Below, piece by piece: positions 1 through 64,000 of a stretch of 64,000 bases of DNA (position 1 is its first letter; each line of letters starts with the position of its first letter). The notes beneath the pieces were generated by a model. That model had not been told where the DNA came from and searched no databases. It saw only the letters and a list, made by a program, of their open reading frames with translations. The stretch lies in NCBI GenBank assembly GCA_963771355.1, contig CAVYTA010000008.1, forward strand, positions 89,560 through 153,559, in the 5' to 3' direction. The translations under genes were made by a program, and so were the position numbers. This DNA comes from an uncultured Candidatus Rokubacteria bacterium (GTDB taxonomy: Bacteria; Methylomirabilota; Methylomirabilia; Rokubacteriales; CSP1-6).

Positions 1-237
1 CCGCCGCACCCGCTCCGCCACGGTGATGCCCACGCGCAGCGCGGTGTGCATGGGTACGGAGATGGCGACCAGGCGCGCGCGGCGCACCTTCTCGGCGTCG
101 AGGGGTTCGACCGAGATGTCGAGGACGGCGGGGGCGAACCCGCGCTGCTCGAGCACCGCCGCCGGCCAGGCCACCGCCAGCGGCTGGTGGCCCAGCTCGT
201 AGCAGGCGATCAGCAACACAGCCCCGTGATCTCTCAC
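1..237 (-). CDS. Radical SAM protein with B12-binding-like N-terminus, CUAEP/CCAEP-tail type (5' part only, runs off window)
   Basis: Manual minus-strand translation from GTG at 237: VRDHGAVLLIACYELGHQPLAVAWPAAVL...LVAISVPMHTALRVG. YELGHQP and SVPMHTA match my recollection of this family. Not in the ORF track. Confidence 0.7.
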   Translation of the reverse strand, partial: MRDHGAVLLIACYELGHQPLAVAWPAAVLEQRGFAPAVLDISVEPLDAEKVRRARLVAISVPMHTALRVGITVAERVRR

Positions 238-261
238 GGAGCCGAGTCTACACCCTCGCCG

Positions 262-555
262 CTAGGAGTAACTCGGCTCGGCGGGCAGCGGCAGCGGCGC
301 GCGCAGGCGCGGGAGCGCCTCGTTCAGCACACGCCCGAGGCCATCGGCGAGGACGTCCGCCAGCTGGCCACGCTCGCGCCGCAGGCTGTCGTTCTCGCTC
401 TGCAGGGCGTCGAGCTCGCGCCGGAGCTCGTTGACCTCCTGGAGGAGCCGGTTCGAGGCGCGCTCGGTGGCCTCGAGCCGGGCGCACAGGCGGTCCTGCT
501 CGGTGAGGAGCCGGGTGATGCGAATCCGGGCGTCGTGGAAGTCCAGGTCGTCCAT
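262..555 (-). CDS. Small coiled-coil hypothetical protein (97 aa)
   Basis: MDDLDFHDARIRITRLL...LQEVNELRRELDALQSENDSLRRERGQL has a heptad pattern and GC-typical codon use; lies just upstream of the radical SAM gene. Confidence 0.6.
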   Translation of the reverse strand: MDDLDFHDARIRITRLLTEQDRLCARLEATERASNRLLQEVNELRRELDALQSENDSLRRERGQLADVLADGLGRVLNEALPRLRAPLPLPAEPSYS

Positions 556-640
556 GGCCGGCAGTGTAGCACAGGATGGGGTGCAAGCCATGCATCCTAC
601 CGTATCTAGGGGGCAGGGCCCTGTGCTAGCCTCGAAGGCC

Positions 641-1846
641 ATGGCCGCCCGCCCCGCCGCGCTCGCCTTCATCTTCGTCACCGTCGTGCTCGACATGCTC
701 GCGCTCGGCGTGATCATTCCGGTGCTGCCGCGGCTGGTGGTCAGCTTCCTCGGTGGGGACACCGCCCGCGCGGCGGAGATCTACGGCGTCTTCGGCACCG
801 TGTGGGCGCTGATGCAGTTCGTGTCTTCTCCGGTGCTCGGCGCGCTGTCGGATCGCTGGGGCCGGCGGCCCGTCATCCTGCTCTCCAATCTCGGGCTGGG
901 TCTCGACTACGTGCTGATGGCGCTGGCGCCCACGCTCACCTGGCTCTTCGTGGGCCGGGTGATTTCCGGCGTCACCGCGGCCAGCGTCAGCATCGCGGGC
1001 GCCTATATCGCCGACGTCACCCCGCCCGAGCAGCGCGCGCGGGGGTTCGGCATGATCGGCGCCGCGTTCGGCGTCGGGTTCATCTTGGGTCCCGCGCTGG
1101 GCGGCGTGCTGGGGGTGGTGGATCCGCGGCTGCCCTTCTGGGTGGCGGCGGGCTTGAGCCTGCTCAACGCGCTCTACGGTTACTTCGTGCTGCCGGAGTC
1201 CTTGCCGCGGGAGCGGCGCGCGCCCCTTCGGTGGCGGCGCGCCAATCCGCTGGGGGCCCTCGGCCTCCTCGGCTCGCACCGGGAGCTCGGCGGCCTCGCC
1301 ATTGTCCATTTCATCGGCCGGGTGGCGCACGAGGTGCTGCCGAGCGTCTTCGTCCTCTACGCGGGCTATCGCTACGGATGGGACGAGCGAGCCCTGGGGC
1401 TCTTTCTCGCCGCGGTGGGGCTGTCCACCATGATCGTCTCGGGACGCCTCGTGCACCCGATCGTCAGCCGGCTGGGCGAGCGCTGGGCGCTGCTCCTGGC
1501 CCTGGCCTGCGGCGCCGTCGGCTTCGCGATCTACGGGCTCGCGTCGGTGGGAGTGGTGGCCCTGCTCGCGGTGCCCATCCACGCGCTCTGGGGCCTGGGG
1601 AGCCCGGCCGCGCAGGGCCTGATGACCCGCCGCGTGCCGGCCTCGGAGCAGGGGCAGCTCCAGGGCGCGCTGTCGAGCCTGGGCGGGATCGCCGGGCTCA
1701 TCGGCCCCGGCCTCTTCACGCTGACCTTCGCGTGGTTCCTCGGCGCGCGCGGCGGGATCGCCTTGCCCGGCGCGCCGCTCCTCCTCGCCGCGCTCCTGAT
1801 GCTGGTCTCGCTCGCGGTCGCGTGGCGCGCAACTCGCGCGCGTTAG
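641..1846 (+). CDS. TCR/Tet-family MFS efflux transporter
   Basis: Motif A GALSDRWGRRPV, motif C GFILGPALGG, about 12 hydrophobic segments. Confidence 0.9.
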   Translation: MAARPAALAFIFVTVVLDMLALGVIIPVLPRLVVSFLGGDTARAAEIYGVFGTVWALMQFVSSPVLGALSDRWGRRPVILLSNLGLGLDYVLMALAPTLTWLFVGRVISGVTAASVSIAGAYIADVTPPEQRARGFGMIGAAFGVGFILGPALGGVLGVVDPRLPFWVAAGLSLLNALYGYFVLPESLPRERRAPLRWRRANPLGALGLLGSHRELGGLAIVHFIGRVAHEVLPSVFVLYAGYRYGWDERALGLFLAAVGLSTMIVSGRLVHPIVSRLGERWALLLALACGAVGFAIYGLASVGVVALLAVPIHALWGLGSPAAQGLMTRRVPASEQGQLQGALSSLGGIAGLIGPGLFTLTFAWFLGARGGIALPGAPLLLAALLMLVSLAVAWRATRAR

Positions 1847-1876
1847 TCGGCCGCGGGGGCTCGTCGGCCGCGCGAG

Positions 1877-2838
<962 letters not shown>

Positions 2839-2842
<4 letters not shown>

Positions 2843-3831
2843 GCCTTCCTCGCGGGCTCGGCGTGCACGGCGAGCCAGCAGCGGCCGAAGTGGGCGGGGG
2901 AGACGGTGATGTCGGGCGGCGCCTCCTCGTGGCAGCGGTCCATCACCTCGGGACAGCGCGGATGGAAGGCGCAGCCGGTGGGGAGGGCAGCGAGGTCGGG
3001 CGGCTGTCCTTCGATGGCGGTGAGCCGCCGGCGCGAATCGCTCATGCGCGGGATCGACTCCAGGAGGGCCCGGGTATAGGGATGCGCGGGCGCGTCGAAG
3101 ATCTCCTTCACCGGGCCCACCTCCACCATGCGCCCCGCGTACATCACCGCCACCCGGTCGCACATCTTGGCCACGATACCGAGGTTGTGGGTGATGAAGA
3201 TGAGGGCGAGGCCGTGGGCTCTCTGCAGCTCGCGCAGGAGGTTCAGGTACTGCGCCTGGATGGTGAGATCGAGGCTGGTGGTCGGCTCGTCGGCGATGAG
3301 GAGACGCGGCTCGCAGGAGATGCCGATGGCCCCGACGATGCGCTGGCGCATGCCCCCCGACATCTGGTGGGGATACTCCTTCACACGGGCCTCGGGGGCG
3401 GGGATTTTCACGGAGCGCAGCAGCTCGCGCGCGCGCGCCCAGGCGCTCTTGCGGGAGGCGTGCTCGTGGACGCGGAGCGGCTCGGCCACCTGGTTCCCGA
3501 TCGTGAAGAGGGGGTTGAGCGAGGCCAAAGGGTCCTGCAGGATCATCGCGATCCGCTGGCCCCGCACCTTGCGCATCTCCTTGTCCGACAGGGCCAGCAG
3601 ATCGCGGCCCTCGAAACGGACCTCGCCCGAGACGAAGCGCGCCGCGGTGGGCAGGAGCCGCAGCAGCGAGAGCGCCAGCGTGGTCTTGCCCGACCCCGAT
3701 TCGCCCACGATGCCCAGCGTCTCGCCCGCGTCGAGCGAGAAGGACACCTCGTCCACCGCGCGGTTGACGCGGGCGCCCCGCGCGGTGACGTAGTGCACCC
3801 CGAGATTCCGGATCTCCAGGAGCGGGCTCAA
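2839..3831 (-). CDS. Peptide/nickel-type ABC transporter ATPase (OppD/DppD-like)
   Basis: [32 protein letters not shown]. Confidence 0.92.
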
Positions 3832-3932
3832 TGCGAGATCACGAAGGCGAGCGCGAGGATGCCGAGCCCGATGAGCAGATCGAGCACGCCCTTGAAGCGG
3901 AAGGACCGGCGCGGGGGATCCGGCTCGCTCAT
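3828..3932 (-). CDS. Putative 34-aa single-TM small protein inside the ABC operon
   Basis: [38 protein letters not shown] overlap with the upstream permease stop and TTGA overlap with the downstream ATPase start. Confidence 0.6.
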   Translation of the reverse strand: MSEPDPPRRSFRFKGVLDLLIGLGILALAFVISH

Positions 3933-4834
3933 AGCTGGCGAAGCTGGGGGTCGAGCTTGACCCGCAGCCAGTCTCCGAGGAGGTTGGCGGACAGCACCAT
4001 CAGCATGATGCAGCACCCCGGCAGCACGGTGAGCCACCAGTACCCGGCCATCAGGCCCTTCTTACCGTCGGCCAGCATGAGGCCCCAGGCCGGCAGCGGC
4101 GGCGGTACGCCCACCCCGAGGAAGGACAGCGCCGCCTCCGTCACGATGACCACGCCCAGCATGAGGGTGCCCAGCACGATGGCCGAGTTCAGCACGTTGG
4201 GCAGGATGTGCTTGCGCATGATCGTGCGCTTGGAGCAGCCCGCCACGATGGCCAGGCGCACGAAGTCGCGCTCCTTCAGCGAGAGCACCTCGCCGCGGAT
4301 GACGCGGGCGTAGCGGGTCCAGTAGATCGCCCCCAGGATGATGACGATGTTCATGACCCCGGGACCCCGGATGGCAGCCAGGAAGATGGCGAAGGTCAGG
4401 GCGGGCAGGGCGAGCCAGGTGTCGGTCACGCGCATGATCACCTGGTCCACCCACCCGCCGAGGTAGCCGGAGAGGATGCCCAGCGAGGTGCCGATCACCC
4501 CCGCCACGAGGACGGCGGTGAAGCCCACGATCATGGACACGCGGGCGCCGAAGATCAGCCGCGCGAGCACGTCCCGCCCGAGGTGGTCCGTGCCGAGGAG
4601 ATTCTCGGCGCGTCCCCCCGTCTGCCAGGCGGGCGGCTTGAAGCGATCGCCCAGGCTGCCCACCTCCGGATCGAAGGGGGTGATGACGTTGGCGAAGATC
4701 GCCACCAGCATGAGGACGACCAGGATGCCGGTAGCGATGTAGGGAAAACCGCTCGCGCGAAGCGTGGACATCCGCGAGCCGACGATCAGCTCCCCTCCTC
4801 CACTCTCTCGAAGCGCGGCTTCGGTGGTGCTCAT
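3929..4834 (-). CDS. ABC transporter permease (OppC/DppC-like)
   Basis: LLGTDHLGRD, HILPNV, EAALSFLG motifs. Confidence 0.9.
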   Translation of the reverse strand: MSTTEAALRESGGGELIVGSRMSTLRASGFPYIATGILVVLMLVAIFANVITPFDPEVGSLGDRFKPPAWQTGGRAENLLGTDHLGRDVLARLIFGARVSMIVGFTAVLVAGVIGTSLGILSGYLGGWVDQVIMRVTDTWLALPALTFAIFLAAIRGPGVMNIVIILGAIYWTRYARVIRGEVLSLKERDFVRLAIVAGCSKRTIMRKHILPNVLNSAIVLGTLMLGVVIVTEAALSFLGVGVPPPLPAWGLMLADGKKGLMAGYWWLTVLPGCCIMLMVLSANLLGDWLRVKLDPQLRQL

Positions 4835-5751
4835 CGGTCGTACCGGATGCGGGGGTCGATCACCGCGTAGAGCACGTCCACGAGGAGGTTCACGAAGACG
4901 ATCATGGCGCCCCCCAGGAGGACGGTGGCCTGCACCACCGGGAAGTCGCGGAAGGAAATGCCTTCGTACAGCAGCCGTCCGATGCCGGGCCACGCGAAGA
5001 CGGTCTCCACTACCACCGCCACGTTGACCATGATGACGAGGTTGATGCCGGCCAGGGTGAGCACGGGGATGAGCGCGTTCTTGAACGCGTGCTTGCCGAT
5101 GACGAGGGCCTCCGGGAGGCCCTTGATGCGCGCGAGCTTGACGTATTCCGAGCCCAGCACCTCCAGCATGGACGAGCGCGTGAGGCGCATGTGGGCGGCG
5201 GCGAAGTACCAGCCGAGCGCGAAGGCGGGCATCATCAGGTGCCACACGGTGCCCGAGCCCGAGGAGGGCAGCCAGCCGAGGTAGACGGAGAAGAAGAGGA
5301 TCATCACCAGGCCGACCCAGAAGGAGGGGAGCGACAGCCCCAGCAGGGCGAAGATCTTGCCCGCGCTGTCCCACCACTGGTTCACCCGCACCGCCGCGAT
5401 GATGCCGGTGGGGATGCCGATGAGGAGCGACAAGGCCATGGCGGCGCCCGCGAGCAGCAGCGAGTTCGGCAGGCGGGAGAGGTAGAGCTCGAGGACGGGG
5501 GTCCGGTAGTAGAAGGACTGGCCGAAGTCGCCCCGGAGGAGGTTCGACACGAAGGTCCCGTACTGCACCCAGATCGGCCGGTCGAGCCCGAGCTGCGTGC
5601 GGATGGCCTCGAGGTCCGCCTTGCTCGCCCCCGGCTCCACCAGGAGGACGGCGGGATCCCCGGTGAGCCGGACGAACAGGAAGATGGTGAGGGAGAGCAG
5701 GGCCAGCGACACCAGCGCGTAGCCCAATCGTTTCAGGATGAATCGCTTCAT
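4831..5751 (-). CDS. ABC transporter permease (OppB/DppB-like)
   Basis: LGLDRP, GDFGQS, ARIKGL, ETVFAWPGIG motifs. Confidence 0.92.
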   Translation of the reverse strand: MKRFILKRLGYALVSLALLSLTIFLFVRLTGDPAVLLVEPGASKADLEAIRTQLGLDRPIWVQYGTFVSNLLRGDFGQSFYYRTPVLELYLSRLPNSLLLAGAAMALSLLIGIPTGIIAAVRVNQWWDSAGKIFALLGLSLPSFWVGLVMILFFSVYLGWLPSSGSGTVWHLMMPAFALGWYFAAAHMRLTRSSMLEVLGSEYVKLARIKGLPEALVIGKHAFKNALIPVLTLAGINLVIMVNVAVVVETVFAWPGIGRLLYEGISFRDFPVVQATVLLGGAMIVFVNLLVDVLYAVIDPRIRYDR

Positions 5752-5755
5752 GTGG

Positions 5756-7301
5756 TCACCGCTTGTTGAGGCGAAGGTCCTCGTAGGGTCCGGAATAGGC
5801 GTGGTTGGGAATCATGCCGAGCCCGTGCACCTCCAGCCGCGGTCCGACCCCGTTGAGAAAGGCGGGCTCGATGACCGGTCCGAACATGACCTGCTCGTGG
5901 ATCACCTGCTGCATCTTGTGGAGGATCTGCTGGCGGACGCGCGGGTTCATCTCCTTCGACTGCTCACCGTAGAGCCCGTCCACCTCCGGATAGGTCCCGT
6001 AGACGTAGCGGCCCCCCGTCACCGCGTACTGCTCGAGCCGCGTGGGCGCGTTGCCGGGGGCGCCGCTGCCGCTGAAGATCACGCCCCGGAGCTTCTTGTC
6101 ACCGTACTCCTGGAAGAAGGCCGCGCGCTCCATGGGCCGCAGGCGCAGCCGGATGCCTACCTGCTGGAGATAGTTCACCACCGGCTCCCCGATGGCCACC
6201 CCGTAGATGGTGTCGCCGGTGAGGTCGCCCGCGTCGAAGCCATTGGGGTAGCCGGCCTCGGCCAGGAGCGCCCGGGCGCGCTTGACGTCAAACGGATACG
6301 CCGGCGGCGTCCAGAAGTACTCCATGCCCTGCGGGATGAAGGAGTGCGCGAGCTTGGACAGCCCGAGGTAGACCGCGCCATTGATGCCGGCGCGATCGAT
6401 GGCGAGGTTGGCGGCGAGCCGCACGCGCCGGTCGTGCCAGGGCGACTTCGGATCCCACTGCTCGGTGAAGAGGAGCCAGGTGGTGAAGGTGAAGTAGGTG
6501 GGCACCAGCCGGAGATTCGCCGTGCGCTTGACCTCCTCCGCCAGAGGCCCCGTGATGGAGTACGCCACGTCGACCTCGCCGCGCCTGAGCGCGGCCAGGC
6601 GGGTGGACTCGTCGGGGATCACGCGGAAGATGAGGGTCTTCACCGCGGGCGCCTTGCGCCAGTAGCCGTCGAAGGCCTCCACCGTCAGCTCCACGCCGGG
6701 CTTGAACGCCACGAACCGGTACGGGCCCGCGCCCACCGGGGCCTTCTTGAAGCCGTCCTCGCCCACCTGCTCCACGTACTTCTTCGGCACGATCCAGGCG
6801 GCGCCGGTGGCGGGGGTGGCGTAGAAGGTCATGAAGTCGGGCCAGGGCTGCTTGAGCACGAAGCGCACGCGCTGCGGGATCGAGCACCTCCACCCGCGCC
6901 ACCTTGCCCTTGAGCAGCGCCGCGCTGGCGCCGCGATAGCGCTCGAACGAGAACTTCACATCCTCCGCCGTCACCGGCTCGCCGTGGTGGAACTTCGTCC
7001 CCTTGCGCAGCCGGAACTCGTAGGAGAGTCCGTCCTTGGACGCGCTCCACGACTCGGCCAGGCTCGGCGTCATGGGATTGCCCGGCATGGGCTTGATGAG
7101 GGCATCGTGCAGCGCGTAGAGGACCATGAAGGGCGTGATGATGCCGGACGTCTCGGCGGGGTCGAACCAAGTCGGCGCCAGCGTGACGTGGACGGCCCAG
7201 GTGGCCTGTCCCTCGGCGGCGCCGGCGGGAGGGACGGCCCCGGGGCCCGTGACGAAGGCGAGCGCCATCACGGCGAGGAGCAACGGGACGAGCATCGGCA
7301 T
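5756..7301 (-). CDS. ABC substrate-binding protein, family 5 (frameshift near 6870)
   Basis: N-half (signal peptide, SLAESW, VTAEDVKFS) and C-half (PVGAGPY, VRLAANLAIDR) lie in two frames; start approximate. Confidence 0.85.
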
Positions 7302-7526
7302 CCGGTGGGACCGGCGGGCCGTGGAGGCCGTGGAGCGAAGCGGATGCCATCGGAGCATGACCCGTCCTCCGCGTCTTTGCGAAGCGTCCCGGAGCGATGC
7401 GGGGCCCGGGTAGCGGTCGGTGTGTCCTGGAAAGTTCACGCGATTATCGTCGATACCGCAACCTTGTCAATCCCCGGGCCGGAGCACTCTCCCTCGGCCG
7501 GAGCAGTCAGCCCCCGGGCGAAGCCG

Positions 7527-9209
7527 TCAGCCGCGATGACGCAGCACGGCACCGGGCCAGGCCCCGGTGTGGGCCCCATCCCGGTAGAGTACCTGCCCGT
7601 TGACGAGAGTGGCATGGATACCCCGGGCCTGGGCGACCAGTCGCTTGCCGCCACCGGGCAGGTCATGGACGTACTCCGGCGCCACGTCGTCCACCGTATC
7701 CGGGTCGAAGAGGACCAGGTCGGCCACCCGGCCGGGAGCGATCACGCCCCGATCGGGAATGCCGAAGAACGTCGCCACCTCGGAGGTGAGCCGCCGCACC
7801 CCCTCCTCGAGCGACAGCGCCTGCCGCTCGCGCACCCACTTGCCGAGGAGATAGGTGGCGTAGCCCGCGTCGCAGAGCTGATCCACATGGGCCCCGCCGT
7901 CGGACAGTCCGATGAGGAAGCGCGGATCGGTGACCAGGGGCCGCACCCCCTCCGGGTCCTGATTCATCACCGGGAAGTCGAACAGTGTCTCCAGTCCATC
8001 AGCGAGCGCAATGTCCAGAATGGTGTCGGCGGGGTCCTGGCCGCGCGCCTCCGCGATCTCCGCCACGGATTTTCCGGATAGCGCCAGAGCTTCCGCGCCC
8101 GCCGCGTCGCGCACGGTGATGCGGCGCCACTGGCCGCGGAAGATGCGGCGCCGCTCCATCTCCTCCTTCCACTGGGTCCGGAAGCCCTCGCTCGCGTACA
8201 GCGCGCGCTGCTCCACCTCCGTGCGGTTGAACGCCTGGCCCCACGTGGCCATGGTGGCGAAGATGAACGGGTTCTTGAGCGTGAACTGGATGCGGAGCGG
8301 CCGGCAGGACACCTGCGGCACCGCGCGCTCGCGGCCCAGCAGCGGCGCCATGCGCTGCACGACCTCCTCGTGGGCGCCCGGCGGCCGGCCCGGCCGCGCG
8401 AAGACGGCGAGATAGGTCACGGGTCGCCGGCTCTCGTCCACCAAGAGCTTCAGCGTCGCGTATTCGTCGTCGGTGACGCGGTCGGGCAGCGAGGTGATGG
8501 CGGCCTCGATGACGCCGCGCCCCCGCGCGCGCATGGCTCCGCAGAGCGCCCGCAGCTCGTCGGCGCTCGCCAGCCGGCAGGCGAGCGGGCGGCCCTGGTC
8601 GCCGACATGATTCTGGAGAATGGTGGTGGACAGCCCGAAGGCACCCGCGTCCAGCGCCTCGCCGAAGAGCCGGCCCAGCGTGGCCGTCTCCTCCGCCGTC
8701 GCCGCGCGGTCGACGGAGGCCTCGCCGAGCACGTAGTGGCGCAGCGGCGTGAGCGGCACCAGCGGCGCCACGTTGATGCCCAGCGGCCGGCGGCCCAGCG
8801 CGTCCATGTACTCGCCGAAGGACTCCCACTCCCAGCCGATGCCGCGCCGCATGACGTCCAGCGGGATGGCCTCGACGTTGACGAGGTCGCCCATGAGGAC
8901 CTCGCGCGCCTGGGGCCGGCAGGGGGCCACGCCCACCCCGCAATTGCCCATCACCACCGAGGTGATGCCATGCCACGATGAGCAGGTGAGGAGCGGGTCC
9001 CAGGCCACCTGCGCGTCGTAGTGGGTGTGCGGGTCGATGAAGCCGGGGGCCAGGACCAGGCCGCGCGCGTTCAGCCGCTCGCGCGCCGCCTCGCCGGGCC
9101 CGATCCCGACCGCGGTGATGCGCCCGCCGGAGACGGCGATGCCCCCGCGGCGTGCGGGCGCGCCGGTGCCGTCGACGATGCGCGCGTTGTCGATCACGAG
9201 ATCATGCAT
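7527..9209 (-). CDS. Amidohydrolase, N-acyl-D-amino-acid deacylase family
   Basis: PGFIDPHTHYD metal motif, GNCG, SDGGAH, GRVADLVLFD. Confidence 0.9.
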   Translation of the reverse strand: MHDLVIDNARIVDGTGAPARRGGIAVSGGRITAVGIGPGEAARERLNARGLVLAPGFIDPHTHYDAQVAWDPLLTCSSWHGITSVVMGNCGVGVAPCRPQAREVLMGDLVNVEAIPLDVMRRGIGWEWESFGEYMDALGRRPLGINVAPLVPLTPLRHYVLGEASVDRAATAEETATLGRLFGEALDAGAFGLSTTILQNHVGDQGRPLACRLASADELRALCGAMRARGRGVIEAAITSLPDRVTDDEYATLKLLVDESRRPVTYLAVFARPGRPPGAHEEVVQRMAPLLGRERAVPQVSCRPLRIQFTLKNPFIFATMATWGQAFNRTEVEQRALYASEGFRTQWKEEMERRRIFRGQWRRITVRDAAGAEALALSGKSVAEIAEARGQDPADTILDIALADGLETLFDFPVMNQDPEGVRPLVTDPRFLIGLSDGGAHVDQLCDAGYATYLLGKWVRERQALSLEEGVRRLTSEVATFFGIPDRGVIAPGRVADLVLFDPDTVDDVAPEYVHDLPGGGKRLVAQARGIHATLVNGQVLYRDGAHTGAWPGAVLRHRG

Positions 9210-10784
9210 TCGGCTGGCGCTCCTTGGCGCGGCCCGGGCTGGCCAGGCCGCGCACGTTCCAGATTCGCACCGGTCGGGCCAGACCCTTCAGGGCGAGCGG
9301 GCCGACGTCTTCCGCGTCGATCAGATCCTCCACGACCCCCGCGACCTTGGCCGAGATGAGGATTTGCCCGGCGCCGGCCTCGCCGCAGAGCCGCGCGGCC
9401 AGGTTGGTGACGCTGCCGATGGCGCCGTAGTCCCAGCGCCCCTCGAAGCCGATGGCGCCGATGGTGGCGTAGCCCTGGGAGACCCCCACGCCGAGCCCGA
9501 GGTCCCAGCCGCGCTTGCGCCAGCCCGCGCTGAGGCCGGCCACGACGTCGCGCATGGCCACCGCCATGCGGATCGCGCGCTGGGCCGGATCGGGAACCAC
9601 CACGGGGTCGTTGAAGAAGACCATCATGCCGTCCCCGGTGAAGCGCTCGAGGGTGCCCTCGTGGGCGAGGACGAGCCGGCCCATCTCCGCGTGGTACTCG
9701 CGGAGCAGCTCCATGATCTCCTCGGGCTCGGCCGTCTCCGCGAACGCGGTGAAGCCCCGGAGGTCCAGGAACACCACCGTGACTTCGCGGCGGTGGGTCT
9801 TGAGCGGGTCGTCGGCGCCGCCGGCCACGATGAGCTCGGCGAGCTGGGGGGAGAAGAAGCGCTTGAGCCGCCCCAGGCGCTCGAGCTGTCCGACCTGCTC
9901 GGCCACGCGCTGCTCCAGCGTCTGGTTCATTTCCGCGAGCGCGCGGCGATGGCGCTGCTCCTCGTCGTGGAGCCGTTTCTTCTCCAGGCATGCGCCTACC
10001 CGCGCCTGCAGGAGCACGGGGTCGAAGGGCTTGCCGAGGTAATCGTCGGCGCCGAGCTGGATGCATCGCACCACGCTGTCCATCTCGTCCAGCGCGGAGA
10101 TCATGAGCACGGGGACGTCGCGCCGCGCGGGATCGCCCTTGATCCGCTGGAGCACGGCATAGCCGTCCAGGTCCGGCATCATGACGTCGAGGAGGACGAG
10201 GTCGACGGGCGTCCGTGCGAGCACGTCGAGACCCGATTGCCCCCCCGCGGCGGTGAGCACCTCGTGGCCCTGACGGCGGAGGCGCCGGGCCAGCATGTCG
10301 CGGTTCTCCTCGCTGTCGTCCACCACCAGGATGACGCTGCGGCTCGACGGCGGCGCGGGCGCGGCCTCGGCCTCCGCGCTCGCCGTCCGGCCCGCGGGCG
10401 CCACGCCGCCGTGGCCGGAGCAGCTCGTGGAGGCGCTCGCCGGCCGCGCGGATTCGATCGAGGTCGGGCACCAGCGCGTCCGCGCCGGCCTCGGCGGCCT
10501 GCCGGAGGAGCGCGGCACGCCTCGGCGCGGACGCGCTCGAGGGGCGGGATGAGCGACCCGAGCGCGGCCGCGAGGTTGGGCGAGGCCGACGGCCCCTGCG
10601 CGAGCACCGTGTTCAGCAGGCCCAGCAGCTCGCGGGCATCCGCCCGGAGCGTCCCGAGCCCTGCCGCGAGGGTCGGACGGTCGCCCACCTCGAGCTCCTC
10701 GAGCAGCATCTCGGCGTAGCCGATGATGTGGTTCAGCGGCGTGCGCAGATCGTGGCGGAGCTGCGCGGCGGGCTCGATGCTCAC
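9202..10784 (-). CDS. HisKA-like + receiver + class III nucleotide cyclase fusion (frameshift near 10500)
   Basis: N-terminal LRHDLRTPLNHIIGYAEML H-box; REC (LVVDD, LLDVMMP); cyclase motifs VVFLDLRGFT, FTGDG, NLAARL. Confidence 0.85.
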
Positions 10785-11158
10785 GCGCCGCCCGCCGGCC
10801 CGAGCAGGGCCTCGATCTTCTGGAGCAGGCGGGGAAGATCAACGGGCTTGGTGTCGAAGTCGTCGCAGCCTGCTGCCAGGGCCTTCTCCCGGTCGCCGGC
10901 CATGGCGTGCGCGGTGAGGGCGATCACGGGAATCGTCCGCGTCTCCGGCATGGCCTTCACCTGGCGGGTGGCTTCCCACCCGTCCATACCCGGCAGGCTC
11001 ATGTCCATGAGGATGAGCGCCGGCGCCTCCGAGCGCGCCATCGCCAGGCCCTGCTCGCCGTCGACGGCGATGGCCACCTCGTAGCCGCGCTTGACGAGGC
11101 GACGGGAGAGCATGTCGCGGTTCATCTCGTTGTCCTCGACGAGCAGGATCTTGGCCAT
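10781..11158 (-). CDS. Single-domain response regulator (DivK-like)
   Basis: [33 protein letters not shown]. Confidence 0.92.
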   Translation of the reverse strand: MAKILLVEDNEMNRDMLSRRLVKRGYEVAIAVDGEQGLAMARSEAPALILMDMSLPGMDGWEATRQVKAMPETRTIPVIALTAHAMAGDREKALAAGCDDFDTKPVDLPRLLQKIEALLGPAGGA

Positions 11159-14100
11159 CAGGCTTTCGGCCTTCGGCGCGCCACGCTGGCCGCCACCAGG
11201 TCGCGCACTTCGGCCAGCAGCTCGTCGCGGCCGTGGGTGCCCTTCTGGAGAATCTTCTGCACGTAGCCGTTGAGCCGCTCCCGGTCGTCGTGGGACAGGT
11301 CCTTGGCGGTGACGACGATGATGGGGATGGCCCGCCAGAGCTCGTGGCGGCGGAACTCGGCGACGAACTCGAAGCCGTCCATCTCCGGCATCATGAGGTC
11401 GAGGAGGACGACGCTGGGGGAGACATCGCGCAGGCGGTCGAGCGCCATCCGGCCGTTGGCCGCCTCCACCACCTCGAAGCCCTCGCTCTCGAGCATGCGC
11501 CGGAGCAGTGCGCGGGCGCCGGAGTCGTCGTCCACCACCAGGACGGGCCGGTCGCGCCGGTGCTGCTTCAGCACCGTCACCAGCCGTTCGCGATCGATCG
11601 GCTTGGTGAGGTAGTCGGAGGCGCCGAGGGCATAGCCCAGGTTCCGGTCGTCGACGATGGTCAGCATGACCACCGGGATGCCGGCCACGTCCGCGTCGGC
11701 CTTGAGGGCGGAGAGAACGGCCCAGCCGTCCATCCCCGGCATCATGACGTCGAGGGTGATGGCGTCGGGCCGCAGCTCGCGGGCGCGGCGGAGCCCTTCC
11801 TCGCCGCCGGCGGCGGTGACGACGCGGAAGCCCTCCCGGGTTAGGAAACGCTGCATCAGGTCCCGCACCGCCGCCTCGTCGTCGATTACGAGCACGGTGC
11901 CGATGCCCGATGCCACGGGCTCGGCCGGCGCGGCGGGCGCGGCGGCTTCCCCGGCCGCCTCGGCGACCCGAGCGGGCAGCCGGATCGTGAAAGTGCTGCC
12001 GTGGTCCGCCTCGCTCTCGGCGGTGACGTCGCCACCCATCATCCGGCAGAGCCGCCGGCTGAGCGCCAGGCCGAGGCCGGTGCCACCATACCGGCGCGAG
12101 GTGGCGGCATCGGCCTGGGTGAATGCCTCGAACAGCCTGGCGAGCTGCTCGGGCGTCATGCCAATGCCGGTGTCGCTGACCGCGAAGGCGAACCACTCCT
12201 GACCGTCCACCAAGTCGCGGCTTACCGCCAGCGTCACCGCCCCACGCTCGGTGAACTTGCAGGCGTTGCTCAGCAGATTGAACAGGGCCTGGCGCACCTT
12301 GGTCAGATCCGCGTGCATCGAGCCGATCGCGTCGGGGCAGCGCACCTCCAGGCGATTGTCGTTCCTGGCCGCCAGGGGCTGGATCACCGCCGCGATGTCC
12401 TGGACCAGGCGCGCCACGTCGAAGCTCTCGAGGTAGAGCTCCATCTTGCCGGCCTCGATCTTGGAGAGATCGAGCACGGCGTTGATGAGCTCCAGCAGGT
12501 GCTTGCCGGCCGCGTTGATCTTCTTGAGGTCGTCGGTGAACTGCTCGGCCCCGAGATCGGCGGCGTCCTCCTGGAGCATCTCGCTGTAGCCGATGATGGC
12601 ATTGAGCGGCGTACGCAGTTCGTGGGACATGTTGGCGAGGAACTCGGACTTGTGACGGTCGGCGGCCTCGAGCTGGCGGCTCTTGTCCCCGATCTCCCGG
12701 AAGAGGCGCGCGTTCTGGATGGCCACCGCCGACTGGGCGGCAAATGTCCTGAGCAGATCGATGACCTCCGAGGAGAACTCCCCGGGTGTCTTCTTGGAGA
12801 CGGTGAGACCTCCGACCAGGTGATCCTCGCGCAACAGCGGAATGCCCAGGAGCGCCCGCGTTCCCGTCTGCAACAGGACATCTCGAAGGTGGCCGCTGTA
12901 CGCCCCCGCCTCGGCAATGTCGGCAACCTGGACCGGCTCGAGCGTCACGGCCATGCGCCCGGCGACACCCTCGCCCCGTCGGATCGGCGCCCGCCGGGCC
13001 ACGTCAACCACTTCCTCGGCGAGATTGTGGGTGGCACGGAACAGGAGTTCCTCAGCCCGCTCGTCGTACTCGTAGACCGTGCACGAGTCGGTGCCGGCGA
13101 GCTGGTTGGCGCGGGAGACGATCGTGCTGAGCACGGTCTCGAGGTCGAGCGTCGAGCCGAGAGCCTGGCTGACCTCGCCCAGCGCCTTGAGCTCCTGGAC
13201 CGACCGGGTGAGCTGGGCCGTGCGGGCTTGCAGCGCGTCGAGCAGCCGCGCGTTCTCGATGGCGATGGCCGCCTGGTCGGCGAAGGTTTCCATCAAGGCG
13301 ATCTGATTGTCCATGAATGGCCGGACCTCGTGCCTGTGGATCACGATGACCCCCAACAGCTCGTCCGCCCTGAGCATGGGGATCACCAGCACGGTCCGGT
13401 AAGGAGCAACCTGCTGCCCAGCGTAGGTGTACTCGGGATCGCTCCGGATATCGTGGATGTGGATGGTGCGCCGCTCAAGGGCCGCACGCCCGACGCCGCT
13501 CCCGCGTCCGGGCGCGATGGGATTCCGCTCGGTGAATGCTCTCAGCTCCGGGGAGACGTTGTGAGTGGCCACGACGCGCAGAACCTGACCGTCGAAGCGG
13601 AAGATCAATGCGCGTTCGGCCTCGCACAGCCTGATCGCGTTCTCGGCCAGCGTCTCGAAGACCGGCTGGAGATCGAAGGTGGACCGGCCGATCACCTTGA
13701 GCAGCTCGCTGGTCGCCGTCTGCTGCTCGAGCGCGACCCGCAGCTCGCCGTTTCGCTCCTCCAGTTCGGTGAACAGGCGGACGTTCTCGACGGCGATGAC
13801 CGCCTGATCGGCAAAGGTCTGGAGGAGAGCAATCTGATTGTCGGAGAACGCCCGTGGCGTTTCCCATATGTGGACGTTTATTGTGCCGATGGGGGACCCG
13901 TCACGAAGCATCGGCACCGCCAGCACGCTGGCAAGGCCGGCACCTGCCACCGCACGCACGCTGTAGTCTCGATCCCCTCGGACGTCTGGAATATGAACCG
14001 GTCGGCCTGTCAGGATGGTCCGCCCGGACGCGCTTCCCATGTGCGGCGCCATCGGGAATACGCTTCGCAGGGCCTCGGCCTGCTCAGGGGCCGTATTGTC

Positions 14101-17100
14101 GAGAGATTGCAGGTGCATTAATTCGCCGTCATACCTCACGACCTGGGCGCTACCGGCCTCACACAGCCTGCGGGCATTGTGGGCGATCGTGTCGAAGACC
14201 GGCTGGACGTTGGTCGGCGAGCTCGAGATCACGCGGAGAATCTCGCTCGTCGCCGTCTGCTGCTCGAGCGCCTCGGTGAGGTCTGCGTTCTTGGTCTGCA
14301 GCTCGGTGAGCAGCCGCGCATTCTCGATGGCGATGGCGGCCTGGTCGGCGAAGGTCTCCATCAGGGCGATGTGGCCGTCTGTGAACCGCCGGACCTCGTG
14401 CCGGTAGATGACGATCACTCCGAGCAGCTCCTCGGCTCTCAACATGGGGATCGCGAGCAACGTTCTGACAGGGTCCGCCACGTGCACCGCGTAGGTGACT
14501 TCCGAGTCGGCCAGCACGTCATGGATGTGGACTGTGCGCTTCTCGAGAGCAGCGCGAGCCGTGCCGCTATGGCGGCCGGGAGCAATAGGATTGCGCTCGA
14601 TGAATGATTGCAACTCGGGGGAGACATTATAGAAGGCCGCGGCTCGCAGGAGCTGAGCGTCGAAACGGAAGATGACCGCCCGCTCGGCTTCGCACAGCCG
14701 GACCGCGTTCTCGGCCAGCGTCTCGAAGACCGGCTGGAGCTCGAACGTGGACCGCCCGATCACCTTGAGCAGCTCGCTGGTCGCCGTCTGTTGCTCGAGG
14801 GACACGCGGAGCTCGCTGTTGCGCCCCTCCAGCTCGGTGAACAGGCGCACGTTCTCGATGGCGATCACCGCCTGGTCGGCGAAGGTCTGCAGCAGCCCGA
14901 TCTGCTTGTCCGAGAATGGCGCCACGTGATCCCGGGCAACGAGGATAGTCCCGATGGGCACGTTGTCGCGAAGCATCGGGACTGCGAGAGCGCTTCGATA
15001 GCCGGTCGTTGTTGCGATCGGAAGCGTATATTCGGGATCCTCAAGCACGTCTGGCACCTGGACGACGTTACGGGTCAAGATCGCCCGTCCGCTCACGCTC
15101 CCCCGGCTCGGAGGCAGCGGGTATGTCCGCCCCAGCGCATCCAATCGCTCCGCGCTGAGGTTGTGGTGCGCCACGAGATGCATGAGCCGCCCGTCAAACT
15201 GAATGACGAGACCATTGACTGCCCCCGAGAGTTGCGTGGCGCTCGCGGCGATCGCTTCGAAGGTCGGGCGGACGTCGGTCGGGGAGCTGCTGATGACGCG
15301 CAGGATCTCGCTGGTCGCCGTCTGCTGCTCGAGCGCCTCGGTGAGGTCGGCGTTCTTGGCCTGGAGCTCGGTGAGCAGCCGCGCGTTCTCGATGGCGATG
15401 GCCGCCTGGTCGGCGAAGGTCTCCATCAGGGCGATCTGACCGTCCGTGAAGGGCTGGACCTCGAGTCTGTAGATCGTGATCACGCCCAGGAGCTCATCCG
15501 CTCGGAGCATTGGTATCGCAAGCATGGTTCGAGTGGGATCAATCGTCTGCGCCCCGTAAGTGTATTCGGGATCGGCCTGGATGTCGTGAACGTGCGTGGT
15601 GCGCCGATCGAGTGCAGCGCGACCCGTGGTGCTTCCGCGTCCGAGGGGAATAGGATTCCTCTCGATGAAGCTCTTGAGATTGGGGGACACGTTGTGGGCG
15701 GTCACGACTCGCAAGACCTGACCGTCGAAGCGGAAGACCAAAGCTCGCTCGGCAGCGCACAACCGGACCGCGTTCTCGGCCAGGGTTTCGAAGACGGGCT
15801 GGAGATCGAAGGTGGAGCGGCCGATCACCTTGAGGAGCTCGCTCGTCGCGGTCTGCTGCTCGAGGGCGACGCGCAGCTCGGAGTTCCGCGCCTCCAGCTC
15901 GGTGAACAGGCGGACGTTCTCGATGGCGATGACGGCCTGGTCGGCGAAGGTCTTCAGCATCTCGATGTGGGCGGTAGCGAACCGTCCGGGTGCGCTGCGC
16001 TGGACAACGATGGTGCCGATCGGACTGCTATCCGCCCGGAGCATCGGCACGGCAAGCAGGCTTCGCCCGGCTGCCAGGTTGACCTGATATTCCGAGTCCT
16101 CCATCACGTCCGGGATTTCGGCGATGGCACACGTGAGAATCGCCCGCCCCGAGGCTTGTGAGTGGCTCGGACGCATCGGGTACGCTCGCCGCAGACCTTC
16201 CAGCACGTCTGGCGTCACGTCGTGTGCCACGACGTGAAGCTGCTCGCCGTCGAACCGATGCAAGACGCCGAAGCTCGCCCCGCACAGCTGCACCGCGTTC
16301 CGGACGATGGCATCGAACACCGGCTGGACGTCGGTCGGGGAACTGCTGATGACCCGCAGGATCTCGCTCGTCGCTGTCTGCTGCTCCAGGGCCTCGGTGA
16401 GGTCGGCGTTCTTGGCCTGCAGCTCGGTGAGCAGCCGCGCGTTCTCGATGGCGATGGCGGCCTGGTCGGCGAAGGTCTCTAGCAGGGCGATCTGGCTGTC
16501 GGTGAACGGTCGGACCTCGTGTCTGTAGATCAAGATCACGCCCAGCAACTCGTCCGCCCTGAGCATGGGGACCGTGAGTATGGTTCGAAACGGGTCCACC
16601 TGCCGCGAGCCGTAGGTGTACTCGGGGTCGGTCTGGACATCATGGATGTGGACGGTGCGCCGCTCGAGGGCGGCGCGCGCCGCGGCGCTGCTCCTTCCGG
16701 GCGCAATGGGATTCTGCTCGATGAAGGCTCTGATCTCGGCGGAAGCATTGTGAGTGGCTACAACGCGCAGGAGCTGACCGTCGAAGCGGAAGATGAACGA
16801 TCGTTCTGAGTCGCACAGTCTCACCGCGTTCTCGGCCAGCGTCTCGAAGACCGGCTGGAGGTCGAAGGTGGAGCGCCCGATCACCTTGAGCAGCTCGCTG
16901 GTGGCCGTCTGCTGTTCGAGAGCGACGCGGAGCTCACTGTTGCGTGCCCCGAGCTCGGTGAAGAGGCGCACGTTCTCAATGGCGATGACCGCCTGATCGG
17001 CAAACGTCTTGAGCAGCTCGATCTGCTTGTCGCTGAAGGGGCGGACCTCCGTCCTGCGGATCAGAAGGCTGCCGATCGCCACCCCTTCGCGCACCAGAGG

Positions 17101-18634
17101 CGTCGCGAGTGTCGTGTGATGTCCTGCGGCTCTGGCCAGCGCCCGGCCTTCCGCGAACTCGGCTTCATCCGCCTCAGCGAGATTGTGAACATGGATCGGC
17201 TGCCGGTCGATGATCGCCCGGCCCATGACCGAGCCGCGGGTGAGCGGGAACGTCCGGCCCAAGACGCTGGCGATCGGTCCGTAATGGGCTGCGATCCGAC
17301 CCGTCTGGCCTTCCACGAGCACGAGCACCGCATCGAAAGCCGCACATACTCGGGCTGCGTTCTCGGCGACGGTATCCAGCACGGGCTGAAGGTCAGTCGG
17401 TGAGCCCGCGATCACGCGCAGGATCTCGCTCGTCGCCGTCTGCTGCTCCAGGGCCTCGGTGAGGTCGGCGTTCTTGGCTTGGAGCTCGGTGAGCAGCCGC
17501 GCGTTCTCGATGGCGATGGCCGCCTGGTCGGCGAAGGTCTCCATGAGAGCGATCTGACCGTCGGTGAACGGCCGCACCACATGCCGGTAGATGAAGATCA
17601 CTCCGAGCAGCTCATCCGCGCGCATTATGGGGATCCCGAGCGCGGTGCGAATGGGGATTGTGTCGGCCTGTGCGAGCCTGATAGGTGTGCTCTGGGTCGG
17701 CCTGGACATCCGGAATGTGGATCGTGCGTCGCTCGAGGGCGGCGCGCCCGGTGGCGCTGTTGCGCCCGGGGAAATGGGATTGCCCTCGAGGAACGCCCGG
17801 CGTCCGGCGGAGACATTGTGCGTGGCCACGAGACGGAGCAGCTGACCGTCGAAGCGGAAGATGGCGGCGCGTTCGGCCTCGCACAGCCTGACCGCATTCT
17901 CGGCCAGCGTGTCGAAGACCGGCTGGAGGTCGAAGGTGGACCGCCCGATCACCTTGAGCAGCTCGCTGGTCGCCGTCTGCTGCTCGAGGGCGACGCGGAG
18001 CTCGCGGTTGCGTGCGTCCAGCTCGGTGAACAGGCGCACGTTCTCGATAGCGATCACGGCCTGGTCGGCGAAGGTCTGGAGCAGCGCAACCTGCCGGTCG
18101 GTGAAGGGCAGGGCCTCGGTGCGGCGGAGCTGGATCACGCCGATGGCAGCGCCATTCTTCAGCAAGGGAACACTCAGCAGCGTCCGGTGGCCGAACCGTT
18201 GCGCGTAGCGACTCCCCTCCGGGAACTCACCGATCTCGGCCTGCACGTCGGCAATGTGGATGGTCCGCGCCTCCAGCACACTCCGACCGGCGATGGTGCC
18301 TCGGGCGAGGGCCAGAGTGAACTCGCCGACCGGGTCTACGGCGATCGGCCCATGATGGGCGACGAGGAGGAGTCGGTCGCCTCGCGAGCCGGAAGATGGT
18401 GGAATCCTGGGCCTCGCAGAGGCGGCCCGCGCTGGCCGTCACGGCGTCGAGTACCGGCTGGATGTCAATCGGCGAGCTGCTGATGATCCGGAGGATCTCG
18501 GCGGTGGCCGTCTGCTGCTCGAGGGCCTCGGCAAGCTTCGCCGCGAGCCCGTCGCTTCTCGCGCGCTCCTGCTCGAGCGCCTTGCGCAGCGCCTCGACTT
18601 CGAGGGCGAGATCAACCTTGGGCGCCGGCGCCAT
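11158..18634 (-). CDS. Giant hybrid histidine kinase: 11 GAF + HisKA + HATPase + 2 REC (about 2490 aa; frameshifts near 18280-18390 and a compensating pair near 17680-17770)
   Basis: Ten EQQTAT(S/A)E...FADQAxIAxEN units plus a final [34 protein letters not shown]; two receiver domains. Confidence 0.9.
13240..18530 (-). repeat. Intragenic tandem repeat: five copies of a ~1.06-kb two-GAF unit
   Basis: Near-identical nucleotide linkers (e.g. gtcgccgtctgctgctcgag, ttctcgatggcgatggccgcctggtcggcgaag) recur every ~530 bp, alternating two types. Confidence 0.85.
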
Positions 18635-18815
18635 CACTTCTCCTCGGGAGCAGGGTACCGAAAGTGCCCCGAGAGTAGCCCGCCGCGTCAGGGCCGGTCA
18701 AGGCGCGGGGGCACGGCCGGCCGCCCCGGGCGCGGCCCGGGCGTCGCGGGGGCGTCGTTGACAAGGGCCCCCCGATGGCCGACGGTAGGGGCATCCCGGT
18801 TCCAGGAGGAACGCG

Positions 18816-19928
18816 ATGAAGTTCGGCCTCTTCTACGAGCTGTCGGTGCCCCGCCCGTGGACGCGGGAGTCGGAGCGCACCGTCTACAACAACGCGCTGG
18901 AGCAGGTGAAGCTGGCCGACGAGCTGGGCTTCGATCAGGTGTGGGCGGTGGAGCACCACTTCCTCGAGGAGTATTCCCATTGCCCGGCGCCCGAGCTCTT
19001 CCTCACCGCCTGCGCCATGGTCACGCAGAAGATCCGGGTGGGCCACGGCATCGTCGTCTGCGTGCCCGAGTTCAATCACCCCATCAAGATCGCCGAGCGC
19101 ACCGCGGTGCTGGACATTCTTTCGGGCGGCCGCCTGGAGGTGGGCACCGGCCGCTCCGCCACCTGGACCGAGCTGGGCGGCTTTCGCTCCGATCCGGACA
19201 TCACCAAGAAGTCCTGGGACGAGTTCGTCCGCTGCCTGCCGAAGATGTGGACGCAGGAGACCTATGCCTACGAGGGCGAGTTCTGGTCCATGCCCGAGCG
19301 CACCATCATCCCCAAGGTGTACCAGCAGCCGCACCCGCCGCTCTGGGTGGCGGTGACGAGTCCCGGCACCGAGCTCGACGCCGCGGACCGCGGGCTCGGC
19401 TCGCTGGGCCTCACCTTCGGCCAGTTCGCCGAGCAGGAGCGCCGCATCGCCGAGTATCGCCGGCGCATCCAGCTCTGCGAGCCGGTGGGCGACTTCGTCA
19501 ACGATCAGGTGAGCACGGTGAACTTCCTCTACTGCCACGAGGACGACGAGCGCGGGCTCGCCACCGGCAAGCGCATGGCGGACTCGTTCAACTACCTCGC
19601 CTCCCAGCTCATCTCCGCCCGCGAGGCCTATCCCTCCCGGTCCTACCCGTCGCTGGGTCTCCTGCCGCAGCTTCGCCGCCAGGCCACCGGGCCCGACGCC
19701 GGCGAGCAGGCGGGCGAAGGCCTGGCGCTGGGGGGCCCCGAGCGCATCACCCGCGCGCTCAAGAAGTGGGAGGCGGTGGGAGTGGACCGGGTAAACTTTC
19801 TCCTGAACACGATGGAGATCATCCCCCAGGCGGACGTGCTCGCCAGCCTTCAGCTCTTCGCCCGCGAAGTCATGCCGGCCTTCCGCGACGCCAAGGCCGC
19901 CAACGGCGCCGCGAACGGGGGCGCGTGA
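18816..19928 (+). CDS. LLM-class flavin-dependent oxidoreductase
   Basis: ADELGFDQVWAVEHHF, HPIKIAERTAVLDILSGGRLEVGTGR, QPHPPLW. Confidence 0.92.
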   Translation: MKFGLFYELSVPRPWTRESERTVYNNALEQVKLADELGFDQVWAVEHHFLEEYSHCPAPELFLTACAMVTQKIRVGHGIVVCVPEFNHPIKIAERTAVLDILSGGRLEVGTGRSATWTELGGFRSDPDITKKSWDEFVRCLPKMWTQETYAYEGEFWSMPERTIIPKVYQQPHPPLWVAVTSPGTELDAADRGLGSLGLTFGQFAEQERRIAEYRRRIQLCEPVGDFVNDQVSTVNFLYCHEDDERGLATGKRMADSFNYLASQLISAREAYPSRSYPSLGLLPQLRRQATGPDAGEQAGEGLALGGPERITRALKKWEAVGVDRVNFLLNTMEIIPQADVLASLQLFAREVMPAFRDAKAANGAANGGA

Positions 19929-20695
19929 TGCCGCTGTTCGGCGCGCTCGAGCTCGACCGGGCCGCTCCGCGCCTGGCCACCTTGCGCGACCTCGACACCG
20001 AGCCGTGGACCCTGCCCCAGGCGGAGATCCTCCAGCTGGCGTTCGAGGTGCCGCGCGCCACGCAGGCGTTGCTGCCGCGCGCCATGCACCCCGCCATCCC
20101 CCCCTACGTGACCCTTCACGTGACGCGCTACCCGGAGAGCCCGGCGGGCCCGTTCGCGCTGGCCACCCTCCGCCTGATGGCGCGGGCGGGCGCGCATCCG
20201 CGCGGCTTCTTCCTCGGCGCGGTGGCGAGCACGCCCGAGGCGGCCGCCGCGCTCCGCGAGCGCTGGGGCCTTCCCGCCGCCGCGGGCACGGTGACGCTGC
20301 GGCGCCGGCACGACCGCGTGATGGCGTCCGTCACCCGCGACGGCGCGCCCATTCTCGAGTGCGCGCTGGTGGATCCTCAGCCCATCTCGGGCGGCGACGT
20401 GCAGTACATCCACTCGGTGACCCTGGCGCAAGTCCCGCTCGACGGCACCACCGCCCCGTGGCTGGTGCAGGTGGACCCGCGCTACACCTTCCACAAGGCG
20501 GAGCGGGGCCGGCCCGAGGTGAGCCGGCTGGACGCGGAGGCCTGGAACGCGGCCGCGGTGCGGCTGCTCAATCCCATCGCGGCCACCGTCTGCACCGTCG
20601 ATACCGATCTGCCCCGCATCCGCTTCGTCATGGACCCGGAGGTGCCGGCCTGGAAGGGCACGCGGAAGATCCGCGACTCGCGGGAGGCCCTGTGA
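19928..20695 (+). CDS. Acetoacetate-decarboxylase-like family protein
   Basis: ALLPRAMHP, YPESPAGPF, LRERWGLP resemble the Adc fold; coupled to the LLM stop. Confidence 0.65.
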   Translation: MPLFGALELDRAAPRLATLRDLDTEPWTLPQAEILQLAFEVPRATQALLPRAMHPAIPPYVTLHVTRYPESPAGPFALATLRLMARAGAHPRGFFLGAVASTPEAAAALRERWGLPAAAGTVTLRRRHDRVMASVTRDGAPILECALVDPQPISGGDVQYIHSVTLAQVPLDGTTAPWLVQVDPRYTFHKAERGRPEVSRLDAEAWNAAAVRLLNPIAATVCTVDTDLPRIRFVMDPEVPAWKGTRKIRDSREAL

Positions 20696-21576
20696 GCGGG
20701 GGTGGCATCGGGGTCGTGCGCGCCCATCTCGCCAAGATTCCCCCGGCGAACACCGTGGCGGAGCGGCGGGCGCAGTACGACCGGGCCGAACGGGTCTTTC
20801 CCTTGCCGACCGATGTCAGCGTCAAGCCGGTGCACGTGCCGGCCATCCCCGCGGAGTGGATCGAGCCGTCGGCCGCGCGCGAGGGCGCCTTCGTGCTCTA
20901 TCTCCACGGCGGCGGCTACGTGATCGGCTCGCCGAGGTCGCACCGTCACCTGGCCGCCTCCATCGCGGTGGCCGCGCGCGCCTCCGTGCTGCTCCCCGAC
21001 TACCGGCTCGCGCCCGAGCACCCGTTCCCGGCCGCGCTCGAGGACGCGGTGGCGGCGTATCGCTGGCTGCTCGATCGCGGCACCGCCCCGCGCCGCATCG
21101 TCATCGCGGGCGACTCCGCGGGAGGCGGCCTCACCGTGGCCACGCTCGTCGCGCTGCGCGAGCGCGGGGTGCCGCTGCCCGCCGCCGGCGTCTGCATCTC
21201 GCCGTGGGTGGACCTCACCGGGAGCGGGGCCTCCTATGCCACCAAGGCCGCCTCCGATCCCATCGTGACCCGCGACGGCGTGATGGAGATGGCGCGCGCG
21301 TACCTGGGCGCCACCGACGCCCGGACCCCGCTGGCCTCCCCGCTCTTCGCCGACCTCACCGGGCTCCCGCCGCTCTTCATACAGGTTGGCACCGAGGAAG
21401 TCTTGCTGGACGACGCGATGGAGCTGGCCGAGCGCGCCAAGGCGGCAGGGGTGGAGGCCACGCTGGAGCTGTGGCCGGAGATGGTCCACGTCTGGCAGTG
21501 GTTCTTCCCCATGCTCGACGAAGGCCGCACCGCCATCGACGGCATCGGCGCCTTCGTGCAGGCGAAGACGGCGTGA
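20692..21576 (+). CDS. Alpha/beta hydrolase (HSL-family esterase)
   Basis: HGGGY, YRLAPEHPFPA, GDSAGG, EMVHVW. Confidence 0.92.
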   Translation: MSGGGIGVVRAHLAKIPPANTVAERRAQYDRAERVFPLPTDVSVKPVHVPAIPAEWIEPSAAREGAFVLYLHGGGYVIGSPRSHRHLAASIAVAARASVLLPDYRLAPEHPFPAALEDAVAAYRWLLDRGTAPRRIVIAGDSAGGGLTVATLVALRERGVPLPAAGVCISPWVDLTGSGASYATKAASDPIVTRDGVMEMARAYLGATDARTPLASPLFADLTGLPPLFIQVGTEEVLLDDAMELAERAKAAGVEATLELWPEMVHVWQWFFPMLDEGRTAIDGIGAFVQAKTA

Positions 21577-21586
21577 GGGCGACCCC

Positions 21587-22585
21587 ATGACGACCGCCAC
21601 CCGGAGCGCGCTCCACACCCCGATCTGCGATCTCCTCGGCATCCGCTACCCGATCTGCCAGGCGGGCATGGGCTATGTGGCGCGTTCCGCGCTGGCCGCC
21701 GCCGTCTCCGAGGCGGGCGGGCTCGGCGTCATCGCCGCCGCCAACCTGACCCCACGCGAGCTGAGGGAGGAGATCCGGAAGGTCCGCGACCACACCGATC
21801 GGCCGTTCGGCGTGGACATCCTCTTTGCGAGCGTGCGCGTGTCGGGGAGCGAGGCGGACCAGTTCACCGACACGGTGCGCGCCTGGGCCGACGTGACGCT
21901 CGAGCTCCAGGTGCCGGTGCTGGTGGCCGGGCTCGGCAATCCGGGGCCGGTGACCGCGGCGGCCCATCGCCAGGGCATGAAGGTGATGGCCCTCTGCGGC
22001 AACGTGAAGCAGGCGCTCGATCACGCCGCCAACGGCGTGGACGTGGTGATCGCCCAGGGCCACGAGGCCGGCGGCCACACCGGCCGCATCGCCGGCATGG
22101 TGCTCATCCCCGCGGTGGTGGACGCGGTGGCACCGCGCCTGGTGATGGCGGCGGGCGGCATGGCCGACGGTCGCGGCATCGTGGCCGCGCTGGCGCTGGG
22201 GGCCCAGGGCGTGTGGATGGGCACGCGCTTCATCGCCACGCCCGAGGCGTACTGCCACGACAACTACAAGCAGCGCGTGGTGGAGCTCGAGGAGGACGGC
22301 ACCGTGGTGACGCGCGCGGCCAGCGGCAAGCCGTGCCGCCTCATCCGCAACGCCTTCACGCGCGAGTGGGAAAAGCGCGAGGCGGAGATCCAGCCCTTCC
22401 CCATCCAGGGCGCGCGGGTGGGACGCGAGGCCGGCATCCGCGCGCGCGAGCAGGGGGATATCGAGAATGGCAATGCCCCGTGCGGCCAGTCGGCGGCGTT
22501 GATCCGCGGGATCGTCCCCGCCGGCGAGGTGGTGCGCCGCCTCGTGGCGGAGGCCGAGGACGTGCTCGCGCGGCTCGCCCGTTGA
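21587..22585 (+). CDS. Nitronate monooxygenase/FabK-like flavin oxidoreductase
   Basis: PICQAGMG, AQGHEAGGHTG, AAGGMADGRG, MGTRF. Confidence 0.9.
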   Translation: MTTATRSALHTPICDLLGIRYPICQAGMGYVARSALAAAVSEAGGLGVIAAANLTPRELREEIRKVRDHTDRPFGVDILFASVRVSGSEADQFTDTVRAWADVTLELQVPVLVAGLGNPGPVTAAAHRQGMKVMALCGNVKQALDHAANGVDVVIAQGHEAGGHTGRIAGMVLIPAVVDAVAPRLVMAAGGMADGRGIVAALALGAQGVWMGTRFIATPEAYCHDNYKQRVVELEEDGTVVTRAASGKPCRLIRNAFTREWEKREAEIQPFPIQGARVGREAGIRAREQGDIENGNAPCGQSAALIRGIVPAGEVVRRLVAEAEDVLARLAR

Positions 22586-22599
22586 GGCGCGAGACCTTC

Positions 22600-23778
22600 A
22601 TGGTCTCGATCCGCCTCATCGCGCTGGTGGCGAGCTTCGCCGTCCTGCTGGCGGGGGCCCGCCCCGCGCCCGCCCAGCAGACGCTGCGCGTCGGGGCCTC
22701 GCTCTCCCTCACCGGCACCTACGCCAAGCCCGGCCTCTACAGCCGCGAGGGCTATGCGCTCTGCCAGAAGCACCTCAACGAGGGGGCGGGGGTGCTGGGG
22801 CGGCCCATCGAGTTCGTGATCTACGACGACCGGTCCGATCCGCAGACCGGCGTACGCCTCTACGAGAAGCTCATCACCGAGGACCGCGTGGAGGCCGTGC
22901 TGGGGCCTTACTCCTCCGCCATCACCGAGGCCGTCGCCAATGTCGCCGAGAAGTACAAGAAGCTCCTGCTCGCGCCGCTGGGCTCCGCCGGCAGCATCTG
23001 GGAGAAGGGCCGGCGCTACGTGATCATGATGGTGTCACCGGCGGAGTCGTACATGGAGGGGCTGCTCGACCTCGCCGCGAAGAACGGGCTCAAGACGGTC
23101 GCCTTCATCTACGAGGACACGCTCTTTCCCAAGACCTCGGTGCGGGGGGCGATGGCGAGCGCCCGCAAGCGCGGGCTCGAGGTCGTGTTCCTGGAGGCCT
23201 ATCCCAAGGCGCAGACCGACTTCGCCGCGCTCCTCACCAAGATCAGGGCCGTCCGCCCCGACGTGCTCGCCGCCGCCACCTACTTCGACGACGTGGTGGC
23301 CATCACCCGCCAGATGAAGGATCTGGACGTCAACGTGAAGATGTTCGGCACCACCGTGGGCGGCGATCTGCCGGAGTTCTACAAGGCGCTGGGCCGCACC
23401 GGCGAGTACGTCTACGGCGCGTCCCAGTGGGAGCCGAGCCTCACGTATCCCGGCGCCCATGAGTTCGCCGCCACCTACGAGGCGGAGTTCAGCCGGCCCC
23501 CGTCCTATCACGCGGCCGCCGCCTATGCCGCCTGCTTGCTGCTGGCCGAGGCCATCAACCGCACCGGCAGCCTCGATCCCGAGCGCCTGCGCGACTACCT
23601 CTTCAAGCTCCGGACCACCACTGTCTTCGGCGGCTTCGACGTGGACGAGCGCGGCTATCAGGTCGGCCATCGCATGGTGACCATCCAGTGGCAGGAGGGC
23701 CGTCAGGTGGTGGTATGGCCGGAGGACGTCGCCACCGGCAGGATTCGCTTCCCCACCCCTCCCTGGAGCCAGCGATGA
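22600..23778 (+). CDS. Branched-chain amino-acid-type ABC substrate-binding protein (LivJ-like)
   Basis: Signal peptide, SLSLTG, YDDRSDP, LGPYSS. Confidence 0.88.
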   Translation: MVSIRLIALVASFAVLLAGARPAPAQQTLRVGASLSLTGTYAKPGLYSREGYALCQKHLNEGAGVLGRPIEFVIYDDRSDPQTGVRLYEKLITEDRVEAVLGPYSSAITEAVANVAEKYKKLLLAPLGSAGSIWEKGRRYVIMMVSPAESYMEGLLDLAAKNGLKTVAFIYEDTLFPKTSVRGAMASARKRGLEVVFLEAYPKAQTDFAALLTKIRAVRPDVLAAATYFDDVVAITRQMKDLDVNVKMFGTTVGGDLPEFYKALGRTGEYVYGASQWEPSLTYPGAHEFAATYEAEFSRPPSYHAAAAYAACLLLAEAINRTGSLDPERLRDYLFKLRTTTVFGGFDVDERGYQVGHRMVTIQWQEGRQVVVWPEDVATGRIRFPTPPWSQR

Positions 23779-25814
23779 TCCAGACCATCCGTACCGCCTG
23801 CGCCCACGATTGCCCCGACCAGTGCTCGCTCATCGCCACCGTCGAGGACGGGCGCCTGCTGAAGCTCCAGGGGGACCCCGATCATCCGATGACGGCCGGC
23901 TTCGCCTGCGCCAAGGTGAACCGCGAGCACGAGAGCGTGCATTCCCCGGAGCGCGTGCTCACGCCGCTGCGCCGCACGGGGCGGAAGGGCGAGGGCCACT
24001 TCGCGCCGGTGACGTGGGAGGAGGCGCTGGCGGAGATCGTCGAGCGGTGGACGCGCATCGCGGCGGAAGACGGCCCGCTGGGGCTGCTCGGCTATGCCTA
24101 TAGCGCGCACCAGGGCCAGCTCAACCGCGGGCTCCTGCTGGGGCTCTTCCACGCGCTCGGGAGCACGCGGCTCATCGCGGGCACCGTGTGCGACTCCTGC
24201 GCCGAGGCGGGCTGGGACGCCGCGGTCGGGAGCATCGGCGGCAGCGATCCCGAGAGCGTGGTGGAGTCGGACCTGATCGTCTCCTGGGGCGCGGACCTGC
24301 TCACCACCAATCTCCACCTCTGGCCCCTGGTGGAGCAGGCGCGTGCCAGGGGCGCGAAGCTCGTCGTCATCGAGCCGCGGCGCAGCGCCACCGCCGCGCG
24401 GGCCGACTGGCACCTGCGCGTCAACGTGGGCTCGGACGCCGCGCTCGCGCTGGGCGTGATGCACGTGCTCGCGCGCGAGGGCCTCTGCGACCGCGACTAC
24501 CTCGCGCGCGAGACGCTGGGCTTCGAGCGGCTGGAGCGCGACGTGCTGCCGCGCTTCACCCCCGCGCGCGTGGCCGAGATCACCGGCGTCTCCGTGGCGG
24601 ACCTCGAGCGCCTGGCGCGGATGTACGGCGGCGCGCGGGCGCCCTTCATCCGGCTGGGCGAGGGGATGTCGCGCACGCTGCAGGGCGGCCAGGCCATCCG
24701 CGCGGTGGCGCTCTTGCCCGGCGTGGTGGGCGCCTATGCCAAGCGCGGCGGCGGCGCCCTCCTCATGACGGCGACGGGGTTCGGCGTCGACTCGAGCGCC
24801 CTCCGCAAGCCCTCCGGTCCCGCGGCCACGCGCACCGTGAACCACTCGCGGCTCGGCGAGGCGCTGCTCACGTTCAAGGACCCGCCCATCCGCGCGCTCT
24901 TCGTGGCCGCCAACAATCCCGCGGTGACCTGTCCCGACTCGGCGGCGGTGCGGCGGGGGCTCGCCCGCGAGGACCTCTTCACCGTGGTCCACGACCCCTT
25001 CCTCTCGGACACCGCGCGCTACGCCGATCTGGTGCTGCCCGCGGCGACCCACTACGAGAGCGAGGACGTCGTGCGCGCCTACGGGACCTACTACCTGCAG
25101 TTCGTCGCGCAGGTCGTGCCGCCGCAGGGGGAGGCCTGGTCGAATTGGCGGCTGGCCCAGGAGCTGGCGCGGCGCCTCGGCGTGAAGGACCCGGTCTTTT
25201 CCATGGACACGGACGGGCTCATCCGCGCCCTGTTCCGCAATGCCAGGGGGCCGGCGGCCACCCTGGATCCGGCGGCCGTGCGCACGGCGGGGCCCATCCG
25301 CGTGACCGATCCGATCGCGGTGGGAGCCGGGCGTCCCTTCGGCACGCCGTCGGGGAAGCTCGAGTTCTACTCGGAGACGCTCGCCGCCCAGGGGCTGCCC
25401 GCCTTGCCGGACTGGCAGCCCGATCCCGACGCGGCCGAGCGAGGCCGGCGCTGGCCGCTGCGGCTCCTCACCGCGCCCGGGTATTTTCAGGCGCACACGG
25501 CCTACGCGGGCGTGGCCTCGCTGCGGAAGAAGGCGGGCCCGCCCGAGTGCGTGCTCCATCCCGACGACGCGGCGGCGCGGGGCCTCCACGCGGGCCAGCC
25601 GGTGGAGCTCTACAATGACCGCGGCGCGGTGACCCTCGTGCTGCGGGTGAGCGACGAGACCTCGCCCGGCGTGGCCTTCGTGCCCGGCCAGCGGCCGGTG
25701 GGCGAGGCCCTGGCCGGCACGATCAATATGCTGTGCTCCACGGAGTACAGCGACATGGGCGACGGCGCGACCTACCAGAGCACGCGGCTCGAGGCACGCG
25801 CCCCGCGGGCCTGA
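23775..25814 (+). CDS. Molybdopterin-dependent oxidoreductase (YoaE/YyaE-like)
   Basis: CAHDCPDQC...CAK Fe-S motif, SDTARYADLVLPA, TPSGKLEFYS, LHPDDA. Confidence 0.9.
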   Translation: MIQTIRTACAHDCPDQCSLIATVEDGRLLKLQGDPDHPMTAGFACAKVNREHESVHSPERVLTPLRRTGRKGEGHFAPVTWEEALAEIVERWTRIAAEDGPLGLLGYAYSAHQGQLNRGLLLGLFHALGSTRLIAGTVCDSCAEAGWDAAVGSIGGSDPESVVESDLIVSWGADLLTTNLHLWPLVEQARARGAKLVVIEPRRSATAARADWHLRVNVGSDAALALGVMHVLAREGLCDRDYLARETLGFERLERDVLPRFTPARVAEITGVSVADLERLARMYGGARAPFIRLGEGMSRTLQGGQAIRAVALLPGVVGAYAKRGGGALLMTATGFGVDSSALRKPSGPAATRTVNHSRLGEALLTFKDPPIRALFVAANNPAVTCPDSAAVRRGLAREDLFTVVHDPFLSDTARYADLVLPAATHYESEDVVRAYGTYYLQFVAQVVPPQGEAWSNWRLAQELARRLGVKDPVFSMDTDGLIRALFRNARGPAATLDPAAVRTAGPIRVTDPIAVGAGRPFGTPSGKLEFYSETLAAQGLPALPDWQPDPDAAERGRRWPLRLLTAPGYFQAHTAYAGVASLRKKAGPPECVLHPDDAAARGLHAGQPVELYNDRGAVTLVLRVSDETSPGVAFVPGQRPVGEALAGTINMLCSTEYSDMGDGATYQSTRLEARAPRA

Positions 25815-25839
25815 CCGCCTGGCCTGAGCGTCCCGCCGC

Positions 25840-26634
25840 TCAGCGCCCCTTGAAGACGGGGCGGCGCTTCTCCGAGAAGGCCTTCACGCCTTCCTGGTAG
25901 TCCTCGCTGTTGAAGCAGTCGGCGATGAGCTTGTCCAGCAGCGCCAGATCGCGCTCGCCCGACGGCCGCAGGAGCTGCTCCACCGTGGTCTTGGCCGAGT
26001 GGATGGTGAGCGGCGCGTTGCGGGAGATCCGGAGGGCGTAGTCGCGGGTGAAGGTCTCCAGCTCCGCCTTGGGCACCACCTGGTTCACGAGGCCCATGCG
26101 CAGCGCGTCCTGGGCGCTGAAGTCGGTGCGCGCGGTGAAGAAGAGCTCCTTGGTGTAGGCGGGCCCGATCAGCTTCATCAGCTTGTCCATGCCGTGATAG
26201 TGATAGCCGAGCCCCAGCCGCGCGGCGGGAATCCCGAAGCGGGCGTCGTCGGCGGCGAGGCGCAGGTCACAGTTGAGCGCCATGCCGACGCCGCCGCCCA
26301 CGCAGACGCCGTGGATCATGGCCAGCAGCGGCTTCGCCAGCGTGGCGAGCGCCGCCGCCCCGCGCGCGGAGATCTTCCGGTACTCCGCCTCGTCCGCCAT
26401 GTTGCGCCGCCGGTCCTTGAACTGGGAGATGTCCGCGCCGGACACGAAGGCAGCCTCCCCCGCGCCCCGCAAGATGACCACGCGGATGCCGTCGTCGCCC
26501 GCCAGGTCCTCCACGTAGCCGGGCATGAGCTGCCACATCTCCTGGTTCACGGCGTTTCGCTTCTCGGGCTGGTTGAAGATGATCCAGCCGATGGGCCCGT
26601 CCTTCTCCAGCAGCAGCGGCGCGGTCGCGCTCAT
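25840..26634 (-). CDS. Enoyl-CoA hydratase/isomerase family protein
   Basis: AFVSGADISQF, GVCVGGG, EGVKAFSEKR. Confidence 0.9.
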   Translation of the reverse strand: MSATAPLLLEKDGPIGWIIFNQPEKRNAVNQEMWQLMPGYVEDLAGDDGIRVVILRGAGEAAFVSGADISQFKDRRRNMADEAEYRKISARGAAALATLAKPLLAMIHGVCVGGGVGMALNCDLRLAADDARFGIPAARLGLGYHYHGMDKLMKLIGPAYTKELFFTARTDFSAQDALRMGLVNQVVPKAELETFTRDYALRISRNAPLTIHSAKTTVEQLLRPSGERDLALLDKLIADCFNSEDYQEGVKAFSEKRRPVFKGR

Positions 26635-26746
26635 GGGGGCGTCCTCCTGCGGAGAGCATCGCACACTTTGACTTGGCGGGAGGCGGCGCGTAGCATCGGC
26701 GCAACCGGGTCGGTCGTGCCGTGTTGGTGACCGCGGGGGAGGGGTC

Positions 26747-27740
26747 ATGGCCTTCGACTACAAGCAGTACTTCGGTGACATCGTGGTGGCGCAGAACCTC
26801 GTCACCCGGCCGGAGGAGCGCACCTGGCGGCTGGCCGCGCCCCCGCCCGATGCCGAGCATCACGACATCGTGCTCTATCTGGGCTGCAATGTCCTCCGCA
26901 CCTCCCACATGATCAAGACCGTCACCGCCATCTTCGACCGGCTGGGGCTGGACTATGTCGCGGTGGGCGGGCCGACCTACTGCTGCGGCATCGTGCATCA
27001 CCAGAACGGCGACACCGCCGCCTCCACCGGGATGAACCGGCGCACGAAGGAGCTCTTCGAGCGCTACACGCCGCGCGAGGTCGTGATGTGGTGCCCGTCC
27101 TGCATCTACTTCTACGACGAGGTGCAGAAGCTCGACCTTCCATTTCCCACGCGGCATACGGCGGAGTTCCTCGCCGATCGGCTGGGCGAGCTCCCCCTCT
27201 CACCGGTGGCGGCGCGCCGGGTAGCGCTGCACGGCCACGGCGTCGGCGAGGCACGCCGGCGCGAGGGCGAGGCCGGCCGCCGGCTGCTGGCCGCGGTGCC
27301 GGGCCTCACCGTGGTGAGCCTCGAGCCCGACGAGCGCTTCGGCCGGAGCTGCAACCCCGCGCTCATGCAGAACCTCGGCCCCGAGGGCTGGCGCGCCCTG
27401 GCCCTGGGCGAGCTCGACCGCGCCCTCGCCGCGGGGGCGGACACCTTCGCCGGCATGTATCACGGCTGCCAGCGTCAGCTCTGCGCCTTCGAGGCCGAGC
27501 GCCCCATCACCATCGAGCATTACCTGACGACGTTCGCGCGGGCCCTCGGCATCGAGTTCGAGGACACCTTCAAGAAGTACCGCCTCTGGGCCGACCCCGA
27601 CCGCATCTTCGAGGACTCCACGCCCTGCCAGCAGGGGAATGGCGTGGACCCCGCCCGCGCGCGCGACCTCATCGCGCGGACCTTCGTGCCCATCGGCGCG
27701 GTGGCGCCCGGCCCGGCCGCGGGGACCTGGGCGCAGGTCA
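26747..27740 (+). CDS. CCG-domain Fe-S protein (HdrB/GlpC-like); 3' end uncertain
   Basis: YLGC, YCCG, WCPSC, YHGC motifs. The called ORF runs to 28030, but beyond ~27740 it reads into the next gene. Confidence 0.75.
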
Positions 27741-27835
27741 GTCGGGTACTGGCACGCCCGACGCGCCTGCTTGGTAGCTGTGGAGGCGGCGTGCGCGCGG
27801 GGCGGGGGGCGTGTGACATCCTCGCATTACAACAT

Positions 27836-28852
27836 ATGGCCCCGATGCTGAGAACCGTCGGGCTCATCATGTCATTCACATTCGGCCTTCTCGCGGCGCG
27901 TTCGCGGAGAAGCGCAGCCGCGGGCGAAGGTCTCTCGGATAGGGTTTCTCGCGACTTGCCGACGCCCCACGATGAGGCATTGCGGCAAGGCCTCCACGAG
28001 GTCAACTACGTGGAGGGCCGGAACATCTAGATAGAGCGTCGATATTCGGAGGGTAAGCCCGAGCGGCTCCCCGACTTCGCCGACCGAGCGGTTGGCCTCA
28101 AGGTTGACGTCATCGTGGTCGACGCCTGCGGCGCATCGCTCAATGCCGCCAGTCAAGCTATCAGCGCGATCCCCATCGTCGTCGCTGCGTGTAAGATGAC
28201 CTCGTTGCGGCGGGGCTTATCTCCAGCCTCGCCGACCGGGAGGTAACATCACCGGGCTGTCAGAGCTCACTCCGGAGCTCGGGGCCAAACGTCTGAGTTG
28301 CTGAAAGAGGCCGTCCCAGGATGAAACGCGTGGCCGTTCTATGGAATACGACCTATTCGGAGCGGCTCAGTGCGCAACTTCCGCTTCTGGTCATCCGATT
28401 GGGTAGCGATGCGAGGCGGCAGTCCCAGGCGTTGGGCATCGACGCTGCAATCGGTAGAGATCCGTGGTCCCGACGATTTCGATACCGCGTTCTCAGCCAT
28501 GACCAAAGAGCGAGCGGACGCGATGATTGCATTCTCGGAGCCCCATCGATCGTCCTTCATCGGAAAACGCATCGCGGATCTCGCGGCGAAGATCCGCCGG
28601 CCGGCAATGTATGCATCCCGAGAGGTGGCGGAGGCGGGAGGACTGATGTTCTACGGGCCGAGCAACGCTGACATGTTCCGGCGGGCCGGTGTTTATGTAG
28701 GCAAGATCTTGAAAGGGGCCAAGCCCGCAGATCTCCCCGATGGAGCAACCCACGAAGTTCGAGCTGGTGATCAACCTCAAGGCCGCGAAGGCGCTCGGCA
28801 CTCGCGATCCCGCAGTCGATCCTTCGCCGAGCGGACGAGGTGATCCGAGTGA
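27836..28852 (+). pseudogene. ABC_sub_bind-type substrate-binding protein with many frameshifts
   Basis: Fragments YVEGRNI, GNITG, KRVAVLWN, KILKGAKPADLP, EQPTKFELVINLKAAKALG in changing frames, plus a stop at 28028. Confidence 0.75.
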
Positions 28853-29707
28853 AGGAGATGTGTCGCGGTGTGGCTGGCGGGCGTCCTGCTTCTCGGCGCG
28901 ACGGCGCCGGTACTGGCCGAGACGGTTCTGGAGAAGATCCGACGGACCGGGGTCCTCACCGCGGGGACGCGCGGCATCTCCATCTCTTTCGCATCCATCA
29001 ACGAGAAGAACGAGTGGATCGGCTTCGCCATCGATCTCCTGGAAGCCATCCGGGCCCGCCTGGAGAAGAAGCTCGGCAAGCCCATCAAGCTCGAAAAGAG
29101 AGAGGTCACCGCGGAAACTCGCATCGGAGCCTCGTGGTCAAGGGGACCATCGACGTCGAGTGCGGGGTCCACCACCTACACTCGGAGCCGGGACGCGGCG
29201 GTGGACTTCTCCATCATCTTCTTCTTCACTGGTAATCAGCTCCTGGTGAAGAAGGGGAGCGGGATCAAGGGCCTGGCGGACGTGGCCGGCCGGCGGGTCG
29301 GGGTCGCCCGCGAAACGACCGGCGCACGAGCCCTCCGTGTTTCCCAGCCCAAGGCCAACGAGGTGACCTTCCCGGACCATCCGGCTGGCTTCCTGGCCCT
29401 CGAGCAGGGGAGGATCGCCGCCTATGCCGCCGACGGCATCCTGCTGGCCGGCTTCGCCGCGAAGGCCAGGAACCCCAAGGATTACGAAGTGGTGGGGGAC
29501 TTCTTCTCGAAGGATCCCTACGCCTGCATGGTCCCGGAGAACGACTCCAAGTGGCGCGACTTCGTGAACCATACCTTCATGGAGCTTATTGACAATGGAA
29601 AGTACTTCGAGCTCTACGACAAGTGGTTCGGGAAGCGGGCCGTGTTCCCCTATCCGATGTCGGATCAGGTTCGCAATTACATGATCATGCAGTCCATGCC
29701 GGAGTGA
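28849..29707 (+). CDS. Polar amino-acid ABC substrate-binding protein (GltI-like), copy 1, frameshifted
   Basis: LEKIRRTGVL, VDFS, YACMVPENDSKWRDFVN; IDVECG read in an alternate frame. Confidence 0.8.
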
Positions 29708-29723
29708 CCGTGGAGGGCGTCCG

Positions 29724-30576
29724 ATGAAGAGATGCGTTGCGGTGTGGCTGGCCGGTGTCCTGCTTCTCGGCGCGGCCGCGCCGGTCCTGGCCGAGACGGT
29801 TCTGGAGAAGATCCGACGGACCGGGGTCCTCACCGCGGGGACGCGCGGCATTTCCATCCCGTTCGCGTTCATCAACGAGAAGAACGAGTGGATCGGCTTC
29901 TCCGTCGATCTCCTGGAGGCCATACGGGCCGGCTGGAGAAGAAGCTCGGCAAGCCCATCAAGCTCGAAAAGAAGGAGATCGACCTGGTGACCCGGTTCAG
30001 CTGGTGGCCAACCGCGCGTGGACGTGGTGTGCGCGGCCGACACCAACACCCGGGGCCGGGACGAGACGGTAGACTTCTCGCTCAACTTCTTTTTTACCGG
30101 CGCCCAGCTCCTGGCGAAGAAGGGGAGCGGGATCAAAGGCTTGGCAGACGTGGTCGGTAAGCGCGTGGGCGCCGCCAAGGGGTCCACCGGCGAGAAAGCC
30201 CTGCGCGCCTCCCAGTCCAAGGCTGAACTGGTGACCTTCCCGGACCACGACGGAGGGTTTCCAGGCGTTGGAGCAAGGGAGGATCGTCGCCTACGCCAAC
30301 GACGGCATTCTTTTGGTCGGCCTCGCTGCCAAGGCCAGAAACCCAACGGACTACGAAGTGGTGGGGCGCTTCTTCTCGAAGGACCCGTACTCCTGCATGG
30401 TTCCGGAGAACGACTCCAAGTGGCGCGACTTCGTGAACCACACCTTCATGGAGCTGATCGACAACGGGAAATACTTCGAACTGTACGAGAAGTGGTTCGG
30501 GGAGCGCGGGGTAGTTCCCTATCCGATGTCGGATCAGGTTCGCAATTACATGATCATGCAGTTCATGCTAGAGTGA
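29724..30576 (+). CDS. Polar amino-acid ABC substrate-binding protein, copy 2, frameshifted
   Basis: Close tandem paralog of copy 1, split over three frames. Confidence 0.8.
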
Positions 30577-30613
30577 GCTGGAAGCGCTGACTGGAAGCGC
30601 CACGGAGGCGACC

Positions 30614-31435
30614 ATGGACGACTACCTCGAGGCGAACCGGCGGCTATGGGATGCGTGGACGCCCCTCAACGTCGCCTCCGAGTTCTACGACGTCGAGGGC
30701 TTCAAGGCGGGTCGCGTGGACCGGCCGTCGATGCTCCACCAGCTCGAGGCGAATCTGGTCGGCGACGTCACGGGCCGGACGCTCCTCCACCTGCAATGCC
30801 ACTTCGGCATGGACACCATCCGCTGGGCCCGGCGGGGGGCGCGGGCGACCGGCATCGACTTCTCCTCCGCGGCCATCGAGGCCGCGCGCCGGCTCGCCGC
30901 GGAGATGGGGGTGCCGGCGACCTTCGTCGAGAGCGACGTCTACGCGCTCCCCGACCGCCTCGACCACCGCTTCGACGTGGTCTTCACCTCGCATGGGGTC
31001 CTCTGCTGGCTGCCCGACCTCGTCCGCTGGGCGGAGGTCATCGCCCACTTCCTCGCGCCGGGCGGCGTCTTCTGCATCGTCGAGGCCCATCCCGTCGGGA
31101 TGATCTTCGATGAGACGCGCGCGGACGGCGAGCTGCGCGTGCGGTTCCCGTACTTCCAGGGGCCCGAGCCCATCCGCGATGAGCACCCCGGCTCCTATGC
31201 CGCGCCGGACGCGCCGCTGCAGAGCGTGGAGCACGTGTGGATTCACCCCATCGGGGAGGTCGTCGGCTCGCTCCTGCGCGCGGGGCTCCGCCTCGAGTCC
31301 TTCGCGGAGTACCCCTTCATGGGGTGGCGCTTCCTGCCCTGGATGGAGCAGCGTCCCGACGGTGCCTGGCAGCTCCCCGGCGCCGCCGCCACCCTGCCGC
31401 TGATGTTCTCGCTCACCGCGCGCAAGCCCGCCTGA
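30614..31435 (+). CDS. Class I SAM-dependent methyltransferase
   Basis: LLHLQCHFGMDT, TGIDFS, FDVVFTSHGVLCWLPDL. Confidence 0.9.
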   Translation: MDDYLEANRRLWDAWTPLNVASEFYDVEGFKAGRVDRPSMLHQLEANLVGDVTGRTLLHLQCHFGMDTIRWARRGARATGIDFSSAAIEAARRLAAEMGVPATFVESDVYALPDRLDHRFDVVFTSHGVLCWLPDLVRWAEVIAHFLAPGGVFCIVEAHPVGMIFDETRADGELRVRFPYFQGPEPIRDEHPGSYAAPDAPLQSVEHVWIHPIGEVVGSLLRAGLRLESFAEYPFMGWRFLPWMEQRPDGAWQLPGAAATLPLMFSLTARKPA

Positions 31436-31500
31436 CCCTTCAGGAGTCCTTCTCTCGCCTCCTTCCTCCAGCGCGAGAGCATGAAGGGGTGGATGTCCAT
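31436..31500 (-). mobile_element. Short IS3-family transposase (OrfA HTH) remnant
   Basis: Minus strand encodes MDIHPFMLSRWRKEAREGLLKG, resembling the HTH recognition helix of IS3 OrfA; only ~22 codons. Confidence 0.45.
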
Positions 31501-31576
31501 CGTTTCCTCGGCCCGATCGCTCTGCCCATCCGACACCTCCCAGCGTTAGCCAGAAGTGTCTACTTTATCGAGGGAG

Positions 31577-31607
31577 ATTCAACGGTCGGCTGCATGCGTT
31601 GTTAGGC
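31577..31607 (-). other. Truncated attC site
   Basis: Minus strand GCCTAAC-AACGC-ATGCAGCCGACC-GTTGAAT; the left arm matches the attC at 33409 and the right arm is missing. Confidence 0.6.
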
Positions 31608-31665
31608 GGCATCCTGCGTTGCCGCTCCTCTAGTAGACGCTAACGTGATTGTGGTTTTTGCCGGC

Positions 31666-32488
31666 CTACGCCCGGCCACTCCCAATCAACATTTCGGCGC
31701 TCATCACAAGTCGTCCCTCGGACTAGAATTGCGTAAGGCGTGCGCGCACCTCTTCTCGAACTGCGCGTCGGCTGGGCTCAGGTAACGCGAGATAGGCCTG
31801 TGACATTTGCCCGGCCCCTGCCTCGATCGGCGCCCAGTACTCGTAGAACGACTCAACAATTCCTTGGTGCGTCTCGCGCGTCACGCGAACATCGCGAAAA
31901 CCTGCCTCGCAGATAAGGCGTTCGAGCTGAGGTACGTTTCCGAAAGAAAAAGACAGGTGGAGTGCATTCCTCTGGTCGGGATAGATAGCCACTGAGCGTT
32001 TCGGCAAGAACGCCCCACATCGGCGCGCGATCGGGTGACGAGATGACGCATACGGCAGCTCGGCAGCCGGGCCGCAAAACACGTCGAAATTCTGCGAGGC
32101 CACGCGCGGGATCAGGGAAGAACATGAGGCCGAGCTGACAAATCACCGCGTCGAAAGTGGCGTCTGGGAACACAAGGCCCTGCCCGTCTGAAACGACCGC
32201 AAGAAACCGTGCGTCGGACAACCGCGCGCATGCCTCGTCGAGCATCGCGGGGGAAATGTCCGAACCGACCACAAGCCCCGAGTCTCCGACGTGCCCCAGT
32301 GCCAATTGCGCTGCCTCGCCCGTCCCCGTGGCAACGTCGAGTACTCGATTCCCATCCCTGATCTCAGCGGCGGCCAACAACGCTGGAACGAACAGTCGCG
32401 ACCAGCGTCCGATGTATTGCGCATATGCCGATCCATCGACGCGCCGTCCACGCGGTGCGTGCATCCCTGGTCCCCACGTAACGCTCAT
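31666..32488 (-). pseudogene. Cassette gene: UbiE-like methyltransferase (frameshift near 31980, stop at 31723)
   Basis: VLDVATGTG, FDAVICQLGLMFFPD; the reading frame continues past the TAG as SEGRLVMSAEMLIGSGRA. Confidence 0.75.
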
Positions 32489-32515
32489 CTGCGCTCCCTT
32501 AAGGGGTACGCGGAA

Positions 32516-33359
32516 TCACACAACCTTATAGCGCTTCGCGAGTTGCGAGCCTGCCTCGGCTCCGACCAGTTGCTCAAGCTCCCTTGCGGCTGGCATTGCG
32601 TTGCCGAAGGTCACCGTAGCGCCGGTCTCGTGGAGTTCGCGCACAAAGTCCTTCATCGCTTGGTACGTCACGACGACGCTCTGAATAGGATAGATCGCAA
32701 GTTTGATCCCAGACGCGAGGACTGCTTCCTTCGAGGCATCGAGCACGAAACTGGCCATGGGCTTGCCTACTGTCGTTGCGAAGGAAGGCGTTTCAGCGAG
32801 GGGCAGGCCGGTAACAATCAGCATGTCAGCTCCAGCCTCGGCATACGCTTGGCACCGTTCGGTTGCCTCCTCCAACGAGCGTCCGATATAGAGTGCCTCA
32901 CAACGCGCGATGAGGAGGGTGTCCGGGTCACGCAGAGCCTCAAGAGCGGCGCGAATCTTCTCCGTGGCAACGGGTAGTGGATGCAGCGTGCCGCCAGGTC
33001 CATAGAGCTTTCCTGGTGCGTGATCCTCAATGTGCATACCCGCAACGCCCGCAGCTTCGAACCGTCTCACGTGGTGATAAGCGTTCACGGCGTTGCCCGC
33101 ACCTTCCTCCAGATCGGCGATCACCGGAACGTCTGTTGCTTCAACCATGAGGCGCGCTTGTTCGAGCAATTCGCTCATGGTTAGGAGAGACTGGTGCGGA
33201 AGTCCCCAGCGACTTCGCGGCGCAACCGTAGCTACCGACGTAGACGGCCCGAAAGCCTTGCCGTGCAACCAGTTTCGTTGTCAGGAGGTCGTGCGCCCCT
33301 GGGACGATTACTGGAGCGGTGTCTCGTATGAGTTCCCGTAGCCGGCTCGCGCCTTTCAT
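32516..33359 (-). CDS. Cassette gene: isocitrate lyase/PEP mutase family protein (frameshifted 5' part)
   Basis: PGAHD, GFRAVYVGS, PVIADLEEG, GMHIED, AYAEAGAD. Confidence 0.8.
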
Positions 33360-33408
33360 GAGTCCTACCTTTCAAAGACTGGTTCTGAAAAGTTCGCGTA
33401 GTTCAGTC

Positions 33409-33468
33409 GTCCAACGTGCCGTATCAGCCGCGGCGCGCAACGCCGTCGGCTGCATGCGGAGGTTAGAG
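33409..33468 (-). other. attC site (60 bp)
   Basis: Minus strand CTCTAAC-CTCCGC-ATGCAGCCG-ACGGCGTTGCGCGCCG-CGGCTGAT-ACGGCAC-GTTGGAC: AAC/GTT R boxes and paired L boxes with a bulged base, just after the toxin stop. Confidence 0.88.
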
Positions 33469-33474
33469 GGCTGA

Positions 33475-33772
33475 TCAGAGGCGCGACCGCCAATAGCCGG
33501 GGCGACGACGACCGTGGGCCACGGCCACGATCTCGATGTCCTCACCGCGAAGGAGGTACACCAGGCTGAAGGGTATCGTGGAAATACGTATCGGCGTGCG
33601 CGGCTGCCGTACGTGGCCATGTTCGGGGGCTCGCCTCGATCGCGGCAATGGCCCGCGCCAGTTCCTCTCGAAACGCGTGCCCGGCTTCGAAACTTCTCGC
33701 AGCATACCAGTCATACGTGGATTCCGCCTCCTGCGCTGCAGCAGGATGGAACCGGACCGCCGCTGAGGCCAT
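33475..33772 (-). CDS. Cassette gene: RelE/ParE-family toxin (frameshifted)
   Basis: VRFHPAAAQE...YDWY...IEASPRTW; C-terminus IEIVAVAHGRRRPGYWRSRL. Confidence 0.85.
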
Positions 33773-33997
33773 TCAGCGCTGGTACAACCGCGCTCTCAGC
33801 TCTTCCCAGGGAACCGCCTGGAGCTGGCCAGAATACAGCTCAGAGATTAGACGCTCTATCTCGGCCTGACAGGCTTCCTCGGCACCTTCCTCAGACTCAG
33901 CGTCTAAGCTGTCGACTAGAAGAAGAATGAGTGCGGCTCGCTCCTTCGGATCTAGCTGCATCGCTTCCTCAAATAGCTCCCGCGCCGATCTCGCCAT
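33773..33997 (-). CDS. Cassette gene: addiction-module antitoxin
   Basis: LDPKERAAL...LVDSLD...AEIER...AVPWEELRARL, directly upstream of the toxin. Confidence 0.85.
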   Translation of the reverse strand: MARSARELFEEAMQLDPKERAALILLLVDSLDAESEEGAEEACQAEIERLISELYSGQLQAVPWEELRARLYQR

Positions 33998-34036
33998 GCG
34001 TCGATCCTACCATCCCATTACTACGTACGTTTGCCC

Positions 34037-34106
34037 CTGTAACGCCACGCTCAGCGGCCGGGGCGAGCAACGTGAGCCTCCGGTACGTTGGAGCGTGATG
34101 TAGGGC
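34037..34106 (-). other. attC site (70 bp, degenerate R boxes)
   Basis: Minus strand GCCCTAC-ATCACGCTCCAACG...CGCTGAGCGTGGC-GTTACAG, an imperfect hairpin between two cassettes. Confidence 0.75.
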
Positions 34107-34119
34107 AGAGTGTCATTGC

Positions 34120-34626
34120 TCAGTAGATATGGCAGTGAGACTCACTGGTGGGCGGTTTTTCACCTTCACGAGTGAGAAGACCGCTGACTGAGAAAGCATG
34201 GCCTGCATAGGCGCCTTCGCCGAAAGCGCTCTCGCAGCTGGTACACCACACTCTGGCTGACTGGTGAGAGTGTGTCGTCTCCAGACAGAGGCTGGGCGAC
34301 TCTCGAATCGTAATAGCGCTCTCGAAATGTGACGCGCGCATAGGAGTAGATGACGTCAAAGAGGTTAGGAGCATAGCAGATATAGCGCACAGGCAGGGCG
34401 GCGGCGTAGCGGATGAACAAGACGCTGATTCAGCTCTGCGACGAGTCTGGATCTGACGGGAAGGAGGACGTCGCGGGAGAAGCGCAGGATAGTGTAGTAA
34501 GCAAGCTCATAGACGCGCGCGACCAGGTACGTAAAGACACTCTCTCTCCTCTCGCATGAATAGAGGCGCTAGAATGCGTAGCAGGACAATCTCGCAAGTA
34601 AAAGCGACAGTTGGGAGGATCGTCAT
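34120..34626 (-). pseudogene. Cassette gene: degraded paralog of the 34836-35376 hypothetical protein
   Basis: Shares FTCE, TYLVAR, ELNQR, YYDSR and FGEGAYAGHAFS with its neighbour; broken by indels and stops. Confidence 0.7.
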
Positions 34627-34764
34627 GCGTTCACTTTTCTCTCTCTGAGGAAGATGGGGGACACGGTCACTCTATGATGTGGTCAGCGCGTCGCAGCACC
34701 GACGGCAGAATGGTGACGCCGAGCGCTTGTCGGTTTTGAGATTGACCCCGCGCTCATCGGTCGG

Positions 34765-34824
34765 CCCGAACGCTCAGGATAACTTGCGGCGCGAAGCGCC
34801 GTCAGGTTCATCCTGCTGTTAGCC
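34765..34824 (-). other. attC site (60 bp)
   Basis: Minus strand GGCTAAC-AGCAGGATGAACCTG-ACGGCGCTTCGCGCCG-CAAGTTATCCTGAGC-GTTCGGG, 11 bp after the gene stop. Confidence 0.88.
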
Positions 34825-34835
34825 AGCGCTCCCGA

Positions 34836-35376
34836 TCAAGAGAACGCAGAACTCTGGAAGTAGGTCAGTCGATCTGCCCACGGCCTTCGCCCCGAAGCGG
34901 GCCATCGACCGTCGCGAATCAGCTGAGCGCCCATCGAAAAGGCATGGCCAGCGTACGCACCTTCTCCGAACCCGTTCTCGAAGTGATCCACCACGGTCTG
35001 GCCTGTGGGGGTGAGTGCCTCGTCCCCCGTCAACGACTGCACGGTCCTGGAGTCATAGTAGTGGCCCGCGGAAGACCGGATGGCCATCGGCGTTGTTGAT
35101 CTCGATGAGCCCTTGCACATAGCCGCTCATTCGCGCGGGCCGCCCGCTCGCATCACGGATGACAATCCTCTGATTCAGCTCCCCGCGGAGTCGGGCCTTG
35201 ATCGGTAGTTGAGCGCCGCCCGTGAAGCGTAACGTCGCCTCGTAGGCGATCTCATAGCCACGCGCGACCAAGTAGGTAACTCCTTGCTTATCCTCACGGA
35301 CGAACTCGGGTGCGCGGATACGGCGTAGCTCAACCTCGCAGGTGAATGGGCCAGTGGGCAAGGGTTCTGATGCCAT
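34836..35376 (-). CDS. Cassette gene: hypothetical beta-rich protein (frameshift near 35065)
   Basis: ORFs 35053-35376 and 34836-35120 join into one ~180-aa protein; GAGGGG RBS-like sequence upstream. Confidence 0.65.
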
Positions 35377-35469
35377 TGCGCGCGCCCCCTCTCGGATCGA
35401 TGTTGTGAGGCCTCATCGACTGTGATCGCCACGGTGAGCCCGCTGTCACTGGTCCTGCTGCCCTTGTCT

Positions 35470-35490
35470 GGCTAACTAGAATTATCTTGG
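35470..35490 (-). other. Candidate attI core site
   Basis: Minus strand CCAAGATAATTCTA-GTTAGCC: a GTT core preceded by an AT-rich spacer, no hairpin, at the head of the first cassette. Confidence 0.55.
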
Positions 35491-35491
35491 T

Positions 35492-35690
35492 CTGTGTAGC
35501 GTGGGGGACCAAGCGAGGGGGGCTGTGTAGCATCGTTGGGGTGGCTCCTTGTCCTTCAAGGATATCTCAGGTGGTGCGTAGTTGGTTGGAGTCTGGGGGG
35601 TGTGGCGGGACGAGATAGCTGGACCTGTGTAGCGGGGTGGAGGCTGCGGGCGTGGGGGAGGGGTCGGAACGCATCCGGCACCGTGTAGCC
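35492..35690. repeat. Four direct copies of CYGTGTAGC
   Basis: ctgtgtagc at 35492, 35523 and 35625; ccgtgtagc at 35681. Confidence 0.7.
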
Positions 35691-35799
35691 TTGCCGGCTA
35701 GGCCCCGGACTTCAAACCCCGTGATGGGCGACGCTATGCCCAAGAACCGCGGCCTACTGAATTAAATACGCGTTCGCTCCGCCACGGCGGGCGGCCCGC

Positions 35800-36438
35800 T
35801 CACACCATCAAGAGGCCTCGGCGCATCCCGATGGCCACCGCCTCGGTGCGGCTCCGCGCGCTCAGCTTGTCGAGGATCACCGCGATGTGGAACTTCACGG
35901 TGTGGGTCGAGATGCCGAGGCTCTTGCCGATGGCACGGTTGCCTAGCCCCTCGGCCATCATGCCCAGGATCTCGAGCTCGCGAGGGGTGAGCGGGTCGGT
36001 CCGGGACTCCGCCGGGGTGCGGCGAACCACCGTGTCGACGGAGACGGGGGGCGCCGACGGGTGCAGGACGACGAGACCCGCCGCCAGCGCTTCGATGCCG
36101 GCGGCGATCTCGTGAGCGGAGGCGTCCCGGGGCAGGATCGCGCGCACGCCGGCACGCAGCAGCCGGGCGAAGGCCGCCGGCGCGACGCCGCCGCCCAGCA
36201 GCATGATGGGAGGCCGGCGGGCGGTCCCCGACAGCGCGCGCAGGAAGGCCTCGACGGGCCGCGTCCCCGGGTCGATCAACAACACGTCCGCGGAGACCGC
36301 CGACCCTGCCGGGTCGCCCGTCTGGTCGGCCGCCGGGGACGGCGGCGCGGCCAGCCGCCATCCCGATCGGGCAGCGACCAGCGCTTCCAGCCGCGCCTGC
36401 GTTGTCGGGCTCGATGCGAGCACCGCGACGGCGATCAC
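35800..36438 (-). CDS. LuxR/NarL-type regulator with degenerate receiver
   Basis: LTPRELEILGMMAEGLGNRAIGKSLGISTHTVKFH HTH. Confidence 0.88.
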   Translation of the reverse strand: MIAVAVLASSPTTQARLEALVAARSGWRLAAPPSPAADQTGDPAGSAVSADVLLIDPGTRPVEAFLRALSGTARRPPIMLLGGGVAPAAFARLLRAGVRAILPRDASAHEIAAGIEALAAGLVVLHPSAPPVSVDTVVRRTPAESRTDPLTPRELEILGMMAEGLGNRAIGKSLGISTHTVKFHIAVILDKLSARSRTEAVAIGMRRGLLMV

Positions 36439-37034
36439 CGTGGGGCGCACCGCATCGCGAAGGTCTCGACCACTCGGCTCGGCACGGCCAGGGCCAGCCT
36501 GCCCGCGATCATCGCGTTGACGCCGACCACCCGTCCGCCGGCATCGGCCATGGGCCCGCCGGAGTTGCCGGGGGCGAGGCGGAGATCGGCCTGAATCCAC
36601 CGGGGCCCCGCGTGGTGGCCCGGTGCCGGCGCCGCGTGCACGATCCCCGTGACCACGGCCCCGACCAGTCCGAACGGATGGCCGACCGCCAGGACCAGCT
36701 CGCCCGCGCGAAGACGATCCGAGTCGCCCACCCGCGCGGCCGGAAGATCCCGTGCCTCCACGCGGAGCAGAGCAAGATCCAGGTCTCGGTCCCAGGCGAC
36801 GAGCGCAGCCGGCAAGCGACGCCCATCCGCCAGGACGACCTGCGCGCCGGACCGCGCCGACTCGGCCTGGGCCACGACATGAGCGCTCGTCACGATGAGC
36901 CCGTCGGAGCGCCAGATGACGCCCGACCCGCTGGTTCGCCCCCTGGATCGCAATTCCACCGTGTTCTCCCGCAGCCGACCGACGACATCGGCGAGGTCGC
37001 TCGTCAGCAGATGCGGCCGCTCCTCCACCTCCAT
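36435..37034 (-). CDS. Trypsin-like (S1C) protease without PDZ
   Basis: GSGVIW, VTSAH, DLALL, PGNSGGPM. Confidence 0.88.
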   Translation of the reverse strand: MEVEERPHLLTSDLADVVGRLRENTVELRSRGRTSGSGVIWRSDGLIVTSAHVVAQAESARSGAQVVLADGRRLPAALVAWDRDLDLALLRVEARDLPAARVGDSDRLRAGELVLAVGHPFGLVGAVVTGIVHAAPAPGHHAGPRWIQADLRLAPGNSGGPMADAGGRVVGVNAMIAGRLALAVPSRVVETFAMRCAPR

Positions 37035-37035
37035 C

Positions 37036-37935
37036 CTATCGCCCCCGGGGCGGGCGCTCGGCAAGGGTGACCGCCACGTCGAGCGGTGCGCCGGCGCGGA
37101 TCAGCGAGACCGTGACCGCGGTGCCCACTCTCCGTCCGGCGACGGCGGTCTGCACGTCATCGAGATCGTGCAGGGGCGTGCCTTCGAGGGCCACCAGCAC
37201 GTCTCCGAGCATCAGGCCGGCGCGCGCGGCGGGGCCATCCGCCACCACGCCCACGACGATGAGGCCGCGGGCGTCCGCGCCTGGCGCCAGTGGTCTCAGC
37301 GCCTCCGGGAGAGCCACCGGCTGCAGTCCGACCCCCAGATAGCCGCGGCTGACGCGTCCGGTCGCCAGCAGCTCGTCCACGACGCGGTTCACCGTCGAGG
37401 TCGGCACCGCGAGCTCGAGCTGTCGCGACAGGCCGGAGGTTACCAGCCCGGCCACCTTGCCGGACGCGTCCACGAGCGGTCCGCCCGAGAAGCCGGGATA
37501 GAGCACCAGGTCCACGCGAAGAAGGCGGTCCACCTCGCCCCCTCGCCCCGTGCGCCACGCGCCGCCGACGGCGCTCACCACGCCCCAGCTGGCGCGCGGT
37601 CCATATCCGACAGCGAGGACCAGATGGCCCACCTTGAGCTCGGCGCTGTCGCCGATCTCGGCAGCGGGCCGATCACTCTCGCCGATCCGGAGGACGGCGA
37701 GGTCGGTGCCCGGGTCGCGCCCCACGAGGGTCGCCGGCGCCGCCCGCCCGTCTGACCAGGCGACGCGGATCTCCTCGTCCACCCGGACGGTGTGCTCTGC
37801 CGTCACGACGATTCCCGGGCGCCAGAGCACCCCGGTCGACGGCAGTCGCGGGCGCGCGTGCACGGTGACGACGGCTCGAGCGGCGCGCTCGACCGCCGCC
37901 GCGAGGTCATTCGAGAGCGAAAGCAGAGTCTGCAT
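37036..37935 (-). CDS. S1C serine protease with PDZ domain
   Basis: VTAEH, TDLAVL, YPGFSGGPL, GYLGV, GPAARAGL. Confidence 0.88.
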   Translation of the reverse strand: MQTLLSLSNDLAAAVERAARAVVTVHARPRLPSTGVLWRPGIVVTAEHTVRVDEEIRVAWSDGRAAPATLVGRDPGTDLAVLRIGESDRPAAEIGDSAELKVGHLVLAVGYGPRASWGVVSAVGGAWRTGRGGEVDRLLRVDLVLYPGFSGGPLVDASGKVAGLVTSGLSRQLELAVPTSTVNRVVDELLATGRVSRGYLGVGLQPVALPEALRPLAPGADARGLIVVGVVADGPAARAGLMLGDVLVALEGTPLHDLDDVQTAVAGRRVGTAVTVSLIRAGAPLDVAVTLAERPPRGR

Positions 37936-38104
37936 TGGGATCCTCCCTTCGGAAGCCGTCGGGGCTCCCGGTCTCGAGCCCACGATGCAACGGGCCCGAC
38001 CCGCTGGGAATCGCCCGATTGGCTAGGGGGGTGCCGAGAGCGGTCTTGAACGAGGGCCTGTGCTAGCCTCCTGGCACCGAATTCCCGACAGGAGGTCAAG
38101 GCCC

Positions 38105-38902
38105 ATGGACTACGCGGACTACCAGCACCTCGTCTTCGAGCGCCGGCCCAACGGCGTGGTGCTCATCACCATCAACCGGCCGGAGGTGCTCAATGCGACC
38201 AATGACCGCCTGCACTGGGAGCTGACCCAGGTCTGGCTCACCCTGGATGCCGACGCGACGGCACGCGTCGCGGTGGTGACGGGCGCCGGCCGCGCCTTCT
38301 CGGCGGGGGGCGACCTGGACATGGTGGACGCCAACAGCCGGGACCCGAAGCGCCTGGCCCGGACCCTGCGCGAGGCCTCGGACATCGTCTACAACATGAT
38401 CAACCTCGACAAGCCCGTCATCTCCGCCATCAACGGGGTCGCGGTGGGGGCGGGCCTGGTGGTGGCTCTCCTTTCCGACATCAGCATCATGTCGGAGACC
38501 GCTCGGCTCACCGACGGCCACACGCGTCTCGGAGTCGTCGCCGGCGACCATGCCGCCATCATCTGGCCGCTCCTCTGCGGCATGGCCAAGGCCAAGTACT
38601 ACCTCCTCACCTGCGACTTCATCGACGGCCGCGAGGCCGAGCGCATCGGGCTGGTCAGCCTGTGCGTCCCGCCCGCCGAGGTGCTCCCACGGGCCTTCGA
38701 GGTGGCCGACAAGCTCGGCACCGGCGCCCAGCAGGCCATCCGCTGGACCAAGCGGTCGCTCAACAACTGGCTGCGCATGGCGGGGCCCATCTTCGACCAG
38801 TCCATCGCGCTCGAGATGCTCACCTTCATGGACGAGGACGTGCGCGAGGGCATGGCGGCGATCCGAGACAAGCGCGCGCCTCGCTTCCCCTCCGCGCGCT
38901 GA
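38105..38902 (+). CDS. Enoyl-CoA hydratase/isomerase family protein
   Basis: RAFSAGGDL, AINGVAVGAG, DGHTRLGVVAGDH. Confidence 0.92.
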   Translation: MDYADYQHLVFERRPNGVVLITINRPEVLNATNDRLHWELTQVWLTLDADATARVAVVTGAGRAFSAGGDLDMVDANSRDPKRLARTLREASDIVYNMINLDKPVISAINGVAVGAGLVVALLSDISIMSETARLTDGHTRLGVVAGDHAAIIWPLLCGMAKAKYYLLTCDFIDGREAERIGLVSLCVPPAEVLPRAFEVADKLGTGAQQAIRWTKRSLNNWLRMAGPIFDQSIALEMLTFMDEDVREGMAAIRDKRAPRFPSAR

Positions 38903-38967
38903 GACGCGGCGCGCGGGCGCCCGTCACGCCGGGGTCACGCCTGGATCTTGAGGGCGTTCCGCGAGCG

Positions 38968-38991
38968 TCATATGTTGGGTAGACGACAGAC
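38968..38991 (+). promoter_or_regulatory. Candidate operator upstream of the Crp-family gene
   Basis: TCATATGTTGGGT-AGA-CGACAGAC, repeated at 39828. Confidence 0.5.
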
Positions 38992-39098
38992 AGAGTGCCG
39001 AAGGTCGTATAGGCTACCAACACTTTTTACAGTCTGTTATCAACTGCACGGGGGCACGCTCCGTCAGCTGACAAGAGGAGGACACCCTGTCCGACGGC

Positions 39099-39803
39099 GT
39101 GAGAAGGGCCCCCTCGGTCCGCAATCGCATTCTGGTCGGGTTGCCGCGAAAAGAGTATGCGCGGATCCTTCCCGACCTGGCGCGCGTGACGCTCAAGGCC
39201 GGTCAGGTTCTCTACGAGCCGGGTGGGGTCATGCAGTCGGCATATTTCCTCGAGACGGCCACCGCCTCGATCCTCTCGATGGCCAAGGATGGAACCTCCA
39301 TCGAGGTGAGTCAGGTTGGCGACGAAGGGGTGATCGGCTTACCCATCATCCTGAGGTCTCATGGGCTCCCGTACCGCGTCATCGCCCAGGAACCGGGCGT
39401 GGCGTGGAGGATGAAGGCCGACCTGTTTCGAAAAGAATTTGATCGATGCGGTTCCCTGCACAAGTTCGTGTTGCACTACGCGCATACCTTGATCGTGCAG
39501 CTGTCTCAGTCGGCCGCCTGCAGCCAGTTCCATACCATCGGGCAACGCCTCTGCCGCTGGCTGCTGACGTCGCAGGACCGCGCGCGATCCTCTGAGATCA
39601 AGTCCACTCAAGAGCTCCTGTCGCAGATGCTGGGAGTCAATCGCAGCAGCGCCAGCCAGGCGGCCAGCGCTTTGCAGAAGGTAGGCCTGATCCGCTACCG
39701 GCGTGGCCGGATCACGATCCTGAATCGCCCCGGTATGGAAGCGGCAACCTGTGAATGTTACCAGATCGTTAAACTCGAGTTCGATCGCTACTTTCCGCCT
39801 TAG
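39099..39803 (+). CDS. Crp/Fnr-family transcriptional regulator
   Basis: NRILVGLP, VGDEG, QRLCRWLL, TQELLSQMLGVNR, IRYRRGRI, CECY. Confidence 0.92.
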   Translation: MRRAPSVRNRILVGLPRKEYARILPDLARVTLKAGQVLYEPGGVMQSAYFLETATASILSMAKDGTSIEVSQVGDEGVIGLPIILRSHGLPYRVIAQEPGVAWRMKADLFRKEFDRCGSLHKFVLHYAHTLIVQLSQSAACSQFHTIGQRLCRWLLTSQDRARSSEIKSTQELLSQMLGVNRSSASQAASALQKVGLIRYRRGRITILNRPGMEAATCECYQIVKLEFDRYFPP

Positions 39804-39827
39804 TTCCTGGCTGCCCGTCGGTGGACA

Positions 39828-39851
39828 TCATATGTTGGGTGCGCGATAGAC
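39828..39851 (+). promoter_or_regulatory. Candidate operator upstream of the CheB-CheR kinase
   Basis: TCATATGTTGGGT-GCG-CGATAGAC, second copy of the motif. Confidence 0.5.
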
Positions 39852-39960
39852 TTCCCGCCTTGTTTTCGGTACCTTTTGGTCCTTGGACATGCTACGCGAC
39901 CGCGGACCCATCGAAGTGAGAAGGACTGCCCGGCCGGCGAAGCGGAGGACCTAGCCGGAC

Positions 39961-42900
39961 ATGGCGGCGCGAAAGTCCAAGGCCCCGAGGTCGCTTCCCC
40001 AGGACCTGGGGTCTGGAGGAATCACGGCCGGGTCTTTCGAAGACGACCCGAGCCCGCGACAAGCCACCAGGCCCTTTCCCATCGTCGGTATCGGTGCTTC
40101 GGCGGGTGGGCTCGAAGCCTTCACGCAGGTCCTGCACGCTCTGCCGCGCGATACCGGAATGGCCTTCGTCCTGGTCCAGCACCTCGCCCCCAGCCACGCC
40201 AGCATGCTCACGGAGATCCTGTCCCGCGCCACCGCGATGCCGGTCACCGAGGTCATTGACCAGATGGCCGTGCAGGCGAACCACGTCTATGTCATCCCGC
40301 CGGGCGTGACGATGGGGATCGTCGCAGGCACCCTGCGCCTCACGCCCCGCCGGGAGGTCAAGGGGCAGCACCGTCCCATCGACCAATTCCTGCGCTCGCT
40401 CGCCGAGGATTGGGGTCATCGGGCCATCGGCGTGATCCTCTCCGGCAGCGCGACCGACGGCACGCTGGGACTGGAGGCGATCAAGGCCGAGGGGGGTATC
40501 ACGTTCGCCCAGGACAATACCGCCCAGCATGCGAGCATGCCGAATAGCGCGGTGGCCGCGGGCTGCGTCGATTTCGTATTGCCTCCCGCCAAGATCGCCG
40601 AGGAGATCGCCCGCATCAGCCGCCATCAGTACGTGGCGCGGGATGCGGAGAGCCACGGCGAGGCACAAGGCAGCGAGCCGAGCCTGGGTCGCATTCTCGA
40701 CCAGCTCCGGCGGGCCTCCGGCGTGGATTTCTCGCGCTACAAGAAAAATACGCTCTATCGCCGCATCACCCGCCGCGCGGTGCTGCACAAGCTTGACGGG
40801 CTGGAGGAGTATGCGCGGTTCCTCCAGAGCAATCCGGCCGAGGCGGGCGCCCTCTATCAGGATGTGCTCATCAGCGTCACGAGCTTCTTCCGCAACCCGG
40901 AGGCGTTCGAGGTGCTCAAGAGCAAGGTCTTCCCCCGGCTGGTCAAGAACCGGCAACGATATGAGCCTCTGCGCGTGTGGTCCATCGGCTGCTCGACGGG
41001 AGAGGAAGCCTATTCCATCGCGATGGCCTTCGCCGAGTTCGTGGAGCTGTCGCGCTTGGAGATCCCGCTCCAGATCTTTGCCACCGACCTGAACGGAGCC
41101 GGGGTCGAGAAGGCCCGTGCCGGTCTCTACTCGAGGACCATCGGGCAGGACATCGCGCCGGACCGGCTGCGGCGCTTCTTCTTCGAAGTTGACGGCACCT
41201 ACCGGATCAGCAAGGCCATTCGCGACTCGACCGTGTTCGCGCGGCACAACGTCTTGACGGAGCCGCCGTTCTCCCGGATCGATCTCATCAGCTGTCGCAA
41301 CCTGCTCATCTATCTCGAGCCCGCGCTTCAGCAGAAGGCCATGGGGATGATGCACTACGCCCTGATACCCCACGGGGCGCTCTGGCTGGGACACTCGGAG
41401 TCGGTCGGCCCCTACCGCGACCTCTTCGAGGTGGAGGACCCGAAGTACAAGATGTACATCAAGAAACCCGGTCCGCCCCCGCTGACGCCGCGCGTCTTCT
41501 CCGGCGACCCGCTGGTGTCGAGGCTGACCGCCGATCCGCCACCGCGCGAGCCGGGCGTCGTCGTCCAGGACGCGCACCGCGAGGCCGACCGGATTCTCCT
41601 GGCGAAGTACACCCCGGCCAGCGTGCTCGTCAATGACGACCTGGAGATCCTCCAGTTCCGTGGCGACACCGGCCGCTATCTGACCCCGGCGCCCGGCAAG
41701 GCCAGCCTCAACCTGCTCAAGATGCTCCGGGATGGCCTGCTGATCGGCGTTCGCGGAGCCCTGCACAAGGCCAAGCGGGAGGATACCTCGGTCACCGAAG
41801 GAGCCCTGCGCGTCAAGACCAGCGACGGCTCACGACAGGTCAGCGTGCACGTGATCCCCGTCAAGGGCCACCGTGGCGTCACGCCGCCGCACTTCCTGGT
41901 GCTGTTCGAGGAGACCGCGGTCCCTGCGAAGGCTCCGGCCAAGGCGGACCGGTCGGAACGGAAGCTGACCCGGCGCTCCGGGATGGCCGAGCGGAAGGCA
42001 CGCGAGGCCAGCGACGACGAGACGGCGCGCCTGGCCCAGGAGCTGGCGACGACCCGCCAGTACCTGCAGTCCGTCATCGAGCAACAGGAGGCCGCCAACG
42101 AGGAGCTGCAGTCTTCCAACGAAGAGGTGCAGTCGGCGAACGAGGAGCTGCAGAGCATCAACGAGGAGCTGGAGACCTCGAAGGAAGAGATCCAGTCGAG
42201 CAACGAGGAGCTGGCCACCCTGAACGAGGAGCTGCAGAATCGCAATGGCGAGCTTGGCCAGAGCAACGACGATTTCGTCAATCTCCTGGCGAGTGTCCAG
42301 CTGCCGATCGTGATGCTCGGGCCGGATCTCCGGATCCGGCGGTGGACCCCGATGGCCGAGAAGCTGCTCAACCTGACCGCCGCCGACATGGGTCGGCCGA
42401 TCTCCGACCTCCGGCTCGGCATCGGGTTGCCCCATCTGGGGGAGATGCTGGCCGAGGTCATGGAGACGGTCAGCGTCAAGGAGATCGAGGTCCGCGACAA
42501 GGAAGGGCGCTGGTACGTTCTGCGCCTCCGGCCATACCGGACGCTCGACAATCGAATCGACGGCGCGGTACTGGTGCTCCTGGACGTGGACGTGCTCAAG
42601 CGCAGCCAGGACACCTTGCGCCGTCAAGACGAGCTCCTGGATCAGGCGCACGAGGCGATCTTCATATGGGAGATCGACGGAGGCATCACCTACTGGAACC
42701 AGGGGGCGGAGGAGAGCTACGGCTTCACCAAGGACGAGGCCCTCGGCCGAAAACCCTACGAGCTGCTGGCCACCTCGCCGGAGCCCCGCGTGTTCCTGCA
42801 GGCCCTGCGGCAGTCTGGCCAGTGGACCGGAGAGCTGAGTCGCGCGCGGCGTGACGGGGAGCGGATCGTGGTCGAGTGCCGGATGGTCCTGGAGCCGGAG

Positions 42901-44157
42901 GCCGACGGGCCGGCCCTGGTGTTCGAGACCAACCATTCGATCACGGAGCGCAAGCGAATGGAGGACAGCCTGCGCGAGCAGACGCGCGGGCTGCTCGCCG
43001 CCGATCGCAGCAAGGACGAATTCCTGGCCACGCTGGCTCACGAGCTCCGTAATCCCCTGGCTCCGCTCACCAATGCCCTGGAGATCTCCAAGCAGCCGGG
43101 CACGTCGCCGGCCATGGCGGCCCGAGCGCGCGAGATCATGGGGAATCAGCTTCGGAACATGGCGCGTCTCGTCGACGATCTGCTGGACGTGGCGCGCATG
43201 AGTCGCGGGAAGGTTCAGCTTCGCAGAGAGCTGGTGGACATCTCGCCGATCGCCCGTCAGGCCGTCGAGGCGCGACGTCAACAGACCGACGCGCTCGATC
43301 AGGACCTGACCCTGTCACTTCCGCCCGCGGGAGTGACCCTCGAGGCCGACCCACTTCGGCTCGAGCAGATCGTGAGCAACCTGTTGAGTAATGCCGCGAA
43401 GTTCACCGCCCGGAGCGGCCATATTCAGGTGACGGTCGAGGATCACTCCGCGGTCGACGGCGAGGTGATGATCCGAGTAAAGGATGACGGGATCGGCATA
43501 CCACCGGAGGATCTGCCGCGCTTGTTCAACCTGTTCGTGCAAGTGGACTCCGCGCTCAATCGCCAGACCGGGGGGCTAGGGATCGGGTTGACGCTGGTAC
43601 GGCATCTGGTCGAGCTTCACGGGGGCACCGTCTCGGCCCATAGTGCCGGCCTGGGCAAGGGCAGCGAGTTCGTGGTGCGGTTACCGGCACCACGCGATCA
43701 GAGTCGGAAAGCGCCGCGGACCGCCTCGATTGAGCCGCGGCCGGAGCCCAAGACCGTCTCGCGTCGAGTGCTGGTGACCGATGACAACGTCGACGGGGCG
43801 GAAACCCTGGCGGTCGTGCTTCGCCTCGTCGGGCATGACGTCCGGGTCGCCCATAGTGGCGTCGACACCCTGGAGATCGCGGCGGTCTTTCGCCCCGACG
43901 TCATCTTCCTCGATGTCGGCATGCCGCACATGGACGGTTACGAAACCGCCGTGCTCCTTCGCCGGATCGCCGGGCTCGAGAGGACCCTTCTGGTCGCACT
44001 CACCGGCTATGGTCGACCGTCCGATCGTCAGCACGCGCAGGAAGCCGGGTTCGACGAGTTCCTCGTGAAACCCGCGATACCAGAGGACGTGTATGCCCTG
44101 GCCCTCAAGTCGCGTTCGCTCAGGACGACCGACCCGCGACCAGCCGGAGATTCCTGA
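39961..44157 (+). CDS. CheB-CheR-PAS-histidine kinase-REC fusion
   Basis: GASAGG/VQHL/DG esterase motifs; VTSFFR, GCSTGEE, SCRNLLIY; NEELQS heptads; AHELRNPL; REC domain. Confidence 0.93.
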   Translation: MAARKSKAPRSLPQDLGSGGITAGSFEDDPSPRQATRPFPIVGIGASAGGLEAFTQVLHALPRDTGMAFVLVQHLAPSHASMLTEILSRATAMPVTEVIDQMAVQANHVYVIPPGVTMGIVAGTLRLTPRREVKGQHRPIDQFLRSLAEDWGHRAIGVILSGSATDGTLGLEAIKAEGGITFAQDNTAQHASMPNSAVAAGCVDFVLPPAKIAEEIARISRHQYVARDAESHGEAQGSEPSLGRILDQLRRASGVDFSRYKKNTLYRRITRRAVLHKLDGLEEYARFLQSNPAEAGALYQDVLISVTSFFRNPEAFEVLKSKVFPRLVKNRQRYEPLRVWSIGCSTGEEAYSIAMAFAEFVELSRLEIPLQIFATDLNGAGVEKARAGLYSRTIGQDIAPDRLRRFFFEVDGTYRISKAIRDSTVFARHNVLTEPPFSRIDLISCRNLLIYLEPALQQKAMGMMHYALIPHGALWLGHSESVGPYRDLFEVEDPKYKMYIKKPGPPPLTPRVFSGDPLVSRLTADPPPREPGVVVQDAHREADRILLAKYTPASVLVNDDLEILQFRGDTGRYLTPAPGKASLNLLKMLRDGLLIGVRGALHKAKREDTSVTEGALRVKTSDGSRQVSVHVIPVKGHRGVTPPHFLVLFEETAVPAKAPAKADRSERKLTRRSGMAERKAREASDDETARLAQELATTRQYLQSVIEQQEAANEELQSSNEEVQSANEELQSINEELETSKEEIQSSNEELATLNEELQNRNGELGQSNDDFVNLLASVQLPIVMLGPDLRIRRWTPMAEKLLNLTAADMGRPISDLRLGIGLPHLGEMLAEVMETVSVKEIEVRDKEGRWYVLRLRPYRTLDNRIDGAVLVLLDVDVLKRSQDTLRRQDELLDQAHEAIFIWEIDGGITYWNQGAEESYGFTKDEALGRKPYELLATSPEPRVFLQALRQSGQWTGELSRARRDGERIVVECRMVLEPEADGPALVFETNHSITERKRMEDSLREQTRGLLAADRSKDEFLATLAHELRNPLAPLTNALEISKQPGTSPAMAARAREIMGNQLRNMARLVDDLLDVARMSRGKVQLRRELVDISPIARQAVEARRQQTDALDQDLTLSLPPAGVTLEADPLRLEQIVSNLLSNAAKFTARSGHIQVTVEDHSAVDGEVMIRVKDDGIGIPPEDLPRLFNLFVQVDSALNRQTGGLGIGLTLVRHLVELHGGTVSAHSAGLGKGSEFVVRLPAPRDQSRKAPRTASIEPRPEPKTVSRRVLVTDDNVDGAETLAVVLRLVGHDVRVAHSGVDTLEIAAVFRPDVIFLDVGMPHMDGYETAVLLRRIAGLERTLLVALTGYGRPSDRQHAQEAGFDEFLVKPAIPEDVYALALKSRSLRTTDPRPAGDS

Positions 44158-44887
44158 GCCGCCGGGCCGGAGTCAGGGTCCCGGGCCGAGGAGGTTCTGG
44201 GAGGTAGTCCGCGAGCCCCAGCTCCGACAGCTTCTTCCTTCCGCTCGCGGTGACGGTCAGGGCCCGGCTGTCCTGGATGCGTAACACCCAGCGCCGCTCG
44301 AGGAAGGCCTGGGCCAGCGCCGCGCCGACGGCGCCGGACAGGTGATGCCGCCGCTCGGTCCAGTCGATGCAGGAGCGGCAGTAACGTCGTTTGGCGCCGC
44401 GCGCCTGCTCGAGGTCGGCGCCGAGACCGGTGAGAAATCGCTCGCCGGCGCCCGTCAGCTCGCCTCCGCCGTCCATGAGCACGACGTAGTCGCGGCGCAG
44501 CATCACGTCGCACAGTGACACCCCGAGACGACCGGCCAGGTGGTCGTAGCAGAGGCGCGCGTCCCGGAGCGCGGGCTCGACGCGATGGTTCGGTGGCCAC
44601 CCGTTGACGGGCGCGGGCGCCACCGTCATCAGCCCTTCGATCGCGTACGCGACCTCGGGGGACTTCAGCCGATAGTAGTGACAGCGCCCCTGCTTCTCCA
44701 TCACCAGCAGATCTCCGGCGACCAGACGCGACAGGTGACTGCTCGCCGTCGGCGCGGTCACTCCCGCGAAGTAGGCCAGCTCCTTCGCGGTGAGCGCGCA
44801 GCCGGTGAGCAGCGCCGTCAGGATGCGCGTCCGGGCGGGCTCGCCGAGCAACGCGCCCACCGCCGCCAGCATGTCGGTGTCACCCAT
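44120..44887 (-). CDS. ArsR/SmtB-family regulator
   Basis: TASSHLSRL, QGRCHYYRL, ARLCYDHLAG, CIDWTERRHHL. Confidence 0.9.
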   Translation of the reverse strand: MGDTDMLAAVGALLGEPARTRILTALLTGCALTAKELAYFAGVTAPTASSHLSRLVAGDLLVMEKQGRCHYYRLKSPEVAYAIEGLMTVAPAPVNGWPPNHRVEPALRDARLCYDHLAGRLGVSLCDVMLRRDYVVLMDGGGELTGAGERFLTGLGADLEQARGAKRRYCRSCIDWTERRHHLSGAVGAALAQAFLERRWVLRIQDSRALTVTASGRKKLSELGLADYLPEPPRPGTLTPARRLRNLRLVAGRSS

Positions 44888-45049
44888 CGTCTACACCCTA
44901 GGCCGGAGGAGGCCGGCCGGCAAGGGGAGAAGGTTCGAGCCGGGTCGAAGCGTTGCGCGTGGACCCGTGAGCGTCATGACGCCATACTCGCGATCAGACA
45001 CCACGACCCCCCAACCCGAGCGCGCGGAATCGGCGCGATGGAGGACGGA

Positions 45050-45358
45050 ATGATCACCCTCTGCATTCGCTATACGCTCAACGCCAGCAAGCGGGCCGAC
45101 TTCGAAGCCTACGCCCGGAGCCTGGCCACGCCCATCGAGCGCTGTGGCGGCAAACTGATCGGCTACTTCTCGCCGACCAAGCTCGCCGGCCCGACCAATA
45201 TCGCGCTGGCGCTCATCGATTTCGCCAGCCTCGCGGAATACGAGCGGTATCGGGAGGCCCTGGCGATCGATCCGGACCATGTCGAGGCGCTGCGCCGTGC
45301 CGAGCAGTCGGGCTGGCTTCTCGTCGAGGACCGCTCGTTCATGCAGCGGGTGTCATAG
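45050..45358 (+). CDS. NIPSNAP-family protein
   Basis: MITLCIRYTL...GGKLIGYF...FASLAEYERYR; divergent from the ArsR gene. Confidence 0.85.
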   Translation: MITLCIRYTLNASKRADFEAYARSLATPIERCGGKLIGYFSPTKLAGPTNIALALIDFASLAEYERYREALAIDPDHVEALRRAEQSGWLLVEDRSFMQRVS

Positions 45359-45379
45359 CCCCGTCACGCCCGCGGGGGG

Positions 45380-47003
45380 TCACTCGGCGAGCCAGACGCC
45401 GTCGAGCTGCTGGTTCAGGAAATGCGACGGCGTGATCGTCCACCCTCGGACCTTGGCGTTCAGGGGGACGATCCGGTGCCACTGGAGCGTGTAGATGTAG
45501 TGCGCCTCCTCGTCGAGCAGGCGCTTCTCGAAGGCGCGGAGGTGCCGCTTGCGCTCCTCGGGATCCACCGCGCGCGCCTGCTTGATGAAGAGGTCGTCCA
45601 GGACGGGATCCTTGTAGCGCGCGTAGTTGTTGTCGGAGACACCCACCGACTGGAACTTCGAGATGTCGACGTCGGGCTCGACGACGAAGCTGCACTGGGC
45701 ATCGCTGGCCACGTCGAAGTCGCCTTTCCGGAGGACGGACACCATCATCGACGCCTCCACGACCTCTTGCTTGACGTTGAGCCCGATGTGCCGCCACTGA
45801 TCGATGGCCCAGATGCCCACGGGCTCGTACGGCTGGGGGATCCCGCGGTTCTTGAAGGTGAAGGCAAAGCCGTCGGGGACGCCCGGCCTCCCGGAGCAGG
45901 CGCCGCGCCTCGGCCCGGCTCGCGGCGACGTCGCGGCCGTAGCCGGCGAGCTTCTCGAGCTCGGCCGGTGGGGTGGCCCACGGGGTGCCCGGCACCTGGA
46001 TCCCCCCGACCTCCTTGACGACGGTGATCCGCGACAGGCTGCGCGAGGCGCCGTGGCGGTCCAGCGCCAGGGTCAGCGCGCGGCGGACGCGCTTGTCGTC
46101 GAAGGGCTTCCGCTCGTGATTGAACGCCACCAGTGACACACAGTTCCACGGGCTTTCCTGCACCGTGATCTTCGCGCCGAGGGCCTGGACGAGGTTGTCC
46201 CGGTCCACCGGGCTGAAGCCGCGGAACTGCGCGTGGGCGCGCTCGCCGCGGATGGCCGCCACCTGGGCGGACGACGACGAGATGAAGAGCGCCCGGTACC
46301 CGTCCAGATACGGCTTGCCCTTGTCCCAGTAGTCCGGGTTCTTCTTCGCGACCCAGTGCGAGCCCTTGACGTGCTCGACGAACTTGAAGGGGCCGGTGCC
46401 CATCACGTTGGTCTCGTACCAGCGCACGTCCCGGGCGAGGATGTCCGCCTTGAAGATCCAGCTGAACGGCGAGGCGAGGTTCACGAGGAAGGAGGCCTCG
46501 GGCCACTTGAGCCGGAAGCGCACCGTCTGCGGATCGGGCGCCTCGACGGCCTCGACCGCCTGGTAGGTGCCCTTGCGGAACGAGATCACCGCGCCCGTCG
46601 GGAAGATGATCTTGTCGTAGGTGGCCTTGACGTCGCGCGACGTCATCGGGCTCCCGTCGTGGAAGCGGACGCCCTGGCGCAGCTTGAGGGTGTAGGTCAA
46701 CCCGTCCGGAGAGATCGTCCAGGAGTCGGCCAGGTCCGGAACGGGACGCGTCCCCGTCCGGTCGGTGGGATCGATGCGCAGCAGCGTGTTGTAGTGCGGC
46801 GCCAGCGGATGGACGGTGCCGAACGTCCCCTCGCGGTGGCCGTCATAGGACGGGGGCTCGGAGGGCACCATGATGACCAGCTCGCCTCCGTAGCGGGGGG
46901 CGTCCTGGGCGCGGGCGGAGCCGAGCCCGAGCACCACGAGCGTGGCGGTGAGCAGCATCCAGAGCATCGCGAGAACACCGGCGGGCGGCTTGACGGGTCG
47001 CAT
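45380..47003 (-). CDS. ABC substrate-binding protein, family 5 (frameshift near 45890)
   Basis: PDLADSW, MGTGPF, DKRVRRAL; C-terminus in ORF 45380-45820. Confidence 0.88.
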
Positions 47004-47214
47004 GCGGTCCCTCCTGGCTTCGGCGAACGGCGAAGCAGCCTCGCTGCTGGCTCGAGTACGCGTATCAGGGAGATGGACGGGACGACCCTATCCGGCTCCG
47101 CCGGGTTCGTCAACCCGAATACCGAGTGCGGGAGCAGGGGTAGGATCTACCATTCGCGGCCGGGCTGGGACATACTACCGCTCACGTCACCCCCATATCC
47201 GCGGAGGCTTGCCC

Positions 47215-48260
47215 ATGAGAGGTTGTGAAAGTCGTCGGAGTTTGGTGCTCTTGGCCTGGATCCTGATCGGGACTCTCGCCGCCATGCTGATCCCGGTAAC
47301 TCCCGCGTATGCGCAGGGGACCACCCTCGTCGTCACCGGCTACGGCGCCCGCTGGTCGGAGGTGATGAAGAAGGCCCTGGTGGAGCCCTTCGAGAAGAAG
47401 CACGGGGTGAAGGTCGAGATCGTGACCGGCATCACCTCCGAGTGGGTGGCCAAGCTCCTGGCCGGCGGCCCCGACAACCCGCCGTTCGATGTGGTGTTCG
47501 GCAACGAGCCGCCGTTGCCGATCCCGCGGGAGCGCGGATTCTTCGAGAAGCGCAACGAGACACTGGCCCCCAACATCAAGAACGTCTATCCGAAGGCCCT
47601 CATCGGCGACACGAGCGTCGCGCTGTTCTGGGGCCGTATCGGCCTCGCCTATCGCACCGACGCCGGCCTCAAGAAGCCGACCTCCTGGAAGGACTTCTGG
47701 GACGAGGCCTACGTGGGCAAGCGGGCCACCTACGTCATCGGCAACACGCTCGGCATCAACTTCCTCTTCATCACCTCGAAGCTCTTCGGCAAGGACTACT
47801 TCGACATCGACGCCGGGGTCGCCGCCATCAAGCGCGCGCAGCCCAAGCTGGTGGACTTCACCGGCACCGCGCAGAAGCAGCTCGAGCAGAAGGAGGTCGT
47901 GCTCGCGGTGCTCCACGACGGGGACACCTTCGATATGCAGAAACGGGGTATCCCGGTAGACTGGGTCGCCCCCAGCGAGGGCACGCCGATCCTCGACCAG
48001 GTCGTCCAGGTCGCGCGCGGGTCGAAGAACAAGGAGCTGGCGTGGAAGCTCATCGACGCCTACCTCTCGCCCGAGGTGCAGCTGGCCTTCGCCACCGAGC
48101 TGTTCTGGAGCCCGACCAACAAGACGGTGAAGGTGCCCGCGGACGTGGCGAAGAAGATCATCAATGGGCCGGCCGACGTGGAGAAGCTCGTGCTCTTCGA
48201 CTGGGCTCACGTGGCCAAGCAGCGGCCCCAGTGGACCGAGAAGTGGAACAAGGAGATGCG

Positions 48261-48264
<4 letters not shown>
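47215..48264 (+). CDS. PotD-like ABC substrate-binding protein
   Basis: Signal peptide, PFEKKHGVKV, PTSWKDFW, PSEG, YLSPEVQ. Confidence 0.88.
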
Positions 48265-49330
<1,066 letters not shown>

Positions 49331-49334
<4 letters not shown>

Positions 49335-50008
49335 CCAAGGTCGGCTTGATCACGGTGGGGCAGTCGCCGCGCAGCGACGTGGTGCCGGACATGGCGGCCA
49401 TCCTGGGCGGCGACGTCGAGATCATCGAGGCGGGCGCGCTCGACGGGCTCACCCGCGAGCAGATCGTCCCGCTCGCGCCCGAGGGCGACGACGAGATCCT
49501 GGTCACCCGGCTCGCCGACGGCTCGACGGTCTTCGTCGGGAAGACCAAGATGATTCCCCGGGTCGAGGCCCGGATCGCCGCGCTCGAAGACCGCGGGGTC
49601 GCGCTCAACGTGCTGCTGTGCACCGGCGAGTTCCCGAAGCTCGCCGCGCGCCGGCCGTTTCTCGAGCCGCAGCCGCTCCTGCTGGGTCTCCTTCGCGCCA
49701 TGGTCTTCCCCGGCCGCCTGGGCGTGCTGACCCCATCCGAGCGTCACGTGCCCCAGACCACCGCGCGCTGGCGCGCCTCGGGCTTCGATGCGCACGTGGC
49801 TCCGCTCTCGCCTTACGAGGAGAACGATCCCGCCGCCGTCCGCCGCGCGGCGGACGCGCTGCGCGCCGGCCACGCCGGCCTCGTGGTCATGGACTGCATC
49901 GGCTTCCGCCGCAAGACGCGCGACGAGATCGCGGCCCTCACCGGGGCGCCGACCCTGGTGGCGAACCTGCTCGTGGCCCGCGTGGCCGCGGAGCTCCTCG
50001 GCCGCTGA
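49331..50008 (+). CDS. AroM-family protein
   Basis: TVGQSPRSD, LVTRLADG, LLCTGEF, MDCIGF. Confidence 0.88.
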
Positions 50009-50011
50009 CCC

Positions 50012-50858
50012 GTGACCCGCGGCGCCCGCATCCTGCTGCTGGGGCCGTACGTCCTGCTGCTGCGTGGCGTTCTTCGTGGCCCCGCTCCTGCTGATGCTCG
50101 CCATCAGCTTCTCGCGGCAGTCGTTCGGGCAGCTCGAGTGGTCCTTCACCCCGCAGCACTACATCCACTTCTTCTCCGACGCGTACTATCTGGGCGTGCT
50201 CGCGGACACCCTCTGGCTGGGGGTGCTCACCACCGCGGTTTCCCTGCTCCTCGGCTACCCGCTGGCCTACCATCTGGCCCTGACCCGCTCGCGCTGGAAG
50301 CCGCTGCTGATCGTCTTCATCCTGTCGCCGCTGCTGGTCGGCATCGTCATCCGCTGCTACGGCTGGATGATCCTGCTCGCCGACCGCGGCCTCATCAACG
50401 AGTCCCTGGTGCGGGCGGGATGGATCACCAAGCCGCTGCCGCTCATGTACAACAAGTTCGGGGTGACGGTCGCGCTCGTGCACGTCTTCCTGCCCTTCAT
50501 GGTGCTGTCGCTCACCGGGGTGCTCAAGCGCATCGAGCCTCAGCTGATCGAGGCCTCGCAGACGCTGGGGGCGTCCCCACGCCGGGCCTTCTTCGAGATC
50601 ACGCTGCCGCTCTCGCTGCCCGGCATCCTCGCGGGCTCGCTGCTCGTCTTCTCCCTGGCCATCAGCTCCTTCGTGGTGCCGATCCTGGTGGGCGGGTTCA
50701 AGGTGCACGTGCTGCCGATGGTGGTGTACGAGCAGGTGCTCTCGGTGTTCGACTGGCCCTTCGGCGCCGCCAACGCCTTCGTGCTGCTCGTGATCTCGGT
50801 GGCGCTGATCGGGGTCTACATCAAGGTGACCGAGCGCGCGCTGCGCGGCATCGTATGA
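50012..50858 (+). CDS. PotB-like permease (5' frameshift)
   Basis: LLLGYPLAY, EASQTLGA, LPLSLPG. Confidence 0.88.
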
Positions 50859-51629
50859 TCCTCCGAACCGTGGTGGGCCTCGTCTACGCCTTCCTGCTGC
50901 TGCCGATGGTCATCGTGGTGCTGGCCGCGTTCAACGCGGGCAACTACTTCACCTTTCCCCCGCAGGGCTTCTCGCTCAAGTGGTTCGCCAACTTCTTCCA
51001 GCGCCGGGAGTTCATGCAGGCCCTCTGGCTCTCCGCCGAGCTGGCGGTCTGGACCGCGCTCGCCTCCACCGTGATCGGGACCGCCGCCGCCATTCCGCTG
51101 GTGCGGGGCCGCTTCCCGCGGCCGCGATCTCCTCAACGCGTTCGTCACCTCCCCGCTGCTGCTGCCGCAGATCCTCACCGGAGTGGCGCTGCTCCAGTTC
51201 TACACGCTCTTCAAGATGCAGGCCTCCTACGCGGCGCTGCTCATCGGCCACATCGTGGTGACCACGCCCTACGTGATCCGCACCGTCACCGCCACCCTCA
51301 CCCACTTCGACATGGCCCTCGAGGAGGCGGCCCAGAGCCTGGGCGCCCATCCGGTGCGCGCGTTCTTCGAGATCACGCTGGGGGTGATCAAGCCGGGCGT
51401 GGTGGCGGGCGCGATCTTCGCCCTGGCGATCTCCTTCGACAACTTCACGCTCTCGCTCTTCTTGACCAGCTCGAAGCTGACCCCGCTCCCGATCGAGCTC
51501 TTCGCCTATCTCAAATACTCGTTCGACCCCACCGCGGCCGCGGTATCCGCCTTCGCCATCGGGGTGGCCCTGGTGCTCGTCCTGGGCATCGCGCGCTTCA
51601 TGGGGCTCGAGGAGTTCACGGGGTTCTGA
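50855..51629 (+). CDS. PotC-like permease (frameshift near 51120)
   Basis: FPPQGFSLKWF, EEAAQSLGA, ISFDNF. Confidence 0.86.
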
Positions 51630-51656
51630 TGCGGGTTCTACGATGAGAGCGGGCCG

Positions 51657-52730
51657 ATGAGACCGGTAGCGGTGGACGAGATCGAGAGCCTGGCCATCGG
51701 GGCCTGGATCCTGGGCACCGGCGGCGGCGGGAGCCCCTACCTCGCGCTGCTCAACATGCGCCAGCTCTACCGCCAGGGGATCTCGTGCCGCCTGATGGAC
51801 GCGGCCGAGCTGGCGGACGACGACCTGGTGGCGGTGGTCTCCAACATGGGCGCGCCGCTGGTGGGCCAGGAGCGGCTCACCGACCCCAAGACGATGGCGC
51901 TGGCCGTCACCATGATGGAGGAGTATCTCGGCCGGAAGTTCCGCGCGGTGATGTCGCTCGAGATCGGCGGGGGCAACTCCATCCAGCCCTTCATGGCGGC
52001 GGCGGTGCTGGACCTGCCGGTGATCGACGGCGACTGCATGGGGCGCGCGTTTCCCGAGGCCCAGATGACCAGCTTCGCCATCCACGACCTCCGCATGTAC
52101 CCCCTGACCCTCGCCGACGTGCGCGATAACGCCGTCGTGGTGGCGCGCGCGGCGAGCTGGAAGTGGATGGAGCGGATCAGCCGCAAGGCCTGCGTGGAGG
52201 TGGGCTCCATCGCCTCCACCTGCAAGGCCCCCCGCACCGGCAAGGAGATCAAGGACTGCGCGATCCTCGGCTCCACCACCAAGGCCATCGGGATCGGCCG
52301 GGCGGTGCAGGCCGCGCGCCGGGCCCACCGCGATCCCATCGACGCGGTGCTCGAGGTGACGGGCGGGGTCAAGATCTTCAGCGGCAAGATCCACGACATC
52401 GCGCGCCGGACCACCGAGGGCTTCCTCCGCGGCACCGCGACCATCGAAGGCCTCGACGACCGCCGGGGCCACACCTTCTCGCTCGCCTTCCAGAACGAGT
52501 TCGCGGTGGGCTGGCTCGACGGCGAGCCGCGGGTCATGACGCCCGACCTGATCTGCGTGCTCGACACCGTCTCCGGCGATGCGATCGGCACCGAGACGCT
52601 GCGCTACGGCCAGCGGGTGACCGTCATCGCGCTGCCCGCGCCCCCGATCCTCCTCACCCCGAAGGGGATCGAGCACGTGGGCCCGCGCGCCTTCGGCTAC
52701 GACCTCGACTTCCGCTCGGTGTTCGCGTGA
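51657..52730 (+). CDS. DUF917-family protein
   Basis: LGTGGGG, EIGGGN, DGDCMGRAFPE, FQNE, PDLI, TETLRYGQRV. Confidence 0.9.
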   Translation: MRPVAVDEIESLAIGAWILGTGGGGSPYLALLNMRQLYRQGISCRLMDAAELADDDLVAVVSNMGAPLVGQERLTDPKTMALAVTMMEEYLGRKFRAVMSLEIGGGNSIQPFMAAAVLDLPVIDGDCMGRAFPEAQMTSFAIHDLRMYPLTLADVRDNAVVVARAASWKWMERISRKACVEVGSIASTCKAPRTGKEIKDCAILGSTTKAIGIGRAVQAARRAHRDPIDAVLEVTGGVKIFSGKIHDIARRTTEGFLRGTATIEGLDDRRGHTFSLAFQNEFAVGWLDGEPRVMTPDLICVLDTVSGDAIGTETLRYGQRVTVIALPAPPILLTPKGIEHVGPRAFGYDLDFRSVFA

Positions 52731-54288
52731 GACGGCGCATCGGCATCGACGTGGGCGGCACCAACACCGACGCCGTGCTCCTCGAGGAGGACGCGGTGGC
52801 GGCGGCGGTGAAGACGCCGACCACCCCCGATGTGACCACCGGCATCACCCGCGCCCTCGCCGAGCTGGTGGAGCGGGCGCCCGGCGCGCGGCGAAGCCGA
52901 GGCGGCGATGATCGGCACCACCCACTTCACCAACGCGGTGGTCCAGCGGCGCGACCTCGGCGCGCGTGGCCGCGGTGCGCGTCGGCCTGCCCTCCGGCGC
53001 CTCGCTCCCGCCCTTCGTGGACTGGCCCGAGGACCTGGCGGAGCTGGTGCGCGCCGAGGTGGTGATGCTGGAGGGCGGCCACGAGTTCGACGGCCGCCCG
53101 CTCGTCCCCTTCGACACGCGCGGCATGCGCGCGGCGGCCCGGCGGATCCGCGAGGCCGGGATCCGCTCGGTCGCCATCGCCGCCGTCTTCTCCCCGCTGA
53201 ACGCGTCGGGCGAAGAGGAGGCGGCGGCGATCTTGCGCGAGGAGTGCCCCGACGTCGCGATCACCCTCTCGCACCGGCTCGGCCGCATCGGGCTGCTCGA
53301 GCGCGAGAACGCGGCCCTGCTCAACGCCTGCCTCATCGAGCTGGCCCGGAAGACGACGCGCGCCTTCACCCAGGCCCTGCGCGCGAGCGGCATCGCGGCG
53401 CCGCTCTACCTCACCCAGAACGACGGCACCGTCATGCTGGCCGAGGTGGCGGAGGCGTACCCGGTGTACTCCTTCGCGTCGGGGCCGACCAACTCGATGC
53501 GCGGCGCCGCGTTCCTCTCCAAGCGCGACGAGGCGCTGGTGGTGGACGTGGGCGGCACCACCACGGACATCGGCAGCCTGCGCCATGGCTTTCCCCGCGA
53601 GGCCAACAACGTGGTCGAGATCGGCGGGGTCCGCACCCTGTTCCGGATGCCCGATCTCCTCTCCATGGGACTGGGCGGCGGGACGAAGGTGCTGGCGCCC
53701 GGCGTCGGAACCGCGCCCGTGCTCACCATCGGGCCGGCCAGCGTGGGCTATCGGCTCACCGAGCAGGCGCTGGTGTTCGGCGGCGACGTCCTCACCGTGA
53801 CGGACGTCGCCGTTGCCGCCGGGCTCATCGACCTGGGCGACCGGGCCCGCGTGGCGTCGCTGCCCGCCGCCCTGGTGAAGGAGGCCCTCGCGCGCATCCG
53901 CACCATGATCGAGGAGGGCGTGGACCGCATGAAGACCGACGCGGGCGAGGCGCCGCTGATCGCGGTGGGCGGCGGGTCGTTCCTGGTGCCGCCGCGCCTG
54001 GCCGGCGTCTCCGAGGTCCTGAACGTGCCGCACCAGGCGGTGGCCAACGCGGTGGGCGCCGCGATCGCCCAGGTGAGCGGCGAGGTGGACCAGATCTTCC
54101 AGGACCTCTCGCGGGACGAGGCGATCGCGCGGGCCCGCCGGGCGGCGGAGGACAAGGCGGTGGCGGCCGGCGCCGACCGGGCCACCATCAACGTGGTGGA
54201 GGTGGAGGACCTGCCCCTGGCCTACTTGCCCGGCAACTCCCTCCGCACCCGGGTGCGCGTGGTCGGGGAGATCGCCCGGCACGCGTAG
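52727..54288 (+). CDS. Hydantoinase/oxoprolinase A-like ATP-binding protein (5' frameshifts)
   Basis: IGIDVGGTNTD, IGTTHFTNA, SGPTNSMRGA, DVGGTTTD, VANAVGAA. Confidence 0.88.
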
Positions 54289-54396
54289 CGGCCGATGCGG
54301 CGCGATCTCCTATGGGCGTAGCCCGGGGGACGGTAAGTATGGGTTCGAATCCGGGTCGCCATGCGACGCCGAGCTGACGCTAGGGACCCACGCGCG

Positions 54397-55161
54397 ATGA
54401 GAAGACCGCTCTCCCTGATGATGGCGGCCCCGATCGTGATGGCGCTCACCACGGCGGCCCTCGGCGCCTCCTATGACGAGCAGCGGTCGGCCGCGGTCGC
54501 GCCCTGCGAAGCCATCGATCCCCGTGACTACCAGTCCGGCCTGCTCTTCAACCCGGATGGCTACCGCTCGTACTTCGTTCGCTCGGAGTGCTTCCAGCGG
54601 GTTGCGCGGGAGTTTCGCGACGCCTCACTCTGCGCGCAGGTGCGGCGGCGGTTCTCGCTGTTCAGCTCGAGCTGGGGCTATTCCCGCGCGCAGTGTCTGA
54701 AGGAGGTGCAGGCGGGAGTGGCGGCCGATCGCGAGGCGCTCGAGGAGCGGCGGCGGCAGTACCTGGGCGGCCAGCCCCTGCGGCTGGTCGACTTCCGGAT
54801 CGAGCGCAGCGGCAACGGCCGTGACTTCGACATCGTGCCCGCGTTCACGGGTGGGCATGCCGGCTCCTATACGCTGCGCTTCGATGTCCTGGCGCCCGAC
54901 GGCACGCCGCGGACCGCGCCGCTCCACTCGGCCGGCATGAATCTCGACGCCGGCAGCAACGTCCGGCTCTACGTCCGCTACGAGGACATCCGGGCGCGCT
55001 GGCCCGAGTTCTCCTACGGCATGCGCCACACGGTCCGGGCCACGCTCACGCTCGACGTGGGGTCGGGCAGCATGGGCGCCCGGTGGAGCGACACCTTCGT
55101 CGAGGGGGTGTTTCCGCGAGCGGAGCGGTCCCAGGCCCTGGAGAAGGACATCGGATTCTGA
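54397..55161 (+). CDS. Exported hypothetical protein with four Cys
   Basis: Signal-peptide-like N-terminus ending TAALGA; GC-typical codon use. Confidence 0.7.
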   Translation: MRRPLSLMMAAPIVMALTTAALGASYDEQRSAAVAPCEAIDPRDYQSGLLFNPDGYRSYFVRSECFQRVAREFRDASLCAQVRRRFSLFSSSWGYSRAQCLKEVQAGVAADREALEERRRQYLGGQPLRLVDFRIERSGNGRDFDIVPAFTGGHAGSYTLRFDVLAPDGTPRTAPLHSAGMNLDAGSNVRLYVRYEDIRARWPEFSYGMRHTVRATLTLDVGSGSMGARWSDTFVEGVFPRAERSQALEKDIGF

Positions 55162-55248
55162 GCACCGGGGCGGTCCTCAGCGGGTGCGCGAGGGTCGCGA
55201 GACGGTGGCGAGGCGGGCGAGCTGGGTCTGACGAGGCAGAAGGTCTGC

Positions 55249-56502
55249 TCAGCTCGGGTCGGCGGCGCGCAACCGCTTCGCTAGCGCCTGCAGGAGCTTC
55301 CATCCGATGGCGCCGTTCCTTTCGATCAGCGGGCGGAACTCCCAGAACGTGAGCCCGTAGCAAACCAGGTCGGTCGCAGCGGTCACCGTGGCCGAGCGGG
55401 GGCCGCCGTCGATCAGGGCGATCTCGCCGAAGTGGTCGCCCGGGCCGAGGGTGGCGAGGTCGACGCCTTTGCTCGAGACCGTGGCCTCCCCGGAGTCGAT
55501 GAGGAAGAAGGCGGCGCCCCCGGAGCCCTCCAGGATGACGGTCTCGCCCTTCGCGAAGCGGCGCTCCTTGAGCAGGCGGGCGATTTGCTCGACCTGCCTC
55601 CGGTCCATATCGGCGAAGAGCTGGGCGCGCCGGAGGGAGGCCACGGGGTTGCGCGGGGGCGGGCCGGACGGTGGTGCCTCGCTGCGCGCCTTCCCGGTGG
55701 TGACGGCGCGGCACTGGAGGAGGTAGAGCGTCCCACCCTGGAACGCCCATTCGATGTCGCGCCGCGGGCCGTAGACCTTCTCGCACTGCAGGGCGAGCTC
55801 GCCCAAGGCCGCTAGCTCGGCGTCGTCGAGGCAGAGCTGGTTCACCTGCGCGGGTGCCACTTGCTGCTCGAAGGTGCCTCCGTTCGGGAGCGAGCGGATC
55901 GCGATGCGCTTGCGCCCGATCTTGCGCTCCAGCACTTGGCCGGAACGGTCGAGGCGGAAGTGGTCCGGGACGACGAGGCCGGCAACCACGGCTTCACCGA
56001 GGCCCCAACTCCCTTCGATCAGGCGCTCATCGGCGCCGGTGACCGGGTGCTCGGTGAACATGACCCCGGCGACGGTGGGGTTGAGGAGCGTCTGGACGAC
56101 GACGCCGACGCTCGGCCGGGTGAACAGGCCGACACGCTGGCGATAGGTGATGGCCGAGTCCGAGTTCGCAGACCACCAGACTTCGCGGACGGCGCCGGGG
56201 ACATCGGCCGCCGAATGGACGTTGAGCACGGTGAGATGCTGGCCGGCGAAGCTCGCCGCCGCGCCGTCTTCGTCGACGGCGGACGACCGGACGGCGAACG
56301 GGGGCGGCAAGGCGGCGATGGCCTTCGCCACCCTTTCAATGGCCCTGTCCTCCCCCGAGGCGACGGCCTCGACCAAGTCGCCCGAGAGCGCCACGCCGGG
56401 AGGGACCGTGAGGCCCTGGCGCGCGGCGTCGCCGAGCCCCACGGCCTTCGACCCATAGAGCGATGTCTCGCGCGCCTTCGTGAAGGGGACGACCTTTTTC
56501 AC
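55249..56502 (-). CDS. PEP/pyruvate-binding (dikinase ATP-grasp) domain fused to a cNMP-binding domain
   Basis: GSKA, AVRSSAVDED, SFAGQH, WGLGEAVVAG, DIEWA, LQCRAVT, then a Pro-rich linker and HFGEIALIDGGPRSATVTA. Confidence 0.88.
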   Translation of the reverse strand: MKKVVPFTKARETSLYGSKAVGLGDAARQGLTVPPGVALSGDLVEAVASGEDRAIERVAKAIAALPPPFAVRSSAVDEDGAAASFAGQHLTVLNVHSAADVPGAVREVWWSANSDSAITYRQRVGLFTRPSVGVVVQTLLNPTVAGVMFTEHPVTGADERLIEGSWGLGEAVVAGLVVPDHFRLDRSGQVLERKIGRKRIAIRSLPNGGTFEQQVAPAQVNQLCLDDAELAALGELALQCEKVYGPRRDIEWAFQGGTLYLLQCRAVTTGKARSEAPPSGPPPRNPVASLRRAQLFADMDRRQVEQIARLLKERRFAKGETVILEGSGGAAFFLIDSGEATVSSKGVDLATLGPGDHFGEIALIDGGPRSATVTAATDLVCYGLTFWEFRPLIERNGAIGWKLLQALAKRLRAADPS

Positions 56503-58139
56503 CCGAGCACCGTAACTTCGCCGGCATCCCCGTCGACGCGAACAAGGACGCCGTCGGCGATGCGTTCGGTCGCCTCGCGGGTCCCGACGACGCCGGGGAT
56601 CCCGTACTCTCGCGAGACGATCGCCGCATGCGAAAGGAGGCCGCCGTTGTCGGTGACGATCCCGCCAAGGAGCGGGAGGAGGATGTTGAAGGCCTCGGTC
56701 GTCGACTCGGTGACGAGCACGTCGCCCTTGGCGATCCGGCCGAACTCGGAGGGGCCGGAGACGCGGCGCGCGGGCCCTTCGTAAACGCCCTTGCTCGCCG
56801 CAAGCCCGTAGAGGACTTTTTCTTCGTTCTGCGCCTGGGAGCTGCCGAAGAGGTGGCCCAAGGCGAGGAAGGTCGCGCGCATGAGACGGCCGACCGATGG
56901 GGGCAGGGCCGCGAGGTCAGACGGAGGCGGTGCGGGCGGGCCAAGGAAGGGCGGGACGTCTTTGGCGGTGTGGGTCGCGCGGTATTCGGCGCGCTTGGCG
57001 AGCTCGTCCGCGGACGGGCCACCGGCGCCGGCGACCAGCGCGCACATCTCGTCGAGGCTGGCGTCCAGCATCTGCTGGGGGGTGGCGATGCGGCCGCGAC
57101 TGGCGACCCGCCGGCCAGCCGCAAGGACGGCGCGCCGCATGAGGCCCGAGGCCCAGATGTCGCTGTAGACACCACGTTCGTCGCGGAGGCGATAGGTAAG
57201 GCGGGCCTCGCCGAGCAGTTCGTCGAACTCGACCTGGTGCGCCGCGGGGACTTGGGCGCGGACTTCGGCAATGCGGGCATCGACGTCCGAGGCGGCTTGG
57301 GCTTCTCCGGAAACGGCGATGCGGATGGCCCTAAGGAGTGCGTCCGGCAATTCGAGCACCGAGGGCTCGGCGATATCGAAGCCGTCGATGAGGCGGTTGC
57401 CGACCAAGTCGAGGTAGCCGGAGACCGCCGCGCCTGCTTCGCCCGCGAGGGAACGCAGGCTCGCGAGCACCTGGGCGGGGTCGCCGTCGGATGCGAGGAC
57501 CTCGCGGGCAGCGGGGTCCTGGGCGAACGCCCCTTTCAGGCGCTCCATCTCGTCGGAGCCACCCGCGGACACCACTGCCGAACCGCGCATCAGGCCCAGC
57601 AGCTCGGACGGCGGCAGGCCCGTCCAGTCCCCAGCGTGTACGAGGAAGTCCCCGGTTGGGAGCACGGCACCGGCGGTGAAACGCATGTGCTGGGCGATCA
57701 TGGCCGAATGGTGGTCGCGGCAGCGCGTCAGATAGGCGACCAGCTCCCCGTCGGAGAGGGCGTCCGGATTGACGGCCTGCAGCTCCCGGTGCGTGGCAAT
57801 GGAAGATGGTTTGCGATTCTCGTCCCAGTCGTGAAGCTGCTCCCGCCAGAGCTTCTGCACGAAGACTTGTTCAGCGCGCTGATAGCGCTCGGGGATTTCG
57901 GCATCTGGAGCCGGCAGCACCTGGTTGTAGCCGAAGCCGTTCACGTAGCCGATCTGGAGGCCGTCGATGAGCATCCCGTAGAAACGGGCGAAGTCGTTGG
58001 TGCCCCTCTTGAAGGAGGGGGAATGCGTCTCCTGGAAGTAGCGCGTCATCGGGCGCGGGAAGTGCACGGCGTCTTGCTCCCACGATCCTGGCCCTGGCGG
58101 CTCAAAACGGAGTTCGGTCGAGGTGTCTGACGTGGTCAT
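56499..58139 (-). CDS. Substrate-binding + phospho-His swivel domain protein (C-terminal half of RPH/PEP-synthase-like dikinase)
   Basis: C-terminal GPARRV, GDVLVT, GGLLSHAAIVSREYGIPGVVG, VRVDGDAGEV after a long helical domain; GTGA overlap with the next gene. Confidence 0.88.
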   Translation of the reverse strand: MTTSDTSTELRFEPPGPGSWEQDAVHFPRPMTRYFQETHSPSFKRGTNDFARFYGMLIDGLQIGYVNGFGYNQVLPAPDAEIPERYQRAEQVFVQKLWREQLHDWDENRKPSSIATHRELQAVNPDALSDGELVAYLTRCRDHHSAMIAQHMRFTAGAVLPTGDFLVHAGDWTGLPPSELLGLMRGSAVVSAGGSDEMERLKGAFAQDPAAREVLASDGDPAQVLASLRSLAGEAGAAVSGYLDLVGNRLIDGFDIAEPSVLELPDALLRAIRIAVSGEAQAASDVDARIAEVRAQVPAAHQVEFDELLGEARLTYRLRDERGVYSDIWASGLMRRAVLAAGRRVASRGRIATPQQMLDASLDEMCALVAGAGGPSADELAKRAEYRATHTAKDVPPFLGPPAPPPSDLAALPPSVGRLMRATFLALGHLFGSSQAQNEEKVLYGLAASKGVYEGPARRVSGPSEFGRIAKGDVLVTESTTEAFNILLPLLGGIVTDNGGLLSHAAIVSREYGIPGVVGTREATERIADGVLVRVDGDAGEVTVLG

Positions 58140-58394
58140 GGCGGTCCCTCTCTCTGGGACGGCCCGCGGATTTCGCGGCGCCGCTGGCGACCATTGTCCC
58201 GTTCGGAACGCAGGGCAAGGTGCCCGTTCAGGCCCCCCCTCTTTAGCAGGGGCGCGGAAGTGCGACAATCGGACCAAAGGCCTAGTGCCGTTGCACGAAA
58301 GGAGGTTCGCGCAGCGAAGCTCCATCCACTCCATCGTGTGCTCCGATGGCGATTCTCCGGGTCCGGGGTTCCCTGCCCTTCCATTCATCCCCAA

Positions 58395-58520
58395 GCTTCG
58401 CTCAGGAGCCTCCCGAGCGCCAGGGCGCCGCGGAAGTTGTAGGCGCGCTCGCGTCCTGAGCCGCGCCCGACTCTAGCTCGATCTTGTCGGCGAGGACGTT
58501 CCGCAGCATCCCTTTCGTTG
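58395..58520 (-). mobile_element. Possible C-terminal remnant of a large serine recombinase
   Basis: MLRNVLADKIELE then, after a frame change, GSGRERAYNFRGALALGRLLSEA; resembles recombinase tails from memory. Confidence 0.45.
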
Positions 58521-58928
58521 CAAGCGCCTCGCAAAACAGACTGCAGTAGACTGGCGCACGCGGGATCCGACGAGGTGGGGCGCCAAGCGTTGGATGGGGG
58601 TGCGGCGATGAACCATGGTCCGACTGTACGCCGCTGCAGGCATGCACTTGCCGGTCCAACTGCTTCAACCGCGCGATCGCCCTCGAACGTCGCCTTGCCG
58701 GGTCTCCGACCTCGGCGATTGGTGGTGAGGAGGTCAGGCTAAGCGCAGCCTACGACTACCTCCGGGAGGTCTACCCGTCCGGTACGACGGCCGAGTTCAT
58801 GTCACGCGGCCCGATGGAAGACATATTCTTGGTCCTGGGTGAAGGAACGCGCGGCGTCGTGTTTGGTCTCCGAGCAACTGAAACTGGTCACGCGTTCAAT
58901 GCTATGGTGTCGAACGGACGGGTGGTCT

Positions 58929-59459
58929 TCATGACGGGGTCGTCGACCGCCACCACCTGATCGAAGCGGTCGAATGGCACCTCGCTCTCGGGTCCCGTTC
59001 GCGGCATGTGGGGATTGATCTCGGCGATGACGTGGCGGGCCGCGAGCGCAGCCGCTCGGGTGATGTCCACCGAAACGCCGAGGCTGCACGCACCGCGCTC
59101 ATCCGGCGGGCTGACCTGCACGAGGGCGACGTCGAGAGCGAGCTGGCCGCTCCGGAGGAGCCGCGGCACCTCGGCCAGCGACATGGGAATGTAGTCGACG
59201 CCGCCCGCCGATGTCCCGGCCGACGTAAAAAGCCCGCCGCCGGAATGCGCTCCACGGCCGCCCGTCGCGCTGCCCGGTGGCGCCGTCGGTCAGGAAATGG
59301 ACGAGCTGAACCCCGGCCGGCGGCGGGGCACACGCTTCGAGCGCGCCCAGCAGCGTCCGCGGCGTCGCGCACGCGCTCCCCACGAAGACGCGATCGCCCG
59401 CTCCGCCGGCACTGCGCGCTCGCGCCAATCGGATCCCACCGCTGCCGTCACGCAGTCAT
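58929..59459 (-). pseudogene. Acetyl-CoA hydrolase/transferase N-terminal fragment
   Basis: GDRVFVGSACATP, DVALVQVSPPDERGACSLGVSVD, IAEINPHMPRT; frameshifted and truncated after VVAVDDPV. Confidence 0.8.
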
Positions 59460-59601
59460 CTCAGTCGGTATCCCGGATCGCCCCGTCACTCGGTCGCAAG
59501 TCATCCTGTGCCCTCGCTCCCAGAGCGTCAAGGGATACCCCCATCGAAGATACGCCACATGAACGCCCTCCGTAGGTGGTCGCCGCGTCCGTGGCCCCCC
59601 G

Positions 59602-60627
59602 TCAGAAGCTGAGGGGGATTTCCCGCCCCTCGCGCAGGGAGCGCTCCGCCTCGACGCATACGATCACGCGCTTGCGCGCTTCTTCGCCCGACACCAGCGG
59701 CCGCCGCTCGCGGAACGCCACCACGGCTTGCGCGAGCTGCGTCTCCAGCTCGAACAGCTCGCCGGACGCGGCCAGCGTGACAGTCTCGACCTCGCCCGCG
59801 CCGCGGCGCTGGAGCTTCAGCTCGTACGCGGGTCGGCGCGTGCGGTCCATCGTGCCCGACCACCACGCACGGATGGAGCCTTCGCGGCCGACCACCTCGG
59901 TCACGTGGTGGTACTCGAAAGCGGCCAGCGTCTCGGTGACGACGGCGTAGGCGCCGCCGCGGAAACGCAGGAGCGCGGTGAAGTTGTCCTCCATGCCTTC
60001 CTCCGGGTTTCGGCCGTTGCCGAGGGCCAGGACCGACACGGGGTCGCCCTGACGCTCGAGGTACCACATGACGGAATCGAAGGCGTGGACGGGCTCCTCG
60101 AGGATCCAGGAGCCCACGCGCGATCGGTCGTGACGCCAGCCGTCGGCGCCGGGACGGTAGGGGAAGCGGAAGAGGGTCTGGAGTGCGTATCGCGGCTCGC
60201 CGATGTCGCCCGCGTCGATGATCGCCTTCACGCGGCCCCACTGGGTCGAGAGTCTCAGCTCGTGGCCGATCGTGAGAACCCGCCCCGTCCGGCGGGCCGC
60301 CGCGAGGAGCCGGTCGCACTGCTCCGGAGTGGCGGCCATCGGCTTCTCGAGCAAGACGTCCTTGCCATGGTCGAGGGCGGCGACGCCGATCTCCTCGTGC
60401 AGGTGGTTGGGGACCACCACGTCGGCCACCTCCACGTCAGCGCGCGCCAGGAGCTCCCGGTAGTCGACGTGCACCGGCACGTCAGGGAAGTCGCGCCGCG
60501 CGGCGGCCGCCGTCGCCTCACTCCGGCAGGCAATGGCGGCGAGCACCGCGCCGGGAGCTTTCCGGATGGCGGTCGCGTGGTGACGGCCCCACAGCCCGTA
60601 GCCGATCAGGCCGAAGCGCATGCTCAT
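59602..60627 (-). CDS. Gfo/Idh/MocA-family oxidoreductase
   Basis: GLIGYGLWG, VPNHLH, VLLEKPMA, GDIGE. Confidence 0.92.
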   Translation of the reverse strand: MSMRFGLIGYGLWGRHHATAIRKAPGAVLAAIACRSEATAAAARRDFPDVPVHVDYRELLARADVEVADVVVPNHLHEEIGVAALDHGKDVLLEKPMAATPEQCDRLLAAARRTGRVLTIGHELRLSTQWGRVKAIIDAGDIGEPRYALQTLFRFPYRPGADGWRHDRSRVGSWILEEPVHAFDSVMWYLERQGDPVSVLALGNGRNPEEGMEDNFTALLRFRGGAYAVVTETLAAFEYHHVTEVVGREGSIRAWWSGTMDRTRRPAYELKLQRRGAGEVETVTLAASGELFELETQLAQAVVAFRERRPLVSGEEARKRVIVCVEAERSLREGREIPLSF

Positions 60628-61514
60628 CCCTTGACCGCGCCCGCGACCAGGCCGCGTACGACGTACTTCTGCAGGAGCAGGACCAGCGCGAGCGTGGGCA
60701 GGAGGCCGAGCAGGCAGATTGCCATCATCAGGGTGAAGAAGACGAAGTAGTCCGAGACGAGCCCGGCCAGGATCACCGGCACCGTCATCGCCTCGGGTCG
60801 GTTGACGACGATGAGCGGGATCAGCAGCTCGTGCCAGGAGATGATGAACAGAATCACCGCACACGCCGCCAGGCCGGGTGTCGAGAGCGGCAGGATCATA
60901 CGGATGAACGCGGTGAAGCGCGTGCAACCGTCGATCCGGGCGGCGTCCTCCAGCTCCCCGGGGAAGGAGGCGAAGTACGGCACCAGGATCATGATGGCGT
61001 ACGGGATCAGGAAGCCGACCTCGGCGAGGATCACGCCGGTGAGCGAGTTCAGCAGCCCATAACTGCGGAAGAGGACGTACAGCGGAACCATGAGGACGAT
61101 CAGCGGCACCATCCGGCTCATGGCGCTCATCTGGAGCAGCGCCCGCGTCCAGCGCACCCGGAGGCGGGCGATCGTGTAGGCCGACAGGCTGGCCAGGGCC
61201 AGCGCGATCAGCGTGACCGCGACGCCGACGATGAGGCTGTTGAGGAACGCGGCCGGGAAGCGGTCGATCGATTTCGGCAGGTAGGACACCTGCTCGAAGA
61301 TCGGCCCGCGCTGCGTGCCGGCGGACAGGATGAGCCGGAAGTTGGCGGCGGTGTACTCGCGCGGTAGGAGTGCCCGCGTGTCTCCCTGCAGCGTCTTTTC
61401 CGACTGAACGCTCGACAGGACGAGGGGGGCCAACGGCGCGACCAGGAACGTGATCGCCATGATGTTCGCGATCCAGAGCGCCCCCCGCCGTGGCCACGAC
61501 AGATGTCGGCTCAC
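60624..61514 (-). CDS. Carbohydrate ABC permease (MalG-like)
   Basis: FLNSLIV, ELEDAARIDG, ILPLSTPG. Confidence 0.9.
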   Translation of the reverse strand: MSRHLSWPRRGALWIANIMAITFLVAPLAPLVLSSVQSEKTLQGDTRALLPREYTAANFRLILSAGTQRGPIFEQVSYLPKSIDRFPAAFLNSLIVGVAVTLIALALASLSAYTIARLRVRWTRALLQMSAMSRMVPLIVLMVPLYVLFRSYGLLNSLTGVILAEVGFLIPYAIMILVPYFASFPGELEDAARIDGCTRFTAFIRMILPLSTPGLAACAVILFIISWHELLIPLIVVNRPEAMTVPVILAGLVSDYFVFFTLMMAICLLGLLPTLALVLLLQKYVVRGLVAGAVKG

Positions 61515-62428
61515 CAGTCCACCCGCCGGTAGACGAAGCGCACGTAGAGGAGCGCGACGGCGCCGATGATCAGCGTGAGCGCCCACGCGGAGGCGGCGCC
61601 GAGACCGATGTTGAACGGTGGCTGGAACGTCATCTTGTAGGTGTACCAGGCCGCCACCCACGTGGCGTTGCCCGGACCGCCCTGGGTGATGGCGAAGATC
61701 TCGTCGAACACCATGAAGCCGAACGTGGTGCGGAGGATCAGCGTCACCGCGATGATCGGCCGCAGCAGGGGCAGGGTGAGGCTCCAGAAGGCCGACCAGC
61801 CCGACGCGCCGTCCACCTCGGCGGCCTCGTACAGCTCGCGCGGGATGCCCTGGAGGGCCGCGTGGTAGAGGAGGATGTTGAACGGCGTGGTGCGCCACAC
61901 ATAGGCGGCGATCACCGCCGCCATCGCGAACGTCGGGTTGCCCAGCCAGTTCACGTAGCTGTCGATGAGGCCGAGCGCCGCCAGCGTGCGGTTGAGATAG
62001 CCGTACTGGGCGTTGAGGATGAACGACCAGAGGAGCCCGTTCACGATCGGCGGGACCGCCCAGGGGACCAGGATCAGGACACGGGTTACGCGCGAGATCC
62101 ACACCCGCTCCTCGTTCACGATGAGCGCGATGACGAGCCCGATCACGACCTCGAGGACGACGGAGGCGGCGACGAAAAGGAGCGTGTGGCGGAGCGAGAG
62201 CCAGAACAGGTCGTCCCGGAAGAGGCGCGCGAAGTTCGCCAGGCCGGCGAAGGGGAACTCCCCCGTGCGGAGCTGGCGAAGGCTGACCTCGTGGAGGGAG
62301 AGGTAGCCCGCGTAGACGATCGGGTAGGCGAGCACCAGGGCCAGGCAGAGGATCGACGGCGCGTTCATCAGCACCGCGAGCCGCCCCGCCGGCAGCTCCC
62401 CGCGTCTGAGCGCGGTCTCCCGGGTCAC
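61511..62428 (-). CDS. Carbohydrate ABC permease (MalF-like)
   Basis: GLANF, ELYEAAEVDGA, TQGGPG. Confidence 0.92.
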   Translation of the reverse strand: MTRETALRRGELPAGRLAVLMNAPSILCLALVLAYPIVYAGYLSLHEVSLRQLRTGEFPFAGLANFARLFRDDLFWLSLRHTLLFVAASVVLEVVIGLVIALIVNEERVWISRVTRVLILVPWAVPPIVNGLLWSFILNAQYGYLNRTLAALGLIDSYVNWLGNPTFAMAAVIAAYVWRTTPFNILLYHAALQGIPRELYEAAEVDGASGWSAFWSLTLPLLRPIIAVTLILRTTFGFMVFDEIFAITQGGPGNATWVAAWYTYKMTFQPPFNIGLGAASAWALTLIIGAVALLYVRFVYRRVDW

Positions 62429-62462
62429 CGCGCGATCCGCGTGCGCTGGATCCGCCCGGAAG

Positions 62463-63818
62463 TCAGGCGCTCTTGGCCTTGGCGATGGCGGCGACCATGT
62501 TGTCGCACGCCTGATCGGCGGTGATCTTGCCCTGCAGGCACGCGGTCAGCTCCACGTTCATGGCGTCGCTCCAGCGCGGGTACCACTTCTGGGAGACGGC
62601 GGGCACCACGTCGGAGAAGTTGGACGCGCGGGTCCAGATGTCGAGGATCGTCGGCACGTCGCCCCACTTCGCCCAGCCCTGCTTCAGGAGATTGCTCTCC
62701 ATGACCGACTGGTAGCCGCTGCCGAGCATGGCGTCGGTGGCCAGGCGATTGGCTTGCGTGTATTGCCCGTCCTTGGTGCGGCCGCCCAGGTACTGGAGGA
62801 GCTTCCAGGCCCATTCCTTGTTCTTGGTCGCGCTGGTGAGGATGTAGAGCATGGTGTACCCGATGGTCTTGCCGTCACCCGGGTGCCCGACGACGCGGCC
62901 CTTGCCCGCGATCGGCGAATTGGCAGGGTCGTTCACGAGGCTCACGTAGTAGTGGTGGAGCGTGCCGAGGTAGACGTGCTGGCCGGCGTTGAACGCTTTC
63001 ACGGCCGGGATGAATCGGAGGTTGAGCGAGTTCGGATCCGCCAGCTCCTCCTTGAACGTGTTCTGCCACCACTTGAGCGTCTCGCGCGCGATGGACCCGG
63101 CCCCGAGCTGAGGGGCCAGCTGCTTGTCGAAGATCACGCCGCCGCGGTTGTGCGTCATGCTGAACCAGGTCGCCGGAAGCTGCTCGAAGCCCGCCCCCGC
63201 CACCCAGAGGATCGGATACTTGCAGACCCCGTCCTTCTTGGCCTTGCGACTCTGCTCGAGCAGCTCGGGGTAGCTCTTGAACGGCTTGCCCTTGAAGCCG
63301 GCCTTGCCGAGCAGCTCGTCGTTGTAGATGAAGACCCACACCGTGGAGAAATACGGGAGCCCCCACGTCTTTCCATCGCGCTGGGCGATGGCCTTCGTGA
63401 ACGGCGTGAAGTCCTTGACGTACTGATCCACCCCGGGCAACCCGTCGATGGGCGTGGCGATGCCCTGGTCGATGTAGCTCGCGAGGTACTGCATGGGCGA
63501 CTGCGAGACATCGACCGTGTCGCCGGCCGCGTACATGGCGGTGAGCTTCGCCACCTGGGGCTCGACGTTGGGCTCGATGATCTGGTTGACCTTGACCGAC
63601 CAGTCCTGCTCGAACTGCTTGGCGATCTGCTCGTAGATCTTGCCGTACTGCCAGACGACGAAGGTGACATCTGGCGGGCTGCCGGCCGGACGCGCCGCCC
63701 ATGGCGCGGCCTGCGCGCCGAGGGGGTTCGGCATCATCGACAACCCCGCCGCGGCGGCGGACGCGCGAAGGAACTGCCGGCGATCGAGGCGGGTGGACGA
63801 GACGTGCGATGTGGCCAT
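62463..63818 (-). CDS. Tat-exported sugar-type ABC substrate-binding protein
   Basis: DRRQFL twin-arginine signal, DGKTWGLPY, YNDELL, AWKLLQYL. Confidence 0.9.
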   Translation of the reverse strand: MATSHVSSTRLDRRQFLRASAAAAGLSMMPNPLGAQAAPWAARPAGSPPDVTFVVWQYGKIYEQIAKQFEQDWSVKVNQIIEPNVEPQVAKLTAMYAAGDTVDVSQSPMQYLASYIDQGIATPIDGLPGVDQYVKDFTPFTKAIAQRDGKTWGLPYFSTVWVFIYNDELLGKAGFKGKPFKSYPELLEQSRKAKKDGVCKYPILWVAGAGFEQLPATWFSMTHNRGGVIFDKQLAPQLGAGSIARETLKWWQNTFKEELADPNSLNLRFIPAVKAFNAGQHVYLGTLHHYYVSLVNDPANSPIAGKGRVVGHPGDGKTIGYTMLYILTSATKNKEWAWKLLQYLGGRTKDGQYTQANRLATDAMLGSGYQSVMESNLLKQGWAKWGDVPTILDIWTRASNFSDVVPAVSQKWYPRWSDAMNVELTACLQGKITADQACDNMVAAIAKAKSA

Positions 63819-64000
63819 GGTTCCTCCCGGGGAGCTTCGCTCCCGAGCGACGTGGGGCGGTCCCGATGCTCGAACGCTACCGCGTGAGCCCGCGTGCACG
63901 CGGCACGTGCAGGATAGGCGAACCCGGTCGGCTCCCGCAACACCCGTGGGAGGCCAGGCGGAAGACGAAACCTCTAGCCGTACCCTGGCCCCGAGGCGCC

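Follow-up and report, generated by a model that had tools for sequence, protein, structure and literature searches.

We identified two coupled genes, A and B, on the minus strand of a Candidatus Rokubacteria contig, and on balance we read them as a split kinase of the rifampin phosphotransferase (RPH)/HpeHI type that acts on a small hydroxylated molecule, with an activity likely switched by cAMP through a cyclic-nucleotide-binding (cNMP) domain carried by B. The fusion of this domain with B's ATP-grasp domain is conserved and under purifying selection, and the two genes spread without others among unrelated bacteria from soil. The features described below are located within the window, the whole stretch of 64,000 nucleotides that was analysed (Table 1).

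Table 1. Location of the A/B genes, their domains and key motifs in the window.
Feature	Position	Strand	Evidence
Gene A, 546 aa	58139-56499	minus	ORF, ATG start, AG-rich RBS upstream
A aa ~9-430, RPH-type acceptor-binding domain, and aa ~436-546, C-terminal phospho-His swivel	56499..58139	minus	Pfam, model, structure search
A motif R319-D-E-R322, aligned to the RPH Arg666-Glu667 catalytic site	57174..57185	minus	Weak HMM alignment to 5FBS
A His504, predicted phospho-carrier; Leu at -2	56628..56630	minus	Alignment, motif
Leader of A, ~100 nt with RBS	58140..58240	minus	Common to closest copies only
GTGA start/stop overlap coupling A and B, 4 nt	56499-56502	minus	
Gene B, 417 aa	56502-55249	minus	ORF, GTG start
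B aa 1-268, compact ATP-grasp with K19, R72, T91	55699..56502	minus	Pfam, alignments, structure search
B aa 269-287, Pro-rich linker, less conserved and modelled with low confidence	55642..55698	minus	pLDDT <50 at 270-283
B aa 288-412, CRP-type cyclic-nucleotide-binding domain, long C-helix; W387, W401, R412 conserved	55267..55641	minus	
Phosphate-binding cassette F358-G-E-I-A-L...R369-S-A-T-V373	55384..55431	minus	Alignment

Gene A combines an RPH-like fold with a phospho-histidine domain

An earlier note, made from the letters of this DNA, had described A as a large helical domain followed by an intact phospho-His domain, and both parts held up: Pfam placed a PEP-utilizers domain at residues 470-540 (E 2e-20), where the segment LSHAAIVSRE includes His504, and the AlphaFold2 model (pLDDT 79.7, pTM 0.82) had an RPH-like fold. 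RPH was the sole full-length fold match of this model (Foldseek E 1.6e-15 to 1.1e-11; next match 1.5e-3), and comparison with RPH residues 307-867 gave Z scores of 14.7-17.8, the next best being 7.1. In the wider-family alignment, His504 was present in 149/149 rows and a Leu stood two residues ahead of it in 132 of the 149, the regulatory Thr of PEP synthase and PPDK being absent. The sequence TDNGGLLSH fits the T/SxxGGxxxH motif of two-component dikinases, a His motif type described for small-molecule dikinases in the available part of PMC12167813. At the putative acceptor site, R319-R322 was invariant in 47/47 aligned sequences and kept in 127-138 of the 149 wider-family rows, with R319 and D320 in 138 each. 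Its alignment to Arg666-Glu667-x-x-Lys670 of RPH is weak (12.9 bits); R319-D-E-R-G-V keeps the Arg and the Glu and has Val at the Lys670 position. Pfam detected no PEP/pyruvate barrel family in A or B, and the proposal of a split dikinase of the RPH type, as opposed to a PEP synthase or PPDK, was borne out by the HMM scan and by the RPH-only full-length fold match. We are highly confident that A and B together would carry out dikinase chemistry, turning ATP into AMP and Pi by way of a phospho-His. The leader of A gave no Rfam match at E ≤ 1, and neither a sigma-70 site nor a terminator or conserved RNA motif was found in it.

Although RPH alone matches A over its full length, it is very improbable that the pair is a rifamycin-inactivating RPH in split form. 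Identity to RPH in the structure comparisons was 14-18%, the NCBIfam rph model, with its cut-off of 999 bits, scored 87 and 171, the 12.9-bit alignment offers no equivalent of Lys670, and distant RPH clades are reported, in the part of PMC4844700 available, without RIF resistance. No NCBIfam family reached its cut-off. The PRK08296 models, which we take to cover PpsA/HpeH-like proteins, matched A at 110 bits over its C-terminal half only, against cut-offs of 578 or more. Assignment to the phenol-kinase branch (HpeH/CreH/PpsA) was rejected, given scores far below the NCBIfam cut-offs and no conserved neighbour, aromatic-catabolism genes included, among the nearest 132 flanking ORFs or in the all-against-all clustering.

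Gene B carries a cyclic-nucleotide-binding domain with an invariant cassette

B had been described as a compact ATP-grasp domain, a Pro-rich linker and a cNMP domain with an intact phosphate-binding cassette, a layout confirmed by Pfam, by a linker at ~269-287 and by the invariance of the cassette. PPDK_N matched residues 52-276 (E 3e-61) and cNMP_binding residues 313-396 (E 4e-17; sequence FGEIALIDGGPRSATV). Motifs and alignment offset identified K19, R72 and T91 as the equivalents of RPH Lys22, Arg117 and Thr136, which are required for the first half-reaction according to the accessible part of PMC4844700. HpeI was the top PDB sequence match of B (E 1e-38), and the compactness of the ATP-grasp domain is evident from residue 68 aligning to HpeI 143 and residue 64 to RPH 109. 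The single-chain AlphaFold2 model of B (pTM 0.62), in which the cNMP domain was placed with low confidence, matched the RPH ATP-grasp domain and HpeI in the structure search, and its cNMP part separately matched the nucleotide domains of CRP, PKA and PKG.

The canonical features of a cNMP domain were found in B, namely a beta-roll, a phosphate-binding cassette with Gly-Glu and Arg, a hinge and a C-helix, and sequence searches matched the domain to those of PKA/PKG at E 1e-25 to 1e-33. Across 76 full-length fused B proteins, F358, G359, E360, A362, L363 and R369 were invariant (76/76), and mean conservation was 0.87 in the cNMP domain, 0.90 in the ATP-grasp core and 0.72 in the linker; median dN/dS relative to the window copy was 0.20, 0.14 and 0.36, respectively. 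The domain very likely binds a 3',5'-cyclic nucleotide. As a rule, domains selective for cGMP carry Thr directly after the cassette Arg; because this position is mostly Ser or Met here (Ser in 60/76 fused B proteins, Met in 116 of the best 120 stand-alone forms), cAMP would be the likelier ligand.

The cNMP domain stays with the pair, fused or free

A GTDB scan yielded 232 relatives of A, and the locus counts were taken from the best 80 of these 232. B lay directly after A in 78 of the 80 loci, the remaining two stopping at a sequence edge, and the GTGA overlap claimed for the window copy, which is indeed present, recurred as an identical -4 overlap in 55 of 74 measurable loci. A cNMP domain was found in 73/73 loci with room for it; B shows a frame break or an insertion in five of these, and in two the domain is encoded by an ORF of its own. 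Both ATP-grasp and cNMP domains were present in all best 120 homologs of B (85-95% identity). A survey of the pair and its fusion had been suggested as a check, and the fusion was kept in these 120 homologs as in the 73 loci; the locus counts (78/80 and 73/73) rule out an assembly chimera. Three matches in which A, B and cNMP form a single chain (P0123, P0127 and P0128) were read as frameshifted gene calls and left out of the counts.

The domain also occurs as a gene of its own. In L067, L069 and L154, the only three genomes from which the gene context of this form was taken, B ends after the ATP-grasp domain and a separate cNMP ORF starting with MRG lies 30-140 nt downstream; L067 and L069 represent one case because their DNA is 96% identical. 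The best 120 matches among stand-alone cNMP ORFs showed 75-98% identity; 80 start with MRGAP, 119 keep the cassette and 79 are 136 or 149 aa long. The split form was nested inside the fused clade in two trees and sister to it in one, all built by FastTree, where support values after re-rooting may sit on neighbouring nodes. Since one sub-lineage encodes the domain separately, its action likely depends on docking to B or A and not on the tether.

One could instead regard the pair as an ordinary two-component dikinase whose cNMP domain binds nucleotide without gating, serving dimerisation or scaffolding, buffering cAMP or riding as a passenger. Sister lineages work with a 270-aa ATP-grasp protein alone, the linker is flexible with no domain contact modelled with confidence, and the domain can exist as a separate protein. 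We nevertheless judge this improbable: the domain was kept in 73/73 loci among the best 80 of 232 under purifying selection, and its gene stays behind the pair even when unfused, as one would sooner expect of a binding partner than of a passenger. Gating is the reading that we prefer, and cyclic-nucleotide binding probably changes the activity of A and B.

The pair moves as two genes across soil phyla

Nine loci showed 93-97% DNA identity to the window, confined to the two genes, under five phylum-level labels; they were labelled as Rokubacteria, NC10, Verrucomicrobiia, Acidobacteriota, and delta- and Alphaproteobacteria. The contigs that carry four of the non-Rokubacteria near-identical copies measure between 257 kb and 1.14 Mb. 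Where the contig reaches, the near-identical stretch begins at most 290 nt from A and ends ~20 nt or less from B. The closest copies of the pair are Rokubacteria records, and cultured Variovorax, Mesorhizobium and Taklimakanibacter also carry it. No mobile-element ends or attC-like sites were found beside the pair, and flank similarity decays at varying points. That the two genes alone have recently spread across phyla suggests that a strong selective agent is widespread in soil.

An ortholog was present in 1/40 relatives of the host, the two genes were matched in 2/40 family genomes, and the operons on either side, ABC/hydantoinase and sugar-ABC, turn up in family members separately from the pair. 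The earlier note had placed the genes in an accessory block; they are accessory, as their presence in 1/40 relatives indicates, but the block amounts to two genes only, the flanking operons being separate. No conserved third gene or pathway emerged from the best 80 of 232 loci, where the nearest 132 flanking ORFs belonged to mixed families and all-against-all clustering of the neighbours returned small groups only. A few neighbours were toxin-antitoxin genes or transposases. In soil RNA libraries, many variants were seen over just the two genes; these contigs had been selected by means of this stretch and may derive from DNA, so they are no evidence of expression.

Relatives without the cNMP domain have TetR and MFS neighbours

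Relatives of A and B at 31-50% identity lack the cNMP domain, and the cNMP-bearing sequences formed one clade in both A trees, with sister lineages that have the 270-aa ATP-grasp alone. One TetR family stood right beside A in 18/40 distinct cNMP-less loci and one EmrB/QacA-type MFS beside the genes in 7/40, counts that represent a pattern, not a statistic or independent events, because 9 and 7 of the neighbours counted had served to build the respective profiles and L084-L102 include many closely related loci. Profile search of 80 loci of the cNMP clade, each with 1 kb or more of upstream sequence, found neither that TetR nor that MFS in any of them. Compact ATP-grasp-MFS fusions made up 13 of the best 120 long B homologs (13 clusters), and their MFS part scored 250-324 bits on the same MFS profile.

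The simplest history, as drawn from gene context, is that the ancestral unit comprised TetR, A, B and an efflux-type MFS as a ligand-induced detoxification or trapping system, and that the cNMP clade lost TetR and MFS and gained the cNMP module. Our best reading of the pair is an inducible detoxification or trapping kinase that swapped TetR for a cAMP switch, and we lean towards an external small molecule as its substrate. Given that the TetR/MFS-bearing relatives are only 31-50% identical, the cNMP clade may have changed substrate on losing them.

The wider family spans 2024 clusters at E ≤ 1e-30, a count that includes other His-swivel proteins; its best 150 clusters at 50% identity all lie at E < 1e-120. 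Its members include single-chain forms from clusters that contain amoebozoan records; one of these forms also carries an EF-hand and a pair of dual-specificity phosphatase domains. Other members are fusions with a radical-SAM domain. Such forms keep an endogenous substrate in consideration, in which case the same chemistry would act on an endogenous metabolite or macromolecule as a cAMP-responsive metabolic or signalling switch, not in detoxification; a further point for this alternative is that the cNMP clade is of use in many phyla although it comes without a transporter, regulator or pathway gene. We consider it rather unlikely, because the patchy presence among relatives and family genomes is in keeping with an accessory trait, because TetR and an efflux-type MFS are found in the nearest sister lineages, and because the characterised relatives found in the literature act on small phenols or rifamycins, as far as the available parts of those reports go.

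Cyclases are present in the hosts, but no dedicated one was found beside the pair

Class III cyclase domains were detected in 33/33 carrier genomes tested and also in 50/61 control genomes, a set that includes one unpublished genome (G899), so that cyclase presence hardly sets carriers apart; the host itself gave 44 cyclase matches. With cyclases present, the ligand can be made in these hosts. Near the pair, 9 cyclase domains in 651 kb correspond to ~4-5 independent cases versus 1-5 expected, which is no clear enrichment, and cyclase domains lay in the flanks of 8 of the best 80 of 232 loci, in mixed architecture and position. No dedicated cyclase, including a pyrimidine cyclase adjoining its effector, was found among these 80 loci, which argues against a Pycsar-like reading in which a cyclic pyrimidine or other alarmone would make an anti-phage effector hydrolyse ATP to AMP futilely. 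This scenario draws on a match of the cNMP domain to PADLOC PycTIR (E 4e-14), on the mobility of the pair and on its few toxin-antitoxin or transposase neighbours. The PycTIR match is generic, however, and weaker than those to PKA/PKG; neither defence genes nor a dedicated cyclase are linked to the pair in these loci; and a futile ATPase would have no use for an acceptor site, yet this site shows strong conservation, so that we find an anti-phage role hardly credible.

Proposed mechanism and its significance

By homology with RPH and HpeHI, the latter as described in the available part of PMC12167813, B would bind and present ATP, His504 would take the beta-phosphate while AMP and Pi leave, and the swivel would carry the phosphate to a hydroxyl bound at A's RDER site. 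By analogy with mycobacterial Pat, a bacterial enzyme that is described as switched by a cAMP domain in the accessible sections of PMC8556138, cAMP may alter the docking of the cNMP domain and turn the first half-reaction on or off. The contact between HpeH and HpeI is only transient, and the rate varies with how much HpeI is present (PMC12167813, as far as available), which makes the ATP-grasp subunit a plausible control point. Loss of TetR and gain of the cNMP domain would have moved control from transcription to an allosteric cAMP switch, limiting costly use of ATP.

A bolder scenario, possible but doubtful, would make this the first second-messenger-gated His-swivel dikinase: a cAMP module, fused or free, would have replaced the transcriptional sensor of TetR-induced, efflux-coupled detoxification kinases, and the genes, now self-sufficient, would have swept recently across soil phyla against a common compound. 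To our knowledge, soil bacteria have dozens of nucleotide cyclases, with few outputs known beyond CRP-type regulators. If cAMP acts on the enzyme directly, the pair would provide a new cAMP output and allosteric control in a kinase class where our searches found none. Being compact and soluble, with cultured carriers in Variovorax, Mesorhizobium and Taklimakanibacter, it is testable at once, and it opens a large uncharacterised family (best 150 clusters, E < 1e-120).

Comparison with known systems

Like PEP synthase and PPDK, the pair combines ATP-grasp and His-swivel domains; unlike them, it has neither the PEP/pyruvate barrel nor the regulatory Thr. Elsewhere the host encodes ATP-grasp and His domains together in another gene, of 982 aa.

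HpeHI (Rhodococcus), CreHI and PpsAB form a two-component dikinase subfamily that starts phenol-catabolic pathways, with ~45% mutual identity among HpeH, CreH and PpsA, as described in the available part of PMC12167813. A and B share with them the division into an acceptor/His-swivel protein and a separate ATP-grasp protein, the RPH fold and a non-Thr residue two before the His, but have no conserved pathway gene beside them; compared with HpeI (PDB 9GOJ), B lacks ~70 N-lobe residues and has gained a cNMP domain. The split architecture is therefore not as unusual as the earlier note implied.

With RPH (Listeria; 5FBU, 5HV1; PMC4844700, as far as available), the pair shares the fold of all three domains, the equivalents of K19/R72/T91 and His504, an Arg-Glu-like acceptor-site motif, and genes that stand alone, free of a pathway. 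It differs in having two chains where RPH has one, in R-D-E-R-G replacing RE-x-x-K, and in its sensor domain, which RPH lacks.

The nearest parallel for regulation is Pat (Rv0998/MSMEG_5458; PMC8556138, in its accessible part), in which a CRP/PKA-type cAMP domain is likewise fused to a bacterial enzyme. The catalytic domains are unrelated, the sensor is N-terminal in Pat and C-terminal in B, and B matches the Pat model over the cNMP domain only, so that the analogy holds for regulation only. Targeted searches of the open literature, with subscription journals and supplements outside their reach, found no cNMP-bearing RPH-like or small-molecule dikinase among the papers listed, in agreement with the earlier remark that no characterised member of this kind was known. 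The two-component dikinase architecture is already known; a cyclic-nucleotide sensor on one did not come up in these searches.

Genes surrounding the pair

Upstream of gene A, which encodes the acceptor-binding and phospho-His swivel subunit, the acetyl-CoA hydrolase/transferase gene is apparently broken. The seemingly frame-split transporter and hydantoinase-like genes, at lower coordinates than the pair, possibly reflect long-read indels or decay. The convergent 266-aa ORF yielded no Pfam or NCBIfam matches. Elsewhere in the window lies a signalling gene run, whose hybrid histidine kinase is 2373 aa long.

Features of the window outside the pair
Feature	Position	Strand	Remarks
Signalling gene run	9205-18279	-	Multi-GAF hybrid histidine kinase, response regulator, receiver-adenylate-cyclase
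Transporter and hydantoinase-like genes	45339-47003; 50012-54288		Several, seemingly split over frames
266-aa ORF	54361-55161	+	Convergent; signal-peptide-like start, several Cys
Acetyl-CoA hydrolase/transferase gene	58888-59428		In fragments

Transporter-linked relatives

Among the best long homologs of gene B, the ATP-grasp subunit, 13 clusters (P0131, P0132, P0137-P0139, P0141, P0142, P0144-P0147, P0149 and P0150) carry an EmrB/QacA-type MFS transporter fused to the compact ATP-grasp subunit; this tethering of a predicted kinase subunit suggests that phosphorylation and transport are coupled. In genome G040, of the same order, a cNMP-less sister pair accompanied by an MFS gene (L081:8732-11241) occurs alongside the cNMP pair, so the two are non-redundant there. 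An MFS gene also lies directly 3′ of the A-type gene (41-45% identity) at three of the loci L133, L134, L136 and L137 (genomes G236, G312, G382 and G232). These are the four, of five genomes searched, that yielded no ATP-grasp partner, although the assemblies may be incomplete; the partnerless genes possibly encode ATP-independent phosphotransferases or phosphatases.

Single-chain and radical-SAM forms in the RDER family

In the RDER family, the wider family of A, proteins built as one chain include P0487, P0444, P0498/P0521 and P0408. Amoebozoan records (Luapelamoeba, Dracoamoeba) that share their clusters may represent contamination; P0487 bears an additional EF-hand and two dual-specificity phosphatase domains. 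In a further type of fusion (P0501, P0495), a radical-SAM domain follows the dikinase C-terminally, hinting at a biosynthetic role for that branch.
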